Part shown: positions 1 to 64,000 of the stretch, piece after piece
How the letters are laid out: each line of letters begins with the position of its first letter
Position numbering within the stretch: the stretch's first letter is position 1
Assembly: GCA_002269645.1 (NCBI GenBank)
Contig: NIVC01000426.1
Span: forward strand, 372,001-436,000
DNA length: 64,000 nt
Reading direction: 5' to 3'
DNA from: Macrostomum lignano
Lineage: Eukaryota
The notes under the pieces: model-generated
Databases searched by the model: none
What the model saw: the letters and a program-made list of their open reading frames with translations, nothing else
Told to the model about the DNA's origin: nothing
Position numbers and translations under genes: made by a program

Positions 1-3000
1 GCTGGTGGAGGCTCTGACTAGCGTTCGCTTTATCATCTATGTGGTGAGTTCACTTTGGGTTAATTGTAAATAAACCTCACCTTTCTTTTGTGATATGCTC
101 AATAACTATCAGATTCTTCATCTTTGCAGTTAACCTCCCAGTCCCAGATTCTCAGTCACTCGCCACCCTCCCAGATCCTCAATTCCTCTTCCTCATATAA
201 TGTCATAATTGGAGAGTACTGCAATAAGTTAACATAGAGATTCGTTTCGTTTCGACTTTTTCGTTTTTTTCAGTCGCTGGAGCTTCTCACGCTGACAGTT
301 CTATTCTTTCTACTCTACGTTGCTAAGAAAGACAATGTGCTCATCCTACTGCTCATCACCAGCATTGTCGGTGCGTTGTTACTTTTTTCTTCCGCATGAA
401 GAGTCATTATAGAAGCGTCCCAGAGTCGCAGACGATAAAACGCCTCAAAGTGACTCTCAGGTGACTCTTTGACGACTTCTTGGCGACCTGTACCGTTGAC
501 ATGTCGTCGATTTAGAGTCGTCTGGAGTCAGTTCTTTCCTATTTTACCTGTGTTACATCAAACAGCTCTGAAACGAATCTGTGGTGACGCAAGTGACTCA
601 GAGGACGCTTCTTGGCCTAGGTACTGTTTTCATCCGGGTTAAGTAGAGCAGAACCTGAAGTTAAAGAAAGTCAATAACTAAATTCATTAATCAACTCCTT
701 GTGGTATACGATATATTTCAAAACAGCAATATCTTGAATCAGGTCACAAACTCGACTACATTAAACACTAATGTTTCTCTACGAAAACATTGTATAGCAA
801 ATTTATGTAATTTATCTGCAATTTATAGCAGAGGTTGTAGCCTAGTGGTTAGAGCGTCGCACTCACGACTTGAAGGTCGGGGGTTCGATACCCGATCCCA
901 CTGGAACAATTTGTGTCCTCGAGCAAGACACTTAACTCTGCATTGCTTCAGTTCACCCAGCTGTAAAATGGGTGCCAGCATTGGCTGGGGTAATTGAGGG
1001 TGTGCGGGGCGACCCCCCAGTCCTTGGACTGAACAGCTAGCCGTAAGCAGCCTTCAGATGCGCCGCGCAATAGCTGCGGCTGAGCTGTCGGTTGCACATC
1101 TGTCCATTAGAGCAAGTGTAATCAATTATTAATTAATTATTATTTGCACTTTATGCAAATTAGTTATATACCGTATTTCGGACGCATTTCAGCTTCCTTC
1201 ACAGTGATCTGCGCCAAGGCCGTGTCCGGTCTGTTGAATCTTAGCCTCGCCGGCCTGCCGCAATTCGGACATCCTGTACTCTATATCATGACTGCCGTAC
1301 TTGTGGCCACTGCCGTGCTGCAGGTTTAGTGAGTTTTTTGAGTACATGTAGACATCTAGCACTGTTTTTTAGCTATTCTGGCATATTGTAACATGGAATC
1401 TGATAGTGACAATTAGATAATTATGTGCTGTTTTTATACTGTTTTAACTGGCAGCTTTGAATGCTGTTGATTTCCACCCTCCCAGATCCTCAGTTGTTGG
1501 GCCAGCCTCCCAGATCCTGCTGGAATACCCTCCCAGAGTGTCAATTGCTGGGCCAGTCTCCCAGAGTGTCAATTGCTGGGCCAGTCTCCCAGAGTGTCAA
1601 TTGCTGGGCCAGTCTCCCAGAGTGTCAATTGCTGGGCCAGTCTCCCAGAGTGTCAATTGCTGGGCCAGTCTCCCCGAGTGTCAGTTGCTGGGCCAGCCTC
1701 CCAGATCCTCAGTTGCTGGGCCAGCCTCCCAGATCCTCAGTTGCTGGGCCAGCCTCTCAGATCCTCAGTTGCTGGGTCAGCCTCTCAGATCCTCAGTTGC
1801 TGGGCCAGCCTCCCAGATCCTCAGTTGCTGGGTCAGCCTCCCAGATCCTTAGTTGCTGGATCAGCCTCCCAGAGTGTCAGTTGCTGGGCCAGCCTCTCAG
1901 ATCCTCAGTTGCTGGGCCAGCCTCTCAGATCCTCAGTTGCTGGGCCAGCCTCCCAGATCCTCAGTTGCTGGGCCAGCCTCCTAGATCCTCAGTTGCCGGG
2001 CCAGACTCCCAGAGTGTCAGTTGCTGGGCCAGCCTCCCAGATCCTCAGTTGCTGGGCCAGCCTTCCAGATCCTCAGTTGCCGGGCCAGACTCCCAGAGTG
2101 TCAGTTGCTGGACCAGCCTCCCAGATCCTCAGTTGCCGGGCCAGCCTCCCAGATCCTCAGTTGCCGGGCCAGACTCCCAGAGTGTCAGTTGCTGGGCCAG
2201 CCTCCCAGATCCTCAGTTGCCGGGCCAGCCTCCCAGATCCTCAGTTGCTGGGCCAGCCTCCCAGATCCTCAGTTGCTGGGCCAGCCTCCCAGATCCTCAG
2301 TTGCTGGGCCAGCCTCCTAGATCCTCAGTTGCCGGGCCAGACTCCCAGAGTGTCAGTTGCTGGGCCAGCCTCCCAGATCCTCAGTTGCTGGGCCAGCCTT
2401 CCAGATCCTCAGTTGCCGGGCCAGACTCCCAGAGTGTCAGTTGCTGGACCAGCCTCCCAGATCCTCAGTTGCCGGGCCAGACTCCCAGAGTGTCAGTTGC
2501 TGGGCCAGCCTCCCAGATCCTCAGTTGCTGGGCCAGCCTCCCAGATCCTCAGTTGCTGGGTCAGCCTCCCAGATCCTCAGTTGCTGGGCCAGCCTCCCAG
2601 ATCCTGCTGGAATACCCTCCCAGAGTGTCAATTGCTGGGCCAGTCTCCCAGAGTGTCAATTGCTGGGCCAGTCTCCCAGAGTGTCAATTGCTGGGCCAGT
2701 CTCCCCGAATGTCAGTTGCTGGGCCAGCCTCCCAGATCCTCAGTTGCTGGGCCAGCCTCCCAGATCCTCAGTTGCTGGGCCAGCCTCCCAGATCCTCAGT
2801 TGCCGGGCCAGACTCCCAGAGTGTCAGTTGCTGGGCCAGCCTCCCAGATCTTCAGTTGCTGGGCCAGCCTCCCAGATCCTCAGTTGCTGGGTCAGCCTCC
2901 CAGATCCTCAGTTGCTGGGCCAGCCTCCCAGATCCTCAGTTGCCGGGCCAGCCTCTCAGATCCTCAGTTGCTGGGCCAGCCTCCCAGATCCTCAGTTGCC

Positions 3001-6000
3001 GGGCCAGACTCCCAGATCCTCAGTTGCTGGGCCAGCCTCCCAGATCCTCAGTTGCTGGGTCAGCCTCCCAGAGTGTCTGTTGCTGGGCCAGCCTCCCAGA
3101 TCCTCAGTTGCTGGGCCAGCCTCCCAGATCCTCAGTTGCTGGGTCAGCCTCCCAGATCCTTAGTTGCTGGGCCAGCCTCTCAGATCCTCAGTTGCTGGGT
3201 CAGCCTCCCAGATCCTCAGTTGCTGGGCCAGCCTCTCAGATCCTTAGTTGCTGGGCCAGCCTCCCAGATCCTCAGTTGCCGGGCCAGACTCCCAGTTCCT
3301 CAGTTGCTGGGCCAGACTCCCAGATCCTCAGTTGCCGGGCCAGACTCCCAGATCCTCAGTTGCTGGGCCAGCCTCCCAGATCTTCAGTTGCTGGGTCAGC
3401 CTCCCAGATCCTTAGTTGCTGGGTCAGCCTCCCAGATCCTCAGTTGCTGGGCCAGCCTCTCAGATCCTCAGTTGCTGGGTCAGCCTCCCAGATCCTCAGT
3501 TGCTGGGCCAGACTCCCAGATCCTCAGTTGCCGGGCCAGACTCCCAGATCCTCAGTTGCTGGGCCAGCCTCCCAGATCCTCAGTTGCTGGGCCAGCCTCC
3601 CAGATCCTCAGTTGCCGGGCCAGCCTCCCAGATCCTTAGTTGCTGGGTCAGCCTACCAGATCCTCAGTTGCTGGGCCGGCCTCCCAGATCCTCAGTTGCT
3701 GGGCCAGCCTCCCAGATCCTCAGTTGCTGGGCCAGCCTCCCAGATCCTCAGTTGCTGGGCCAGCCTCCCAGATCCTCAGTTGCTGGGCCAGCCTCCCAGA
3801 TCCTCAGTTGCTGGGCCAGCCTCCCAGATCCTCAGTTGCTGGGCCAGCCTCCCAGATCCTCAGTTGCTGGGCCAGCCTCCCAGATCCTCAGTTGCTGGGC
3901 CAGCCTCCCAGATCCTCAGTTGCCGGGCCAGACTCCCAGAGTGTCAGTTGCTGGGCCAGCCTCCCAAATCCTCAGTTGCTGGGCCAGCCTCCCAGATCCT
4001 CAGTTGCTGGGCCAGCCTCCCAGATCCTCAGTTGCTGGGCCAGCCTCCCAGATCCTCAGTTGCTGGGCCAGCCTCCCAGATCCTCAGTTGCTGGGCCAGC
4101 CTCCTATATCCTCAGTTGCCGGGCCAGACTCCCAGAGTGTCAGTTGCTGGGCCAGCCTCCCAGATCCTCAGTTGCTGGGCCAGCCTTCCAGATCCTCAGT
4201 TGCCGGGCCAGACTCCCGGAGTGTCAGTTGCTGGACCAGCCTCCCAGATCCTCAGTTGCCGGGCCAGACTCCCAGAGTGTCAGTTGCTGGGCCAGCCTCC
4301 CAGATCTTCAGTTGCTGGGCCAGCCTCCCAGATCCTCAGTTGCTGGGTCAGCCTCCCAGATCCTCAGTTGCTGGGCCAGCCTCCCAGATCCTCAGTTGCC
4401 GGGCCAGCCTCTCAGATCCTCAGTTGCTGGGCCAGCCTCCCAGATCCTCAGTTGCCGGGCCAGACTCCCAGATCCTCAGTTGCTGGGCCAGCCTCCCAGA
4501 TCCTCAGTTGCTGGGTCAGCCTCCCAGAGTGTCTGTTGCTGGGCCAGCCTCCCAGATCCTCAGTTGCTGGGCCAGCCTCCCAGATCCTCAGTTGCTGGGT
4601 CAGCCTCCCAGAGTGTCTGTTGCTGGGCCAGCCTCCCAGATCCTCAGTTGCTGGGCCAGCCTCCCAGATCCTCAGTTGCTGGGTCAGCCTCCCAGATCCT
4701 TAGTTGCTGGGTCAGCCTCCCAGATCCTCAGTTGCTGGGCCAGCCTCTCAGATCCTCAGTTGCTGGGTCAGCCTCCCAGATCCTCAGTTGCTGGGCCAGC
4801 CTCTCAGATCCTCAGTTGCTGGGCCAGCCTCCCAGATCCTCAGTTGCCGGGCCAGACTCCCAGTTCCTCAGTTGCTGGGCCAGACTCCCAGATCCTCAGT
4901 TGCCGGGCCAGACTCCCAGATCCTCAGTTGCTGGGCCAGCCTCCCAGATCTTCAGTTGCTGGGTCAGCCTCCCAGATCCTTAGTTGCTGGGTCAGCCTCC
5001 CAGATCCTCAGTTGCTGGGCCAGCCTCTCAGATCCTCAGTTGCTGGGTCAGCCTCCCAGATCCTCAGTTGCTGGGCCAGACTCCCAGATCCTCAGTTGCC
5101 GGGCCAGACTCCCAGATCCTCAGTTGCTGGGCCAGCCTCCCAGATCCTCAGTTGCTGGGCCAGCCTCCCAGATCCTCAGTTGCCGGGCCAGCCTCCCAGA
5201 TCCTTAGTTGCTGGGTCAGCCTACCAGATCCTCAGTTGCTGGGCCGGCCTCCCAGATCCTCAGTTGCTGGGCCAGCCTCCCAGATCCTCAGTTGCTGGGC
5301 CAGCCTCCCAGATCCTCAGTTGCTGGGCAGCCTCCCAGATCCTCAGTTGCTGGGCCAGCCTCCCAGATCCTCAGTTGCTGGGCCAGCCTCCCAGATCCTC
5401 AGTTGCTGGGCCAGCCTCCCAGATCCTCAGTTGCTGGGCCAGCCTCCCAGATCCTCAGTTGCTGGGCCAGCCTCCCAGATCCTCAGTTGCTGGGCCAGCC
5501 TCCCAGATCCTCAGTTGCCGGGCCAGACTCCCAGAGTGTCAGTTGCTGGGCCAGCCTCCCAGATCCTCAGTTGCTGGGCCAGCCTCCCAGATCCTCAGTT
5601 GCTGGGCCAGCCTCCCAGATCCTCAGTTGCTGGGCCAGCCTCCCAGATCCTCAGTTGCTGGGCCAGCCTCCCAGATCCTCAGTTGCTGGGCCAGCCTCCT
5701 ATATCCTCAGTTGCCGGGCCAGACTCCCAGAGTGTCAGTTGCTGGGCCAGCCTCCCAGATCCTCAGTTGCTGGGCCAGCCTTCCAGATCCTCAGTTGCCG
5801 GGCCAGACTCCCAGAGTGTCAGTTGCTGGACCAGCCTTCCAGATCCTCAGTTGCCGGGCCAGACTCCCAGAGTGTCAGTTGCTGGACCAGCCTCCCAGAT
5901 CCTCAGTTGCCGGGCCAGACTCCCAGAGTGTCAGTTGCTGGGCCAGCCTCCCAGATCTTCAGTTGCTGGGCCAGCCTCCCAGATCCTCAGTTGCTGGGTC

Positions 6001-9000
6001 AGCCTCCCAGATCCTCAGTTGCTGGGCCAGCCTCCCAGATCCTCAGTTGCCGGGCCAGACTCCCAGATCCTCAGTTGCTGGGCCAGCCTCCCAGATCCTC
6101 AGTTGCTGGGTCAGCCTCCCAGAGTGTCTGTTGCTGGGCCAGCCTCCCAGATCCTCAGTTGCTGGGCCAGCCTCCCAGATCCTCAGTTGCTGGGCCAGCC
6201 TCCCAGAGTGTCAGTTGCTGGGCCAGCCTCCCAGATCCTCAGTTTCCGGGCCAGACTCCCAGATCCTCAGTTGCTGGGCCAGCCTCCCAGATCCTAAGTT
6301 GCTGGGCCAGCCTCCCAGATCCTCAGTTGCTGGGCCAGCCTCTCAGATCCTCAGTTGCTGGGCCAGCCTCCCAGATCCTCAGTTGCCGGGCCAGACTCCC
6401 AGTTCCTCAGTTGCTGGGCCAGACTCCCAGATCCTCAGTTTCCGGGCCAGACTCCCAGATCCTCAGTTGCTGGGCCAGCCTCCCAGATCCTCAGTTGCTG
6501 GGCCAGCCTCCCAGATCCTCAGTTGCCGGGCCAGCCTCCCAGATCCTTAGTTGCTGGGTCAGCCTCCCAGATCCTCAGTTGCTGGGCCAGCCTCCAGATC
6601 CTCAGTTGCTGGGCCAGCCTCCCAGATCCTCAGTTGCTGGGCCAGCCTCCCAGATCCTCAGTTGCTGGGCCAGCCTCCCAGATCCTCAGTTGCTGGGCCA
6701 GCCTCCCAGATCCTTAGTTGCTGGGCCAGCCTCCCAGAGTGTCAGTTGCTGGGCCAGCCTCCCAGAGTGTCTGTTGCTGGGCCAGCCTCCCAGATCCTCA
6801 GTTGCTGGGCCAGCCTCCCAGATCCTCAGTTGCTGGGCCAGCCTCCCAGATCCTGCTGGAATACCCTCCCAGAGTGTCAATTGCTGGGCCAGTCTCCCAG
6901 AGTGTCAATTGCTGGGCCAGTCTCCCAGAGTGTCAATTGCTGGGCCAGTCTCCCCGAGTGTCAGTTGCTGGGCCAGCTTCCCAGATCCTCAGTTGCTGGG
7001 CCAGCCTCCCAGATCCTCAGTTGCTGGGCCAGCCTCCCAGAGTGTCAGTTGCTGGGCCAGCCTCCCAGATCCTCAGTTGCTGGGCCAGCCTTCCAGAGTG
7101 TCAGTTGCTGGGCCAGCCTCCCAGATCCTCAGTTGCCGGGCCAGACTCCCAGAGTGTCAGTTGCTGGGCCAGCCTCCCAGATCCTCAGTTGCTGGGCCAG
7201 CCTCCCAGATCCTCAGTTGCTGGGCCAGCCTCCCAGATCCTCAGTTGCTGGGCCAGCCTCCCAGATCCTCAGTTGCTGGGCCAGCCTCCTAGATCCTCAG
7301 TTGCCGGGCCAGACTCCCAGAGTGTCAGTTGCTGGGCCAGCCTCCCAGATCCTCAGTTGCTGGGCCAGCCTTCCAGATCCTCAGTTGCCGGGCCAGACTC
7401 CCAGAGTGTCAGTTGCTGGACCAGCCTCCCAGATCCTCAGTTGCCGGGCCAGACTCCCAGAGTGTCAGTTGCTGGGCCAGCCTCCCAGATCTTCAGTTGC
7501 TGGGCCAGCCTCCCAGATCCTCAGTTGCTGGGTCAGCCTCCCAGATCCTCAGTTGCTGGGCCAGCCTCCCAGATCCTGCTGGAATACCCTCCCAGAGTGT
7601 CAATTGCTGGGCCAGTCTCCCAGAGTGTCAATTGCTGGGCCAGTCTCCCAGAGTGTCAATTGCTGGGCCAGTCTCCCAGAGTGTCAATTGCTGGGCCAGT
7701 CTCCCCGAATGTCAGTTGCTGGGCCAGCCTCCCAGATCCTCAGTTGCTGGGCCAGCCTCCCAGATCCTCAGTTGCTGGGCCAGCCTCCCAGATCCTCAGT
7801 TGCTGGGCCAGCCTCTCAGATCCTCAGTTGCTGGGCCAGTCTCTCAGATCCTCAGTTGCTGGGTCAGCCTACCAGATCCTCAGTTGCTGGGCCAGCCTCC
7901 CATATCCTCAGTTGCCGGGCCAGACTCCCAGATCCTCAGTTGCTGGGCCAGCCTCCCAGATCCTCAGTTGCTGGGCCAGCCTCCCAGATCCTCAGTTGCT
8001 GGGCCAGCCTCCCAGATCCTCAGTTGGCGGGCCAGCCTCCCAGATCCTCAGTTGCTGGGCCAGCCTCCCAGAGTGTCAGTTGCTGGGCCAGCCTCCCAGA
8101 TCCTCAGTTGCCGGGCCAGCCTCTCAGATCCTCAGTTGCTGGGCCAGCCTCCCAGATCCTCAGTTGCTGGGCCAGACTCCCAGATCCTCAGTTGCTGGGC
8201 CAGCCTCCCAGATCCTCAGTTGCTGGGCCAGCCTCCCAGATCCTCAGTTGCTGGGCCAGCCTCCCAGAGTGTCAGTTGCTGGGCCAGCCTCCCAGATCCT
8301 CAGTTTCCGGGCCAGACTCCCAGATTCTCAGTTGCTGGGCCAGCCTCCCAGATCCTAAGTTGCTGGGCCAGCCTCCCAGATCCTCAGTTGCTGGGCCAGC
8401 CTCTCAGATCCTCAGTTGCTGGGCCAGCCTCCCAGATCCTCAGTTGCCGGGCCAGCCTCCCAGATCCTCAGTTGCTGGGCCAGACTCCCAGATCCTCAGT
8501 TGCCGGGCCAGACTCCCAGATCCTCAGTTGCTGGGCCAGCCTCCCAGATCTTCAGTTGCTGGGTCAGCCTCCCAGATCCTTAGTTGCTGGGTCAGCCTCC
8601 CAGATCCTCAGTTGCTGGGCCAGCCTCTCAGATCCTCAGTTGCTGGGTCAGCCTCCCAGAGTGTCAGTTGCTGGGCCAGACTCCCAGATCCTCAGTTGCC
8701 GGGCCAGACTCCCAGATCCTCAGTTGCTGGGCCAGCCTCCCAGATCCTCAGTTGCTGGGCCAGCCTCCCAGATCCTCAGTTGCTGGGCCAGCCTCCCAGA
8801 TCCTCAGTTGCTGGGCCAGCCTCCCAGATCCTCAGTTGCTGGGCCAGCCTCCCAGATCCTCAGTTGCTGGGCCAGACTCCCAGAGTGTCAGTTGCTGGGC
8901 CAGCCTCCCAGATCCTCAGTTGCTGGGCCAGCCTCCCAGATCCTCAGTTGCCGGGCCAGACTCCCAGAGTGTCAGTTGCTGGGCCAGCCTCCCAGATCCT

Positions 9001-10720
9001 CAGTTGCTGGGCCAGCCTCCCAGATCCTCAGTTGCTGGGCCAGCCTCCCAGATCCTCAGTTGCTGGGCCAGCCTCCCAGATCCTCAGTTGCTGGGCCAGC
9101 CTCCCAGATCCTCAGTTGCCGGGCCAGACTCCCAGAGTGTCAGTTGCTGGGCCAGCCTCCCAGATCCTCAGTTGCTGGGCCAGCCTTCCAGATCCTCAGT
9201 TGCCGGGCCAGACTCCCAGAGTGTCAGTTGCTGGGCCAGCCTCCCAGATCCTCAGTTGCCGGGCCAGACTCCCAGAGTGTCAGTTGCTGGGCCAGCCTCC
9301 CAGATCCTCAGTTGCTGGGCCAGCCTCCCAGATCCTCAGTTGCTGGGTCAGCCTCCTAGATCCTCAGTTGCTGGGTCAGCCTCCCAGAGTGTCAGTTGCA
9401 GGGCCAGCCTTCCAGGTCCCCAGTTGCAGGGCCAACCTCCCAGGTTCCCAGTTCTATAAGCCAACTGCTCACCATTGCAGCTACTTAAACATGGCCATGA
9501 AGGGCAGCGACAGCACGGTTGTTGTACCAACCAATTTTGTGTTCTTCACAATCAGCGCCATCTTGTCAGGTAGGTTTGGCACGCAGCGCTTGTACCTTTA
9601 AAATTGTAGGAGATTTTTGGTACATTAAAAGTGCTCACCATTTATTTTAAGGCATAGTTTTCTTCAACGAATTCTGGGGTCTACACGGTCTGAGCATCTT
9701 CATGTTCCTGCTTGGGTAAGCTATGGCCTGGTAGTAGAATTCACAGTTTGCTCAGTAGAACACCCAGAAACTTCTATTCGTCTCTTTTTCTTTCTCAAAT
9801 TGCTTGCAGCTGTCTTCTGTCCTTTGTTGGCGTCTATTTCATCACTTTGAATCGGGGGAGCCGGTCAAACGATGCGGCCGCCGAGGTCCTGGACGACACT
9901 GTGCCGATTAAGAGTTCCGCGCCGCTTGGCGGGGGCGAAATGCGTCAAGTTCAATTCGACGTTTTCCCCAGTAAGTTGCTAGAAAAGTTTGGGCCAAGGA
10001 CTACTAAAGAGGCTAAGGACTACTAAAGAAACTACTTAAGGACGGGACACTACGTTTCTTAGAAAATGTTTATGAAGCTGGTTTTCGCCGAAAAATACAC
10101 TACGGAGATAGGAAGTTTTCATTTTTTCAGCACAAAAATTGTTATTGCTTTTGATAGCAGGCAGACCCAATGTTCATCTTTTGATATATGGTGCCTTTCT
10201 TAAAGCTTTTTTGATATTCATATTAAAGCTGTTCGCTTAGAAAATTAGGATTCTATATTAATTTTGTATTCTACGTACAATTGTATACATTTCCTGTGCC
10301 TAAAAACCATTAAAATCTAATTTCTAAACGAAAAGCTCCATAAATACAAATAGAGCTATAAGAAAGGCACAACATATCAAAAGATGAATATTGAGTCTGT
10401 TTTAAGTACCTTTATCCATAGTGTCTTTTTTCGGCAAAAACACAGCCTCATAAACAGCAGCCCTAATTCTCATATTGGTCCTAGGTTCGAATCCTATCCT
10501 CTACTATTTGTACTTTTATTGAGTCTAATCACCGCTCAACATCTTCACATTCTCAGCTTGGCTATTCGCGTCAGTGCATCGGGCCGAAGTTCAGCCGAGG
10601 CGCTCGCATCCGCAGTGGACCGGGCCGCCGTGTGCCGAAGGCGACGACAATGATCGGCAGCGGCAGCAGCAACCGGCTGGCGCCAATGAGGAGGACAAGC
10701 AGCAGCTGCTGCCTGATTGA
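1..10720 (+). CDS. NIPAL2: NIPA-like Mg2+ transporter (NIPAL2/NIPAL3-like), 3' part; exons <1..43, 274..370, 1193..1328, 9481..9569, 9652..9715, 9810..9970, 10557..10720
   Basis: All junctions are GT-AG and phase-consistent. Spliced peptide: LVEALTSVRFIIYV/SLELLTLTVLFFLLYVAKKDNVLILLLITSIV/ASFTVICAKAVSGLLNLSLAGLPQFGHPVLYIMTAVLVATAVLQVY/YLNMAMKGSDSTVVVPTNFVFFTISAILSG/IVFFNEFWGLHGLSIFMFLLG/CLLSFVGVYFITLNR... This matches the recalled NIPAL2 pattern (ASLTVISVKAVSGM...FQVKFLNQA...VVPVNHIFFTISAIIAGIIFYQEF). The NIPAL2 vs NIPAL3 assignment is not resolved, and the last exon is less certain. Confidence 0.88.
831..1144 (+). mobile_element. tRNA-derived CORE-type SINE, copy 1
   Basis: tRNA-like head with A box (TAGCCTAGTGGTTAGAGCG) and B box (GGTTCGATACC). 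Central 913..972 GTGTCCTCGAGCAAGACACTTAAC...TCAGTT...CTGTAAAATGGG aligns to the MIR CORE consensus GTGACCTTGGGCAAGTCACTTAAC...TCAGTTT...CTGTAAAATGGG. AT-rich tail. Three more copies are in the window. Confidence 0.8.
1476..9450 (+). repeat. 28-bp satellite array (about 285 units), consensus CAGTTGCTGGGCCAGCCTCCCAGATCCT, inside NIPAL intron 1329..9480
   Basis: Directly visible. The translated period is 28 aa (3 x 28 bp) and identical in all three frames, as expected for a unit length of 1 mod 3. Confidence 0.97.
9995..10455. mobile_element. MITE, degenerate copy of the 18872..19238 family
   Basis: The left end CCAAGGACTACT...AGGACGGGACACTACGTTTCTTAGAAAATGTTTATGAAGCTGGTTTTCGCCGAAAA matches the 18872 copy. 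A partial right TIR (TATCCATAGTGTC...TTCGGCAAAAACACAGCCTCATAAAC) lies near 10413..10455. Confidence 0.7.
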
Positions 10721-12058
10721 GCACTCAACTTCTGATGGTGTTTGCTTTTATAGACTTGAGAATCCATAGGAATTCTGAGATGGTGGCTTTACGATTGAGA
10801 TCTATATGAAGGTTATAAAATGTTTAGCGATCGCCACAGTAAGAGCCGGATCATATCGAACTTAAATTATTATTATATTATTATTATTTGTAATCGTTGT
10901 GCAATTCTATTTTAAAATCTGTGTAAACTTTTTACGTTTAAAATGTCAATATTAAGCTCCAATTCTGTTGTATCTTCCCTTCAGCCTGGGCAGCTTATTA
11001 CTGTGTCAGCTGTAATCTCCCTATTGTCTTCAGGCAAAACATTACAAATAATTATTTTCCCATATAAAGATCAATAATGATTGTTAGACTTGACTATTAA
11101 CCTGCATGACTTAATTTGTTAAGTGCAATATTTCCCTGTTCTGTGTCATTCGATATTGTTTACTATATTATATTGTTACTAATGTCTAGCATTTTGTGTT
11201 TTCTGGCTTATTTGCTATTTATTATACACTCATTTTTATACTACTTTTAGTAGGCTATACGCAGTAATTAGGCCTCATTTCTGTTGCGGTTTGTAACGAA
11301 CTTTTTTGCGTGTTTCTTTCTAAGTCACCTTTTTAACTGCCCTTAGAAGTTTCTGTTGCCTATTTATCTATTTCTCGAGCTCTTATGCTAGACCTTCCCC
11401 TGTGTTTTCAAAGCATTAAGTAGCATAGCTTTACTACGATTTTTTGACAAACATTTTTTAGCAAATAAAAAACTTAAACACAAATATTAAAATGTTTTCT
11501 TCTATAATAAATTATCATGAAGCTGTTATGCTAGATCGAGTTTTTCAAGTCTATTTTTTACGTTAGAATTTAAGTTACAGTTCACCCTGCTATGATAGTG
11601 TAGAGTTATTATTAAAGAGAAAATGCAGAAATTCCTTTCAGTAGCAAAGAAGAATACATAGGCTATTTTATTAAAATAAGGGCTGTTAAAATGACCGATA
11701 AGTTTAGAAGCCCAAGCTTGCAGGCGTAAACAACTTGCTAATTGGTTCAGCAATACGAGCTAATGTACATTAGCCAGTCCACTGAAATGTACATGGCCGC
11801 TTTCGGGTGGAATTCCGAGATAGTCATTAAAAGTTGGGGCGGGGCGGGGGGTAGTGTGGAATGGTGCGTTGGAGGGTTTATGCTGGGGGGGTAACAGCCA
11901 ATAAATGAGCTTTGACTTTAAAATACATTAAAATGCTTCTGTTTAGCATACTACTGAACTGAAAGTAGCTTACACGCAAATGTGCTAAGTGGCCCATCTA
12001 GTTATTCTACTAGTTATGGCCTACTGTTAGTAGCGTAATTTTAATAAAACCTTAAACA

Positions 12059-15000
12059 ATGTCTCCCTCCTACCTGATGCAGCACTGCGGCCAGCGAATT
12101 CTCGTGACAGGCCTCCGCAGCGGCGGTCGGCCACCCCAGCCGGCGCTGATTCTGCTACGAAATCTGTCTCGACGTCGGCTAACTTCGCCGAAGTCCACTT
12201 ATTCGTCAAGCAGCAGTTCCTCGACGTCAACTAGCAGCGCTGGCAGGCGGCTGATCCGCGGCGGAGTCACCTGCGCCGGGCTCGGACTGGCGACCTTCGC
12301 TGTTGGCCGGGTGTCCCTGTACGAGCGGCTCAAGGGTGAGGGGCGGAATGTCTTCACTGTCCTGTGCATTACTGACACTGTCCTGTGCATTACTGACACT
12401 GTCCCATGCATTACTGACACTGTCCTGTGCATTACTGACACTGTCCTGTGCATTACTGACACTGTCCTGTGCATTACTGACACTGTCCTATGCATTACTG
12501 ACACTTTTCCATGCATTACTGACACTGTCCCATGCATTACTGACACTGTCCTGTGCATTACTGACACTGTCCTGTGCATTACTGACACTTTTCCATGCAT
12601 TACTGACACTGTCCCATGCATTACTGTCACTGTCCCATACATTACTGACACTGTCCCATGCATTACTGACACTGTCCCATGCATTACTGTCACTGTCCTG
12701 TGCATTACTGACACTGTCCCATGCATTACTGACACTGTCCCATGCATTACTGTCACTGTCCCATGCATTACTGTCACTGTCCTGTGCATTACTGACACTG
12801 TCCCATACATTACTGACACTGTCCCATGCATTACTGACACTGTCCCATGCATTACTGTCACTGTCCCATGCATTACTGTCACTGTCCTGTGCATTACTGA
12901 CACTGTCCCATACATTACTGACACTGTCCCATGCATTACTGACACTGTCCCATGCATTACTGTCACTGTCCTGTGCATTACTGACACTGTCCTGTGCATT
13001 ACTGACACTGTCCTGTGCATTACTGACACTGTCCTGTGCATTACTGACACTGTCCTGTGCATTACTGACACTGTCCCATGCATTACTGACACTGTCCTGT
13101 GCATTACTGACACTGTCCTGTGCATTACTGTCACTGTCCCATGCATTACTGACACTGTCCTGTGCATTACTGACACTGTCCTGTGCATTACTGTCACTGT
13201 CCCATGCATTACTGACACTGTCATATGCATTACTGTCACTGTTCCAATCGATAATTTCAGGAACGGCAGGCGGTCTGATTGGTGACGGCGGCCTGGACGT
13301 CCGGCGCTGGTTGCCAAGCGATTGGCGCCACTATCCCATGCACGCCTACGCACTGATTGGAGTCAATGCAATTGTTTTCCTGCTGTGGCAGCTGCCAGCC
13401 GCTCGGCCTGTGCTGAACCGCTGGGCAATGCTGTGGCCTAGCCGGCTTGGCCCCCTGTCGCTCATTGGATCCATGTTCAGTCACCAGCACTGGCTGCACC
13501 TGCTAGTTAACATGCTTGTACTGCACAGTTTTGCACCGGCTCTGACAGCTCAGTTGGGATCTCCCGAAGAGTTCCTCTGTCTGTACGCCTGCTCGGGTGA
13601 GGCTTCTGCTGAATTTTTTATCTATATATTATCTTTTTGTTTCAGCATAATTATTAAACTTTGCACTGACTTTACAATCACTTTAAAGCAAAGCCTCCCT
13701 TCAGGTTCTTCTAACTCTTTCATGGCCTACCATCAACTCCCAATTGTTTCTTAGCATCTTAGCAATCCCCCATGAGCCTGGACATCTCAGCAATCCCCCA
13801 TGAGCCTGGACATCTCAGCAATTCCCCCATGAGCCTAGACATCTCAGCAATTCCCCCATGAGCCTGGACATCTCAGCAATCCCCCATGAGCCTGGACATC
13901 TCAGCAATTCCCCCATGAGCCTAGACATCTCAGCAATTCCCCCATGAGCCTGGACATCTCAGCAATCCCCCATGAGCCTGGACATCTCAGCAATTCCCCC
14001 ATGAGCCTGGACATCTCAGCAATCCCCCATGAGCCTGGACATCTCAGCAATTCCCCCATGAGCCTGGACATCTCAGCAATCCCCCATGAGCCTGGACATC
14101 TCAGCAATTCCCCCATGAGCCTAGACATCTCAGCAATTCCCCCATGAGCCTTGACATCTCAGCAATTCCCCCATGAGCCTAGACATCTCAGCAATTCCCC
14201 CATGAGCCTTGACATCTCAGCAATTCCCCCATGAGCCTTGACATCTCAGCAATTCCCCCATGAGCCTGGACATCTCAGCAATTCCCCCATGAGCCTTGAC
14301 ATCTCAGCAATTCCCCCATGAGCCTGGACATCTCAGCAATTCCCCCATGAGCCTTGACATCTCAGCAATTCCCCCATGAGCCTTGACATCTCAGCAATTC
14401 CCCCATGAGCCTGGACATCTCAGCAATTCCCCCATGAGCCTGGACATCTCAGCAATTCCCCCATGAGCCTGGACATCTCAGCAATTCCCCCCATGAGCCT
14501 GGACATCTCAGCAATTCCCCCATGAGCCTGGACATCTCAGCAATTCCCCCCATGAGCCTGGACATCTCAGCAATTCCCCCCATGAGCCTGGACATCTCAG
14601 CAATTCCCCCCATAAGCCTGGACATCTCAGCTATTCCGTCTCCAAGATATTTATTTATAAAATATCAATAAGCAGCTCAGTGGTAAACGCGGAACTCTCG
14701 CGCCACGACCCCTGGTTCGATTCGGTGCGTGACCACATCAATTTACCGTGAGGGTGTCATGATGTTGTGTTGTTTTGTGTACAGTATTGGCGAGCTTGAA
14801 TGTGCTCAGCAGTCAGTGGAATAGGCAGAATTGCCTCAGCTCTGCTAGGGTGTCCACAGCACTCCTGCAAATATGTATCACGAATGTATGAATGTCTGAT
14901 ATAGCAGCTGAGGAGAACGTCTGACAAAGCAGATAATACTCGTAGTAGGCTTGTGATGAAGGCGCCTCAATTTAAAAGTTGATATTTAAATGTCGGTATG

Positions 15001-15549
15001 TATGGAACCTTGGTTGTACTCGTAGTAGTTGCCATAAGAATCTAGAAGCCTCACCCGTTGGAAACGATACCGTGACAAAAATCGCTAAACAGTCGTTGAA
15101 AAAACAACTCTACTTGTTAGTAGGCGATATCAAATTTATTAGTACTATACTGTACTTAACGATTGAAGTCAATTGCCATCAATTATAATCGATGCACTCC
15201 CGCAGGCCTGTGCGCCGGCTTCATGCACGCCGCCCTAATCCCGTCGCTGCCCTGCATCGGCGCTAGCGGCTGCCTACTCGGCATCTTTGCTTACACCGCC
15301 ATCACTAATCCCGACGCTAAAGTTGGCCTGGTGCTCATCAGCAGCCTGTTCCCCGATCTGCAATTCACCGCCTACAATGCATTCCTAGCTATGGTGGCCT
15401 TTGATGTTGCCGGCCTGTGCCGCCTGTTCGACCTGGGCTTGTCGCACGCCGCTCATCTTGGCGGCTCGGCATTCGGAACCGCCTATGCTAACGGGCTGCG
15501 GCCCTGGCTGTGGCTGCGCTGGGTGATTTGGCGCTGGGCTGCTGGATGA
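12059..15549 (+). CDS. PARL: Mitochondrial rhomboid protease, PARL-like; exons 12059..12335, 13261..13596, 15206..15549
   Basis: Both introns are phase-1 GT-AG. The N-terminus is Arg/Ser-rich like a mitochondrial presequence. Rhomboid motifs are present: SMFSHQHWLHLLVNM (HxxxN), catalytic GASG and HAAHLGG. Confidence 0.88.
12354..13241 (+). repeat. 21-bp tandem repeat (CACTGTCCTGTGCATTACTGA) filling PARL intron 1
   Basis: Direct observation; the 7-aa ITDTVLC periodicity in the ORF track agrees. Confidence 0.95.
13755..14592 (+). repeat. 28/29-bp tandem repeat (CATCTCAGCAATTCCCCCATGAGCCTGGA) in PARL intron 2
   Basis: Direct observation. Confidence 0.95.
14672..14900 (+). mobile_element. Possible second tRNA-derived SINE or tRNA pseudogene head
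   Basis: GCAGCTCAGTGGTAAACGCGG (A box-like) and GGTTCGATTC (B box) at 14672..14735. No complete cloverleaf. The 3' boundary is a guess. Confidence 0.4.
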
Positions 15550-15585
15550 GACTGAAGCGGGCCGTCTCTGGGGGGAAGTGAATTG

Positions 15586-15963
15586 CTGGATATTGCTACT
15601 CTATCCGCTGCTGGATTGCTAGTCTATCCGCTGCTGGATTGCTAGTCTATCCGCTGCTGGATTGCTAGTCTATCCGCTGCTGGATTGCTAGTCTATCCGC
15701 TGCTGGATTGCTAGTCTATCCGCTGCTGGATTGCTAGTCTATCCGCTGCTGGATTGCTAGTCTATCCGCTGCTGGATTGCTAGTCTATCCGCTGCTGGAT
15801 TGCTAGTCTATCCGCTGCTGGATTGCTAGTCTATCCGCTGCTGGATTGCTAGTCTATCCGCTGCTGGATTGCTAGTCTATCCGCTGCTGGATTGCTAGTC
15901 TATCCGCTGCTGGATTGCTAGTCTATCCGCTGCTGGATTGCTAGTCTATCCGCTGCTGGATTG
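15586..15963 (+). repeat. 23-bp tandem repeat (GCTGCTGGATTGCTAGTCTATCC) just downstream of the PARL stop codon
   Basis: Direct observation; about 16 near-perfect copies. Confidence 0.95.
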
Positions 15964-16070
15964 CGTTTTGTATAGCTTTCTAATAGACATTCTCTTAGAC
16001 TTGATGATGCTTGAGCTTCGCCAGGGTTTGTGGCTTGGGCTTGGCTGGCCGCTACCCTTTCACAGTCGGT

Positions 16071-16589
16071 CCTCAGTTGCCGGGCCAGCCTCCCAGATCC
16101 TCAGTTGCCGGGCCAGCCTCCCAGATCCTCAGTTGCCGGGCCAGCCTCCCAGATCCTCAGTTGCCGGGCCAGCCTCCCAGATCCTCAGTTGCCGGGCCAG
16201 CCTCCCAGATCCACAGTTGCCGGGCCAGCCTCCCAGATCCTCAGTTGCCGGGCCAGCCTCCCAGATCCTCAGTTGCCGGGCCAGCCTCCCAGATCCTCAG
16301 TTGCCGGGCCAGCCTCCCAGATCCTCAGTTGCCGGGCCAGCCTCCCAGATCCTCAGTTGCCGGGCCAGCCTCCCAGATCCTCAGTTGCCGGGCCAGCCTC
16401 CCAGATCCTCAGTTGCCGGGCCAGCCTCCCAGATCCTCAGTTGCCGGGCCAGCCTCCCAGATCCTCAGTTGCCGGGCCAGCCTCCCAGATCCTCAGTTGT
16501 CGGGCCAGCCTCCCAGATCCTCAGTTGCCGGGCCAGCCTCCCAGATCCTCAGTTGTCGGTTCATCGCCGCCCTCCCGGATCCTCAGGCT
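16071..16589 (+). repeat. Second array of the 28-bp satellite (variant CAGTTGCCGGGCCAGCCTCCCAGATCCT), about 18 units
   Basis: Same monomer as 1476..9450 but fixed for the GCCGGG variant. Confidence 0.95.
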
Positions 16590-17189
16590 GCGAAATTTAA
16601 CCTTACATTAGTATGTAGTTCTCAACTGGGTACACGTCAAGGTCAAAGGAAGCTTTTAAACGCGAAGCTTAACTGAGCAAAGCAGTCCGGTACAGCAAAG
16701 CGTATTCCAGATCTAGCCAGAGACTGAAGTTTTTTCTCCTGCTGCATTTCCTGCATCCCCAGTCCGTTCTGCCCTAAGCTATATTTGTCTGCGAGTGCTA
16801 ATTGATTAATTACCTAGACAATAGAGTAGAGCTATCTGTGTATCCTGCTTCCCGTTCTAATTGTTCGATCTGGAACTTACCTAGCGAAGTAATTGCTTAC
16901 ACTGTCTTGTGCCCTTGTTTACCCACTTTGTATTTGTTGGTTCAACTTTGTCATAAACAAACCTGATTATGAAGTATGTTATCAATTTCTTCGAATGTGT
17001 CAATGCTTTTCCTTCCTTTTAACTTTTTTTACAACACTGTATATTGAAGTTGTTACTTAATATGCTACTGATTCAACTCAGTAATATGTACAAAGATTTA
17101 ATTTCTTTATCGATTTTCTCCTCTTTCTGCGTCACGTGACGGGCAGTTAGTAAGCAAAACTGAAGCCTCCGCCACCCCTACGCGGCCAG

Positions 17190-18606
17190 ATGGAAGAAGT
17201 GCACGAAGGCGTGCGCTACCGGCCCTACAAATCCGAGCTTGACCTGCCGGACATTGTCGGACAGATAACTAGCGAATTGTCCGAGCCCTACTCTGTGTAC
17301 ACTTATCGATATTTCATACACAATTGGCCGGAGCTCTGCTACCTGGCCTACGATGCCGACACTGGCCGCTGCGCCGGGGTCATTGTGGGAAAACTGGACC
17401 AGCACAGGATGGGGCATCTGCGCGGATACATTGCCATGCTGGCTGTGGAGCCCGCGTTCAGGCGGTGAGGCTTCACACTGACTGTTGTGCGCAATATTTA
17501 GCTTGTAGCTGTGCCCGTCACGCCAGGGAGTGGCGCCGATCGCGCCAAATAATGACGTCAGTCACACCAGATAGAAATGTCGGTCATACCTAATAGAGAT
17601 GTCGGTCACATCTAATAGAAATGTCGGTCATACCTAATAGAGATGTCGGTCACATCTAATAGAAATGTCGGTCACACGAAATAGAGATGTCGGTCACACT
17701 AAATAGAAATGTCGGTCATACCTAATAGAGATGTCGGTCACATCTAATAGAAATGTCGGTCACACCTAATAGAGATGTAGGTCACATCTAATAGAGATGT
17801 CGGTCACACGAAATAGAGATGTCGGTCACACTAAATAGAGATGTCGGTCACATCTAATAGAAATGTCGGTCACATCTAATAGAAATGTCGGTCATACCTA
17901 ATAGAGATGTAGGTCACATCTAATAGAAATGTCGGTCACACCTAAAAGAGATGTAGGTCACATCTAATAGAAATGTCGGTCATACCTAATAGAGATGTCG
18001 GTCACATGAAATGAAGCTGTCGGTCACACTAAATAGATATGTCAGTCACAAGATATAAAGATTTCAGTCACACCAAATAGAGACATGTAATAAAGACTTG
18101 AATCACACGAACTTAAGATGTCGATCACACTAAATGGAGATGTCTGTCAGATCAAATGCAGATGTTTCACCAAAAAGAATGTCGGTCACACGAAGTAGAT
18201 ATGACGATCACACTAAATAGATGTCGGTCACACCAGATAGAGACGTTAGTCACACGAAATAGTGGTGTCGATCACAACAAAAAGAGATTTCAGCCACACC
18301 AAATGGCGATATCTGTCACACCAGATAGAAGTGTCGGTCACGCGGCCTCCACTAGATGTGTGAACTGTCTGCATTCTGTCACTGGCCGCCATTCACCGCA
18401 GGCGCCGCATCGGCAGTCACCTGGTCCGCCTGGCCCTTGCCAGCCTGCAGCAGCAGGGCTGCACAGAGGTGGTGCTGGAAACCGAAGTGACAAACGGAGC
18501 GGCTCTCAACCTGTACGAGAGGCTGGGCTTCATCAGGGATAAGCGCCTAATTCGCTATTATCTCAACGGTGTTGACGCCTTTCGCCTGAAGCTTTGGCTT
18601 GCTTAG
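17190..18606 (+). CDS. NAA30: N-alpha-acetyltransferase 30 (NatC catalytic subunit, Mak3); exons 17190..17464, 18402..18606
   Basis: Phase-2 GT-AG intron. Motifs LSEPYSVYTYRYFIHNWPELC, RGYIAMLAV..FRRRRIG, EVVLETEVTN..ALNLYERLGF.RDKRL.RYYLNGVDAFRLKLWL are diagnostic of NAA30/Mak3. Confidence 0.93.
17555..18340 (+). repeat. 22-bp tandem repeat (GTCGGTCACATCTAATAGAAAT) in the NAA30 intron, degenerating toward its 3' end
   Basis: Direct observation. Confidence 0.92.
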
Positions 18607-18871
18607 TTCAATGCACTCATTATTATCTGTAGTTTCAGTAATTTGATTTTCCAACACCTGAAGTGCTTTTATTCTGTTTTGTAGCTCTTTATGTAACAAA
18701 TTTCTATATCAAATATACTTCACCGCTTTATGAACTCTCTAGCTGCGTTTTGTAACCGATGTTTGTCTTGATTAACAATCCCTATTTGTTGAATATTGCA
18801 GCCTTGTTATTTCTCTTTTGTTGAAATAACTAATTTAATAAAGTTTCACATTTTAGTTGCTATGTTATTCT

Positions 18872-19238
18872 CAAGGACTACTCAAGTAGAAGGACGGGAC
18901 ACTGCGTTTCTTAGAAAATGTTTATGAAGCTGGTTTTCGCCGAAAAACACACTACGGAGATAGGAAGTTTTCATTTTTCATCTACGTAGATTTCCTGTAC
19001 CTAAAAATCGTAAAAATGCATGGAAAATACGAGTAGAATCCTGATTTTCTGAACGAAAAGCTTTATGAATATCAACAGGGCTATAAGAAAGGCAACTGTC
19101 CTATCCTATCGAAAGCAATAACAATTTTTGTGCTGAAAAAATGATAACTTATCTCCGTAGTGTACTCTTCGGTGAAAACCAGCCTCATAACCATGTTCTA
19201 AGAAACGGAGTGTCCCGTCCTACTTAAGTAGTCCTTGG
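18872..19238. mobile_element. MITE with about 90-bp imperfect terminal inverted repeats
   Basis: Left CAAGGACTACTCAAGTAGAAGGACGGGACACTGCGTTTCTTAGAAAATG...CACTACGGAGATA is the reverse complement of right TATCTCCGTAGTG...TTCTAAGAAACGGAGTGTCCCGTCCTACTTAAGTAGTCCTTGG. No clear TSD. Confidence 0.82.
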
Positions 19239-19487
19239 TTCTGTTACTAAATGAAAACAATTCCACGCCAGAAAAATATGGGGAAACAAGCGTAAATTTT
19301 AGCTTTTCCTATCCGGATGCCTACTTATAGTAGCAGCAACAACAAGTGAAAATAAAATTTAGAAAACCGAGAAGAAAAAGACTTCTAATTCTAATTGAGT
19401 GAATTTTTATATTTTTATAATGAATCGGTTAGTTGATCTTGTCATTCAAACTACACAGAATATGTTACATAACGCATAGGTCACGCA

Positions 19488-22050
19488 CTAGGGTGGCTGC
19501 ATAGTATCGTCCTGGCTCGGCTCATCAATAGCACCCTTGTAGATGCGGTTCGGTCCAAGGACACTATCCGCGCCAGACATGGACTCAACCGCAGGAAATG
19601 GCCGACTAGACACCATCGGAGTTGATGTCGCTATTCCTCCCGAGCATTCGGCATCATCTGCTAGCCCTGTTCCGTAGGGTCGCTTGCCGATCAGTTCTTG
19701 AATGCGATCGTCCAGCGACCTCATTCGCCTTTCGATGCTCTGCTGAGAAGAGCTCGGCGATTCCGACCCACCGTCCGGTGTACCCGGCGCCCTGCTAGAC
19801 AACTCTGCGTCTGCAGTTGTTAATGAGCTGTAGCTCTCAACAAACTGATGAGGCTCGCCCAGCTGCTTAGCTCTGGCGTCCAGCAGTGCAATCTGACTAT
19901 TGATCATCTTTCTGGATGCCGCATCTAGCCAATGGCTTGCGGAGACATTGTTGCGTCTGTCCGAACAGTCTTGAGGCTCTGTGGCCAGGCCTTGGCCGCA
20001 GACGCAACAAAGGCTGTCCGAAGCCAGATCTACGGCATTTGGCCTGTTGTCCAGGCGGCCGATTCTAGCATTCAATTTGTCCAATCTGTCTAGAAGTAGT
20101 CGCACCTCGGATCTGCTGTGCTGCAGCTCTTTGGCTAAATTGGCATTGGCTTGTTGGAGTCGGCTATTCTCTGCAGTCAGTGACTTTATCTGGTCAATTA
20201 GGGACTGGATTTCTCTGTCCTTGTCCTTCAGAGATGACAACCGGTCTGCTCTACCACCGCTTTCTATTGGCGATTCACGACGCTCGGTGACTTGGGCCTG
20301 TTGGAAGTTGAGAAAGTTGGTTTATTCTTCGTCGGGTCCTCTTCCTCCTCTGTTACTGAGGTTGGTCCTCTTCTTTCTCTCTGTCACTGAGGCTGGTCCT
20401 CTCCCTCCCTTCTGTCACTGAGGTTGGTCCTCTCCCTCCCCTCTGACACTGAGGCTGGTCCTCTCCCTCCCTTCTGTCACTGAGGTTGGTCCTCTCCCTC
20501 CCCTCTGACACTGAGGCTGGTCCTCTCCCTCCCCTCTGTCACTGAGGCTGGTCCTCTCCCTCCCTTCTGTCACTGAGGTTGGTCCTCTCCCTCCCTTCTG
20601 TCACTGAGGTTGGTCCTCTTCTTTCTCTCTGTCACTGAGGCTGGTCCTCTTCTTTCCCTCTGACACTGAGGTTGGTCCTCTTCTTTCCCTCTGACACTGA
20701 GGTTGGTCCTCTTCTTTCTCTCTGTCACTGAGGCTGGTCCTCTTCTTTCTCTCTGTTACTGAGGTTGGTCCTCTTCTTTCTCTCTGTCACTGAGGCTGGT
20801 CCTCTCCCTCCCTTCTGTCACTGAGGTTGGTCCTCTTCTTTCTCTCTGTCACTGAGGCTGGTCCTCTCCCTCCCCTCTGACACTGAGGTTGGTCCTCTTC
20901 TTTCTCTCTGTCACTGAGGCTGGTCCTCTCCCTCCCTTTTGTCACTGAGGTTGGTCCTCTTCTTTCTCTCTGTCACTGAGGCTGGTCCTCTCCCTCCCTT
21001 TTGTCACTGAGGTTGGTCCTCTTCTTTCTCTCTGTCACTGAGGTTGGTCCTCTTCTTTCTCTCTGTCACTGAGGCTGGTCCTCTCCCTCCCTTCTGTCAC
21101 TGAGGTGGTCCTCTCCCTCCCCTCTGACACTGAGGTTGGTCCTCTTCTTTCTCTCTGTCACTGAGGTTGGTCCTCTTCTTTCTCTCTGTCACTGAGGCTG
21201 GTCCTCTCCCTCCCTTCTGTCACTGAGGTTGGTCCTCTCCCTCCCCTCTGACACTGAGATTGGTCCTCTTCTTTCTCTCTGTCACTGAGGCTGGTCCTCT
21301 CCCTCCCCTCTGACACTGAGATTGGTCCTCTTCTTTCTCTCTGTCACTGAGGTTGGTCCTCTTCTTTCTCTCTGTCACTGAGGCTGGTCCTCTCCCTCCC
21401 TTCTGTCACTGAGGTTGGTCCTCTCCCTCCCCTCTGACACTGAGATTGGTCCTCTTCTTTCTCTGTCACTGAGGTTGGTCCTCTTCTTTCTCTCTGTCAC
21501 TGAGGCTGGTCCTCTCCCTCCCTTCTGTCACTGAGGTTGGTCCTCTCCCTCCCCTCTGACACTGAGATTGGTCCTCTTCTTTCTCTCTGTCACTGAGGCT
21601 GGTCCTCTCCCTCCCTTTTGTCACTGAGGCTGGTCCTCTCCCTCCCTTTTGTCACTGAGGTTGGTCCTCTTCCTCCTCTGTTACTGAGGTTGGTCCTCTT
21701 CTTTCTATCTGTCACTGAGGCTGGTCCTCTCCCTCCCTTTTGTCACTGAGGCTGGTCCTCTCCCTCCCTTTTGTCACTGAGGTTGGTCCTCTTGTTTCCT
21801 TTTGTCACTGAGGTTGGTCCTCTTCCTTCCATCTGTCACTGAGGTTGGTCCTCTCCCTCCTCCCTTTCTCTGAGGTTAGTCCTCACTAAAAACGCCAAGT
21901 AGAAAACCTGACCTGCTGCCCTGAGCCAACAACAGCTTGAAGCGAAGTTTCCTCATCAGTGGGGATGATGTTGCCAGCGCCGCTGCTTCCGCTGCCTTCG
22001 TTTCCATGGGTGATGCCATCTGACCTCGTTTGCTCACCAGGATTTTCCAT
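19488..22050 (-). CDS. Uncharacterised coiled-coil protein (about 315 aa); exons 22050..21913 and 20297..19488
   Basis: ATG exon MENPGEQ...GSGQQ (46 codons) ends at CAG|GTCAGG. Acceptor TTCCAACAG|GCC is phase 0 and leads into the long ORF with heptads (EIQSLIDQIKSLTAENSRLQQANANLAKELQHSRSEVRLLLDRLDKLNARI). No family recognised. Confidence 0.7.
20335..21885 (+). repeat. 31-bp pyrimidine-rich tandem repeat (CACTGAGGTTGGTCCTCTTCTTTCTCTCTGT / CACTGAGGCTGGTCCTCTCCCTCCCTTCTGT) in the coiled-coil gene intron
   Basis: Direct observation; two interspersed monomer variants. Confidence 0.95.
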
Positions 22051-22224
22051 GAACGCAGACTGTATTGAATATAAGAATTACTCGTATTTAATTAGAGTTG
22101 TAAGTTTTGCTTCCAGTTATGATTTTATGTCAACATCAACTGTCGCTAATAGCTTTCCCGAAGTCGACCTTATTAACATGGCAACGCTAGTCTATGGCTA
22201 GGCCTACGTGTTATAATAGCCCTA

Positions 22225-22526
22225 GGTGGTTGTAGCTTAGTGGATAGAGCGTCGGACTCGCGACTTGAAGGTCGGAGGTTCGATTCCCAATCCCACTGGG
22301 ACAATTTGTGTCCTTGAGCAAGACACTTAGCTATGCATTGCTTCAGTTCACACTGCTGTAAAATGGGTGCCAGCATTAGCTGGGGTAATTGAGGCTGTGT
22401 GTGTGGCGATCCTCAGTCCTTGGACTGAACAACCATATAATAGCTGCGGCTCAGCTGTCAATTGCACATCTGGCCCAATCGGGCCAGGAGTCATTAATTA
22501 TCAATACTAATAATTATTATTATTAT
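22225..22526 (+). mobile_element. tRNA-derived CORE-type SINE, copy 2
   Basis: Colinear with 831..1144 (A/B boxes, CORE, (TAT)n tail), with a short internal deletion in the 3' part. Confidence 0.8.
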
Positions 22527-23121
22527 CATAGCCCCTGGCCTAGACGAAAAGCAAGCAACAGGCAACAGCTAAAGAGAGGATCAAGGACTTTTTTCGCATT
22601 ATTTTCTCGCATTAGTCCTTGGCTTGGATAAATGATACGCGTGAACTAGTAAATACCATCTAAATCTATATAATGACAGCAGCCATCAACAACTAGAAGA
22701 ATTCTCTCGAGACTGTCTTCTATGGGAACCCTGTCTGCCCGGCAAATGGGAACTTGTTTGGAATGGAATTTTTTAGGATCCCATCCCATCTGGCTCGGCT
22801 ATTCGGAGTACGCTGGTTTCGCGTGGGCGGCTGGTCAAGGAGACCTAGTAACAGAATCTGGGTCTTTTTTTAATTGCTTTTTTATCATACTCTAAAATGT
22901 CTAAAATATGGTTGTACTCATATTCAAAACCCCGTTGGGGAGACAAAGAAAGAGATAATTTGTTAATAGACTACATGTACTTTTTGACATTGCACAGTCA
23001 TCACTACTGTTAATTTCTTAAAGAGAATGTTTAAAGCAAAATAGCACCCAGTCCTGAAGGCCAGTTGACTGACCTAAGATATCAGATCTTTCCTTTGGCT
23101 TTGAGCTTTGGCTCAAAGCAA

Positions 23122-23582
23122 ACCCCATGAGCCACAGAATTTAGCGATTTCCCCCATGAGCTAAAGCATTTTAGCGATTACCCCCATGAGCCTCAGCATT
23201 TTAGCGATTCCCCTATGAGCCACAGCATTTTAGCGATTCCCCCATGAGCTAAAGCATTTTAGCGATTTCCCCCATGAGCTAAAGCATTTTAGCGATTTCC
23301 CCCATGAGCCACAGCATTTTAGCGATTTCCCCCATGAGCCTCAGCATTTTAGCGATTCCCCTATGAGCCACAGCATTTTAGCGATTCCCCCATGAGCTAA
23401 AGCATTTTAGCGATTTCCCCCATGAGCTAAAGCATTTTAGCGATTTCCCCCATGAGCTACAGCATTTTAGCGATTCCCCCCATGAGCCACAGCATTTTAG
23501 CGATTACCCCATGAGCCACAGCATTTTAGCGATTCCCCCATGAGCCACAGCATTTTAGCGATTCCCCCATGAGCCACAGCAT
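23122..23582 (+). repeat. 28/29-bp tandem repeat (GAGCCACAGCATTTTAGCGATTCCCCCAT)
   Basis: Direct observation; related to the 13755..14592 monomer. Confidence 0.93.
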
Positions 23583-24076
23583 GAGTCAGCCTATACAGTT
23601 ACATGGGAGGTTTAGGCAAGAGTTGGCACTCCAGACTCCTGGCTCTGGGTCTCCTTGGCCCAAGCAGTAAGTCTGGGATGTCAGTTTAATTGCATTGATG
23701 CGGGCAGGCGGGGGCCGCAGCTGAATTAGAACTGAAAGACAGCGGGATGAGAGAGAAAAACGCAATACGAGGCTTTTCCTGCTAACAGCCTCTGTCTCCC
23801 CTTTCTCCCTCTCCCCTCCCCAGCTCACTCCTAATCCTCGCCTCAATGACAGGCCAGCTGCAATCGGAGGCGCGATGCTCGGTCGGATTTGTCGGCAGCA
23901 GGGCTAGGCGAATGGGAGGAGCTCGGCAGTGTCTGTACTTTGGATTTAATGAAACAGAGCAGCGCAGACTTGGGTAGAGGGGAACACCCCAGAGGAGTCT
24001 CTCTGATCTTGTCCGCAGTGTCTATCTCTGTCCTAAAAGGCTTGGGATTCTGCAGCGACTTAAATATTATTTAGCC

Positions 24077-27000
24077 ATGTTGCATCTGCGGCCGAATCTG
24101 ACCCCACTGCTGCTCCTGCTAATCACTGCTCTGATGTCGGACGCTCAATCACCAAGTCCGCCTCCTAGTGGCGGCGGCAGCTCCATGCTGGAGTTGCTGA
24201 TGCGAATGCGGAACCCCGACGATGGCAGCGGCAGCGGTGTCGGAAACAGCAGCGGCAGCGCCTCCGACAGCGTGATCTCGCGCTACATGGCGAAAATGCG
24301 CACCAGAGGAGCCAACGGCAACAGCAGCAGCAGCGGCAGCAGCAGCAGCGGCCGCGTCGGCAAGGGCCATCCTGATTTCGACTCGAGCTACCTGAGCAGC
24401 ATCCAAAAGGTTACGGGCGGCAACGATGAATCAGTGGTGCAGTATGGCTTGTTCGTGTACAGCAACTACCAAGGATTTCTGGCGTGAGTCCTAGTGAAAT
24501 ATTGATTGCCAGTAGTTAGAGGACTTTAAATCTGTAGAAGCTTCCTGTAAGGCTCGCGGCTTCAAATGATATTTTCAATTTTTAATGCCTCGCTGAACTC
24601 GAGAGAAGACTAATTTTCTTCAGCGACGAAGTTGAGGGATGAGATGAGGCTCGCTGAGATTGAGGCTCGCTTCTCTGCGCTTCCGTGACATCGAATTTTG
24701 TTACTTCTCGCTCATTTTTCTTCCCATCCTATCTGTAAACAAGGCGGCGGCGGCGGCAATCAGGCCTCTGCATGCACTTTCTAGGCCCGCCCACGCAACG
24801 ACTCTCTGCAGGCTGTGCGACCTTAGCCAGGCGCACTGGCAAGCTAAATTATGTTCTCCAGTCATTTGCCGGCTAGCCAGCCAATTCGAATGGACTGACG
24901 CAAAACCGGGATATTTTTATCATGAATTGTCTGTCCATGCTTCTTTAGTCTGTGATTATATTATAATCTTCATGAAACCCTTTCCTCCCCTTCTTCTCCT
25001 CTCAGTCTCACAGCAACCTCGCACCCTGCCCTTTCCTCTCCCCTCAGTGTCACAGCCACTTCACTCCCTGCCCTTTTCTCTCCCCTCAGTGTCACAGCCA
25101 CTTCACTCCCTGCCCTTTCTTCTCCCCTCAGTGTCACAGCCACCTCACTCCCTGCCCTTTTCTCTCCCCTCAGTGTCACAGCCACTTCACTCCCTGCCCT
25201 TTCCTCTCCCCTCAGTGTCACAGCCACCTCACACACTGCCCTTTCCTCTCCCCTCAGTGTCACAGCCACCTCGCACACTGCCCCTTTCTTCTCCCCTCAG
25301 TCTCACAGCCACCTCACTCCCTGCCCTTTCCTCTCTCCTCAGTCTCACAGCCACCTCACTCCCTGCCCTTTCCTCTCTCCTCAGTCTCACAGCCACCTCG
25401 CACACTGCCCCTTTCTTCTCCCCTCCAGTCTCACAGCCACCCCATGCTTTCACAGCGCGTTTCAAATTCTCAGCAACAGTCGCATATCATCTAATCTCTA
25501 CCCCGCCCCCGAACCCCAGTCCGTCGACCACCCCGCTGCAAGTGCAGGCGCACGTATCGCCGCTGCACCTGTCCCGACGGTCCGATCAGCAGCGGCAAGA
25601 CTCGCTGACAGCTCGCCTGACCCTGCGACTCTACTGGCGCGACGCCCGGCTGGCATTCAACAACACGCGCGTCTCTCGGGTTCAGCTGTACCATACATTT
25701 CTCAAAAAGTTATGGAAGCCGAGTATTCAGTTCTTAACCGCGACAGGCCAGCAGGACTTCGCGGTGGTCATGGCAACTGTGGATGCAGACGGTCTGGTTA
25801 CTCTGACGCAGCGTCTAAACGTGGGCTTGGAATGCGCTGAGAATCAGGTAGCATGATTTTAATTATTTTTCTATTATTTGTCTAGATAATTACCCCCTTA
25901 GAGAAGTGATTTTTGCTAAAACCCATGATTATTAAGACAAATAAGACCAACTCATAGGTGCAAATTCTACACAGGCCACTCATCCCTCAGTTTTAGCAGT
26001 CACCTCACGCCTTCCCCCACCCCCTAGTATTTGCAGCCACTTCACGCCTTCCCCCACCCCTCATTATTTGCAGCCACCTCACGCCTTCCCCACCCCTCAG
26101 TTTTTGCAGCCACCTCACGCCTTCCCCACCCCTCATTCCTTGCAGCCACCCACGCCTTCCCCAACCCCTCATTCCTTGCAGCCACCCCACGCCTTCCCCA
26201 ACCCCTCATTCCTTGCAGCCACCCCACGCCTTCCCCGACCCCTCATTCCTTGCAGCCACCCCACGCCTTCCCCCACCCCTCATTATTTGCAGCCACTTCA
26301 TGCCTTCTCCAACCCCTCAGTTTCTGCAGCCACCTCACGCCTTCCCCCACCCCTCATTCCTTGCAACCACCCCACGCCTTCCCCAACACCTCATTCCTTG
26401 CAGTCACCCCACGCCTTCCCCAACACCTCATTCCTTGCAGTCACCCCACGCCTTCCCCAACACCTCATTCCTTGCAGTCACCCCACGCCTTCCCCCCACC
26501 CCTCATTATTTGCAGCCACATCACGCCTTCCCCAACCCCTCATTCCTTGCATCGACCTTGCGCCTTCTCCTGCCAGAACTCTAGCTTTTGAAGTACAATA
26601 ACTAAATGTACATATCGGTAAAGCTTCAAGGCTAGATAAAAATCCAAACCCAATCCCTCAGCTGCACCTGCTCCCGCTGGACACTCTGAAGTGCGACGCA
26701 ACATTAAGCGTTAGCACCGCGTCCCAGTCTCAGCAAAAGCTCGACTGGTTACTGCCTGGCAACGCCTCTTTCAATTGGCCAATCGGCAGTCAGGTCAGCG
26801 ACTTGATTCTGACAGACGTGCAATTTCTGGACGGGAACGCTCGAGAGGAGATGGCCAGTCTGACGCTTCGGCTAAAATTGCGCCGTCAGTTGGCGCGCTT
26901 CTTGGTTGCCGCCTACGCGCCTAGCGCGCTGCTTGTGGCGCTGTCGGCTTGCAGCTTGCGCTCCGGCCGGTCCGGCATGTGCGCCGGCTGCGCTGCTGGC

Positions 27001-27989
27001 GCCTTCCTGCTCTGGTGGCTCCTGGCTCAGCAGGTTCGCAGAATTGAATTCTTAAAGCGTTTTATTACTATTATAAGCTCTTGTAAGGTGCTAATTTTTC
27101 GTTAAAAATGCGATTTTCAAACTCGCAATTTTTTTTGCGCGCCACCTCAATGAATGAATGAAATTCTATTTACATTCTTTCTCGCTACTCATCAGTAGGC
27201 GATCTTTAATATTGCTGATTTGCAGATTGAAGGGTTTTTAGAGGTTTTAGAGCCATCGTGGACAAGCCTAAGGATCTGGGAGGGTGGCGGTGGCCCAACA
27301 ACTGAGGATCTGGGAGGCACTGGCCCCACAACTGAGGATCTGGGAGGCTGGCGTAGTAACTGTGGGTGGCCTCAATATCTGGAGGGGTAGCACACTGATC
27401 GAGAATCTGAGATTGATAGTAGCACTCCGATACGAATCAATTATTACAGTGTCTTTTACACGCTCTTTACACGCATTGTGAACGAGCCTTCAAGCTCCAT
27501 CTCATGGTCTCATTCTACCGGTGCACCATTCAAACTGAATTCGATTGTTCGCAGACTTACGGCCGGGCGCCGCCCGACTCGCTGCTCGGCCTGTGGCTGC
27601 TCGGCTGCAGCGGCCTCACCGCATTGGCCACATTTGCGGCCGAGCTGGCCCGGGCCGTCCAGCTTAGACGCGGGCGTCTCCATGGCAACGAAGACCACCC
27701 GAGCGACGAGTCCGGCCGAGCGAACGGCTCGGCCAACAAGCGGAGAGTCGATCATGACGGCGCCCCCGCCGGCACTGCCGCCGCCTCCGCCGCTGCCGCC
27801 ATTCCGCTGATTTCATCGCCAGCTGCTGCAACCGAGACGGACAACTGTAGGCGACTTCAGCAACGCCGCAGTCGCGTACGGAGCTGCCTGCTGACCGGCC
27901 TGCTGACCCTGCACCTTCTCGTTTGCGTGGCCCTGCTGGCTGCTTACGCCATGGTGGTGGCTCTGCGTCTGGGCGCTGGCACAGACTGA
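24077..27989 (+). CDS. Highly divergent Cys-loop ligand-gated ion channel subunit (closest in style to the GABA/glycine/GluCl group); exons 24077..24483, about 25456..25847 (5' junction unresolved), 26662..27033, 27555..27989
   Basis: Signal peptide; LRLYWRDARLAF...LKKLWKPSIQF...DGLVTLTQRL (loop A/WxPD-type region); spliced Cys-loop CAENQ/LHLLPLDTLKC; pre-M1/M1 LRRQLARFLVAAYAPSALLVALS; M3-like GLWLLGCSGLTALATFAAEL; C-terminal M4. The exon 1 donor phase (2) does not match the visible exon 2 acceptors (phase 1), so a small exon may be missing from this model. Confidence 0.72.
24975..25445 (+). repeat. 42-bp tandem repeat (CTCCCCTCAGTGTCACAGCCACTTCACTCCCTGCCCTTTTCT) in an LGIC intron
   Basis: Direct observation; 14-aa periodicity in the ORF track. 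Confidence 0.9.
25985..26570 (+). repeat. 36-37-bp C-rich tandem repeat (GCAGCCACCCCACGCCTTCCCCAACCCCTCATTCCTT) in an LGIC intron
   Basis: Direct observation. Confidence 0.9.
27265..27352 (-). repeat. Three degenerate units of the 28-bp satellite, inverted, in the last LGIC intron
   Basis: AGGATCTGGGAGGCTGGC and CAACTGAGGATCTGGGAGG are reverse complements of the satellite monomer. Confidence 0.8.
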
Positions 27990-28713
27990 CAGATGAGGCA
28001 GAGGCTGTGTACCAAATAGGGGACGTCAAGTAGCCTCTTAGGAAGGCCGCTGCAACCGCTAGTTGTGAAATTTTTTCTGCAAAATGCATCTATATCAAGA
28101 TTAGGAAGTTTTCAGCTTTGAACAAATGATCACTGTTCCTATTTTAGTGAGAGCCCATTAAAAGCTCCGAAACTTCCTATCTTACTACTGCATTATGCAA
28201 GCAAGAACAAGACAAGAACTGGAAAAGGCTTTTCTCTATCCATTTTCTAGAAACTAATCATTTCTATTTGTTTTAACTCGTTAAACATCCTCCCGAAGTC
28301 CCGTCCGACTGTTAACGAACGGCGTACCGACCCCGATTTCTCCGAGGAACAGAGGGAAACCTAATTTTGTTATTTACGAGTAACTTAACAACGAATTTCG
28401 CAATAAAAGTGGCAGTTGGATTATCGCGATCATTGACAGTTCGAATAATTTGATATAAGTTACAAACCCTAGCAACAATCAATTGGCTGCATGATGAAGG
28501 CCTTAGTTATTAATTGTTTAACTTAAGGTTGTGCAAGTGTACAAGGTCTACTAAAGCTTGAAGTTTCTGTCCAAGCCAAGAGCGGGGTCCCCTACCTCAA
28601 CGTGGAGAAGATGGCCGCCACAAGACTCCGCATCGTCTGCTGGAAGGCGAGAGTTCGCCTAAGCAAAAATGCAGCTGATCAATTGCTACTATCAATTTTC
28701 TTTGATTTCTAAG

Positions 28714-28863
28714 ATGCGCAGATCCTTGCTGTACTGCAGCGCAAGGCCTACGCGTGGACCAGGTCGTGTGAACACGATGCACTGGCCCGACTCATCAAAA
28801 ACCGGATTAATTACTTGGTAGACCAATGGCCTACGTTAGAGGAATTAATCTCTAAAGAACAGA
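28714..28863 (-). pseudogene. RNU2: U2 snRNA 3' part (from TCTGTTCTT to the 3' end), distal copy
   Basis: Minus strand: TCTGTTCT, stem IIa TTAGAG-ATTAATTC-CTCTAA, CG, stem IIb TAGGCC-ATT-GGTCTA, stem IIc partner AATTAATC, Sm-like GGTTTTTGA, stem III GGGCCAG..TCGTG-TTCA-CACGA..CTGGTCC, stem IV GCGTAGG-CCTTG-C-GCTGCAGTAC-AG-CAAGG-A-TCTGCGC with the conserved YGCAGUAC loop. Confidence 0.88.
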
Positions 28864-30380
28864 GCGAAAGGCCCTGCCCGTCGGCCGAGTATCCGACGGT
28901 CGGGCAATATATTTAAGTATTTAAACGATGCGATATGAGCGGAAATATTTGGCCAAGAGCCTGATGATGCTACTGAGAGTAGCTAAAAACGGGTTCGCAG
29001 GATGCGTAAAACAGTAAAACATTGAAGTAAATGCAATTAAAACAGTGGGAAAAAGTGAAGGCGCAGGAGACGGGGTGGCGGCGGGGATGAGCGCGAGAGG
29101 CGGAATCACAGCGAAAAGTGCTAACAGAGTGCATGAACTTCGAGACAGTAAAAAGTAAAATATTAAAGAAAAACAAAGTAAAACAAAAATGCAGAGTGGA
29201 AGATAAATAAAACAGGTAAAAGTAAAGGTAACAGGGTGGGCTGAGATGAGCAGAGTTTGGCAGAGTTCGGCACAAAATCAGTGGATTTGAGGTGCGCCGG
29301 TGCAGTGCTCCACCCACGTGTTGCGGCTCCAGTGGATGCAGTGCAGCGCCAGTCGTCGTTGGAGGTGCCGGATGTCGCGCTCGCGCAGGCCTGCAGCGCG
29401 CAGGATGGCGCTGTTGAAAGGCGACCAGGCGCCCAGCGAGCCGATGCAGAAAGTAGCCAGGGCCGTTGGCGCCTCTGCGCTGAGCTGCTGCGTGATGCCG
29501 GCGTACTTCTGGCATACGGCTCGGTGCTTGCGTGGGAACGTGGCCGGCCCGACCTCGAACGGCGACTTGACTTCGATCAGGAGACGGCGGCCTCTGTCTG
29601 GATCCATGATGCTGATGTCAGGTCGCAGATCAGAGCCGGGAAGGACCTCCTGGTCGGTGGTGATGGTCGCGTTTGGGCGGGCCTCGCTGATGGCGGTGGC
29701 GACGGCGTTGACGATGCCGTCGTGGCGGTCCCTCCACCTGGCCGCGTGCACCGGGCAGCTGTTGATGACGTGGCCGAGCGTCTCGACGCCGGCTCCGCAG
29801 CGGCGGCATCGCGGGTCGGATGTCGGGTCGGCCAGTCTCCGGAGCGCGTTGGTGGGCACCAGGTTGAGCCGCGCTCGGTGGATGAAGCGCCAGTCGCAGG
29901 CGCGCATGCCGGTGCTGCTGAACAGCCAGGTGTGGCTGCCGATGTGCGTGGCAGTCGTGGCGCATCGGCCTTGGGAGTGGCACCCGCGCCAGGCCGCCGT
30001 GTGCGCTGCCCTGACCACCTGGTGAAGCCTCCGGGTGATTGCTGCCGCTCTGTCACAGCGCTGGATTGTTCCGGACAGCGGGTCGCGCCACTCCAGGCTG
30101 GCCGTCCAGTCGTTGCTGATGGTGAAGCGCAGCCCGGTCGCGTGGAGCACTTCGCGGGTGGCGTGGCGGACTTGGAACCACCAGCTGGCCGTTTCTCCGC
30201 TGGGTGGCAGTGCTGCGCCATTGAGGAAATCGGCGACGTCGCGAGGTCGGACAGGTGCAGCCCGGAGCCGTAGGCGGCGTTGGACCAGACCGCGCAGTTC
30301 GGCCCAGGCTAGCTCTCTGAGCGCGGCGTCGGTGCAGCAGAGTCGCCTGACGGCCTCGGTGACCTTCTGGACGGCTGCCT
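28864..30380 (-). mobile_element. 5'-truncated non-LTR retrotransposon with restriction-like endonuclease (NeSL group, Utopia-like), copy B
   Basis: The ORF ending at 29278 encodes a CCHC knuckle (CRRCGAGVETLGHVINSC), RHDGIV, PD-(D/E)xK endonuclease (LRPDIS...IEVKSPF), KY and GSLGAW. A T-rich 3' UTR of about 410 nt ends exactly at U2 TCTGTTCTT. Confidence 0.88.
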
Positions 30381-30473
30381 CAAGACTCCGCATCGTCTGC
30401 TGGAAGGCGAGAGTTCGCCTAAGCAAAAATGCAGCTGATCAATTGCTACTATCAATTTTCTTTGATTTCTAAG

Positions 30474-30632
30474 ATGCGCAGATCCTTGCTGTACTGCAGC
30501 GCAAGGCCTACGAGCCGTACGCGTGGACCAGGTCGTGTGAACACGATGCACTGGCCCGACTCATCAAAAACCGGATTAATTACTTAGTAGACCAATGGCC
30601 TACGTTAGAGGAATTAATCTCTAAAGAACAGA
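30474..30632 (-). pseudogene. RNU2: U2 snRNA 3' part, proximal copy (carries a 9-nt insertion at the base of stem IV)
   Basis: Nearly identical to 28714..28863, with one substitution and an extra GAGCCGTAC (+ strand) near 30512..30520. Confidence 0.88.
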
Positions 30633-31833
30633 ACGAAAGGCCCTGCCCCTCGGACGAGCTACCGAGAGTGGGGGCAATATATTTAAGTATTAAAGGAAAT
30701 TAGTAGGCGAGGACAGATGATTGTAAAGGCGACGGCGAGCGAGGGCTCATGCAAAAGAAATAGAGCGGCGAAAGTTAAAGCAAATTGAGCAGAATAAAGC
30801 GTTTCAAAAGAATTTTAGAAGACAACGGGAAGCGGGATAAAAAGGGGAGTGGCAGTAAAAGCAGACGAAAACAAAAGGATGAAATAAAAAAGAAATAAAA
30901 TAAAATAGACCAAAATGGATAAAAAAAAAAGGATGGGTGAGAGAGTATTAAATGCAAAATAGATAAATGAGATATAAAGGTGGTGAAAACAGGCGCGGAC
31001 GTCCCAAAAGGAGCAACGGGCAATAATTAGGGTCAGAAAGCGCGGAGACCCAAAACGGTCAGGCGAAGGCACAGGCACAGGTGCATCAGAAAGCTTGCGG
31101 GGCGCCCGTGCAGTGCTCCACCCACGAATTGCGGCTCCAGTGGATGCAGTGGAGCGCAAGCTGGCGCTGGAGGCTGCGAATGACGCGCTCGGCGAGCCCG
31201 GCCGCACGCAGGATGGTGTTGTTGTGCGGCGACCAGGAGCCAAGCGCTCCGACACAAAGAGTCGCCAGGGCCGTAGGTGCGTCCTCCTTCAGCCGCTGGG
31301 TCAGGCCAGCGTATTTCTCGCAGACGGCCCGGTGCTTACGCGAATAGGTAGTCGGGCCGGCCTCCATCGGTGTCTTGACTTCGATCAGCAGGCGCCGTCC
31401 TCGAGCCGGGTCCTCGACGCTGATGTCGGGACGGAGGCCAGAACCAGGCAGCACCTCCTGATCGTTGAGCACCGTCGCAGTCGGACAGGCCTTCTGGATG
31501 GCACCGGCGATCGCGCTGACGACGCCGTCGTGGCGGTCTCTCCATCGTCCCGCATGCACAGGGCAGGCGCTAAGGACATGACCGAGGGTCTCCGCCTCAG
31601 CGCCGCATCGCCTGCAGCGGGCGTCGGCTGTCGGGTCAGCGAGCCGCCGCGTCACATTCGTTGGAATGAGGTTGAGGCGGGCGCGATGTACGAAGCGCCA
31701 GTCACACACGCGCATCCCGGTGCTGTTGAACAGCCAGGTGTGCCCGCCGATGTGTGTCGCCGTCGTCGCGAAGCGGCCCTGGGAGCGGCATTGGCGCCAC
31801 GCCGATGTGTGCGCCGATCTGACGACCTCGTGC
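30633..31833 (-). mobile_element. 5'-truncated Utopia-like RLE retrotransposon, copy A (a different subfamily from B)
   Basis: The ORF ending at 31086 encodes CRRCGAEAETLGHVLSAC, RHDGVV, LRPDIS...IEVKTPM and GALGSW. The 3' UTR of about 450 nt ends at U2 TCTGTTCTT, and the 5' end abuts the U2 5' fragment. Confidence 0.88.
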
Positions 31834-31842
31834 AGCCAATAA

Positions 31843-31872
31843 TGATCTTAGCCAATAAGGCCGAGAAGCGAT
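31843..31872 (-). ncRNA. RNU2: U2 snRNA 5' end (nt 1-30) of the interrupted gene
   Basis: Minus strand reads ATCGCTTCTCGGCCTTATTGGCTAAGATCA, against canonical U2 ATCGCTTCTCGGCCTTTTGGCTAAGATCA. Confidence 0.92.
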
Positions 31873-32282
31873 AAGGATTATTGTAACAGAAACCAATCTA
31901 TTTTAAATAACTGAGCCGTACACTAGTCAGAGGCCCTTGTTTTCGTAGCACCTACCATCTTGTTCACTAAACTTGAATAAATAGTGTTCAATGTGTAAAT
32001 ATCGTACAGAAACGGACCGGTAATACTAAAAAAATTCTTATTTTAAAATGAAGTGACAAAACAAATTATTTTATAAAATCTAAAAATCTAATTTCAATTT
32101 TAAACAATTTATATACACTATCGAACTATTTTGACCCAAAAGGAATGCGCAAATAGCTCTACTGTAAGTATGAGGACGCAATTATATGCAATTTTAACTA
32201 TTGCTGACTCAAACCGTTGGGGCAACTTGGGACGGGAGTTTTCGATTGGTGGAAAGCGGAGAGGCAGGACTGGGGTCCCGCA

Positions 32283-32613
32283 GGGTTGGTTTCAACTTCA
32301 CAACCGCTAAAAATTTTGCACATACTTTCATATACTGCAGTCTTTTTAGCGGTTGTGAAGTTTCGCGGTTATGAAGTTTCGCGGTTGTGAAAGTAGATGA
32401 CTTTAGCGGTTGTGAAGTTTCGCGTTTGTGAAGTTTCGCGCTTATGAAAGTGGGTGATTTAGCGTTGTGAAGTTTCGCGTTTGTGAAGTTGCGCGTTTAT
32501 GAAAGTGACTGCAAAAAAATTAGCGGTTGTGAAGTTTCGCGGTTATGAAGTTTCGCGGTTGTGAAAGTAAATGATTTAGCGGTTGTGAAATTTCGCGTTT
32601 GTGAAAGCAACCC
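32283..32613. mobile_element. MITE with 12-bp TIR (GGGTTG[G/C]TTTCA), 8-bp TSD GTCCCGCA and internal GCGGTTGTGAAGTTTC subrepeats
   Basis: TSD at 32275..32282 and 32614..32621. An inverted subterminal motif (CTTCACAACCGCTAA) lies near the left end. An 8-bp TSD fits hAT or Merlin. Confidence 0.82.
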
Positions 32614-32734
32614 GTCCCGCAAGCCAGCTGCATTGAAGCTATGAGAATAGGGAGGCAATATAATCTAGCTTTAGAATTTCAGAAATTTTCACAAATTGCG
32701 TTTTGCACGGCGCACACATCTTACTCTGTGATTT

Positions 32735-33420
32735 GTTGTTGTTAAACGGGGGTGGGAAGCTGGGCTTACCCGCGGATCAGCCCTAAAGGGGGCTCTGCCG
32801 CTAGTGGGGCACTTACCAAGGGCACGGGGAATTCCGTGTACCCGAGTTACCCTCCTCGGAAGTCCGAGAACCAATTTAGTTGGGCCCTGACTAAGGCCAG
32901 GGGAGGCGAGGGACTTCAAACCTACGGTACCGCCAACCCAAAAAGTGGAATCAGGGACGGTGCTAGGACCGAGTCCACCCAGGCCACCCCCCCCCCCAGC
33001 AGACAAGTCCTCAGGAGTGCGCTTCAGAAATAGAATTTGAAACCGAAAAGTTTTGGATATGCTACTTAAAGCGGTCCGAGAGCGGGGATACCCCGAAGTC
33101 AACGGAAATGGCTTATCAATTGGAGTGAGTCTGGAAGGCTTGTTTCCGAGGGGGAGACTCCAGGCGGGAGGACCGGCCGCCTCTGTTGCTACCAACCCAA
33201 GGGTATCGCCTATCCAGCTCTAAACAGGGCCAGGCCAAGGGGGGGAGGGGCACAAGGAGCAAGAGGAAACCGGACTCAGCCGGTTTTCCCCGATTCGGGA
33301 CGAACTTCCTTCCCAGGACTCCAATCCACTGTCAGAGCCGAGACGCAAAAGCAGGGAGGCAACCAGAGGAGCCAGCAGATCGGGCAGGTGGGCAGAGCTC
33401 ATAACTCCGAAGAATTGGAT
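32735..33420 (-). mobile_element. Retroposed insertion (non-coding LINE 3' end or SINE-like) with (AAC)3 tail and 8-bp TSD TGTGATTT
   Basis: Direct repeat TGTGATTT at 32727..32734 and 33421..33428. GTTGTTGTT lies directly inside the left repeat. The insert is GC-rich and hairpin-dense in AT-rich surroundings, with no recognisable protein. Confidence 0.55.
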
Positions 33421-33573
33421 TGTGATTTCCTTGTTTTTCCTACAAACAAGCAAGATTTTCATTTTTAGTATATGGATGTAATATGACTTCACACGAAATC
33501 TTCATTTTTATTTACTGGTACAGTGTACATTTATCCCCTTTAGGACATACTAGCGATCGACATACTACTTAAG

Positions 33574-33751
33574 TTTAATTAATTGATTACACCTGCCCAA
33601 TTGGGCCGGATGTGCAACCGACAGCTCAGCCGCAGCTATTGCGCGGCGCATCTGAAGGCTGCGTACGGCTGTTCAGTCCAAGATTGGGTCGAGAATCGAA
33701 CCCCCAACCTTTCAGTCGTGAGTCCGACACTAAACACTAGGCTACACCCCC
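33574..33751 (-). mobile_element. tRNA-SINE copy 3, internally deleted (no CORE domain)
   Basis: The minus strand joins the tRNA head (…GGTTCGATTCTCGACCC) directly to the 3' part (…CTTGGACTGAACAGCCGTACGCAGCCTTCAGATGCGCCGCGCAATAGCTGCGG…). Confidence 0.78.
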
Positions 33752-34246
33752 GAAAACTACTATGAGTAGGCGGTAACTGACGATTGCGAAAAACGGAATT
33801 ACCATGTTTCGAAATCGGTTCTTAGCGCAGAAAACTGCGATTTTAAAACACAAAGTGCCGTAGAGTTTATTATCACTGTTTTAAATATGCTATTTTGATT
33901 TTTAAAATTCAATTATCAAGTGCAACACAACATCATCATGAAAGCTACATGGTACGCTTACGACCAAACGTAGGGCTAACAAAAACTTCGGTAACAAGAG
34001 AAACTCTGATGAGAGAGTAAAAATGCCAAGAGGAATGGGGCGCAGGGAGTCGCGTTACGCAATCTTGGAGACTGTTTTAGAATTTTTATATACTTAAGCG
34101 CGTACATAAAATAAAGTAGACGATTATGATAATTACAATAAAATATTACAGTAATATCTCCACATCGTTACCGCTACTAACAGTAGTCATTATAAGTTTC
34201 GCAGATTTTTAAGTCAAGAAGAGACTGCATGCCTCATCTCTCCAGT

Positions 34247-36690
34247 TCAATCAACCTCCTCCATCTTGGCGTCGTCGTCAGCGGCAGCCGAGTCGCCAGC
34301 AGTGGCTGGCATCGGCTGATCGACAGCTTCGGGTTCGTCGGCGGCGTCCTCAATGCCAAGGCCCAGCTTCACCATGCGATGGATGCGGCCGGCGTGGATC
34401 TGCGGATCGTCCAAGCTGAAGCCGGAGGCCAGCAGGGCGGTCTCGAACAGCAGGTGCACCAGATCCTTCACCGCCTTGTCGTTCTTGTCAGCCTCGAAGC
34501 GCAGCTTGAGAGCGGAGCAGATGGCGTGGTCAGGGTTGATCTCCAGGTGCTTCTTAGCCGCCATGTAGCCCATTGTGGAGTTGTCGCGCAGAGCCTGAAA
34601 TTGGTTTTGTTGGTAAAAATTCACGGTTATATCTTAATTGCTAAAACACCGATTTATCTGAAAACTACTAGCAGTAGTTTTAAGGACTAAAATTTGACAA
34701 AATAGATCGAGTTCACCTACCTGTGCCTTCATGATCCGCTCCATGTTGGCCGACCAGCCGAACTGCGAGGTGACGATGCAGCAAGGCGAGTCAACCAGCC
34801 GGTTGGACACGACCACCTTCTCGACCTTCTTGTCCAGGATGTCCTTCATAGCCTTGCACAGCGGCTCGAAGGCGGCCTTCTTTTCTTCGAACGCTTTCTT
34901 CTCGTCCTCGTCCTCGGGCAGCTCAAGGCCCTCCTTGGTGACGCAGACGAGCTTCTTGCCGTCGTACTCGCGCAACTGCTGCACAGCGTACTCGTCGATT
35001 GGGTCAGTCATGTACAGCACCTCCAGGCCGCGCTTTCGCAGTCTCTCAACAAATGCGGAGTGAGAGACGGCCTCCCGGCTCTCGCCGGTGATGTAGTAGA
35101 TGTCCTTCTGGTTCTCCTTCATGCGGCTGACGTACTCCTTCAGGCTGGTCCAGTCGTCGCCGGAGTTGGTAGAGTAGTAGCGCAGGTAGTCGGCCAGCTT
35201 CTTGCGGTTGGTGCTGTCCTCGTGGATGCCCAGCTTCAGGTTCTTGCCAAACTGCTCGTAGAACTTCTTGAAGTTCTCCTTGTCCTCGGCGATGTCGTCG
35301 AACAGTTCCAGGCACTTCTTCACGAGATTCTTTCGAATGACCTTGAGGATTTTGTTCTGCTGCAGCATCTCACGGCTGATGTTGAGCGGCAGGTCTTCGC
35401 TGTCCACTACGCCCTTGATGAAGTTGAGGTACTCGGGGATCAGGTCCTCGCAGTTGTCCATGATGAAGACCCGTCGCACGTACAGCTTGATGTTATTACG
35501 CTTCTTCCGGTTCTCGAACAGGTCGAACGGCGCCCGCTTCGGGACAAAAAGCAGGGCGCGAAACTCGAGCTGGCCCTCAACGCTGAAGTGCTTCACGGCC
35601 AGGTGCTCCTCCCAGTCGTTGCTGAGCGACTTGTAAAACTCGCCGTACTCCTCCTGGGTGATGTCCTCGTGGTTGCGGGTCCAGATTGGCTTCGTCTTGT
35701 TCAGCTCCTCCTCGTCGATGTACTTCTCCTTGACAGTCTTCTTCTTTTTCTTCTTCTTGTCCTTCTCCGAGTCGCTGCCTTCGTCGTCGCTGCTTTCGTC
35801 GTCCTCGATCTTCGGCTTGTCGGTCTCGTCGGACTTCTCGTCGGCCGGCTTCTCGGAGTCTTCGTCCATCTTCTCAGGCTTTGAGTCCTCCTCAACTTCG
35901 GCTTCATCGTCTTCAATCTGGAAATGAAGGAATGTTACCGACAGGTGAGATCATTGAACGATTAACAGGATGCCGACACACTAATTAATTGTCTCTTGAC
36001 TGATCAACTTACCTCCTTATCGCGCTCCTTCTCGAGCACCAGCTTGATAGGATAGCCGATAAACTGGGAGTGCTTCTTGATGATCTCCTTGATCTTGCGC
36101 TCCTCCAGGTACTCGGTCTGGTCCTCCTTCATGTGCAGGACAATCTTGGTGCCGCGACCAATGGGTTCGCCAGTGTCGGGCCGGACGGTGAAGCTGCCGC
36201 CGGCGGAGGACTCCCAGGCGTACTGCTCGTCGTCGTTGTGCTTGGAGTAGACCTCAACCTTGTCGGCCACCAGGTAGGCCGAGTAGAAGCCAACGCCGAA
36301 CTGGCCGATCATGCTGATGTCAGCGCCCGCCTGCAGCGCCTCCATGAACGCCTTGGTGCCAGATCTGGCGATGGTGCCCAGATTGTTAACTAGATCAGCT
36401 TTAGTCATGCCGACTCCGGTGTCAACGATGGTCAGGGTGTTGTTAGCCTTGTTGGGGATCACCTTGATGTACAGCTCTCGGCCGGTGTCCAGCACGGACT
36501 GATCCGTCAGGCTTCTGTACCGAATTTTGTCCAAGGCGTCGCTGGCATTCGAGATCAACTCGCGGAGGAAGATCTCCTTGTTCGAGTAGAAGGTGTTAAT
36601 AATTAAGCTCATCAGCTGAGCGATCTCAGCCTGAAAAGCAAAAGTCTCCACCTCCTGCTGCTGGTTGATTTCGACCTCGTTGATAGTCAT
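34247..36690 (-). CDS. HSP90: Cytosolic heat shock protein 90 (Hsp83/HSP90A), 740 aa; exons 36690..36013, 35917..34721, 34594..34247
   Basis: [54 protein letters not shown], the charged linker and a C-terminal MEEVD. Both introns are phase-0 GT-AG. Confidence 0.98.
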
Positions 36691-36850
36691 TCTTGGCTTG
36701 CAGGATTTGCGGCTGTGCTGTGATAGCGATGCGAGACGGAAGCGATGCGAGAATAGCAGAAAAAGTCTGCTTGTTGCTAGGCGTCAAGCTTGTAAAGGAG
36801 CTTGTATTGCTTTAGCAAAGCTTGGAAAACTGCCGCCTCGCGCGGGTTTG

Positions 36851-37093
36851 TTTTATAGACGCCAGAATGGATTCCCCTACTTTTCTAGAATGTTCTGGAT
36901 TTCAGTTCTCGGGGATTCCCTCGCGCGAGAGCTATTTTTAGAACCCAATGCCCTATCGTGCGCTGTGGAACTGTACATTCTAACCCTAGCGGGGAAGGCC
37001 GCAGAAAATTCTAGAAGAATGTGTGATGACTCTGTTCTAGAATTTTCTTTCTATTTTGGAGGTTTTCTGGCTTGCAGAAGATTCGAGAAATTC
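36851..37093 (-). promoter_or_regulatory. Hsp90 promoter: TATA box plus four tripartite heat-shock elements
   Basis: TATAAAA on the minus strand at 36857..36851. nTTCnnGAAnnTTCn / nGAAnnTTCnnGAAn arrays at 36883..36895, 37004..37016, 37035..37047 and 37077..37089. Confidence 0.88.
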
Positions 37094-37529
37094 GGCATCT
37101 AAACATTCTTTTAATCTGTGCTTTGCTTTTCAATCAGATCTGTAATTAGCAAAATATTTGGCAATATTGAAATGGGAACTTAGAAAATCCATTTGACTGT
37201 CACAATTCACTTCCGCCAGACTCAGTAGACAGACAGTACAGATTCACAGAACTTCTGAATATTTGCAAAGATCTGATGAAATAAAGTGAAGCACAGTAAC
37301 ACTTCAAATTGAATTGTATGGTGCAAAATCGAAACAATAGTTAAAGCATTGCCGTGCATTTTAAGCAAACTTGAAATTGTCATCACTCATCCGCCTCAAA
37401 GATAAGCTATTTCCTTATGATAATTACTGTATTATATTCTGACTCTAATACAGGCCGGGTTAATACAGGAATTTACGTTTTTGAAGACGATGAGAAATCG
37501 CTAGCTTATAGTTTTGCTTTGAGATGGCG

Positions 37530-37960
37530 TCATTTGACTGTCAGATGACATTAGACTGCCAGTGACATTTGAGTGGCAGTAACATTTCATTGACAGTGAT
37601 ATTTGACTGTCAGTGACACCTGACTGTCAGTGACACTTGACTGCCAGTGACACCTGACTATCAGTGACACTTGACTGCCAGTGACATTTGACTGTCAGTG
37701 ACATTTGACTGTCAGTGACCAGTGACATTTGACTGCCAGTGACACCTGACTGTCAGTGACACTTGACTGCCAGTGACATTTGACTGTCAGTGACACTTGA
37801 CTGCCAGTGACATTTGACTGTCAGTGACCAGTGACATTTGACTGCCAGTGACACGTGACTGTCTGTGAAATGTGATTGGCAGTAATATTTGTCTGCCTGT
37901 GATATTTGTTGACTGCCAGTGACATTTGACTGTCAGTGACATTTTACTGCCGGCAATTTG
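37530..37960 (+). repeat. 16-17-bp tandem repeat (CAGTGACATTTGACTGT)
   Basis: Direct observation; the monomer is partly self-complementary. Confidence 0.9.
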
Positions 37961-38448
37961 ACTGTCGACTATTTAGGTTTAGATTTGGACAATTCATATC
38001 ACATATTGAGTTATGGTGTGTTTTGTTTAAGGTCGGCCGTCAGAGAAAAATTGCGGCAGTCAATTTTCGTAGATTGCCATGCCCATAACGCCAGTGAGCT
38101 TTACATGCATAGACAGTTGTTTTGCTTACTATTATATATTATATATTATAAAGTTTAGGCACAGAGATGAGGTATGGGAGAAAATGAAAATGAAGATGAG
38201 AGGGGAGGGGAGGAGAGAGGAGAGCTGAGAAGAAGTACTAATCAGGCCAGGATGCTATTGTAGGGATTGCAATCCCGGGTTTATTCTAATTTAAATTTTG
38301 ATATATGATTTGCTTCTTTACTATTAATTAGTACTTTTATACTACTTACTTAAATACGTCACTAGATAATGCTGTTTTTCATCTCCAAATAGATAATTAA
38401 CTCTATAACAATCAAAAATGCAAGCAAAAAAACTTTAGCGCATATTTT

Positions 38449-38704
38449 GCCTTGTGATTAGAGGGTCGGACTGATGACTGAAAGGTCTGGGGTTCGATTC
38501 TCGACCCACTCGGAACAATTTGTGTCCTTGAGCAAGACACTTAACTCTGCATTGCTTCCAGTTCAACCAGCTGTAAAAAGAGTGTCAACATTAGCTGGGG
38601 CAATTGAGGGTGTGTGGCGACCCCCCCCCAGACTTTGGACTGAACAACCGTATAATAGCTGCGGCTGAGCTGTCGGTTGTAGTCAATTATTATTATATTA
38701 TTAT
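38449..38704 (+). mobile_element. tRNA-derived CORE-type SINE, copy 4 (slightly 5'-eroded)
   Basis: B box GGTTCGATTCTC, CORE GTGTCCTTGAGCAAGACACTTAAC...CTGTAAAAAG, shared 3' region and (TAT)n tail. Confidence 0.8.
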
Positions 38705-39561
38705 CGCAACTCGAGTAAACTATGAGGGTTTTAGTGTCTGCGGCCAGATGCACAAGTTATTAATTACAGTGCTAAGGGATCCTGGGATCTTAGATAAATA
38801 ACGAATATTAACATTAATAAAGACATAAAATCTTCAAATGATTAGATGCAAACATAACAAACGACTTTACTATCATCGGTGGTGTTAGATAAGAAAAGCA
38901 CACACATATAACTGGTATATATGTGGCATTACTTCAGCATTGGGTTCTGGTTTATTATTTTGTACGATAGTTAATATATTGATTTTGCTGTTCTTCTTCG
39001 CTTTATATAGCTACTATGAGTAGAGCATTAGCGTTATTGAAACGGAAATACATACATACATAGTTGAGAGTGGCAGGGGATATATTTAGCTTAGTTAATA
39101 AATAGTTATATAGCACATCAGAGCAAGGAAACTGCTGTGTTTTATTTCAATTTTCGGCTGCCAAAGAAAACAAACAGACAGTTGCAAGTTGTGTCTTTTT
39201 TCGATCAATCGGCGGAGGAGGAGGTGGTGAGCGACGGCGGCGGCAACAGTGAAAGCAGCAGAGCAGCAACAGCTAGAAGACGACCGAAGGAAAGAAGAAA
39301 CCGGATATTTCATGTGCGGCCAGGCGCATAGATTAAAACAAATTAAGCAGCACAAGAGTTGTTGATGCATTTCTGATCCTGTCTGGTTCTAAGCAGTCTG
39401 AGTCAGCTACATTAGTCGAATAGAAGTTCGGGTTTGAAATTTTATAAGCTAAAAAATTGCTACGGAAACGGCATACAAAAATTTGATGGGCGAGGAGGTG
39501 GGGCCATTTCAATTGTTAATCTCCCTTGGGATCTAAGTCAGGCTGTTGATCCCCTTCAAAT

Positions 39562-42500
39562 TCAGAGCATATCATCGCTCCACTGGAACGGCTCCGGCGG
39601 CGGCGGCTCCGGCAGGTCGTCCTCTTTTGAGTTCGCCGAAGTTGGGCCGTGCGCCTTCACGGTTGGCACCAGGGACTCCTTCTCGTCTGGCCGACGGTCG
39701 CGCAGCATTATAATGCCGCCAATGGTGACGCTCTTCACCGGCTGGTAGCGGCCGCCTTCAAGCGTCACGAGACGCTGCTGGGCTCGCATAACCCGGCACG
39801 GATTGGACAGCAGGCTAAAGTTTGGCTCGGGCCCGGGCTTGTCCGTTGAGGTGCCAGTAGAAACTGTGGCGGGCTTATCAGTCAGGGTTCCCTGGCTCTT
39901 CGAAGCCGGCGCCGGCTCCTTTGTTGACGTCTCAGTTGAGGCGGCGGCGGCGGGGGCGGCAGCGGCTGTGGTGGCACTGGAAGTCTCGCTACTGGCTGGA
40001 GTCTCCTTGCCCTCCGGGATTGACGGAACTGGAGCGGCGGCGGGGCCAGAAGCCGAAGTTGCAGTCGCAGCAGCCGCAGTTGTGGAGCCGCCCGGCTGAT
40101 GAGCCGTAGCTGCCGCTGTTTTCTTCTTCTCCTGCTCCTTGCGCTTCTGCTTGGCCGTGATGCTGAGCACGGCGGTCTCGACTTTTTCTTTCTTCTTCTC
40201 CACCTGGGTCACTGAATATGGCAAAGGGAATTGCGCGATAGATTTTTAAACTGTGGCCCAACGCATTCACTACCTATAAGCCAATCCCTGAACTCAACAC
40301 ACACCTGTAAACCAATCCCTGAACTCAACACACACCTGTAAACCAATCCCTGAACTCAACACACACCTGTGAACCAATCCCTGAACTCAACACACACCTG
40401 TAAACCCATCCCTGAACTCAACACACACCTGTAAACCAATCCCTGAACTCAACACACACCTGTAAACCAATCCCTGAACTCAACACACACCTGTGAACCA
40501 ATCCCTGAACTCAACACACACCTGTAAACCCATCCCTGAACTCAACACACACCTGTAAACCAATCCCTGAACTCAACACACACCTGTAAACCAATCCCTG
40601 AACTCAACACACACCTGTAAACCAATCCCTGAACCCAACACACACCTGTAAACCAATCCCTGAACCCAACACACACCTGTAAACCAATCCCTGAACCCAA
40701 CACACACCTGTAAACCAATCCCTGAACCCAACACACACACCTGTAAACCAATCTCTGAACCCAACACACACCTGTAAACCAATCCCTGAACTCAACACAC
40801 ACCTGTAAACCAATCCCTGAACTCAACACACCTATAAACCAATCCCTGAACTCAACACACCTATAAACCAATCCCTGAACTCAACACACCTATAAACCAA
40901 TCCCTGAACTCAACACACCTATAAACCAATCCCTGAACTCAACACACCTATAAACCAATCCCTGAACTCAACACACACCTATAAACCAATCCCTGAACTC
41001 AACACACACCTATAAACCAATCCCTGAACTCAACACACCTATAAACCAATCCCTGAACTCAACACACCTATAAACCAATCCCTGAACTCAACACACACCT
41101 ATAAACCAATCCCTGAACTCAACACACCTATAAACCAATCCCTGAACTCAACACACCTATAAACCCATCCCTGAACTCAACACACCTATAAACCAATCCC
41201 TGAACTCAACACACCTATAAACCAATCCCTGAACTCAACACACCTATAAACCAATCCCTGAACTCAACACACCTATAAACCCATCCCTGAACTCAACACA
41301 CCTATAAACCAATCTCTGAACTCAACACACCTATAAACCCATCCCTGAACTCAACACACACCTATAAACCAATCCCTGAACTCAACACACCTATAAACCC
41401 ATCCCTGAACTCAACACACCTATAAACCCATCCCTGAACTCAACACACCTATAAACCCATCCCTGAACTCAACACACACCTATAAACCAATCTCTGAACT
41501 CAACACACACCTGTAAACCAATCCCTGAACTCAACACACACCTGTAAACCAATCCCTGAACCCAACACACACCTGTAAACCAATCCCTGAACCCAACACA
41601 CACCTGTAAACCAATCCCTGAACCCAACACACACCTGTAAACCAATCCCTGAACCCAACACACACACCTGTAAACCAATCTCTGAACCCAACACACACCT
41701 GTAAACCAATCCCTGAACTCAACACACACCTGTAAACCAATCCCTGAACTCAACACACCTATAAACCAATCCCTGAACTCAACACACCTATAAACCAATC
41801 CCTGAACTCAACACACCTATAAACCAATCCCTGAACTCAACACACCTATAAACCAATCCCTGAACTCAACACACCTATAAACCAATCCCTGAACTCAACA
41901 CACACCTATAAACCAATCCCTGAACTCAACACACACCTATAAACCAATCCCTGAACTCAACACACCTATAAACCAATCCCTGAACTCAACACACCTATAA
42001 ACCAATCCCTGAACTCAACACACCTATAAACCAATCCCTGAACTCAACACACCTATAAACCAATCCCTGAACTCAACACACCTATAAACCCATCCCTGAA
42101 CTCAACACACCTATAAACCAATCCCTGAACTCAACACACCTATAAACCAATCCCTGAACTCAACACACCTATAAACCAATCCCTGAACTCAACACACCTA
42201 TAAACCCATCCCTGAACTCAACACACCTATAAACCAATCTCTGAACTCAACACACCTATAAACCCATCCCTGAACTCAACACACACCTATAAACCAATCC
42301 CTGAACTCAACACACCTATAAACCCATCCCTGAACTCAACACACCTATAAACCCATCCCTGAACTCAACACACCTATAAACCCATCCCTGAACTCAACAC
42401 ACACCTATAAACCAATCTCTGAACTCAACACACACCTGTAAACCAATCCCTATACTCAACACACACCTGTAAACCCATCCCTGAACTCAACACACACCTG

Positions 42501-45500
42501 TAAACCAATCCCTGAACTCAACACACACCTGTAAACCCATCCCTGAACTCAACACACACCCGAGAAACAAATCCCTGAAACCAAGACCCCTTAAAACCGA
42601 ATCTAAAATACGCGTAACTTTTATCTTAAAATTAATTAGTTCAAAAACTGACCCAGAGGCGGCGGATAATCGAAGGTGCTGGGCTTAGCATTGGAGCGGA
42701 ACTGAACCTGCGGCATTTCCAATGCCTTATTTAGCCCAATCAGGCTGGTAGGCGTGAAGGCCAGGCAGAGGAAATGCGTCAAAGGATACCAGTACCAGAA
42801 CTGCTGGAACACCAGGACGCCAACAGCGGCGGCCATGTTAGACTGGCCAGTCCGGGTCTGCAGGCTGATGGTGACATTGCGACCTCCGGCATCAACAATG
42901 CCAAGGCCGAGAATGGCGCCATGCTTAGCCATCACGTCTTCGTGCTTGTCGGCCACTACTTTTAGGCAGAGTTCGCGAAATTCGCCAGCCTTCGGACTGT
43001 TGACACCGTTCTGTTGGATTAGCACCATGCCCAGCGCGATTAGGGCGCCTTGGCGGACAAAGTGCACAGCGTCCTGCGTCATGGGATCAAGGATGTTGAT
43101 AGCCTCCTTGAGCGCGGTGCCGGCGCAAGCGATGCCCAGAGCCATGGCGGCGCCGTAGCGAACGTGCGGGTTGAATGATTCGGCTAGGAGGGACACGAGG
43201 TCCGGCACCTGAGTGGGGAGAGTGAGGCATTAATATCTAAAGTAGGCTACTCATAGTAGAATGAGTCGGACAGTGCTAAATATATGTTAATATTGAAAAT
43301 CTAAGGGTCTAAATAGACTTCTTAGCGCCACATCGGCCTCTATTTTTCTAAAGCGCCTACTTCTATTGTGGCTTCTAGGGCGCCAAATCGGCCTGTTGGG
43401 ATCTAGGGCACCAAAATAACCTTTTGGGATGGGATCTAAGGCGCCGAATTGGTCTAGGGGTCTAGGGCGCCGAATTGATCTAGGGGTCTAGGGCGCCGAA
43501 TTGGTCTGTTTGAATGGGATCTAGGGCGCCGAATTGGCCTGTTTGAATGGAATCTAGGGCGCCGAATTAGCCTGTTGGGATCTAGGGCGCCGAGTTGATC
43601 TAAGGGGTCTAGGAGGCCAAATTGGCCTGTTTAAATGGAATCTAGGGCGCCGAATTAGCCTGTTTGAATGGGATCTAGGGCGCCGAATTGGCCTGTTTGA
43701 ATGGGATCTAGGGCGCCGAATTGGCCTGTTTGAATGGGATCTAGGGCGCCGAATTAGCCTGTTGGGATCTAGGGCGCCGAATTGGCCTGTTTGAATGGGA
43801 TCTAGGGCGCCGAATTAGCCTGTTGGGATCTAGGGCGCCGAATTAGCCTGTTGGGATCTAGGGCGCCGAGTTGATCTAAGGGGTCTAGGAGGCCAAATTG
43901 GCCTGTTTAAATGGAATCTAGGGCGCCGAATTAGCCTGTTAGGATCTAGGGCGCCAAATTGGCTTGAAAGTTCTAGGGCGGCGAATCGGCCAGTGTGGTC
44001 TAGGAAGCCTAATGGATCCAATGGGTCTGGGGCGCTATCTTGGCCTGAGGGTTTCTAATTTCTCACAAAATAGGAAAATCCGGTCTTTAGGACTCTTTAA
44101 AAGAGTTCAGATGCACAAAATTGTCTATTGACTGACCTGTTCGGGCGATTTAAACAGCACAAAGCCGATGCTAAGCACGGCGGCCCGGCGAACATCGTCG
44201 CTAGTATCGGTGACGGCGTAGTGCAACAGGCGCCGGACAGCAGAATTCGAGCCCGAGCCGCAGTAGGCCATAGCAACAGTGTACACGCCGCTCCATCGCA
44301 GTATGGGATCTTTATCCTCTAGCAGGCTCTGGGCCAGCAGGTCGGCCTCCTCCAGCCGGCCGTACATAGTCAGAGCTACGCCAACAGCCAGGCCTCGGAT
44401 AATTTTATCGTGCTGAGTCTCCTTAGCGTAGGAGACCATGTCTTTAACGGCGGCCGAGCTGCTCGAGCCCAGCATTACTAGGCCCATAGCTAAGCCGGCC
44501 GCTTCGCCAACAATAGCATCGTCCTGGTATAGGCTCAGCTTAATAGCCTCGTAAACATCCTGCCTAGCCGTGCCCATAGCGGCCAGGCCCAGGCCCAGAC
44601 AGGCGCCGTGCCTGACTGGTTCAGCGGTGGCTCCGGACAGCTGCTGCAGAAGATAATCGGTCACAGCCGAGCCGTGATTGGCGTGGATCAGGCCCAGTGC
44701 ATATAGGCCGCCGCCCTCCGAATAGGCCGTGGTGCCGGCGCTATTCCTAGGCAGATAGGCGGCCATCAGACGAAGCGACTCGGTCTCGTGGCCCCGATGG
44801 ATACAGCCTAGGCTGGCCGTGGCGGCAAACTTAGCCCAGTTAGTTGCCCGGCCAAGCCACTCCAGATTGTCGCGCAGAAACTGATCGCTAGTGGTGCCGG
44901 CGTGCATGAAGCCGTTAGCGGTCACTGTGGCCGAGTGAGTGATGGAATTGCGCACAGATTCGCGCAGCCGGTCTAGGTAGCGCGCATCGGCTCGGTTATT
45001 ACGGATTAGAAATTGCAGGTGCAGTTGGATTACCTGCAAAGTTATCCAAGTAACAAATACTGACAATGAAACAAACTCAAGTCTACGAAGTTTGCCCGAT
45101 GACATTTGAAAGTCAGACATCTAACATCTAAAACGTCAGCCAGCTAGACGTTTGCCAGCTAGATGTTTGCCAGCTAGATGTTTGCCAGCTAGATGTTTGC
45201 CAGCTAGATGTTTGCCAGCTAACATTTGCCAGCTAGATATTTGCTTTTGCAAGCCAATTGCCAACCAACATAAGTAAAGAGCCAAACTATTGTAATAGAA
45301 AATCCAGCAAAAACGTCTTAACTAATCTAACTAGTAACTACTGATGTTTCCCTCAGCTAAGTAGTGCAACAGCAAGTCTACGTTAAGCTTAGTACACCTC
45401 CTTTATTTAAGAATTAATAGAACACAAAACCCTTCAGTTCCTACCTTCTCTCCCGATAGAATAGTCAACAATCTGGCGAATCTCTCTTTGGCAGCCTCGT

Positions 45501-48500
45501 CAACTTCAGACGAATCGGTTGTCATCATTTCTTCAGCCTGCGGCGGCGGAGTTTTCGGCGCAGTCGACGCGGCATCGGGAGCGGCCGCGGCCGTGTCAAC
45601 GTCGGCATCAGCGTCGGCTTCCGAGGCCGACGGAGCGGCGGCGGCAGGAGCAGCTGCGGCATCGTCACCAGCAGGCCGCCTGGCCAGAGGAGACGCAGCC
45701 AAGGCGGTGTGCACCCGCTGCATAAACTGCTGGCTGGCATTCTCGTACAAATCGAAGGCGATCTGGAACGCGGTGAGGGCTTCGTCTTCGGAGCGCGAGA
45801 CCAGACGTTCGAGTATTTCAGCGGTGTGCGGCGGATCGTCTAGCAAGATTAAGCACTGCGACATGCTGACAAAGTCGGGCTGCTGCAGTTGGCGGTATAG
45901 TCGAACCAGAGTCTGCAACAACTGCTGCCGGAATTTCCTGTTTTGCACCACTTGAACGGTCAGTCTATAGGAATAGTTGAGCAATTCGTCCTTGTTAGAA
46001 GTGAGTTGGACGCATCGTTCCAAAATGTCCAGACGGCGCATATCGATGGCAATGCCAACGGCGTGCTTAAATTGGCGGTGCTCAAAGCAGCGCTCAAACA
46101 TTCGATTGATGACGCCCTCCAGTTTAGCTCGGATCTGTTCGTCGCGCTCATCCAGCTCTGTAACTTCTTCGTCGATTTGTGCCACTCGATTTTTAATATA
46201 CCGATCGATGCACTTGCACACGATTGTCTCTACGTACTCGGCCGAGTCGTCAATGTCGAATAGTTCGTCAGCGTGCAGAGCAAAGAACAGGCTCTCGTCG
46301 TAGGCGCCCAGGTGATAATATACCTTGGAGGCTACAAGGGCGGCCAGTTTACTCTGGGGAAAGTTGCGATCCTCGTGTAGCATTTCAATCTTGCTAACAG
46401 AGTCGGATATCTCTGGCCAGAATACATCGACCAAGGTGTTCAGCTTTGACAGGGCGAATGACTGCGGAATGAAAAACAAAATAATTTGGGGAGGGAATCG
46501 GTCAGCTTTCCTATTTAGATGAATATATCCAATACATTCTATATGTACACAATATATATATGAGCATATATATGAAATTATACTATATCAGGGATCGGCA
46601 AGCTTTTTTAATTCAAGGGCCAGATGGAGAACCTAGAGAATGACTGCAGGCCGGAGGAAAGGAGAGAGGAAACAAAGAGTAGAGAAGGGAGATAGGAGAA
46701 AGGAGAGGCGAAAAAAAGACAGGAGTGGAGAGAAGAGGAGAGAAAAGGAGAGAAAAGAGGAGTAAGGAGGAAGAGATAAAAGGAGAGAGAAGACACGAGA
46801 GGAGAAGATTGATGAGAAGAGAGAAGAGGAGATAGAGAGGAGCAGAGAGGAGGAGAAAGGAGAAAGGGGAGGAGAAGAAAAGAAAGAGAAAAGAGAGAAG
46901 AGAGAAGAGGAGAGGAGAGAGGAAGAAATTAGAGAGGAGATTAGAGCAAAGATCACTGAGAAGAGTTATAAACATTGAGTAGGCTGGATTGCTATTATAA
47001 AGTTTCAAAGGACCTAAGGGCCAGATAGAAAGGCCTTATAGTTATAGGCTATATGCATGCAGCTTGCAGGCCAGAGTTTGTTAACCCATATACTATATAC
47101 AATATATAATGTATAATAAGTCTAAAAGCTTGAAACTAAAAAGAGCTTAGCCTTAATTTGGATTCAACATAATTTTTTTATTATTAGGCAACATTGTCTT
47201 GTTTCTTGTTTACTATTTGCAAAAGCACCTATTGCTCAAAATCTAGGATATACTATATAGACCAAACATTATTAGTAAAACGTTTTGTTCTAAAAGGTAT
47301 ATGGATAAATGCTATTTCAAGAAAAATAATATAACAAAGCAACAATTTCAGAAAATTTTTATCATTATATATTAAATCAATTTATAATGCATCTAGAATA
47401 CTGCTTATAGGTAAAAAAACATTATACTATTGCTAAAGATGTATAGAAAAATGGTATTTCTAGAAAAAATATTAAAGCAATATGAATTTGAATAAATATA
47501 TATATATATATACATTCATTCTTTTTCATATACATCTATAATCCTAAAAATAACTTTTGATGAATTTTTGCTATTAACAAATGATTTGGCAAAATTTCAT
47601 ATAAGGAAAATAGTACAATGTATATTAGAATTATTCATAAGTTTTTAGACAATTATGCACTTTTTGTATCTATTTATACATTGCTTCTTATAAGTTTAAA
47701 TAATAACCTTAGAAAACTATAAAATAATATATATATACATAAACTAACAGCATGTTTTATAATTAATTTGCCAAAAAGTTGTGCACTTTAAGGGCCTAAG
47801 GGCCTTAGTATACCAAGTATACCAAATGCATTAAGGGCCATTTATATATGCAAATTTTTTTATGGCAAAGGCTATCTTCCTAAATATACATGGCAGAATC
47901 TAAAAATGTGGGATAAAATGGTAAAACAAATCTGAGGACATTTGATGGAAGGTAATATATCTAAAAAAGCTTTTTGAAAGATAGATAAAGTCTTTAAAAA
48001 TAGTTCTATATAAAAAATATTGTTTTTTATGCTTTACATTGTTAGAAAAGGCTATTTTTTACTACTTAAAAAACAGAAAGTATTCTGTGTTTTACTTTTT
48101 ATTTTATTCAAAAAGATGAAAGATTTCTAAGGATTTTTAAGTTTTTCTAAAACCATATAAACTTGCAAAAATTCATACTAATCTAAAGTGCAAAGTTTGC
48201 CAGCAAACATCTTTCTCTAAAAGTAAACATACTGCTAATTCCTTGTTACAAAAAAATCTTTAAGTTGTTTTCTTTCATTTAAATTTTATCAACTAATATT
48301 AGTGTATATAATATTCCTATATTAAGACTTATTTGGTAAGAAATGGTACCACAAAATATGAACCTGGCATCCAAATCAAATGCTTCCTATAGGCTTATAA
48401 GGTGACAAAGAACAATGAAATTATACTTAAATATGTATCATTGCAGCGTATATACAGGAAAAAAAGAATTTTCCAAATTGCTTCAGTAGAAGCTGAGTAA

Positions 48501-51500
48501 AATGCAATTTTCTGATCCTTATGGGAATTTGTATGCTTAAATAATAAACTTATGTTGAATATAGTATTTATTGCAAATGAACTCTACAAAATACACATTG
48601 TCAATAGTAACAAAAGTGATAAACAAATAAACCCTCAATAAGAATGCTAAATATGTTGTAGCATTATAGAATGGAATGTTATAAAACACTTAAAGTTAAT
48701 AAATATATTATTAATAGAGCTTTTTTATCATTTTTATGAGTCTTTTGAGGTCTAAATAATTTGCTATTTAACAAATCATTTTATAAAAAAGGCTATATGT
48801 GAATAATTTGTGCTTTTATAGATGTTTCTAACTTTTTTAAACTCTAGGGTAAAGCATCATCAACTGAACAAGGGATCTTCAAAACCGAACATGCAAGTCA
48901 CTTTCGTTTTTACTGTCTCATAGGGAATATATTTTAAAAGTCTATAAAAGTGACATATCATTTGAAAGAAGACATTCTAATCTACAAAATGAGATAAAGT
49001 TTTGACAGTCTACTCGATAGATACTCAAGAAAATTAGCATTTTTGATTGAAATTTTTGAAAAAATATGCGTTTTGAAGTTTTTTCTTGATTTGGGATGTC
49101 TGTAGAAGAATTGCTCTACAGACCACAATTTTTAACTTACATTCAAAACGAAACACTTTTTGAATTCAGTGTTAATTTTTCTACTAAGTGATATAACACA
49201 CATATCAATCTGATATATAGTTCAGCAAAAAATGCCATTGTTCGGTTGATGATACCAAATTGACTGTTCAGTTCGGTTTTCAGATCTCGGGATCATCAAC
49301 CGAACAGAAAAATCTTCAAAACCGAACAAACAAAAATGTCCAAAAAAACTTTCTTTTTTGCTTGCTTCTTCTACCTTATAATGAATAAGATCTTTTTTTA
49401 AAACAACAACTCATTTAAGCCATGTAATTGTAAAATTTTTTTGCTTAAAAAATGTACCAATTTCAATGCAAAATACATAAGGATTTTTCCACTTTGACAA
49501 AATCTTCCTATTAAATGCTTCTATTTCTACTAACAGTAGCTAAAAGCGACATATAATTTCGAATACATTTTCTTTTCAGAATTCCGCAATATTAGAAAAG
49601 AAAATTATCGAATCAACGAGACAGGCCAAGCTAGCTACGTAGGCTACGTAATGCAAAAGCCGAAGGCACAATATAACATTTAATAACTTTATACTACAAT
49701 AAAAGTGGATTCAGTAAAACCCTTATTAGAAAAGAAACAGATATATGCTAGGCGATAGGTCTAGGCGCTATCAGAACGGAAAAATTTCAAAGATCTGACA
49801 AATTATCTGATGGTGGGAAGGAGAACTATACAGGCGGTGGAGAGTCGCCTACTCACAGATAAATTGATAGTCAAATGCAGAGAGGCGCCCTTGATGCATG
49901 TAGATTGATGGACAGCAGTTAGAGAGGCGCCCTTGATGCATGTAGATTGATGGACAGAAGCAGTTAGAGAGGCGCCCTTGATACATGTAGATTGATGGAC
50001 AGACCAGTTAGAATGGCGCCCTTGATACATGTAGATTGATGGACAGAAGCAGTTAGAGAGGCGCCCTTGATACATGTAGATTGATGGACAGACCAGTTAG
50101 AGAGGCGCCCTTGATACATGTAGATTGATGGACAGAAGCAGTTAGAGAGGCGCCCTTGATGCATGTAGATTGATGGATAGAAGCAGTTAGAGAGGCGCCC
50201 TTGATACATGTAGATTGTTAGACAGAAGCAGTTAGAGAGGCGCTCTTGATACATGTAGATTGATGGACAGAAGCAGTTAGAGAGGCGCCCTTGATACATG
50301 TAGATTGATGGACAGACCAGTTAGAATGGCGCCCTTGATACATGTAGATTGATGGACAGAAGCAGTTAGAGAGGCGCCCTTGATACATGTAGATTGATAG
50401 ACAGACCAGTTAGAGAGGCGCCCTTGATACATGTAGATTGATGGACAGAAGCAGTTAGAGAGGCGCCCTTGATGCATGTAGATTGATGGATAGAAGCAGT
50501 TAGAGAGGCGCCCTTGATACATGTAGATTGTTAGACAGAAGCAGTTAGAGAGGCGCTCTTGATACATGTAGATTGATGGACAGAAGCAGTTAGAGAGGCG
50601 CCCTTGATACATGTAGATTGATGGACAGAAGCAGTTAGAGAGGCACCCTTGATGCATGTAGATTGATGGATAGAAGCAGTTAGAGAGGCGCCCTTGATAC
50701 ATGTAGATTGTTAGACAGAAGCAGTTAGAGAGGCGCCCTTGATGCATGTAGATTGATGGACAGAAGCAGTTAGAGAGGCGCCCTTGATACATGTAGATTG
50801 ATGGACAGAAGCAGTTAGAGAGGCACCCTTGATGCATGTAGATTGATGGATAGAAGCAGTTAGAGAGGCGCCCTTGATACATGTAGATTGTTAGACAGAA
50901 GCAGTTAGAGAGGCGCCCTTGATGCATGTAGATTGATGGACAGAAGCAGTTAGAGAGGCGCCCTTGATACATGTAGATTGATGGATAGAAGCAGTTAGAG
51001 AGGCGCCCTTGATACATGTAGATTGATGGATAGAAGCAGTTAGAGAGGCGCCCTTGATGCATGTAGATTGATGGATAGAAGCAGTTAGAGAGGCGCTCTT
51101 GATACATGTAGATTGATGGATAGAAGCAGTTAGAGAGGCGCCCTTGATACATGTAGATTGATGGACAGAAGCAGTTAGAGAGGCGCTCTTGATGCATGTA
51201 GATTGATGGACAGAAGCAGTTAGAGAGGCGCCCTTGATGCATGTAGATTGATGGACAGACCAGTTAGAGTGGCGCCCTTGATACATGTAGATTGATGGAC
51301 AGACCAGTTAGAGTGGCGCCCTTGATACATGTAGATTGATGGACAGACCAGTTAGAGTGGCGCCCTTGATACATGTAGATTGATGGACAGACCAGTTAGA
51401 GTGGCGCCCTTGATACATGTAGATTGATGGACAGACCAGTTAGAGAGGCGCCCTTGATACATGTAAATTGATGGACGGAAGCAGTTAGAGAGGCGCCCTT

Positions 51501-54500
51501 GATACATGTAGATTGATGGATAGAAGCAGTTAGAGAGGCGCCCTTGATACATGTAGATTGATGGACAGAAGCAGTTAGAGAGGCGCTCTTGATGCATGTA
51601 GATTGATGGATAGAAGCAGTTAGAGAGGCGCCCTTGATACATGTAGATTGATGCACAGAAGCAGACAGAGAGGCGCCCTTGATACATGTAGATTGATGCA
51701 CAGAAGCAGACAGAGAGGCGCCCTTGATACATGTAGATTGATGCACAGAAGCAGACAGAGAGGCGCCCTTGATACATGTAGATTGATGGACAGAAGCAGA
51801 GAGGCACCCTTGATACATGTAGATTGATGGACAGAAGCAGTTAGAGAGGCGCTCTTGATACATGTAGATTGATGGACAGAAGCAGTTAGAGAGGCGCCCT
51901 TGATGCATGTAGATTGATTGACAGAAGCAGTTAGAGGCGCCCTTGGTACATGTAGACTTGATGGACAGACCCTGTAAGCCTGCTGATTGAAAATTGAATA
52001 GAAAATAGGTTTAATATTATTGTAAAAGTTCAATGTACTTTACCTTAAAAGCTGGTTGAAACGTAAAAGAAATTAGGTAGACTACACTTTCTTGTTAGGC
52101 TAATGCGCTTTCGATTGATAGGCCGTACTCAAGAGCTTTACTATAGCTAGATATATTTCCAAAATGGCCTAAGTGATAACAATACTTTGATAAATACTCA
52201 GGCCTAGCCTTCTTAGAGCTAGCCTATGCCTAGTTTAAAAGCTGGCCTGTAGTGAGGAAATCTTAGGCCTACCATGTAAGTCAACCTACTTGAGCTTTGG
52301 GATTTCAAACCAGCCAATGGGAACCAGACTGCGAATTTTTACTCTTGGATGACTAACGCGAATTCTCACATTCACACGCCACAGCCAGACTCCATAGGGC
52401 CTATCCTTATTTTTGTGCAGAACTAGGACCATTGTGCGTACTCGTCGGCCTAGGCCTCATCAATAGAACCAGTGGCGGCGTGGGGGGGGGGGTAGAGAGG
52501 ACTGCTGCCCCCGGGTGATCACCCTCCTACGACGACCCTACCATCCTTCCGTGGGGTGACCCACCATTAGTTTTTTAGTATGAGCTTGTTGTATGCGTTT
52601 TTGTGAGATTTTAGCGTAATGCACTGCACTTTAATTTTTAAAATTCGCTGGGGGAGGGGCCGGGTGACCACCCAACCACCGCCCCCCCCTCTTAATCCAC
52701 AGAACCTTAATCAGAGGTGCTGCACCGCTACTAAATAGAACCAAACACTAATTTCAGTCACAGGGCCTCAAGCAAAACGTAGGCCTATAGTACTCGTATG
52801 GGCCTAAAACACCTTATTTAAAGAATAGTAATTGAAGATACATATCTACATAACTTAATAAACTCTAATTTGTACCTAAACTCCTAGTTTTCTCCTACAA
52901 CTTATCCTAGACTTATGGTTATCAATTACTAACTACCGTAATTAGCCCTAATTTGTGTTTTGGTCAATTAAAAAGAGTGAAATGATTTCTGTATTTTAAA
53001 GTTAAAATGCTGACCTAGGCCGAACTCAGCTCATTCTGAATGCATGATAGACTCAGGTGCTGGGACACACAGAGAGACAGTTAGAGAAGGAATCAGCCGG
53101 TTTGATGAAGATATTTATAGCGGCTCTCAAGTTCTCTCTGTGTTTGAGTGAAAATGCTGACCTAGGCCGAACTCAGCTCATTCTGAATGCATGATAGACT
53201 CAGGTGCTGGGACACACAGAGAGACAGTTAGAGAAGGAATCAGCCTGCTTGATGAAGAGACTAGCTATAGCTTCTATATACTCAAAGGTGCTTTTGGGTC
53301 CAATCTAATCACTTTGACCTTAGCTTATCTAAAATCTTATCTAAGAGGGCCCCACAAAAAGTAGGCAAACTTTTACACAAACAAAAAGTAGGAAATCTTT
53401 CAGTCTTTTTACGAATTGATGAGTGGCCAAATCTGCCTTGGGCAATTCCATCTTCACACCCGTGCCAAAACATAGACAACATGTGCGAATTGAGCCGAGT
53501 TTCGAGTTACTTAGGTGAGAAAATTGGGTGACAGACGGTTTGTGATAAGGGCTGTGTCTATTAATTCATTTTTACCCCTGGTACTGGGAACCGAATTCAA
53601 ATTCGCACATTTAAAGTCCGTAGGATTAGGCACAAATTCTTAGCACGATTTTTCGCACCCAACAGTCAAGTAGGTCCATTGTCTAGAATCCCAGACCCTG
53701 GGCTTTTTCTGAGGCAATAGACGGCATGATCCACCTACTCGTATCCTTATCTCTGACTATCGACTGTTTTGCAAAATTCGGTTTGTTTTCGCACTTCGTG
53801 GTGAGCCTGGAACCAATTCGTGCCCATTTTAGACATGATGGGCCTCGCCTAACGAAGCGCCAGAAGCATTATGTCATAAATTCACGCCCTTTTCACGAAG
53901 TAAATAAATGATATGGCCTATATAGCGACCGCAATACATGTTAATACATTAGCGACCGCAGAGGGAAGGGCTGATGCAGAGGAAGGGCGGATGCAGAGGA
54001 AGGGGCAGATGCAGAGGAAGGAGCAGATGCAGAGGAAGGGGCAGATGCAGAGGAAGGGGCAGATGCAGAGGAAGGAGCAGATGCAGAGGAAGGGGCAGAT
54101 GCAGAGGAAGGGGCAGATGCAGAGGAAGGGCGGATGCAGAGGAAGGGCGGATGCAGAGGAAGGGGCAGATGCAGAGGAAGGGCGGATGCAGAAGAAGGGG
54201 CAGATGCAGAGGAAGGGCGGATGCAGAGGAAGGGGCAGATGCAGAGGAAGGGCGGATGCAGAGGAAGGGGCGGATGGAAAAGGAGTGGATAGGGAGAAAG
54301 GGTCCGCTGGCATATTCTAGTCCCAGTGTCAGCAGATTTAAGCATAAAAAATCCTTTGGCTGATCCAGAATTTGGGATTCCAACTGTAAATCAAAAAGCG
54401 CTAGGTATAGATGTGGCCAGAGTGAGAGATGGATAATGCCCATCTGAAGTTTTTGCATCCAGATTTCAAAAACTGAACGACGAGGACAAAATTTGGCCTA

Positions 54501-57402
54501 CGCAGACATGACCAGTTCTCCTCGTGCTGTCATTGGTTAGCCGAATTCCTTGCGCAGTCATGAGGATTGGCTGTTTCTGTTTGCTTTCCTGCGGCACCAA
54601 TCAACTTTCCAACGTCCATTCATGCGTTTAAAATGTGAATCATGTTGAAAAAAATTGGCCCTAGCTACATTAGAAATTTGATTTTCAAGGCTCATCAATA
54701 TCAACTTACATCTGCAACATCGTTTCGAGAGCGGACATCCGGAAAACTACTGCCTTCGCGAAACGCTTCAATATTTTGCTTCTAATTATTGACTTTGTAT
54801 TCATAGTCTACGTTAGCCGCCTCTATCTCTCCATCAGCCGCCTGTCTCCTCTCTATCAGCCGCCTGTCTCCTCTCTATTAGCCGCCTGTCTCCTCTCTAT
54901 CAGCGGCTTGTCTATCTCCTCTCTATCAGCGGCCTGTCTATCTCCTCTCTATCAGCGGCCTGTCTATCTCCTCTCTATCAGCGGCCTGTCTTTCTCCTCT
55001 CTATCAGTGGCCTGTCTATCTCCTCTCTATCAGCGGCCTGTCTATCTCCTCTCTATCAGCGGCCTGTCTATCTCCTCTCTATCAGCGGCCTGTCTTTCTC
55101 CTCTCTATCAGCGGCCTGTCTATCTCCTCTCTATCAGCGGCCTGTCTTTCTCCTCTCTATCAGCGGCCTGTCTATCTCCTCTCTATCAGCGGCCTGTCTT
55201 TCTCCTCTCTATCAGCGGCCTGTCTATCTCCTCTCTATCAGCGGCCTGTCTATCTCCTCTCTATCAGCAGCCTGTCTATCTCCTCTATCAGCGGCCTGTC
55301 TTTCTCCTCTCTATCAGCGGCCTGTCTATCTCCTCTCTATCAGCGGCCTGTCTTTCTCCTCTCTATCAGCGGCCTGTCTATCTCCTCTCTATCAGCGGCC
55401 TGTCTATCTCCTCTCTATCAGCGGCCTGTCTATCTCCTCTCTATCAGCGGCCTGTCTATCTCCTCTCTATCAGCGGCCTGTCTTTCTCCTCTCTATCAGC
55501 GGCCTGTCTATCTCCTCTCTATCGGCGGCCTGTCTATCTCCTCTCTATCAGCGGCCTGTCTATCTCCTCTCTATTAGCGGCCTGTCTTTCTCCTCTCTAT
55601 CAGCGGCCTGTCTATCTCCTCTCTATCGGCAGCCTGCCTGTCTCCTCTCTATCAGCGGCCTGTCTTTCTCCTCTCTATCAGCCGCCCGTCTCCTCTCTAT
55701 CGGCGGCCTGCCTGTCTCCTCTCTATCAGTGGCCTGTCTATCTTCTCTCTATCAGCCGTCTTTCTGTTTCCTTTCTATCAGCCGCCTGTCTGTCGACTTC
55801 ATGTTGGTTATTATCAGATAGCAATCTACATGTACATATACATGTATAATTTTTACTTTATATATACGAGCGTATATAAGTAGATTTTGAATATTTTTGC
55901 GAGCTTTTTCTTTCTTGTATTTGCAAAAAATCTACATGTATACAAGGCTGGGGTAAACAGATGAACCCAATGAGCCTATGGTTTTGGCGGCCCCCCTGTT
56001 GTTACATCAAGAGGGCCAAGTGATTGCAGTCTGAGAACGAGGTGATAGTTTATCGGAAAATTTTAAGATTTTACAGCATTTTTTCTCGACATCTTGCATG
56101 CGACTACTTGAAGTAAAAATATACGAGTATGATGAGAAGAAATAAAATAAAAAATTACGAGAATTTGTTTGCAAAAAAAATCGTTTTTTACGATTTTTTT
56201 ACTTTTCTTTCTTCTTCTTCTTTAACTTTTGAAAAAATATTACCTATATGGTAAAAAAAGTTAAAAGTATACTAGATGTACTTTTTTCTTTCAAAAACAA
56301 GGTAATAATGGCAAAATAAATGCCTATGTTTAAAGCTGAAACATTAGTAGGTCCTTCAGAAGAACTCCGAAATGGGCAAAGTATCAGCTCTGCTTTAAAG
56401 AACTTGTGGTTTTTTAAAATTCTTTATTGCTTTTCCGATTTGACAGTCTAAAATAAGTAGAAAACATAGCATTTTATCAATTTAGCATGAAAGAGTTAAA
56501 GGAAATGGCAAAAAAGTAAAAATTCACGATTTTTCTGTTCAATGGGGGGTACTATATTCAAATGCAGATAAACAATATTTTTCTACATCTATCTGGGCAA
56601 AAGTTATACTTTTTAGAAAGAGTATGAATTAATCTTTACAATGATATATATTTCAGAAAAAACAAACAAGAAATAAAAAAGTTATTAGTGTTCAAACACA
56701 AAAACCGAACGTCAGATACCCTGTTTGGTTTGAAGATACCCTAGAATCATCGTTCGGTTTTGAAATAAAATCATCAATAACTTTTTTTCTACTTGTGCAA
56801 TAAAGTAAAGCGACCATTCATTTAAAAGAAAAAAATGTTCTAAACAACTTCTGGGTAGTTTTATTTCATTACATATAAAAATTTTTTTGCTATGCAAGAA
56901 AGAAGGTCGAAAAATGATACTTTTATGTTCGGTTGATGATGCTTTACCCTAAATAAATTTATTTTATAGCTTTATTGTTTTCAATTGACAAAAACAAATT
57001 TTCATAAAACTTGCCCCCAATTTTTTGATTTTGCCACATACATAATTATAATCTATATAACTATACTAGAAAGAATTAGGCCCTATAAATATCAATATTG
57101 CACTTAATTTTCTTTTTTGATGATATATTATTTAGTTGAACATAAAAACTACACTAGGCTAGGTAGGGTCTATTTTGAGCATTAAATGACTTACCACTAA
57201 AATAATATCTTAATCTTTCAAATATATATAATATTCCTTAGACAGGTGACTTATGGCCACGTAATTATGTTATAAATATATACATTGACAGTAACAATAA
57301 AATAGAAAATATTTTCATTAATTGCATTCGTAACCTTACCTTAAGGTCTGAATCGTCCTCCTCCAATAAAGCCAACACCCCAGCTGCAGAAGTAAGTGTC
57401 AT
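39562..57402 (-). CDS. PSMD1: 26S proteasome non-ATPase regulatory subunit 1 (Rpn2), about 1060 aa; exons 57402..57340, 46461..45445, 45033..44137, 43208..42653, 40211..39562
   Basis: [40 protein letters not shown] matches the PSMD1 N-terminus. Also [20 protein letters not shown] repeats, [10 protein letters not shown] and the C-terminal [10 protein letters not shown]. All junctions are GT-AG and phase-consistent. Confidence 0.95.
40275..42580 (+). repeat. 29/31-bp tandem repeat (CCTGAACTCAACACACACCTGTAAACCAATC) filling PSMD1 intron 4, with a 927-bp higher-order duplication
   Basis: Direct observation; near-identical ORF-track peptides are offset by exactly 927 bp (40542/41469, 40573/41500, 40604/41531). 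Confidence 0.95.
43350..44030 (+). repeat. About 27-33-bp tandem repeat (TAGGGCGCCGAATTGGCCTGTTTGAATGGGATC) in PSMD1 intron 3
   Basis: Direct observation. Confidence 0.9.
45138..45240 (+). repeat. 15-bp tandem repeat (GCCAGCTAGATGTTT) in PSMD1 intron 2
   Basis: Direct observation. Confidence 0.9.
46650..46950 (+). repeat. Purine-rich (GA) low-complexity tract near the 3' end of PSMD1 intron 1
   Basis: Almost exclusively A/G on the + strand, which is a long polypyrimidine tract on the transcribed strand. Confidence 0.85.
49870..51970 (+). repeat. 45-bp (42-bp variant) satellite (GCAGTTAGAGAGGCGCCCTTGATACATGTAGATTGATGGACAGAA)
   Basis: Direct observation; 15-aa periodicity on the minus strand. 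Confidence 0.95.
52470..52733. mobile_element. hAT-type MITE with 8-bp TSD AATAGAAC
   Basis: Ends CAGTGGCGG...CCGCTACTA form an imperfect TIR. TSD at 52462..52469 and 52734..52741. Confidence 0.78.
53004..53245 (+). repeat. About 95-bp direct duplication (53004..53098 and 53151..53245)
   Basis: AAAATGCTGACCTAGGCCGAACTCAGC...GAAGGAATCAGCC occurs twice, offset by 147 bp. Confidence 0.9.
53960..54280 (+). repeat. 18-bp purine-rich tandem repeat (GCAGAGGAAGGGGCAGAT)
   Basis: Direct observation. Confidence 0.92.
54815..55790 (+). repeat. 26-bp tandem repeat (CTCCTCTCTATCAGCGGCCTGTCTAT)
   Basis: Direct observation; 26-aa periodicity (3 x 26 bp). Confidence 0.94.
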
Positions 57403-58419
57403 GATTTATATAACTGTTCTTTTATTACGCAATGTAATAAGAATGGCGATTAAGTGCTAAGCAACAATAGAATTGAATTTAGTATATGGATTAGTTGGTG
57501 TTCGACGATGTGTGTACAACGAACTCCTTCCTTCCTACGCGCTTAACTTACTAAGCAAAATTTAATATTTGAATTAATTTTATACTACTAAAACAAATAA
57601 TATACAATGATGATAAAGCGCACCGCTTATAGTTAATTTTACTATTAGAATTTACTTCCTAACCGAAAATTATATGTTTTAAAATACTAATAAAACATAT
57701 TTTTCTCAAACACAGTTCGAGTATCTTAAACCGCTACTGGATGTTTAATCTTTGATCTTTGATATACTATCGATCACATTAAGCTTTTATAGTGTTAGTT
57801 ATTAGTGCATACACGGTATGATTTTGTCATTTTATTAATTCACTGGACATTTTATTATCCATGAACGAATTTAAATGTGCTTTTGAACTTTTGCTAATGT
57901 ATTTTTTTAAGAGCTTGTGTCCTGAGGTAGACCACTTGATAATATATTTGGTGTATTACACGCGTAGAAATGTTGGATGCACGTCCGCTAATGTCTACTA
58001 ATCGCTTAAGTCTGCCGAATTCCATTACCTTGTCTTGTTAGGGAATGTCCTTGCCCTTCAATGGATTCTGCTATTTTCTGCTATAGTTCCGCAAATATGT
58101 ATACGAGCTATTTGCCACTCTAATTTTGACTCTCATTCATACTGTAATGCGTGGATTTGTTCAACTGCTCTGACAGCATGCGTTTGCATGATTTAGCGCA
58201 TTAATTAGTCATATTCAGATACACATCACTGTCTTTCTACAGGACAGCTAATTAGTGTCGACCTACCCCTGTGTAATGAGTGTAGCTCAATTGCAATAAA
58301 CATGAGCTTAAAGCCTATGATATATTTTATCATTCTGGGACTAGTAATATATTCTTTGAATTATACATGTAAATACGAGCTACTTTTAATTCTTGCTTTG
58401 CATAACAAAACAGATAACA

Positions 58420-59150
58420 ACAAAGTACGCAGCCCCGCATGTAAGGTCACAGCAACAGGAGAACAGGGCGTGTTAGATGGCGCGCCGCAGAGCCTGAGAA
58501 CAGACGAAGTCCGCCCAGTTGGCAGTGTCGGGCGCCTCGGCGTCGCATAATAGGAGGCAGTCCACGTATCGACGGGTTTGGGCCTGACCCCGCCTGAACG
58601 GGCCCTGCAAGGTGATCAGCAGGACGTCTTAATTGAACAGGTTGGGAGCAGTAGCAGCCCTCGGTCCGGATCACGTGACCCACCAGTTGAATTCGCCGCC
58701 GGCGCAGGATGATAGACGGGCGCTGCAGCTTGGCTCGATCGTACAGGTCCTCGGTCCCGACGCTCTCGCTCGTCAGCTCGAAAGGCCGCACGGAGCAGCC
58801 CTGAGTGCACCGAGTCCAACTGCCGCTCCAGCGTAGCCGTCAGCGTCCACGTCTCGGCGTTGTAGAGCAGGACGGTTTCGACCACCGACTGCCACAGCCG
58901 CGAGCCCTCTGGCGGTCGGTCAGAGCTTCAGACTGGAGGACGGCTCGGATCGAACGAAAGGCCGCCCAGGCAAGTCCTCTGCGCCGCCGGAGGTCTTCCT
59001 CCACGTGGGGGCACCAGACCGCCGAGGTAGGTGAACCGCTGGCAACGTGCGAGCTGGTCGTCTGCCCGTCTGCGCCGCGGCACGTCAGGTTCGCTTGGAT
59101 GTCGGCCGGCACAGTCAGCACCTCGGTCTTCAGCGTATTTTGCATGATTG
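58420..59150 (-). mobile_element. Decayed RTE-like non-LTR retrotransposon fragment (C-terminal part of the RT ORF, frameshifted)
   Basis: EEDLRRRRGLAWAAFRSIRAVLQS, VETVLLYNAETWTLTATLERQLD and LRRRRIQLVGHVIR across three frames match the post-RT region typical of RTE/RTEX elements. Confidence 0.72.
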
Positions 59151-60179
59151 TAGCTATAGTGGTCCTTAAGTGTAGTCTAAGGAATAAAACCTTATTAGTA
59201 GATCATTATGTATGTGACATTTATTAGACAGAATTTTGATAAGCCTAGATGATTTTTGTGCGCTGAGTTCTTTTAGAGCACTATAGCCGATGTAAATGTA
59301 GGCGTAAATAAAACATGAGTAATTATCTGATAGAATTAACAGTTAATGGTCTTTGTTCTCTTAATTTTGTCATTTTGAAGCGTCAAAAAAACGAGTTTAC
59401 ATGTATGATGCGATTATTTAGAAATTTGGCAAAATTAGCGGAATTTCTCTAAGGGTGCCAGTGGATGTCATGTTTAGGGCTACCTTTCTCAACTTAATGA
59501 TCCATAATCTCCTAAAGCACTGATTAAATTAATTGTGAAATATTTCCCTGTTTGAGCGTTGGGGATCCAAAGTTCTGCGTGGTTTGAATTTTTGGCTGCA
59601 TGCATGCACGAGACCAGTTGGAACCTGCACGTTGCATATTAACACAATTCGATGGAAACGGTTGTGTGAGGAATGGTGTTAATTCCAATTAATTTACTGT
59701 ACGTTCAAAATTTATAGAAAACAATAGGATTAGGATGGCACCTTTTTCCTTCCTATAATGGAACTTAGTATAAAGGCCAGAGTATTATTTATAGGGTGCA
59801 AATGCGCAATCGATATACGCGCAGACAAAAGGCGCTAGTTTCGAGGGGGGTAGCTTCAAGGGAGAGGAAATTTTAAGCAAATTTTTGTTTAAAAGAGGCA
59901 AGAGCTAGGCTAATCCTTTTCTTTTCTGCAGGTTGCGCAACTGCGACTTTGCCTTTCTTTAACTCTCGCTATCCTAATTTACAGATCTGTCCAGATAAGC
60001 GAATAAAAAGTAAAATTTACCTATAGCTATTCATGTATGTGAAATTATCACCGTTAAGCGACAGACAATAGTGAGCATGTAGCACAGTTAAATTATTATC
60101 TAATAACTCCTTAATGAGGCTAATAACGTTTTTTACATAAATAATCCAAGCATAAAGTCACTCAATTTTGTTTTACTAG

Positions 60180-61140
60180 TAACTGGAAGAGATAGTAAGT
60201 CACTGGAAGAGGTAGTAAGTCACTGGAAGAGGTAGTAGGTCACTGGAATAGGTTGTAGGTCACTGGGAGAGGTAGTAGGTCACTGGAAGAGATAGCAGGT
60301 CACTGGAAGAAGTAGTTGGTCACTGGAAGAGGTAGTAGGTCACTGGAAGACGTAGGAAGAGGTAGTAGGTCACTGGAATAGGTTGTAGGTCACTGGAAGA
60401 GGTAGTAGGTCACTGGAAGAGATAGCAGGTCACTGGAAGAAGTAGTTGGTCACTGGAAGAGGTAGTAGGTCACTGGAAGACGTAGGAAGAGGTAGTAGGT
60501 CACTGGAATAGGTTGTAGGTCACTGGAAGAGGTAGTAGGTCACTGGAAGAGGTAGTAGGTCACTGGAAGAGATAGCAGGTCACTGGAAGAAGTAGTTGGT
60601 CACTGGAAGAGGTAGTAGGTCACTGGAAGACGTAGGAAGAGGTAGTAGGTCACTGGAATAGGTTGTAGGTCACTGGAATAGGTAGTAGGTCACTGGAAGA
60701 GATAGCAGGTCACTGGAAGAAGTAGTTGGTCACTGGAAGAGGTAGTAGGTCACTGGAAGAGACGTAGGAAGAGGTAGTAGGTCACTGGAATAGGTTGTAG
60801 GTCACTGGAAGAGGTAGTAGGTCACTGGAATAGGTTGTAGGTCACTGGAAGAGGTAGTAGGTCACTGGAAGAAGTAGTTGGTCACTGGAAGAGGTAGTAG
60901 GTCACTGGAAGACGCAGTAGGTCACTGGAAGACGTAGGAAGAGGTAGTAGGTCACTGGAAGACGCAGTAGGTCACTGGAAGACGTAGGAAGAGGTAGGGT
61001 CACTGGAAGAGGTAGTAGGTCACTGGAAGAGGTAGTGGGTCACTGGAAGAGGTAGTGGGTCACTGGAAGAGGTAGTGGGTCACTGGAAGAGGTAATGGGT
61101 CACTAAAAGAGGCAGTAGGTCCCAGGACGATGCACTGGGT
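60180..61140 (+). repeat. 20-bp tandem repeat (GGTCACTGGAAGAGGTAGTA) with recurring higher-order variant blocks
   Basis: Direct observation. Confidence 0.94.
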
Positions 61141-61766
61141 CACTTTTTCAGAGATAGCAGGTCAGTGGAAGATGCACTGAGGCACTAAGTCGTGTAGCGC
61201 CATAAAAAGAAAAGGCTCCCAAGGCTCCAAGGAAGCGGTTGGTCTTGATTTTCGCACAAAAAGACACTGTGAATCGTTATGGAAATGCATGAACAGCAGA
61301 AGCAAGCAATCGGGTTTTTTCTTCTCTGGCTGCAAACTAGCAGCTGAAATATTGGCACATATCCGCTTAAATGGAGGCAGTCGCTGAATTTATAAAAAAA
61401 ACCAAGAAAACAAAGAATTCAAAGAATTTTCTGGACGAAAAAGCAAAGAAATGTTTTTATTCTGAACTTGCTTTATGAAATTCCGTGGCAAACTGCGAGC
61501 TTGGCAAGGCGGTGGAATTTGGGACTGGGTATAGATAATATACAGATTGGCAGTATGGCGGAACCAAAAATACTCTGCGTGAGACACCGCCACATTCTGT
61601 CAGTCAATTTTGGCACCCAATATAAATGGCATTGTGTACGCCTTGTTATTATTGGAATGTTGGCAGAAAACGTTTGCTTTTCTGCAGAGGATTTTGAGGG
61701 GATGGCACACAGGTGCAAGCTCTATTCCCTGCTTTGTGGGACCACGTGGCACTTGCTATAGCCAGA

Positions 61767-63281
61767 CCCTGGTGCTGGCGCCCCTGATGCTGGCGCCCCT
61801 GGTGCTGGCGCCCCTGGTGCTGGCGCCCCTGGTGCTAAAGCCCCTGGTGCTGGCGCCCCTGGTGCTAAAGCCCCTGGTGCTAAAGCCCCTGGTGCTAAAG
61901 CCCCTGGTGCTGGCGCCCCTGGTGCTAAAGCCCCTGGTGCTAAAGCCCCTGGTGCTAAAGCCCCTGGTGCTAAAGCCCCTGGTGCTAAAGCCCCTGGTGC
62001 TAAAGCCCCTGGTGCTAAAGCCCCTGGTGCTAAAGCCCCTGGTGCTAAAGCCCCTGGTGCTAAAGCCCCTGGTGCTAAAGCCCCTGGTGCTAAAGCCCCT
62101 GGTGCTAAAGCCCCTGGTGCTAAAGCCCCTGGTGCTAAAGCCCCTGGTGCTAAAGCCCCTGGTGCTAAAGCCCCTGGTGCTAAAGCCCCTGGTGCTAAAG
62201 CCCCTGGTGCTAAAGCCCCTGGTGCTAAAGCCCCTGGTGCTAAAGCCCCTGGTGCTAAAGCCCCTGGTGCTAAAGCCCCTGGTGCTAAAGCCCCTGGTGC
62301 TAAAGCCCCTGGTGCTGGCGCCCCTGGTGCTAAAGCCCCTGGTGCTAAAGCCCCTGGTGCTAAAGCCCCTGGTGCTAAAGCCCCTGGTGCTAAAGCCCCT
62401 GGTGCTAAAGCCCCTGGTGCTAAAGCCCCTGGTGCTAAAGCCCCTGGTGCTAAAGCCCCTGGTGCTAAAGCCCCTGGTGCTAAAGCCCCTGGTGCTAAAG
62501 CCCCTGGTGCTAAAGCCCCTGGTGCTAAAGCCCCTGGTGCTAAAGCCCCTGGTGCTAAAGCCCCTGGTGCTAAAGCCCCTGGTGCTAAAGCCCCTGGTGC
62601 TGGCGCCCCTGGTGCTAAAGCCCCTGGTGCTGGCGCCCCTGGTGCTAAAGCCCCTGGTGCTAAAGCCCCTGGTGCTAAAGCCCCTGGTGCTAAAGCCCCT
62701 GGTGCTGGCGCCCCTGGTGCTAAAGCCCCTGGTGCTAAAGCCCCTGGTGCTAAAGCCCCTGGTGCTAAAGCCCCTGGTGCTAAAGCCCCTGGTGCTAAAG
62801 CCCCTGGTGCTAAAGCCCCTGGTGCTAAAGCCCCTGGTGCTAAAGCCCCTGGTGCTAAAGCCCCTGGTGCTAAAGCCCCTGGTGCTAAAGCCCCTGGTGC
62901 TAAAGCCCCTGGTGCTAAAGCCCCTGGTGCTAAAGCCCCTGGTGCTAAAGCCCCTGGTGCTGGCGCCCCTGGTGCTAAAGCCCCTGGTGCTAAAGCCCCT
63001 GGTGCTAAAGCCCCTGGTGCTAAAGCCCCTGGTGCTAAAGCCCCTGGTGCTAAAGCCCCTGGTGCTAAAGCCCCTGGTGCTAAAGCCCCTGGTGCTAAAG
63101 CCCCTGGTGCTAAAGCCCCTGGTGCTAAAGCCCCTGGTGCTAAAGCCCCTGGTGCTAAAGCCCCTGGTGCTAAAGCCCCTGGTGCTAAAGCCCCTGGTGC
63201 TAAAGCCCCTGGTGCTAAAGCCCCTGGTGCTAAAGCCCCTGGTGCTAAAGCCCCTGGTGCTAAAGCCCCTGTTGCTAAAGC
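61767..63281 (+). repeat. 15-bp minisatellite (CCCCTGGTGCTAAAG, variant CCCCTGGTGCTGGCG), about 100 near-perfect copies
   Basis: Direct observation. Confidence 0.97.
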
Positions 63282-64000
63282 TATTTGTGTGAAATTGTTT
63301 CGCTCAAAAAAATTTCGGGAATTTTATTCAAGTCCCTGCCAAATGGGGAGCTCAATGCATACTCCTAGTAACCGTGAGCGCAAGAGTTTTGGTGGTACAG
63401 AGAGAGAGAGGAACGGAGGGACCAGGGTCAGGCGTAAGATGAGGATTTAGTTAGTTAGAGTAGCCAGATGATGGAAGCCGTTTGGGGGTGTCCAGGTGTG
63501 TCAATCCGTCCTCCGTACATCTGTGGCAGCGCTACCTATATGGAATTGAATTTGGACAGAGGCTGAGGTGAACCCACTGGCTTGGCAGCAGCAGAAGTCG
63601 CGTGCTGTCAAGGGGAGAGCAGGGAAACGGATTGAGAGGGGAGAGCAAACTCTCCAGAACTTGCATAATTGATGCCGTGAGAGGAAGCTTGAATAATGGA
63701 CAAGTGGGGGAGGCTGAGGCAGGCAGGAATTGTTGGGAGGAGATGAAGCCGAGAGGCTGAGAGGAAGCTGCAATGATGCTGCTGGACAAATTTGAGGTGC
63801 AGGGGTGCAGGGGCGAGGGAAGGCAGTCTCCACACTGAGTCCCATTCAGCTACTCTGCCATTGTCCGCCAAGCCCCCACCACATAATACAACAAGGCCCT
63901 GTCAATCAAAAACCGCTGGAAATGATGACGATGCCCCTGGAGTTATAGCACGAGAGCAGCATCCGTGACCCGCGCAAAAATATAGACCCCAACCCTATCC

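Follow-up and report, generated by a model that had tools for sequence, protein, structure and literature searches.

The window analyzed here, a 64-kb stretch of DNA, holds a solitary U2 snRNA gene carrying two dead, 5'-truncated copies from two related families of the Utopia type of retrotransposon, hereafter E1 and E2 (elements A and B of a preliminary description). Read along the minus strand, the locus consists of U2 nt 1-30, a 9-nt filler, truncated E1, U2 nt 39 to the end with 88 bp of flank, truncated E2, and again U2 nt 39 to the end followed by the identical 88-bp flank (Table 1). Each of the parts and coordinates listed in the preliminary description was recovered on this strand (Rfam scores of 61 and 79 bits for the 3' parts and RF00004 positions 1-29 for the 5' part). 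Host genes lie on both sides, placing the locus among single-copy host genes. Rfam searches of the 64-kb window detected no U2 copy beyond the E1/E2 locus and no rRNA, and the upstream promoter region is not repeated within it.

Table 1. Features of the U2/E1/E2 locus, in the order in which they are read on the minus strand.
Feature	Position	Strand	Remarks
U2 snRNA gene, 5' fragment	31843..31872	-	ATCGCTTCTCGGCCTTATTGGCTAAGATCA; nt 1-30 at this locus, corresponding to canonical nt 1-29 with 1 extra loop base
9-nt filler at E1 5' junction	31834..31842	-	TTATTGGCT; from sequence reading
E1, 5'-truncated Utopia-type element	30633..31836	-	alignable with E2 from about 31837; open frame from 31841 to stop at 31086, 251 codons; 3' UTR 31085..30633, 453 nt, terminus GGGCCTTTCGT
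Conserved 3'-terminal module of E1	30633..30694	-	AATACTTAAATATATTG, G+C-rich hairpin, then GGGCAGGGCCTTTCG; 84% identity to E2
U2 nt 39-end, upstream copy, 164 nt	30469..30632	-	Rfam RF00004 match 30658..30469, 61 bits
U2 3' flank, upstream copy, 88 bp	30381..30468	-	identical to 28621-28708
E2, 5'-truncated Utopia-type element	28864..30380	-	open frame from 30380 to stop at 29278, 367 codons; 3' UTR 29277..28864, 414 nt, terminus GGGCCTTTCGC
Conserved 3'-terminal module of E2	28864..28924	-	same elements; 84% identity to E1
U2 nt 39-end, downstream copy, 155 nt	28709..28863	-	Rfam RF00004 match 28889..28709, 79.2 bits
U2 3' flank, downstream copy, 88 bp	28621..28708	-	similarity stops at 28621; unique sequence from 28620 downward

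The U2 5' fragment occurs once in the 64-kb window and was matched in none of 100 shuffles; its promoter presumably lies directly upstream of 31872, toward higher coordinates. At the E1 5' junction the 9 canonical nucleotides nt 30-38, which include the branch-site-binding GUAGUA, are absent. The filler found there is an exact copy of U2 nt 15-23, and its final bases, GGCT, overlap the first bases of E1. The two U2 3' copies differ in pairwise alignment by one substitution and by 9 bp inserted into the 3' stem region of the upstream copy, and it is the downstream copy that fits the U2 model better. Together with the 88 bp of non-U2 flank, the U2 sequence from nt 39 to the end forms a direct repeat of 243 bp around E2. 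The duplicated segment begins precisely with U2 nt 39 and stops precisely where E2 has its 5' end.

The coding capacity left in both copies is a C-terminal CCHC knuckle and a restriction-like endonuclease (RLE); the reverse transcriptase (RT) and the N-termini are absent. The E1 frame encodes a linker, the knuckle and a PD-(D/E)XK endonuclease, and that of E2 an RT-thumb/linker remnant, the knuckle and the RLE. When the whole window was searched by tblastn with RT-bearing relatives, no remnant of an RT was recovered. Pfam gave only sub-threshold zf-RVT matches on the two ORFs, and no Pfam model captures the RLE of either element. Both proteins nevertheless align to the CCHC and RLE regions of solved R2 proteins, with the C-x2-C...H-x4-C, RH, PD, (D/E)V and K residues conserved. 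Two peptides had been quoted as distinguishing the elements; both are present, in the opposite order to that given, with NVTRRLADPTADA belonging to the upstream element, E1. E1 and E2 are the only copies of these elements within the window.

At their 3' ends both elements terminate in GGGCCTTTCG(T/C) immediately ahead of TCTGTTCTT, that is, U2 nt 39. E1 ends ...GGGCAGGGCCTTTCGT at 30633 and E2 ends ...GGGCAGGGCCTTTCGC at 28864, with U2 TCTGTTCTT beginning at 30632 and 28863, respectively (junctions ...CCTTTCGT/TCTGTTCTT at 30633/30632 and ...CCTTTCGC/TCTGTTCTT at 28864/28863). The insertion point that the elements were said to share is thus the same to the nucleotide.

The elements themselves are far from identical. 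Their coding DNA is 74.8% identical over 743 bp and their proteins 75% identical, the alignment is gap-free over 246 codons, and we estimated a dS of about 1.15 with a dN/dS of 0.14. These values support the earlier proposal of two distinct lineages and show them to be well separated, with divergence under purifying selection. The 3' UTRs had been reported to align only at their last ~55 nt. Alignment at the end alone was confirmed, and its extent is somewhat longer, at 84% identity in the last 62 columns as compared with about 54% in a gap-rich alignment elsewhere. The hairpin within this terminal module is preserved in both E1 and E2, with a single compensatory pair and a single G-U/G-C change between them. 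We take the module to be the 3' recognition and priming region of the element. The hairpin is common to E1, E2 and an ant Utopia family but is not general among the relatives, and it is therefore not claimed here as a family trait.

The published insertion site of Utopia is U2 nt 39 (TCTGTTCT...) (Kojima & Jurka 2015, PMC4640811), and the junction given in the preliminary description was right, because this is the site that paper names. Both copies show the features of Utopia: a 3' end followed by U2 from nt 39, a zinc finger and PD-(D/E)XK endonuclease on the C-terminal side, and protein homology to U2-linked elements. The initial protein search recovered relatives at 30-43% identity only (spider, aphid and Logan contigs), and U2 was not found on the first three contigs (L001-L003), two of which end too soon after the ORF. 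Among the metagenome relatives, U2 starting at nt 38/39 was present 150-850 bp 3' of the ORF at no fewer than 20 of 64 loci, and 10 of the 11 best-scoring loci with enough downstream sequence abut U2 nt 38/39. One contig (L012) encodes a protein that shares 31% identity with E2 across residues 17-380 (E 2e-36), and its 3' end matches an ant Utopia terminus shown in S1 Fig of PMC4640811. A spider relative (L004) shows U2 nt 39-58 some 340 bp past its stop codon and carries C2H2 fingers with no Myb match in Pfam; N-terminal zinc fingers without a Myb domain are the criterion for Utopia in PMC13188248, on which the spider protein can bear only indirectly for E1 and E2.

In a tree of the C-terminal domain (neighbor-joining, without bootstrap, R2 as sole outgroup) E1 and E2 were nested among the U2-linked relatives and apart from R2, a placement relative to R2 only. 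C-terminal-domain identity was 33-37% to the U2-linked relatives as opposed to 19-21% to R2. Filing E1 and E2 under Utopia, as first suggested from the sequence, is well supported because relatives abut U2 nt 39 at at least 20 loci, one of them matching the ant Utopia 3' end; the conserved RLE motifs agree with this. The weak point of the assignment would be the RT-based position in the NeSL clade, both copies being without an RT.

Three other identities were considered. Keno, a U2-specific element of the Tx1 clade, has the identical 3' flanking U2 sequence and has reached the target site in parallel (PMC4640811). It was rejected since the window elements possess a C-terminal RLE, with a CCHC knuckle and homology to R2, as opposed to the apurinic/apyrimidinic-like endonuclease of Keno. 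R2, the RLE element specific for 28S rDNA (structures 9nl2, 9nl3, 9dou and 8gh6), shares the C-terminal architecture and presumably target-primed reverse transcription (TPRT), and a profile comparison matched across the thumb/linker, CCHC and RLE regions with an E-value of 1e-30. However, its target is 28S rather than U2 and the C-terminal-domain identity is only the 19-21% given above; R2 was rejected, both copies being flanked by U2 in a window free of rRNA. An ordinary cluster of U2 pseudogenes was rejected by the element junctions, the endonuclease type and the target.

As in other Utopia elements (PMC4640811), the C-terminus combines CCHC with PD-(D/E)XK, the 3' end joins U2 at nt 39, the 5' junctions vary from copy to copy, truncation at the 5' end is common, and several families may coexist in one genome or even in one U2 locus or array; protein identity of E1 and E2 to the U2-linked relatives is 30-37%. 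Such coexistence has been described in oomycetes, with different families in the U2 arrays of Phytophthora, and several families are known from Ladona, Daphnia and Acyrthosiphon (PMC4640811). Competition between the two lineages for a small set of U2 targets, proposed in the preliminary description, would go beyond what a single locus can show. E1 and E2 differ from the arthropod relatives in ending with a G+C-rich hairpin and GGGCCTTTCG rather than with an A-rich ...TAA, and their terminus is absent from S1 Fig of PMC4640811. They also differ in host, here apparently a macrostomid flatworm; Platyhelminthes do not appear in the 2015 host table, and our literature search found nothing relevant on Utopia or NeSL elements in Macrostomum or other flatworms. 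The planarian elements R5/LIN belong to what is probably the same host phylum and to the broad NeSL clade (PMC4640811), but their targets are rRNA or tRNA genes and not U2.

The preliminary description regarded the locus as one U2 gene hit twice. The presence of two elements at nt 39 stands; the double hit on a single gene is not established, and the 243-bp repeat had been described but not interpreted. In our preferred reading, to which we give a probability of about 0.5, the repeat is a long target-site duplication produced by sequential insertions, E2 first and then E1, with the reverse order as a variant. That the repeat arose by target-site duplication is inferred, as are the sequence of the two insertions and the TPRT steps, which are modeled on R2. 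The element endonuclease would nick the U2 antisense strand between nt 38 and 39, and the 3'-OH at the nick would prime cDNA synthesis from the element 3' end, with its conserved hairpin and GGGCCTTTCG tail; every copy would therefore end directly before TCTGTTCTT. In the first insertion, an incomplete E2 cDNA may have been joined through microhomology of 8 of 10 nt to a sense-strand end that lay ~243 bp further downstream than the first nick, and fill-in would have duplicated U2 nt 39 to the end together with the 88-bp flank, leaving a complete U2 upstream of E2. E1, from the second family, would later have struck the rebuilt U2 at the identical nucleotide, with 9 nt of target lost and a 9-nt templated filler gained, inactivating the gene. 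In the variant, E1 would have inserted first and E2 then into the E1/U2 half-site, with the same long duplication.

The microhomology is seen at the E2 5' junction, where AGGCAGCCGTCC in E2 matches TGGCGGCCATCT in the continuation of the native flank at 8 of 10 nt (empirical p 3e-4 for 8/10 matches and 2e-3 for 8/12). Precedents for the preferred history are the variable 5' junctions of Utopia, the 20-bp target-site duplications of reptile Utopia and the tandem Utopia copies of Nasonia (PMC4640811), together with the arrangement on contig L032 described below. Against it, 243 bp far exceeds any target-site duplication reported for Utopia (0-20 bp), and a second example was not seen here. No long direct repeats surrounded the Utopia copies in 21 metagenome loci, whose 5' ends lay mostly beyond the fetched range. 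The history is drawn from one locus and two dead copies, and both sequence differences in the upstream U2 3' copy would also fit an origin by error-prone reverse transcription.

An explanation that we consider unlikely, although it has several points in its favor, is a single composite insertion. TPRT at U2 nt 39 would have begun on E2 RNA and then switched template to an E1 read-through transcript from a donor E1 copy residing in another U2 locus, paralogous or allelic (E1, U2 nt 39 to the end, flank), with the cDNA finally joined to U2 nt 30. U2 would then have been hit only once and the internal U2 3' piece would be reverse-transcribed. R2-type reverse transcriptases are known to jump between templates (Eickbush laboratory work). 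The substitution and the 9-bp insertion both lie in the internal copy, as error-prone reverse transcription predicts, and the alteration of the target would reduce to an ordinary 9-nt deletion. Recent paralogs also occur in Macrostomum-type genomes, M. lignano having two or more near-identical HSP90 loci. Furthermore, tandem Utopia copies are common in Nasonia, accounting for 20 of 94 3' junctions (PMC4640811), and on one metagenome contig (L032) a Utopia 3' end is followed by U2 nt 39-66 (28 nt) and then by a 5'-truncated Utopia. However, the composite insertion requires that the 88-bp flank be present in identical form at a donor locus, and no such locus was seen; Utopia read-through transcripts are an assumption of the model; and the microhomology runs past the junction into the native flank, which calls for an acceptor site that is internal and not for a jump from end to end.

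A local duplication of U2 and its flank may instead have created two neighboring genes, each receiving a different Utopia at nt 39, after which a microhomology-mediated deletion would have removed the spacer, the promoter and 5' part of the second gene and also the 5' portion of E2. In many animals U2 genes lie in tandem repeats. Arrays with different Utopia families occur in Phytophthora (PMC4640811), and the junction microhomology is compatible with deletion by end joining. We nonetheless judge this history improbable, clearly so. It needs four events as compared with two; the 64-kb window contains no repeat unit, with neither another U2 nor a repeated promoter region; the surroundings are single-copy host genes; and the duplicated segment is bounded exactly by nt 39 and the E2 5' end. 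That both U2 3' parts carry the same 88-bp flank, with no more than a single substitution and a single indel between them, also favors the duplication over two genes.

Stitching in tandem of haplotypes or homeologs with different insertions in the same U2 gene appears very improbable: the probable source lineage, that of M. lignano, includes polyploid species, repeats are abundant in the region and the U2 3' parts hardly differ, but the junction between the flank and E2 lies outside any shared repeat and bears a biological microhomology signature, and collapse would not join the 88-bp flank to an internal point of E2.

The element kind is already known, and the novelty of the locus lies in a new host and an instructive arrangement. 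If the host assignment holds, the documented range of Utopia extends to Platyhelminthes, where the known NeSL-clade elements (R5/LIN) target rRNA or tRNA genes. Two long-diverged lineages (dS about 1.15) cutting the same U2 bond provide comparative material on how an RLE reads its target, and RLE target recognition is currently of interest for site-specific gene insertion tools (PMC13580325). The 243-bp duplication in turn bears on a question raised in the Utopia paper, whether a low-copy U2 target is destroyed or duplicated by insertion. It is conceivable, but rather doubtful, that the E2 insertion was target-sparing, with the second strand broken past the 3' end of U2 and the ~243-bp duplication rebuilding a complete, promoter-linked U2 upstream while leaving only a dead U2 3' stub downstream. 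Should this mode be regular, and not a single accident that befell a truncated copy, it would account for the persistence of Utopia in a low-copy essential gene, as well as the excess of U2 3' stubs over intact genes and the presence of intact U2, not nt 1-38 stubs, upstream of oomycete copies (Kojima & Jurka 2015).

Around the two M. lignano HSP90 loci no U2 lay within 10 kb, the intergenic DNA was not alignable with that of the window, and no orthologous empty site was found. Exact look-ups of ten ORFs of the window and of its spliced HSP90 gave no match in the collection searched. The window also has an RPN2 exon, whose matches reach at most 47% identity and carry no taxonomic signal. Its HSP90 gene, by contrast, points to a macrostomid flatworm, since its identity to the HSP90 of Macrostomum lignano is 84% in amino acids and as high as 91% in DNA.

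The locus was read directly on the minus strand (32600..28000) and the window was scanned with Rfam, and both confirmed the anatomy given in the preliminary description, in which one U2 snRNA gene carries two truncated retrotransposons, here called E1 (upstream) and E2 (downstream). U2 nt 1-30 is followed by a filler, E1, U2 nt 39 to the end with flank, E2, and a repeat of U2 nt 39 to the end with flank; the U2 assignments were borne out by alignment to Rfam model RF00004. The 5' fragment occurs once in the window (0 of 100 shuffles contained a match). The two segments of U2 3' part plus flank measure 252 and 243 nt; the upstream one carries the only differences, one substitution and a 9-bp insertion. 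This insertion (CGCGTA[CGGCTCGTA]GGCC, window 30495-30515, minus strand) lies in the 3' stem region with CGTA repeats at its borders, and may have arisen by mutation after the element inserted or as an error of reverse transcription. Self-comparison of the 64 kb found no further copy of E1, E2, U2 or the promoter-proximal region, and the locus is flanked by a Cys-loop receptor gene on one side and an HSP90 gene on the other. The U2 gene here is solitary, outside any visible tandem array.

Coordinates of features at the U2 locus and elsewhere in the window
Feature	Position	Strand	Remark
U2 5' fragment	31872..31843	-	ATCGCTTCTCGGCCTTATTGGCTAAGATCA; RF00004 model positions 1-29, one extra loop base
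9-nt filler TTATTGGCT	directly after U2 5' fragment	-	exact repeat of U2 nt 15-23
E1 open frame, 251 codons, G+C-rich	stop at 31086	-	after 9-nt filler
E1 3' UTR, 453 nt, pyrimidine-rich	ends ...GGGCAGGGCCTTTCGT at 30633	-	sequence reading
U2 3' part, upstream copy	TCTGTTCTT from 30632; Rfam match 30658..30469	-	61 bits
Flank, upstream copy, 88 bp, non-U2	to 30381	-	after upstream U2 3' part
E2 open frame, 367 codons	starts after 88-bp flank (to 30381), stop at 29278	-	sequence reading
E2 3' UTR, 414 nt	ends ...GGGCAGGGCCTTTCGC at 28864	-	sequence reading
U2 3' part, downstream copy	TCTGTTCTT from 28863; Rfam match 28889..28709	-	79 bits
Flank, downstream copy, 88 bp, same as upstream	to 28621	-	after downstream U2 3' part
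Cytosolic HSP90 gene, three exons	33990-36690	-	
Long minisatellite arrays, units 15-45 bp	1474-9443, 12355-14637, 20335-21884, 40272-42579, 49879-51969, 54845-55791, 60182-61121, 61767-63281		

The E1 and E2 proteins carry the motifs C-x2-C-x7-H-x4-C, RH, PD, (I/L)E V and K, and align to the thumb/linker, CCHC and restriction-like endonuclease (RLE) regions of solved R2 proteins (profile E 1e-30, single-sequence E 4e-8). No reverse transcriptase (RT) remnant was found in the whole window, and both copies are therefore 5'-truncated and dead. Identity between their frames is 74.8% at the DNA level (743 bp) and 75% at the protein level, with a gap-free coding alignment, a dS of 1.15 and a dN/dS of 0.14; judged by these sequence comparisons, E1 and E2 represent two lineages of old divergence, both kept under purifying selection. 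The 3' UTRs can be aligned over the last ~62 nt alone, where they are 84% identical and share a hairpin with one compensatory pair. In the Rfam alignments the 3'-terminal 26 nt of both elements (28864-28889 and 30633-30658, minus strand), comprising hairpin and GGGCCTTTCG, are placed on U2 stem-loop I, and their tail, GGCCTTT, is similar to U2 nt 11-17. The likeness may be due to chance, mimicry being another possibility.

Utopia elements were described as RLE-bearing members of the NeSL clade with U2 from nt 39 adjoining their 3' ends (Kojima and Jurka, PMC4640811), so the junction site given in the preliminary description was correct. Keno targets the same U2 site with an apurinic/apyrimidinic-like (APE) endonuclease (PMC4640811), in contrast to the RLE of E1 and E2. 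Database proteins related to E1 and E2 reached only 30-43% identity. One relative, on a spider contig, encodes C2H2 fingers, RT and RLE (no Myb match was found there) and is followed by U2 nt 39-58 ~340 bp past the stop. Scanning metagenome contigs with the protein alignment yielded 64 loci. In at least 20 of them the ORF is followed, 150-850 bp on and in the same orientation, by U2 from nt 38/39; the same holds for 10 of the 11 best-scoring loci with enough downstream sequence. One metagenome relative (L012) shares 31% identity with E2 across 364 residues, and its 3' end matches an ant Utopia terminus shown in S1 Fig of PMC4640811. Neighbour-joining analysis of the C-terminal domain (no bootstrap, R2 as sole outgroup) made E1 and E2 sisters, nested among U2-linked relatives and apart from R2; identity in this domain was 33-37% to those relatives, and two R2 proteins reached 19-21%. 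Target site, endonuclease type and homology to U2-linked relatives thus place both elements, with high confidence, in the Utopia type. The earlier interpretation was supported in part, namely in Utopia-type identity, shared site and two lineages. Among the metagenome contigs, L032 (1600-1700) shows a Utopia 3' end, U2 nt 39-66 and a 5'-truncated Utopia in succession, L073 (672-710) has U2 nt 1-36 directly joined to a 5'-truncated Utopia, and L034 (4258-4834) has an intact inverted U2 ~540 bp past a Utopia-U2 junction.

The duplicated segment is bounded on the left by the Utopia nick site and on the right by the 5' end of E2, where U2/flank similarity stops, a layout that matches a target-site duplication. 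The 5' end of E2 (GGCAGCCGTC) matches the native continuation of the flank (GGCGGCCATC) at 8 of 10 nt, a microhomology with an empirical p of 3e-4 for the 10-mer and 2e-3 for 8/12. Duplication of a single insertion is ruled out by the divergence of E1 and E2, and the near-identical U2 3' parts with their common non-U2 flank argue for duplication in place. We give a probability of about 0.5 to a history of two hits with a long duplication. The antisense strand would be nicked at 38|39, cDNA synthesis on E2 RNA would abort early, and a sense-strand end ~243 bp downstream would anneal to the cDNA via the microhomology, after which fill-in would duplicate whatever lies between the breaks. This would leave a complete U2 gene and its 88-bp flank ahead of E2, with a U2 3' stub behind it; E1 would later strike the rebuilt gene at the same bond, with loss of nt 30-38 and gain of the templated filler. 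The reverse order is possible, provided that E2 can use the E1|U2 half-site.

Tandem Utopia copies are known in Nasonia, and several Utopia families stand side by side in Phytophthora U2 arrays (PMC4640811). The Nasonia tandems, the order on L032 and the confinement of both sequence changes to the internal U2 3' copy would also suit a composite single event, in which the reverse transcriptase, having begun on E2 RNA, moved on to a read-through E1-U2-flank transcript of a paralogous or allelic locus, but no such donor locus was seen and we consider this unlikely. Somewhat less likely still are two adjacent U2 genes, each hit and then joined by microhomology-mediated deletion, which requires four events; the window bears no trace of a repeat unit. 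An assembly chimera is highly improbable, as the flank|E2 junction lies outside any shared repeat.

Element type, target bond and coexistence of families have all been described before for Utopia. The probable host phylum, Platyhelminthes, is new: it is absent from the 2015 host table (PMC4640811), and no report of Utopia in flatworms was found in later literature. Also new is the distinct 3' terminus, in which GGGCCTTTCG follows a G+C-rich hairpin and which does not appear in the published junction figure, as is the 243-bp duplication at E2, far longer than reported for Utopia, whose 5' junctions vary from no target-site duplication in arthropods to 20 bp in reptiles (PMC4640811). The Utopia copies of Phytophthora have intact U2 genes upstream of them and not nt 1-38 stubs, and Kojima and Jurka left room for a partial duplication of U2 upon insertion (PMC4640811), a remark with which the E2 duplication ties in. 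If regular, this mode would let an element that parasitizes a low-copy essential gene spare its target, an unlikely proposition on the evidence of one truncated copy.

The window's spliced HSP90, with 1240 bits to human versus 909 to yeast, is clearly of metazoan origin and best matched Macrostomum lignano at 84% protein identity (other animals, 76-79%). Two M. lignano loci match its exon 2 at 91% DNA identity, while the intergenic DNA is unalignable. HSP90 gives the best clue to the host, and with the wealth of minisatellites it makes a macrostomid flatworm, distinct from the deposited M. lignano assembly, the probable source. Exons of the 26S proteasome subunit RPN2/PSMD1 (window 44125-46479, minus strand) had a best database identity of 47% and no Macrostomum match in the database, which is odd beside the HSP90 result. 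An ORF at window 24660-25856 (plus strand) encodes the ligand-binding domain of a Cys-loop receptor (neurotransmitter-gated ion channel) and is probably an exon of the receptor gene just downstream of the U2 locus. The window is packed with minisatellites (units 15-57 bp), one array being 8 kb of a 28-bp unit, and these give rise to long spurious ORFs; an 'extensin-like' Pfam match at 61610-63292 stems from a 15-bp repeat. A 57-bp repeat array (TTTAGCGGTTGTGAAGTTTCGCG..., window 32345-32605) precedes the U2 5' end by ~470 bp. A weak Rfam tRNA match (31.9 bits) and several mutually similar segments, each starting with a tRNA-like head (22226-22295, 833-1143, 22228-22500, 38449-38679 and 33562-33749 (-)), probably represent a SINE family of tRNA origin, present here in four or more copies.

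Follow-up and report, generated by a model that had tools for sequence, protein, structure and literature searches.

A U2 snRNA gene of the flatworm Macrostomum lignano was found to carry two 5'-truncated retrotransposons, elements A and B, and B lies between two direct copies of a 243-bp block that consists of the 3' part of U2 and the sequence following it. The block is tentatively interpreted as an opportunistic, one-off long target-site duplication (TSD) that would have arisen when B inserted. We regard this as the best single explanation and give it a little less than an even chance. The locus was studied in a window of 64,000 nucleotides (contig NIVC01000426.1 of assembly GCA_002269645.1, positions 372,001 to 436,000), and all coordinates are those of the window. 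The features of the locus are listed in Table 1.

Table 1. Features of the interrupted U2 locus, in the order in which they follow each other 5' to 3' on the minus strand
Feature	Position	Strand	Basis
5' fragment of the U2 snRNA gene, nt 1 to ~29 = ATCGCTTCTCGGCCTTATTGGCTAAGATCA	31843..31872	-	Read from sequence; aligned to intact and Utopia-interrupted insect U2 genes
Element A, 5'-truncated Utopia-like non-LTR retrotransposon	30633..31842	-	76% aa identity to B over 247 aa
Duplicate copy 2: U2 nt 39 to end (30632 to ~30469) and 88-nt 3' flank (30468-30381)	30381..30632	-	Rfam U2, 61.0 bits
Element B, 5'-truncated (1517 bp), Utopia-like	28864..30380	-	ORF, protein matches, alignment with relatives
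Duplicate copy 1: U2 nt 39 to end (28863 to ~28709) and 88-nt 3' flank (28708-28621)	28621..28863	-	Rfam U2, 79.2 bits
Native flank beyond the duplication = GATGGCCGCCA; matches the 5'-most 11 nt of B	28610..28620	.	8/11 positions vs GACGGCTGCCT (30370-30380)

Reading 5' to 3' on the minus strand, U2 nt 1-29 is followed by A, copy 2, B and copy 1, and copy 1 runs on into the native downstream flank. Alignment and exact comparison of the two copies from end to end (243 and 252 nt, the direct repeats being 1.76 kb apart) confirmed what a first-pass annotation of this DNA had described, namely a duplication with one substitution (G28817 in copy 1, A30586 in copy 2) and one 9-nt insertion, which lies in copy 2 (30509-30517). 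Judged from the sequences, an identity this high over the length of the repeat cannot be due to chance. Rfam placed U2 on the minus strand in both copies, true U2 extending only from model position ~39 (UCUGUUCUU...) to 3' ends at ~28709 and ~30469; each copy thus comprises U2 nt 39 to the end (~155 nt) and an 88-nt 3' flank. Both differences are inside the U2 part, and the non-coding flank is 100% identical between the copies.

The limits of the repeat are the two ends of B. On the minus strand each copy begins at U2 nt 39 (28863 and 30632), directly preceded by the 3' end of an element (28864 for B and 30633 for A), and the end of copy 2 at 30381 adjoins the 5' end of B at 30380. The earlier statement that the boundaries fall exactly at B's 3' insertion point and at its 5' junction (28863 and 30381/30380) was correct. 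Both elements join U2 precisely at nt 39, the junction of B being ...CCTTTCGC/TCTGTTCTT (28864/28863) and that of A ...CCTTTCGT/TCTGTTCTT (30633/30632).

At the other end of A, U2 nt 1-29 directly precede the element and nt 30-38 are missing, so the 5' junction of A is local, with a deletion of at most ~9 bp; the first base of A is uncertain within ~7 nt. A 9-mer (TTATTGGCT) occurs twice at this junction (31843-31860, minus strand), as U2 nt 15-23 and again right after nt 29, and may represent microhomology, a short templated insertion or chance. A 29-mer probe for the U2 5' half, used on the window with up to 3 mismatches, gave no match; the fragment ends at nt 29 and the probe overshot it. 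The 30-nt fragment was also below Rfam detection when 31600-32200 was searched at a permissive E-value. A weak Rfam Hammerhead_II match in the same interval is antisense to A and was discarded as probably due to chance.

The ORF of B is open from the 5' junction to the stop codon (30378-29278, 366 codons) and covers the post-RT region, a CCHC finger and the restriction-like endonuclease (RLE); the 3' UTR occupies 29277-28864. The C-terminal ORF of A is likewise open (31835-31086, ~250 codons), encodes a CCHC zinc finger and an RLE, and is followed by a 3' UTR at 31085-30633. Both elements are 5'-truncated downstream of the reverse transcriptase (RT), and tblastn found no RT-coding remnant anywhere in the window. 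With 76% protein and ~75% DNA identity A and B represent two families. Their open frames, taken together with the 0.4% divergence of the repeat copies, are consistent with recent events.

The best protein matches of the elements were 'T26G10.4-like' models (E 1e-46 to 1e-36, 30-35% identity), and these homologues belong to elements that sit in U2 genes. An alignment of A, B and five relatives has the conserved columns C-RRCG...ETL-HV...C, LRPD, (D/E)V..P and K..KY, that is, a C-terminal zinc finger followed by a restriction-like (PD..D/ExK) endonuclease, as in Utopia; the Pfam zf-RVT match was sub-threshold. From these sequence features A and B are classed as Utopia-like, U2-specific, RLE-bearing retrotransposons, the RT being absent from both truncated copies. 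The exact product of the B ORF is not on record in public assemblies, and scans of JGI metagenomes gave no match to a U2 23-mer or to B relatives.

The 3' UTRs of A and B are mostly diverged, with a terminal segment of ~62 nt in common (28864-28925 vs 30633-30694, ~85%, BLAST). This similarity past nt 39 reflects related 3' ends of the two elements and is outside the duplication. Both segments fold into the same hairpin, the 7-bp inner stem of which keeps its pairing through a compensatory G-C to C-G and a C-G to U-G change; it is probably the element recognised by the reverse transcriptase. Rfam mis-aligns the hairpin onto U2 stem-loop I.

Utopia is the name of NeSL-group non-LTR retrotransposons specific for U2 snRNA genes (Kojima & Jurka 2015, PMC4640811). 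A and B share with them the 3' junction at U2 nt 39 and the C-terminal CCHC finger with a PD..(D/E)xK-type endonuclease, and the best-matching 'T26G10.4-like' models occupy the same U2 site in ladybirds and a leaf beetle. The presence of two families in one U2 locus is paralleled in Phytophthora, and 5' junctions vary. In contrast to the published elements, A and B are from a flatworm, Platyhelminthes being absent from the host phyla of 2015 (PMC4640811), and they have only 30-35% amino acid identity to any retrievable relative; their 3' ends do not occur in the junction lists of the supplements to that paper. A further difference is the duplication itself: the published TSD is 0 bp in arthropods and 20 bp in reptiles, whereas B is flanked by 243 bp.

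In the related loci that were examined, those of Harmonia, Coccinella and Gonioctena and one from an ENA assembly (L001, L002, L007 and L008), U2 nt 1-31 to 1-38 stand directly upstream of the element, and the 'T26G10.4-like' ORFs lie between U2 nt 31-38 and nt 39. The nt 39 3' junction was also found in L001, L002 and L008. The Harmonia axyridis locus (OU611930.1, L001) is a U1-U2 cluster, and the 'T26G10.4-like' gene annotated there is a chimera whose model spans a truncated Utopia inserted in a U2 gene. The Gonioctena locus (JAFIRS010000457.1, L008) is a tandem array of ~9.4 kb per unit, with Utopia-occupied U2 units whose flanks are 86-92% identical.

A direct repeat of the target flanks both ends of B and starts at the priming nick, as in a TSD, and the block can be read as one because its limits coincide with the nick (nt 38/39) and with the truncated 5' end of B. 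The first-pass annotation had noticed this geometry, which is the one expected if the top strand is broken 243 nt downstream of the nick at U2 38/39, and had suggested a possible giant TSD. As to the geometry this was right. Such flanking is necessary for a TSD but insufficient, since insertion combined with a deletion in a tandem U2 pair, the reading published for oomycetes (PMC4640811), produces the same arrangement (see below).

The 5' junction of B provides a further clue. The 11 nt of native flank at 28610-28620 agree with the 5'-terminal 11 nt of B in 8 positions. The probability of 8/11 or better is 0.0023 when random pairs are drawn from the window, and within B an equally good match was found at only 7 of 1507 positions, giving P ~0.002-0.005 for the microhomology. 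Junction microhomology is typical of opportunistic end-joining of truncated cDNAs. The position of the junction thus looks as if it had been set by pairing of the cDNA end and not by a defined endonuclease cut.

Assuming a one-off TSD, the following events would account for the locus. B would have inserted into the U2 snRNA gene by target-primed reverse transcription that started at the canonical nick (U2 nt 38/39) and stopped after ~1.5 kb of the RNA had been copied. The B cDNA, its free 3' end left unjoined beside the nick, may then have used the imperfect 11-nt microhomology to anneal 243 nt further downstream to the U2-sense strand, which could have belonged to the same duplex, to a sister copy or to a homologous one, and fill-in synthesis would have placed U2 nt 39 to the end and the 88-nt 3' flank on both sides of B. 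The long TSD would be an opportunistic product of this repair and not of a defined second endonuclease cut. Together with the promoter and U2 nt 1-38, which were left untouched, the upstream copy would have formed a complete U2 gene, and A, a member of a different family, would sit in this rebuilt U2 with its local 5' junction and a deletion of 9 bp or less.

Parts of this scheme had been anticipated. The block does contain the U2 3' half and its flank, and with the U2 5' end upstream it would give a complete gene, as proposed in the first-pass annotation; the host-sparing programme that was proposed along with it found no support. A did use the U2 whose 3' part is copy 2, as indicated by U2 nt 1-29 (31872-31843) directly 5' of A. 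The suggested order of events, B before A, is not required: if an occupied site can be nicked again, A may have come first, and B, re-nicking the A/U2 junction and making a 243-bp duplication, would have led to the same product. A hint that such re-nicking is possible comes from Nasonia, for which tandem Utopia-Utopia junctions have been published. The 9-nt insertion of copy 2 looks as if a short neighbouring stretch had been imperfectly duplicated (CGTA...CGTA when read in the U2 sense); the 3' stem-loops of U2 are disrupted by it, and the Rfam score drops from 79 to 61 bits. If the insertion were older than A, the rebuilt U2 gene would have been impaired.

In a rival reading the element duplicated nothing. 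Two adjacent, near-identical U2 genes may have existed; B would have used nt 38/39 of the downstream one for priming, and its truncated 5' end would have become attached within the 3' flank of the upstream gene. The remaining spacer would have been lost together with the promoter and U2 nt 1-38 of the downstream gene, and A would later have entered the upstream gene. The final geometry would be identical, and the junction microhomology fits equally well. The insect loci examined have their U2 genes in clusters or in tandem, 5'-truncated LINEs often delete target sequence when they insert, and deletion is the explanation preferred for Phytophthora Utopia, where intact U2 genes, and not nt 1-38 fragments, are found upstream in true arrays (PMC4640811). 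However, such an array would need exactly two units, as Rfam found no further U2 in the 64-kb window, that is, within ~28-32 kb on either side. A spacer or promoter remnant is absent: a sensitive BLAST comparison of the downstream flank with the U2 upstream region detected no similarity that could mark a former array unit. The 88-nt flank would also have to be 100% identical between paralogues, whereas neighbouring units in the beetle array L008 differ by 8-14% in their flanks, although homogenisation could explain the identity. Because gene conversion between the repeats could mimic flank identity, we treat the tandem pair as rather unlikely but still as a serious competitor.

The same observations, read from the other side, speak for a one-off TSD: a 100% identical flank compared with 86-92% in L008, no further U2 in the window and no trace of an array unit in the downstream flank. 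The 8/11 microhomology and the open frames of A and B are in line with it, and long flanking duplications made by endonuclease-bearing LINEs have been documented, with 126 bp for R9 (according to the account of it in PMC6895275) and a median of 900 bp for Dualen-4b (PMC9977147). On the other hand, the evidence comes from a single locus with one copy of B (n = 1). Gene conversion can keep repeats 1.76 kb apart identical, so that older paralogous U2 genes are compatible with the identity as well. A 243-bp duplex would have to be opened or bypassed within a single molecule, which is mechanistically demanding; an assembly error may be compatible with the assembled sequence; and the analogous pattern in oomycetes was attributed by Kojima and Jurka to deletion within U2 arrays (PMC4640811).

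The oomycete case resembles the present one in that the 3' part of U2 with its flank is found directly upstream of another Utopia copy (PMC4640811, S3 Fig), that several families occur per cluster, and that there are disrupted 3' fragments without matching 5' fragments. It differs in that Phytophthora has true U2 arrays, in which an intact gene follows the fragment after ~0.9 kb and for which the authors favoured deletion, whereas no array is visible here and a fragment of nt 1-29 is present upstream of A. Kojima and Jurka explicitly left duplication possible for Phytophthora (PMC4640811).

A TSD could also be a regular property of the family. The endonuclease of B, or a second subunit, would then cut the top strand ~243 nt downstream each time, and every insertion would rebuild an intact U2 upstream, sparing the host and regenerating the target. 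The geometry fits, the 88-nt 3' flank within the block is probably enough for snRNA 3'-end formation, and R9 with its fixed 126-bp TSD is a precedent as far as it is described in PMC6895275. Such a mechanism would explain why disrupted U2 3' fragments are far more numerous than intact genes in Phytophthora and why nt 1-38 fragments are missing there, and it would address the persistence of Utopia on a low-copy target. Against it stand the single instance (n = 1) and a junction on microhomology, as for opportunistic joining of truncated cDNA. U2 nt 1-29 directly precede A, whose endonuclease region is 76% identical to that of B, U2 nt 1-31 to 1-38 are found in the same place at the Harmonia, Coccinella, Gonioctena and ENA-assembly loci, and published Utopia TSDs are none in arthropods and 20 bp in reptiles (PMC4640811). 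Inspection by eye revealed no convincing similarity of the +243 site to the primary target site.

Long-TSD behaviour was thus seen neither in A (76% aa) nor in L001, L002, L007 and L008. Since A and the four related loci have a U2 5' fragment directly upstream, a programmed giant TSD does not appear, as far as these sequences go, to be a trait of the lineage of A, B and the related loci. The suggestion of the first-pass annotation that the duplication may be programmed, a property of the family, found no support: there is a single instance, with 8/11 microhomology, A has a local junction, and four other Utopia loci have U2 nt 1-31 to 1-38 directly upstream. We consider a programmed TSD very unlikely for B. 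A TSD-like origin nevertheless is the best single explanation of the block, the one-off form being slightly short of an even bet and the programmed form contributing a small additional share.

Three other routes, a composite insertion, a rearrangement after insertion and an assembly mis-join, seem improbable even when taken jointly. In a composite insertion the RT would have switched template from truncated B RNA to a read-through co-transcript of U2, A, U2 and flank. R2-type reverse transcriptases are known to jump templates (template jumps are discussed in PMC6895275), promoterless elements are probably co-transcribed with U2, and the microhomology would fit an internal landing on an acceptor RNA extending past +243. 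But a donor locus with A and an identical 88-nt flank is required, and the jump must be internal and not end-to-end. A rearrangement meets the difficulty that homologous unequal exchange cannot create the non-homologous junction between flank and B; homologous unequal crossover was rejected for this reason. So was 3' transduction by A, which would need priming at the 5' end of B, where there is no U2 target. As to a mis-join, one indel and one substitution separate the copies, and the elements next to them are only 75% identical, which argues against a trivial assembly duplication.

Long flanking duplications are known from other elements. The 126-bp TSD of R9, named in the first-pass annotation as a precedent, is correctly stated according to PMC6895275. 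As described there, R9 of bdelloid rotifers (Gladyshev & Arkhipova 2009), which is specific for 28S rDNA, resembles B in being site-specific, in using an RLE and in making a very long duplication of a structural-RNA target. It differs, by the same account, in that the TSD length is fixed on all copies, and is therefore programmed, whereas B is one truncated copy with junction microhomology; target and clade are also unlike those of A and B. Dualen-4b_cRei, which was observed as de novo insertions in Chlamydomonas mutation-accumulation lines, makes long target duplications of variable length (median 900 bp) that were read as the result of widely spaced nicks (PMC9977147), which shows that LINE integration can give rise to duplications hundreds of bp long. 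In contrast to A and B, Dualen has APE and RLE endonucleases and is not U2-specific, and its events were seen directly as new mutations.

The surroundings of the locus were also inspected. About 0.5 kb upstream of the U2 start there is a 57-bp tandem repeat (32345-32605) made up of 16-nt subrepeats (TTCGCGGTTGTGAAGT), accompanied by a 42-nt inverted repeat with arms at 32294-32335 and 32495-32536; the tandem repeat could be an snRNA enhancer-like array or a plain minisatellite. An HSP90 gene (34347-36690, minus strand) with at least two short introns lies ~2.5 kb from the U2 locus. Its protein is 96% identical to Macrostomum lignano HSP90 and the DNA 81-91%; when three Macrostomum lignano HSP90 loci were examined as a source of an empty site, they had coding similarity only, with no synteny and no U2, so that the gene in the window may be a divergent paralogue. 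A gene for the 26S proteasome subunit RPN2 (RPN2_N and PC repeats, best database matches 42-50% identity) was found at 44125-46479 on the minus strand.

Minisatellite arrays with periods of 15-45 bp pack the window (1474-9443, 12355-14637, 15592-16559, 20335-21884, 24987-26551, 40272-42579, 49879-51969, 54845-55791 and 60182-63281), examples being a 28-bp unit repeated 285 times and a 31-bp unit repeated 77 times with strong strand skew. Most of the long 'ORFs' of the window, including an 'extensin-like' one at 61610-63292, are artefacts of these repeats. A weak tRNA match on the plus strand (22226-22295; 31.9 bits against a cut-off of 29 bits) has several mispaired stem positions and may be a tRNA pseudogene or a tRNA-derived repeat.

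How U2-specific retrotransposons maintain themselves on a target that is essential and present in few copies is acknowledged to be a puzzle (PMC4640811, section 11). If family B of the flatworm regularly made a ~240-bp TSD of U2 nt 39 to the end with the 3'-processing flank, which we think improbable, each insertion would regenerate a functional U2 and a fresh target, amounting to a self-renewing, host-sparing strategy. This would explain the intact U2 upstream of Utopia in oomycetes, the many 3' fragments and the lack of 5' fragments, and would account for the survival of several Utopia families on about 10 target genes. The 243-bp duplication of the present locus, a single case, is probably an accident of 5'-end repair; it is unusual for Utopia and, as R9 and Dualen illustrate, not new in kind. 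The direct repeats of 243 bp would make the insertion precisely reversible by homologous recombination. The locus extends the Utopia-like group to flatworms. Whether oomycete Utopia insertions delete or duplicate was left undecided in PMC4640811, and the present case, in which the duplication on either side of a Utopia-type element would restore the gene, suggests that the duplication route is at least possible.
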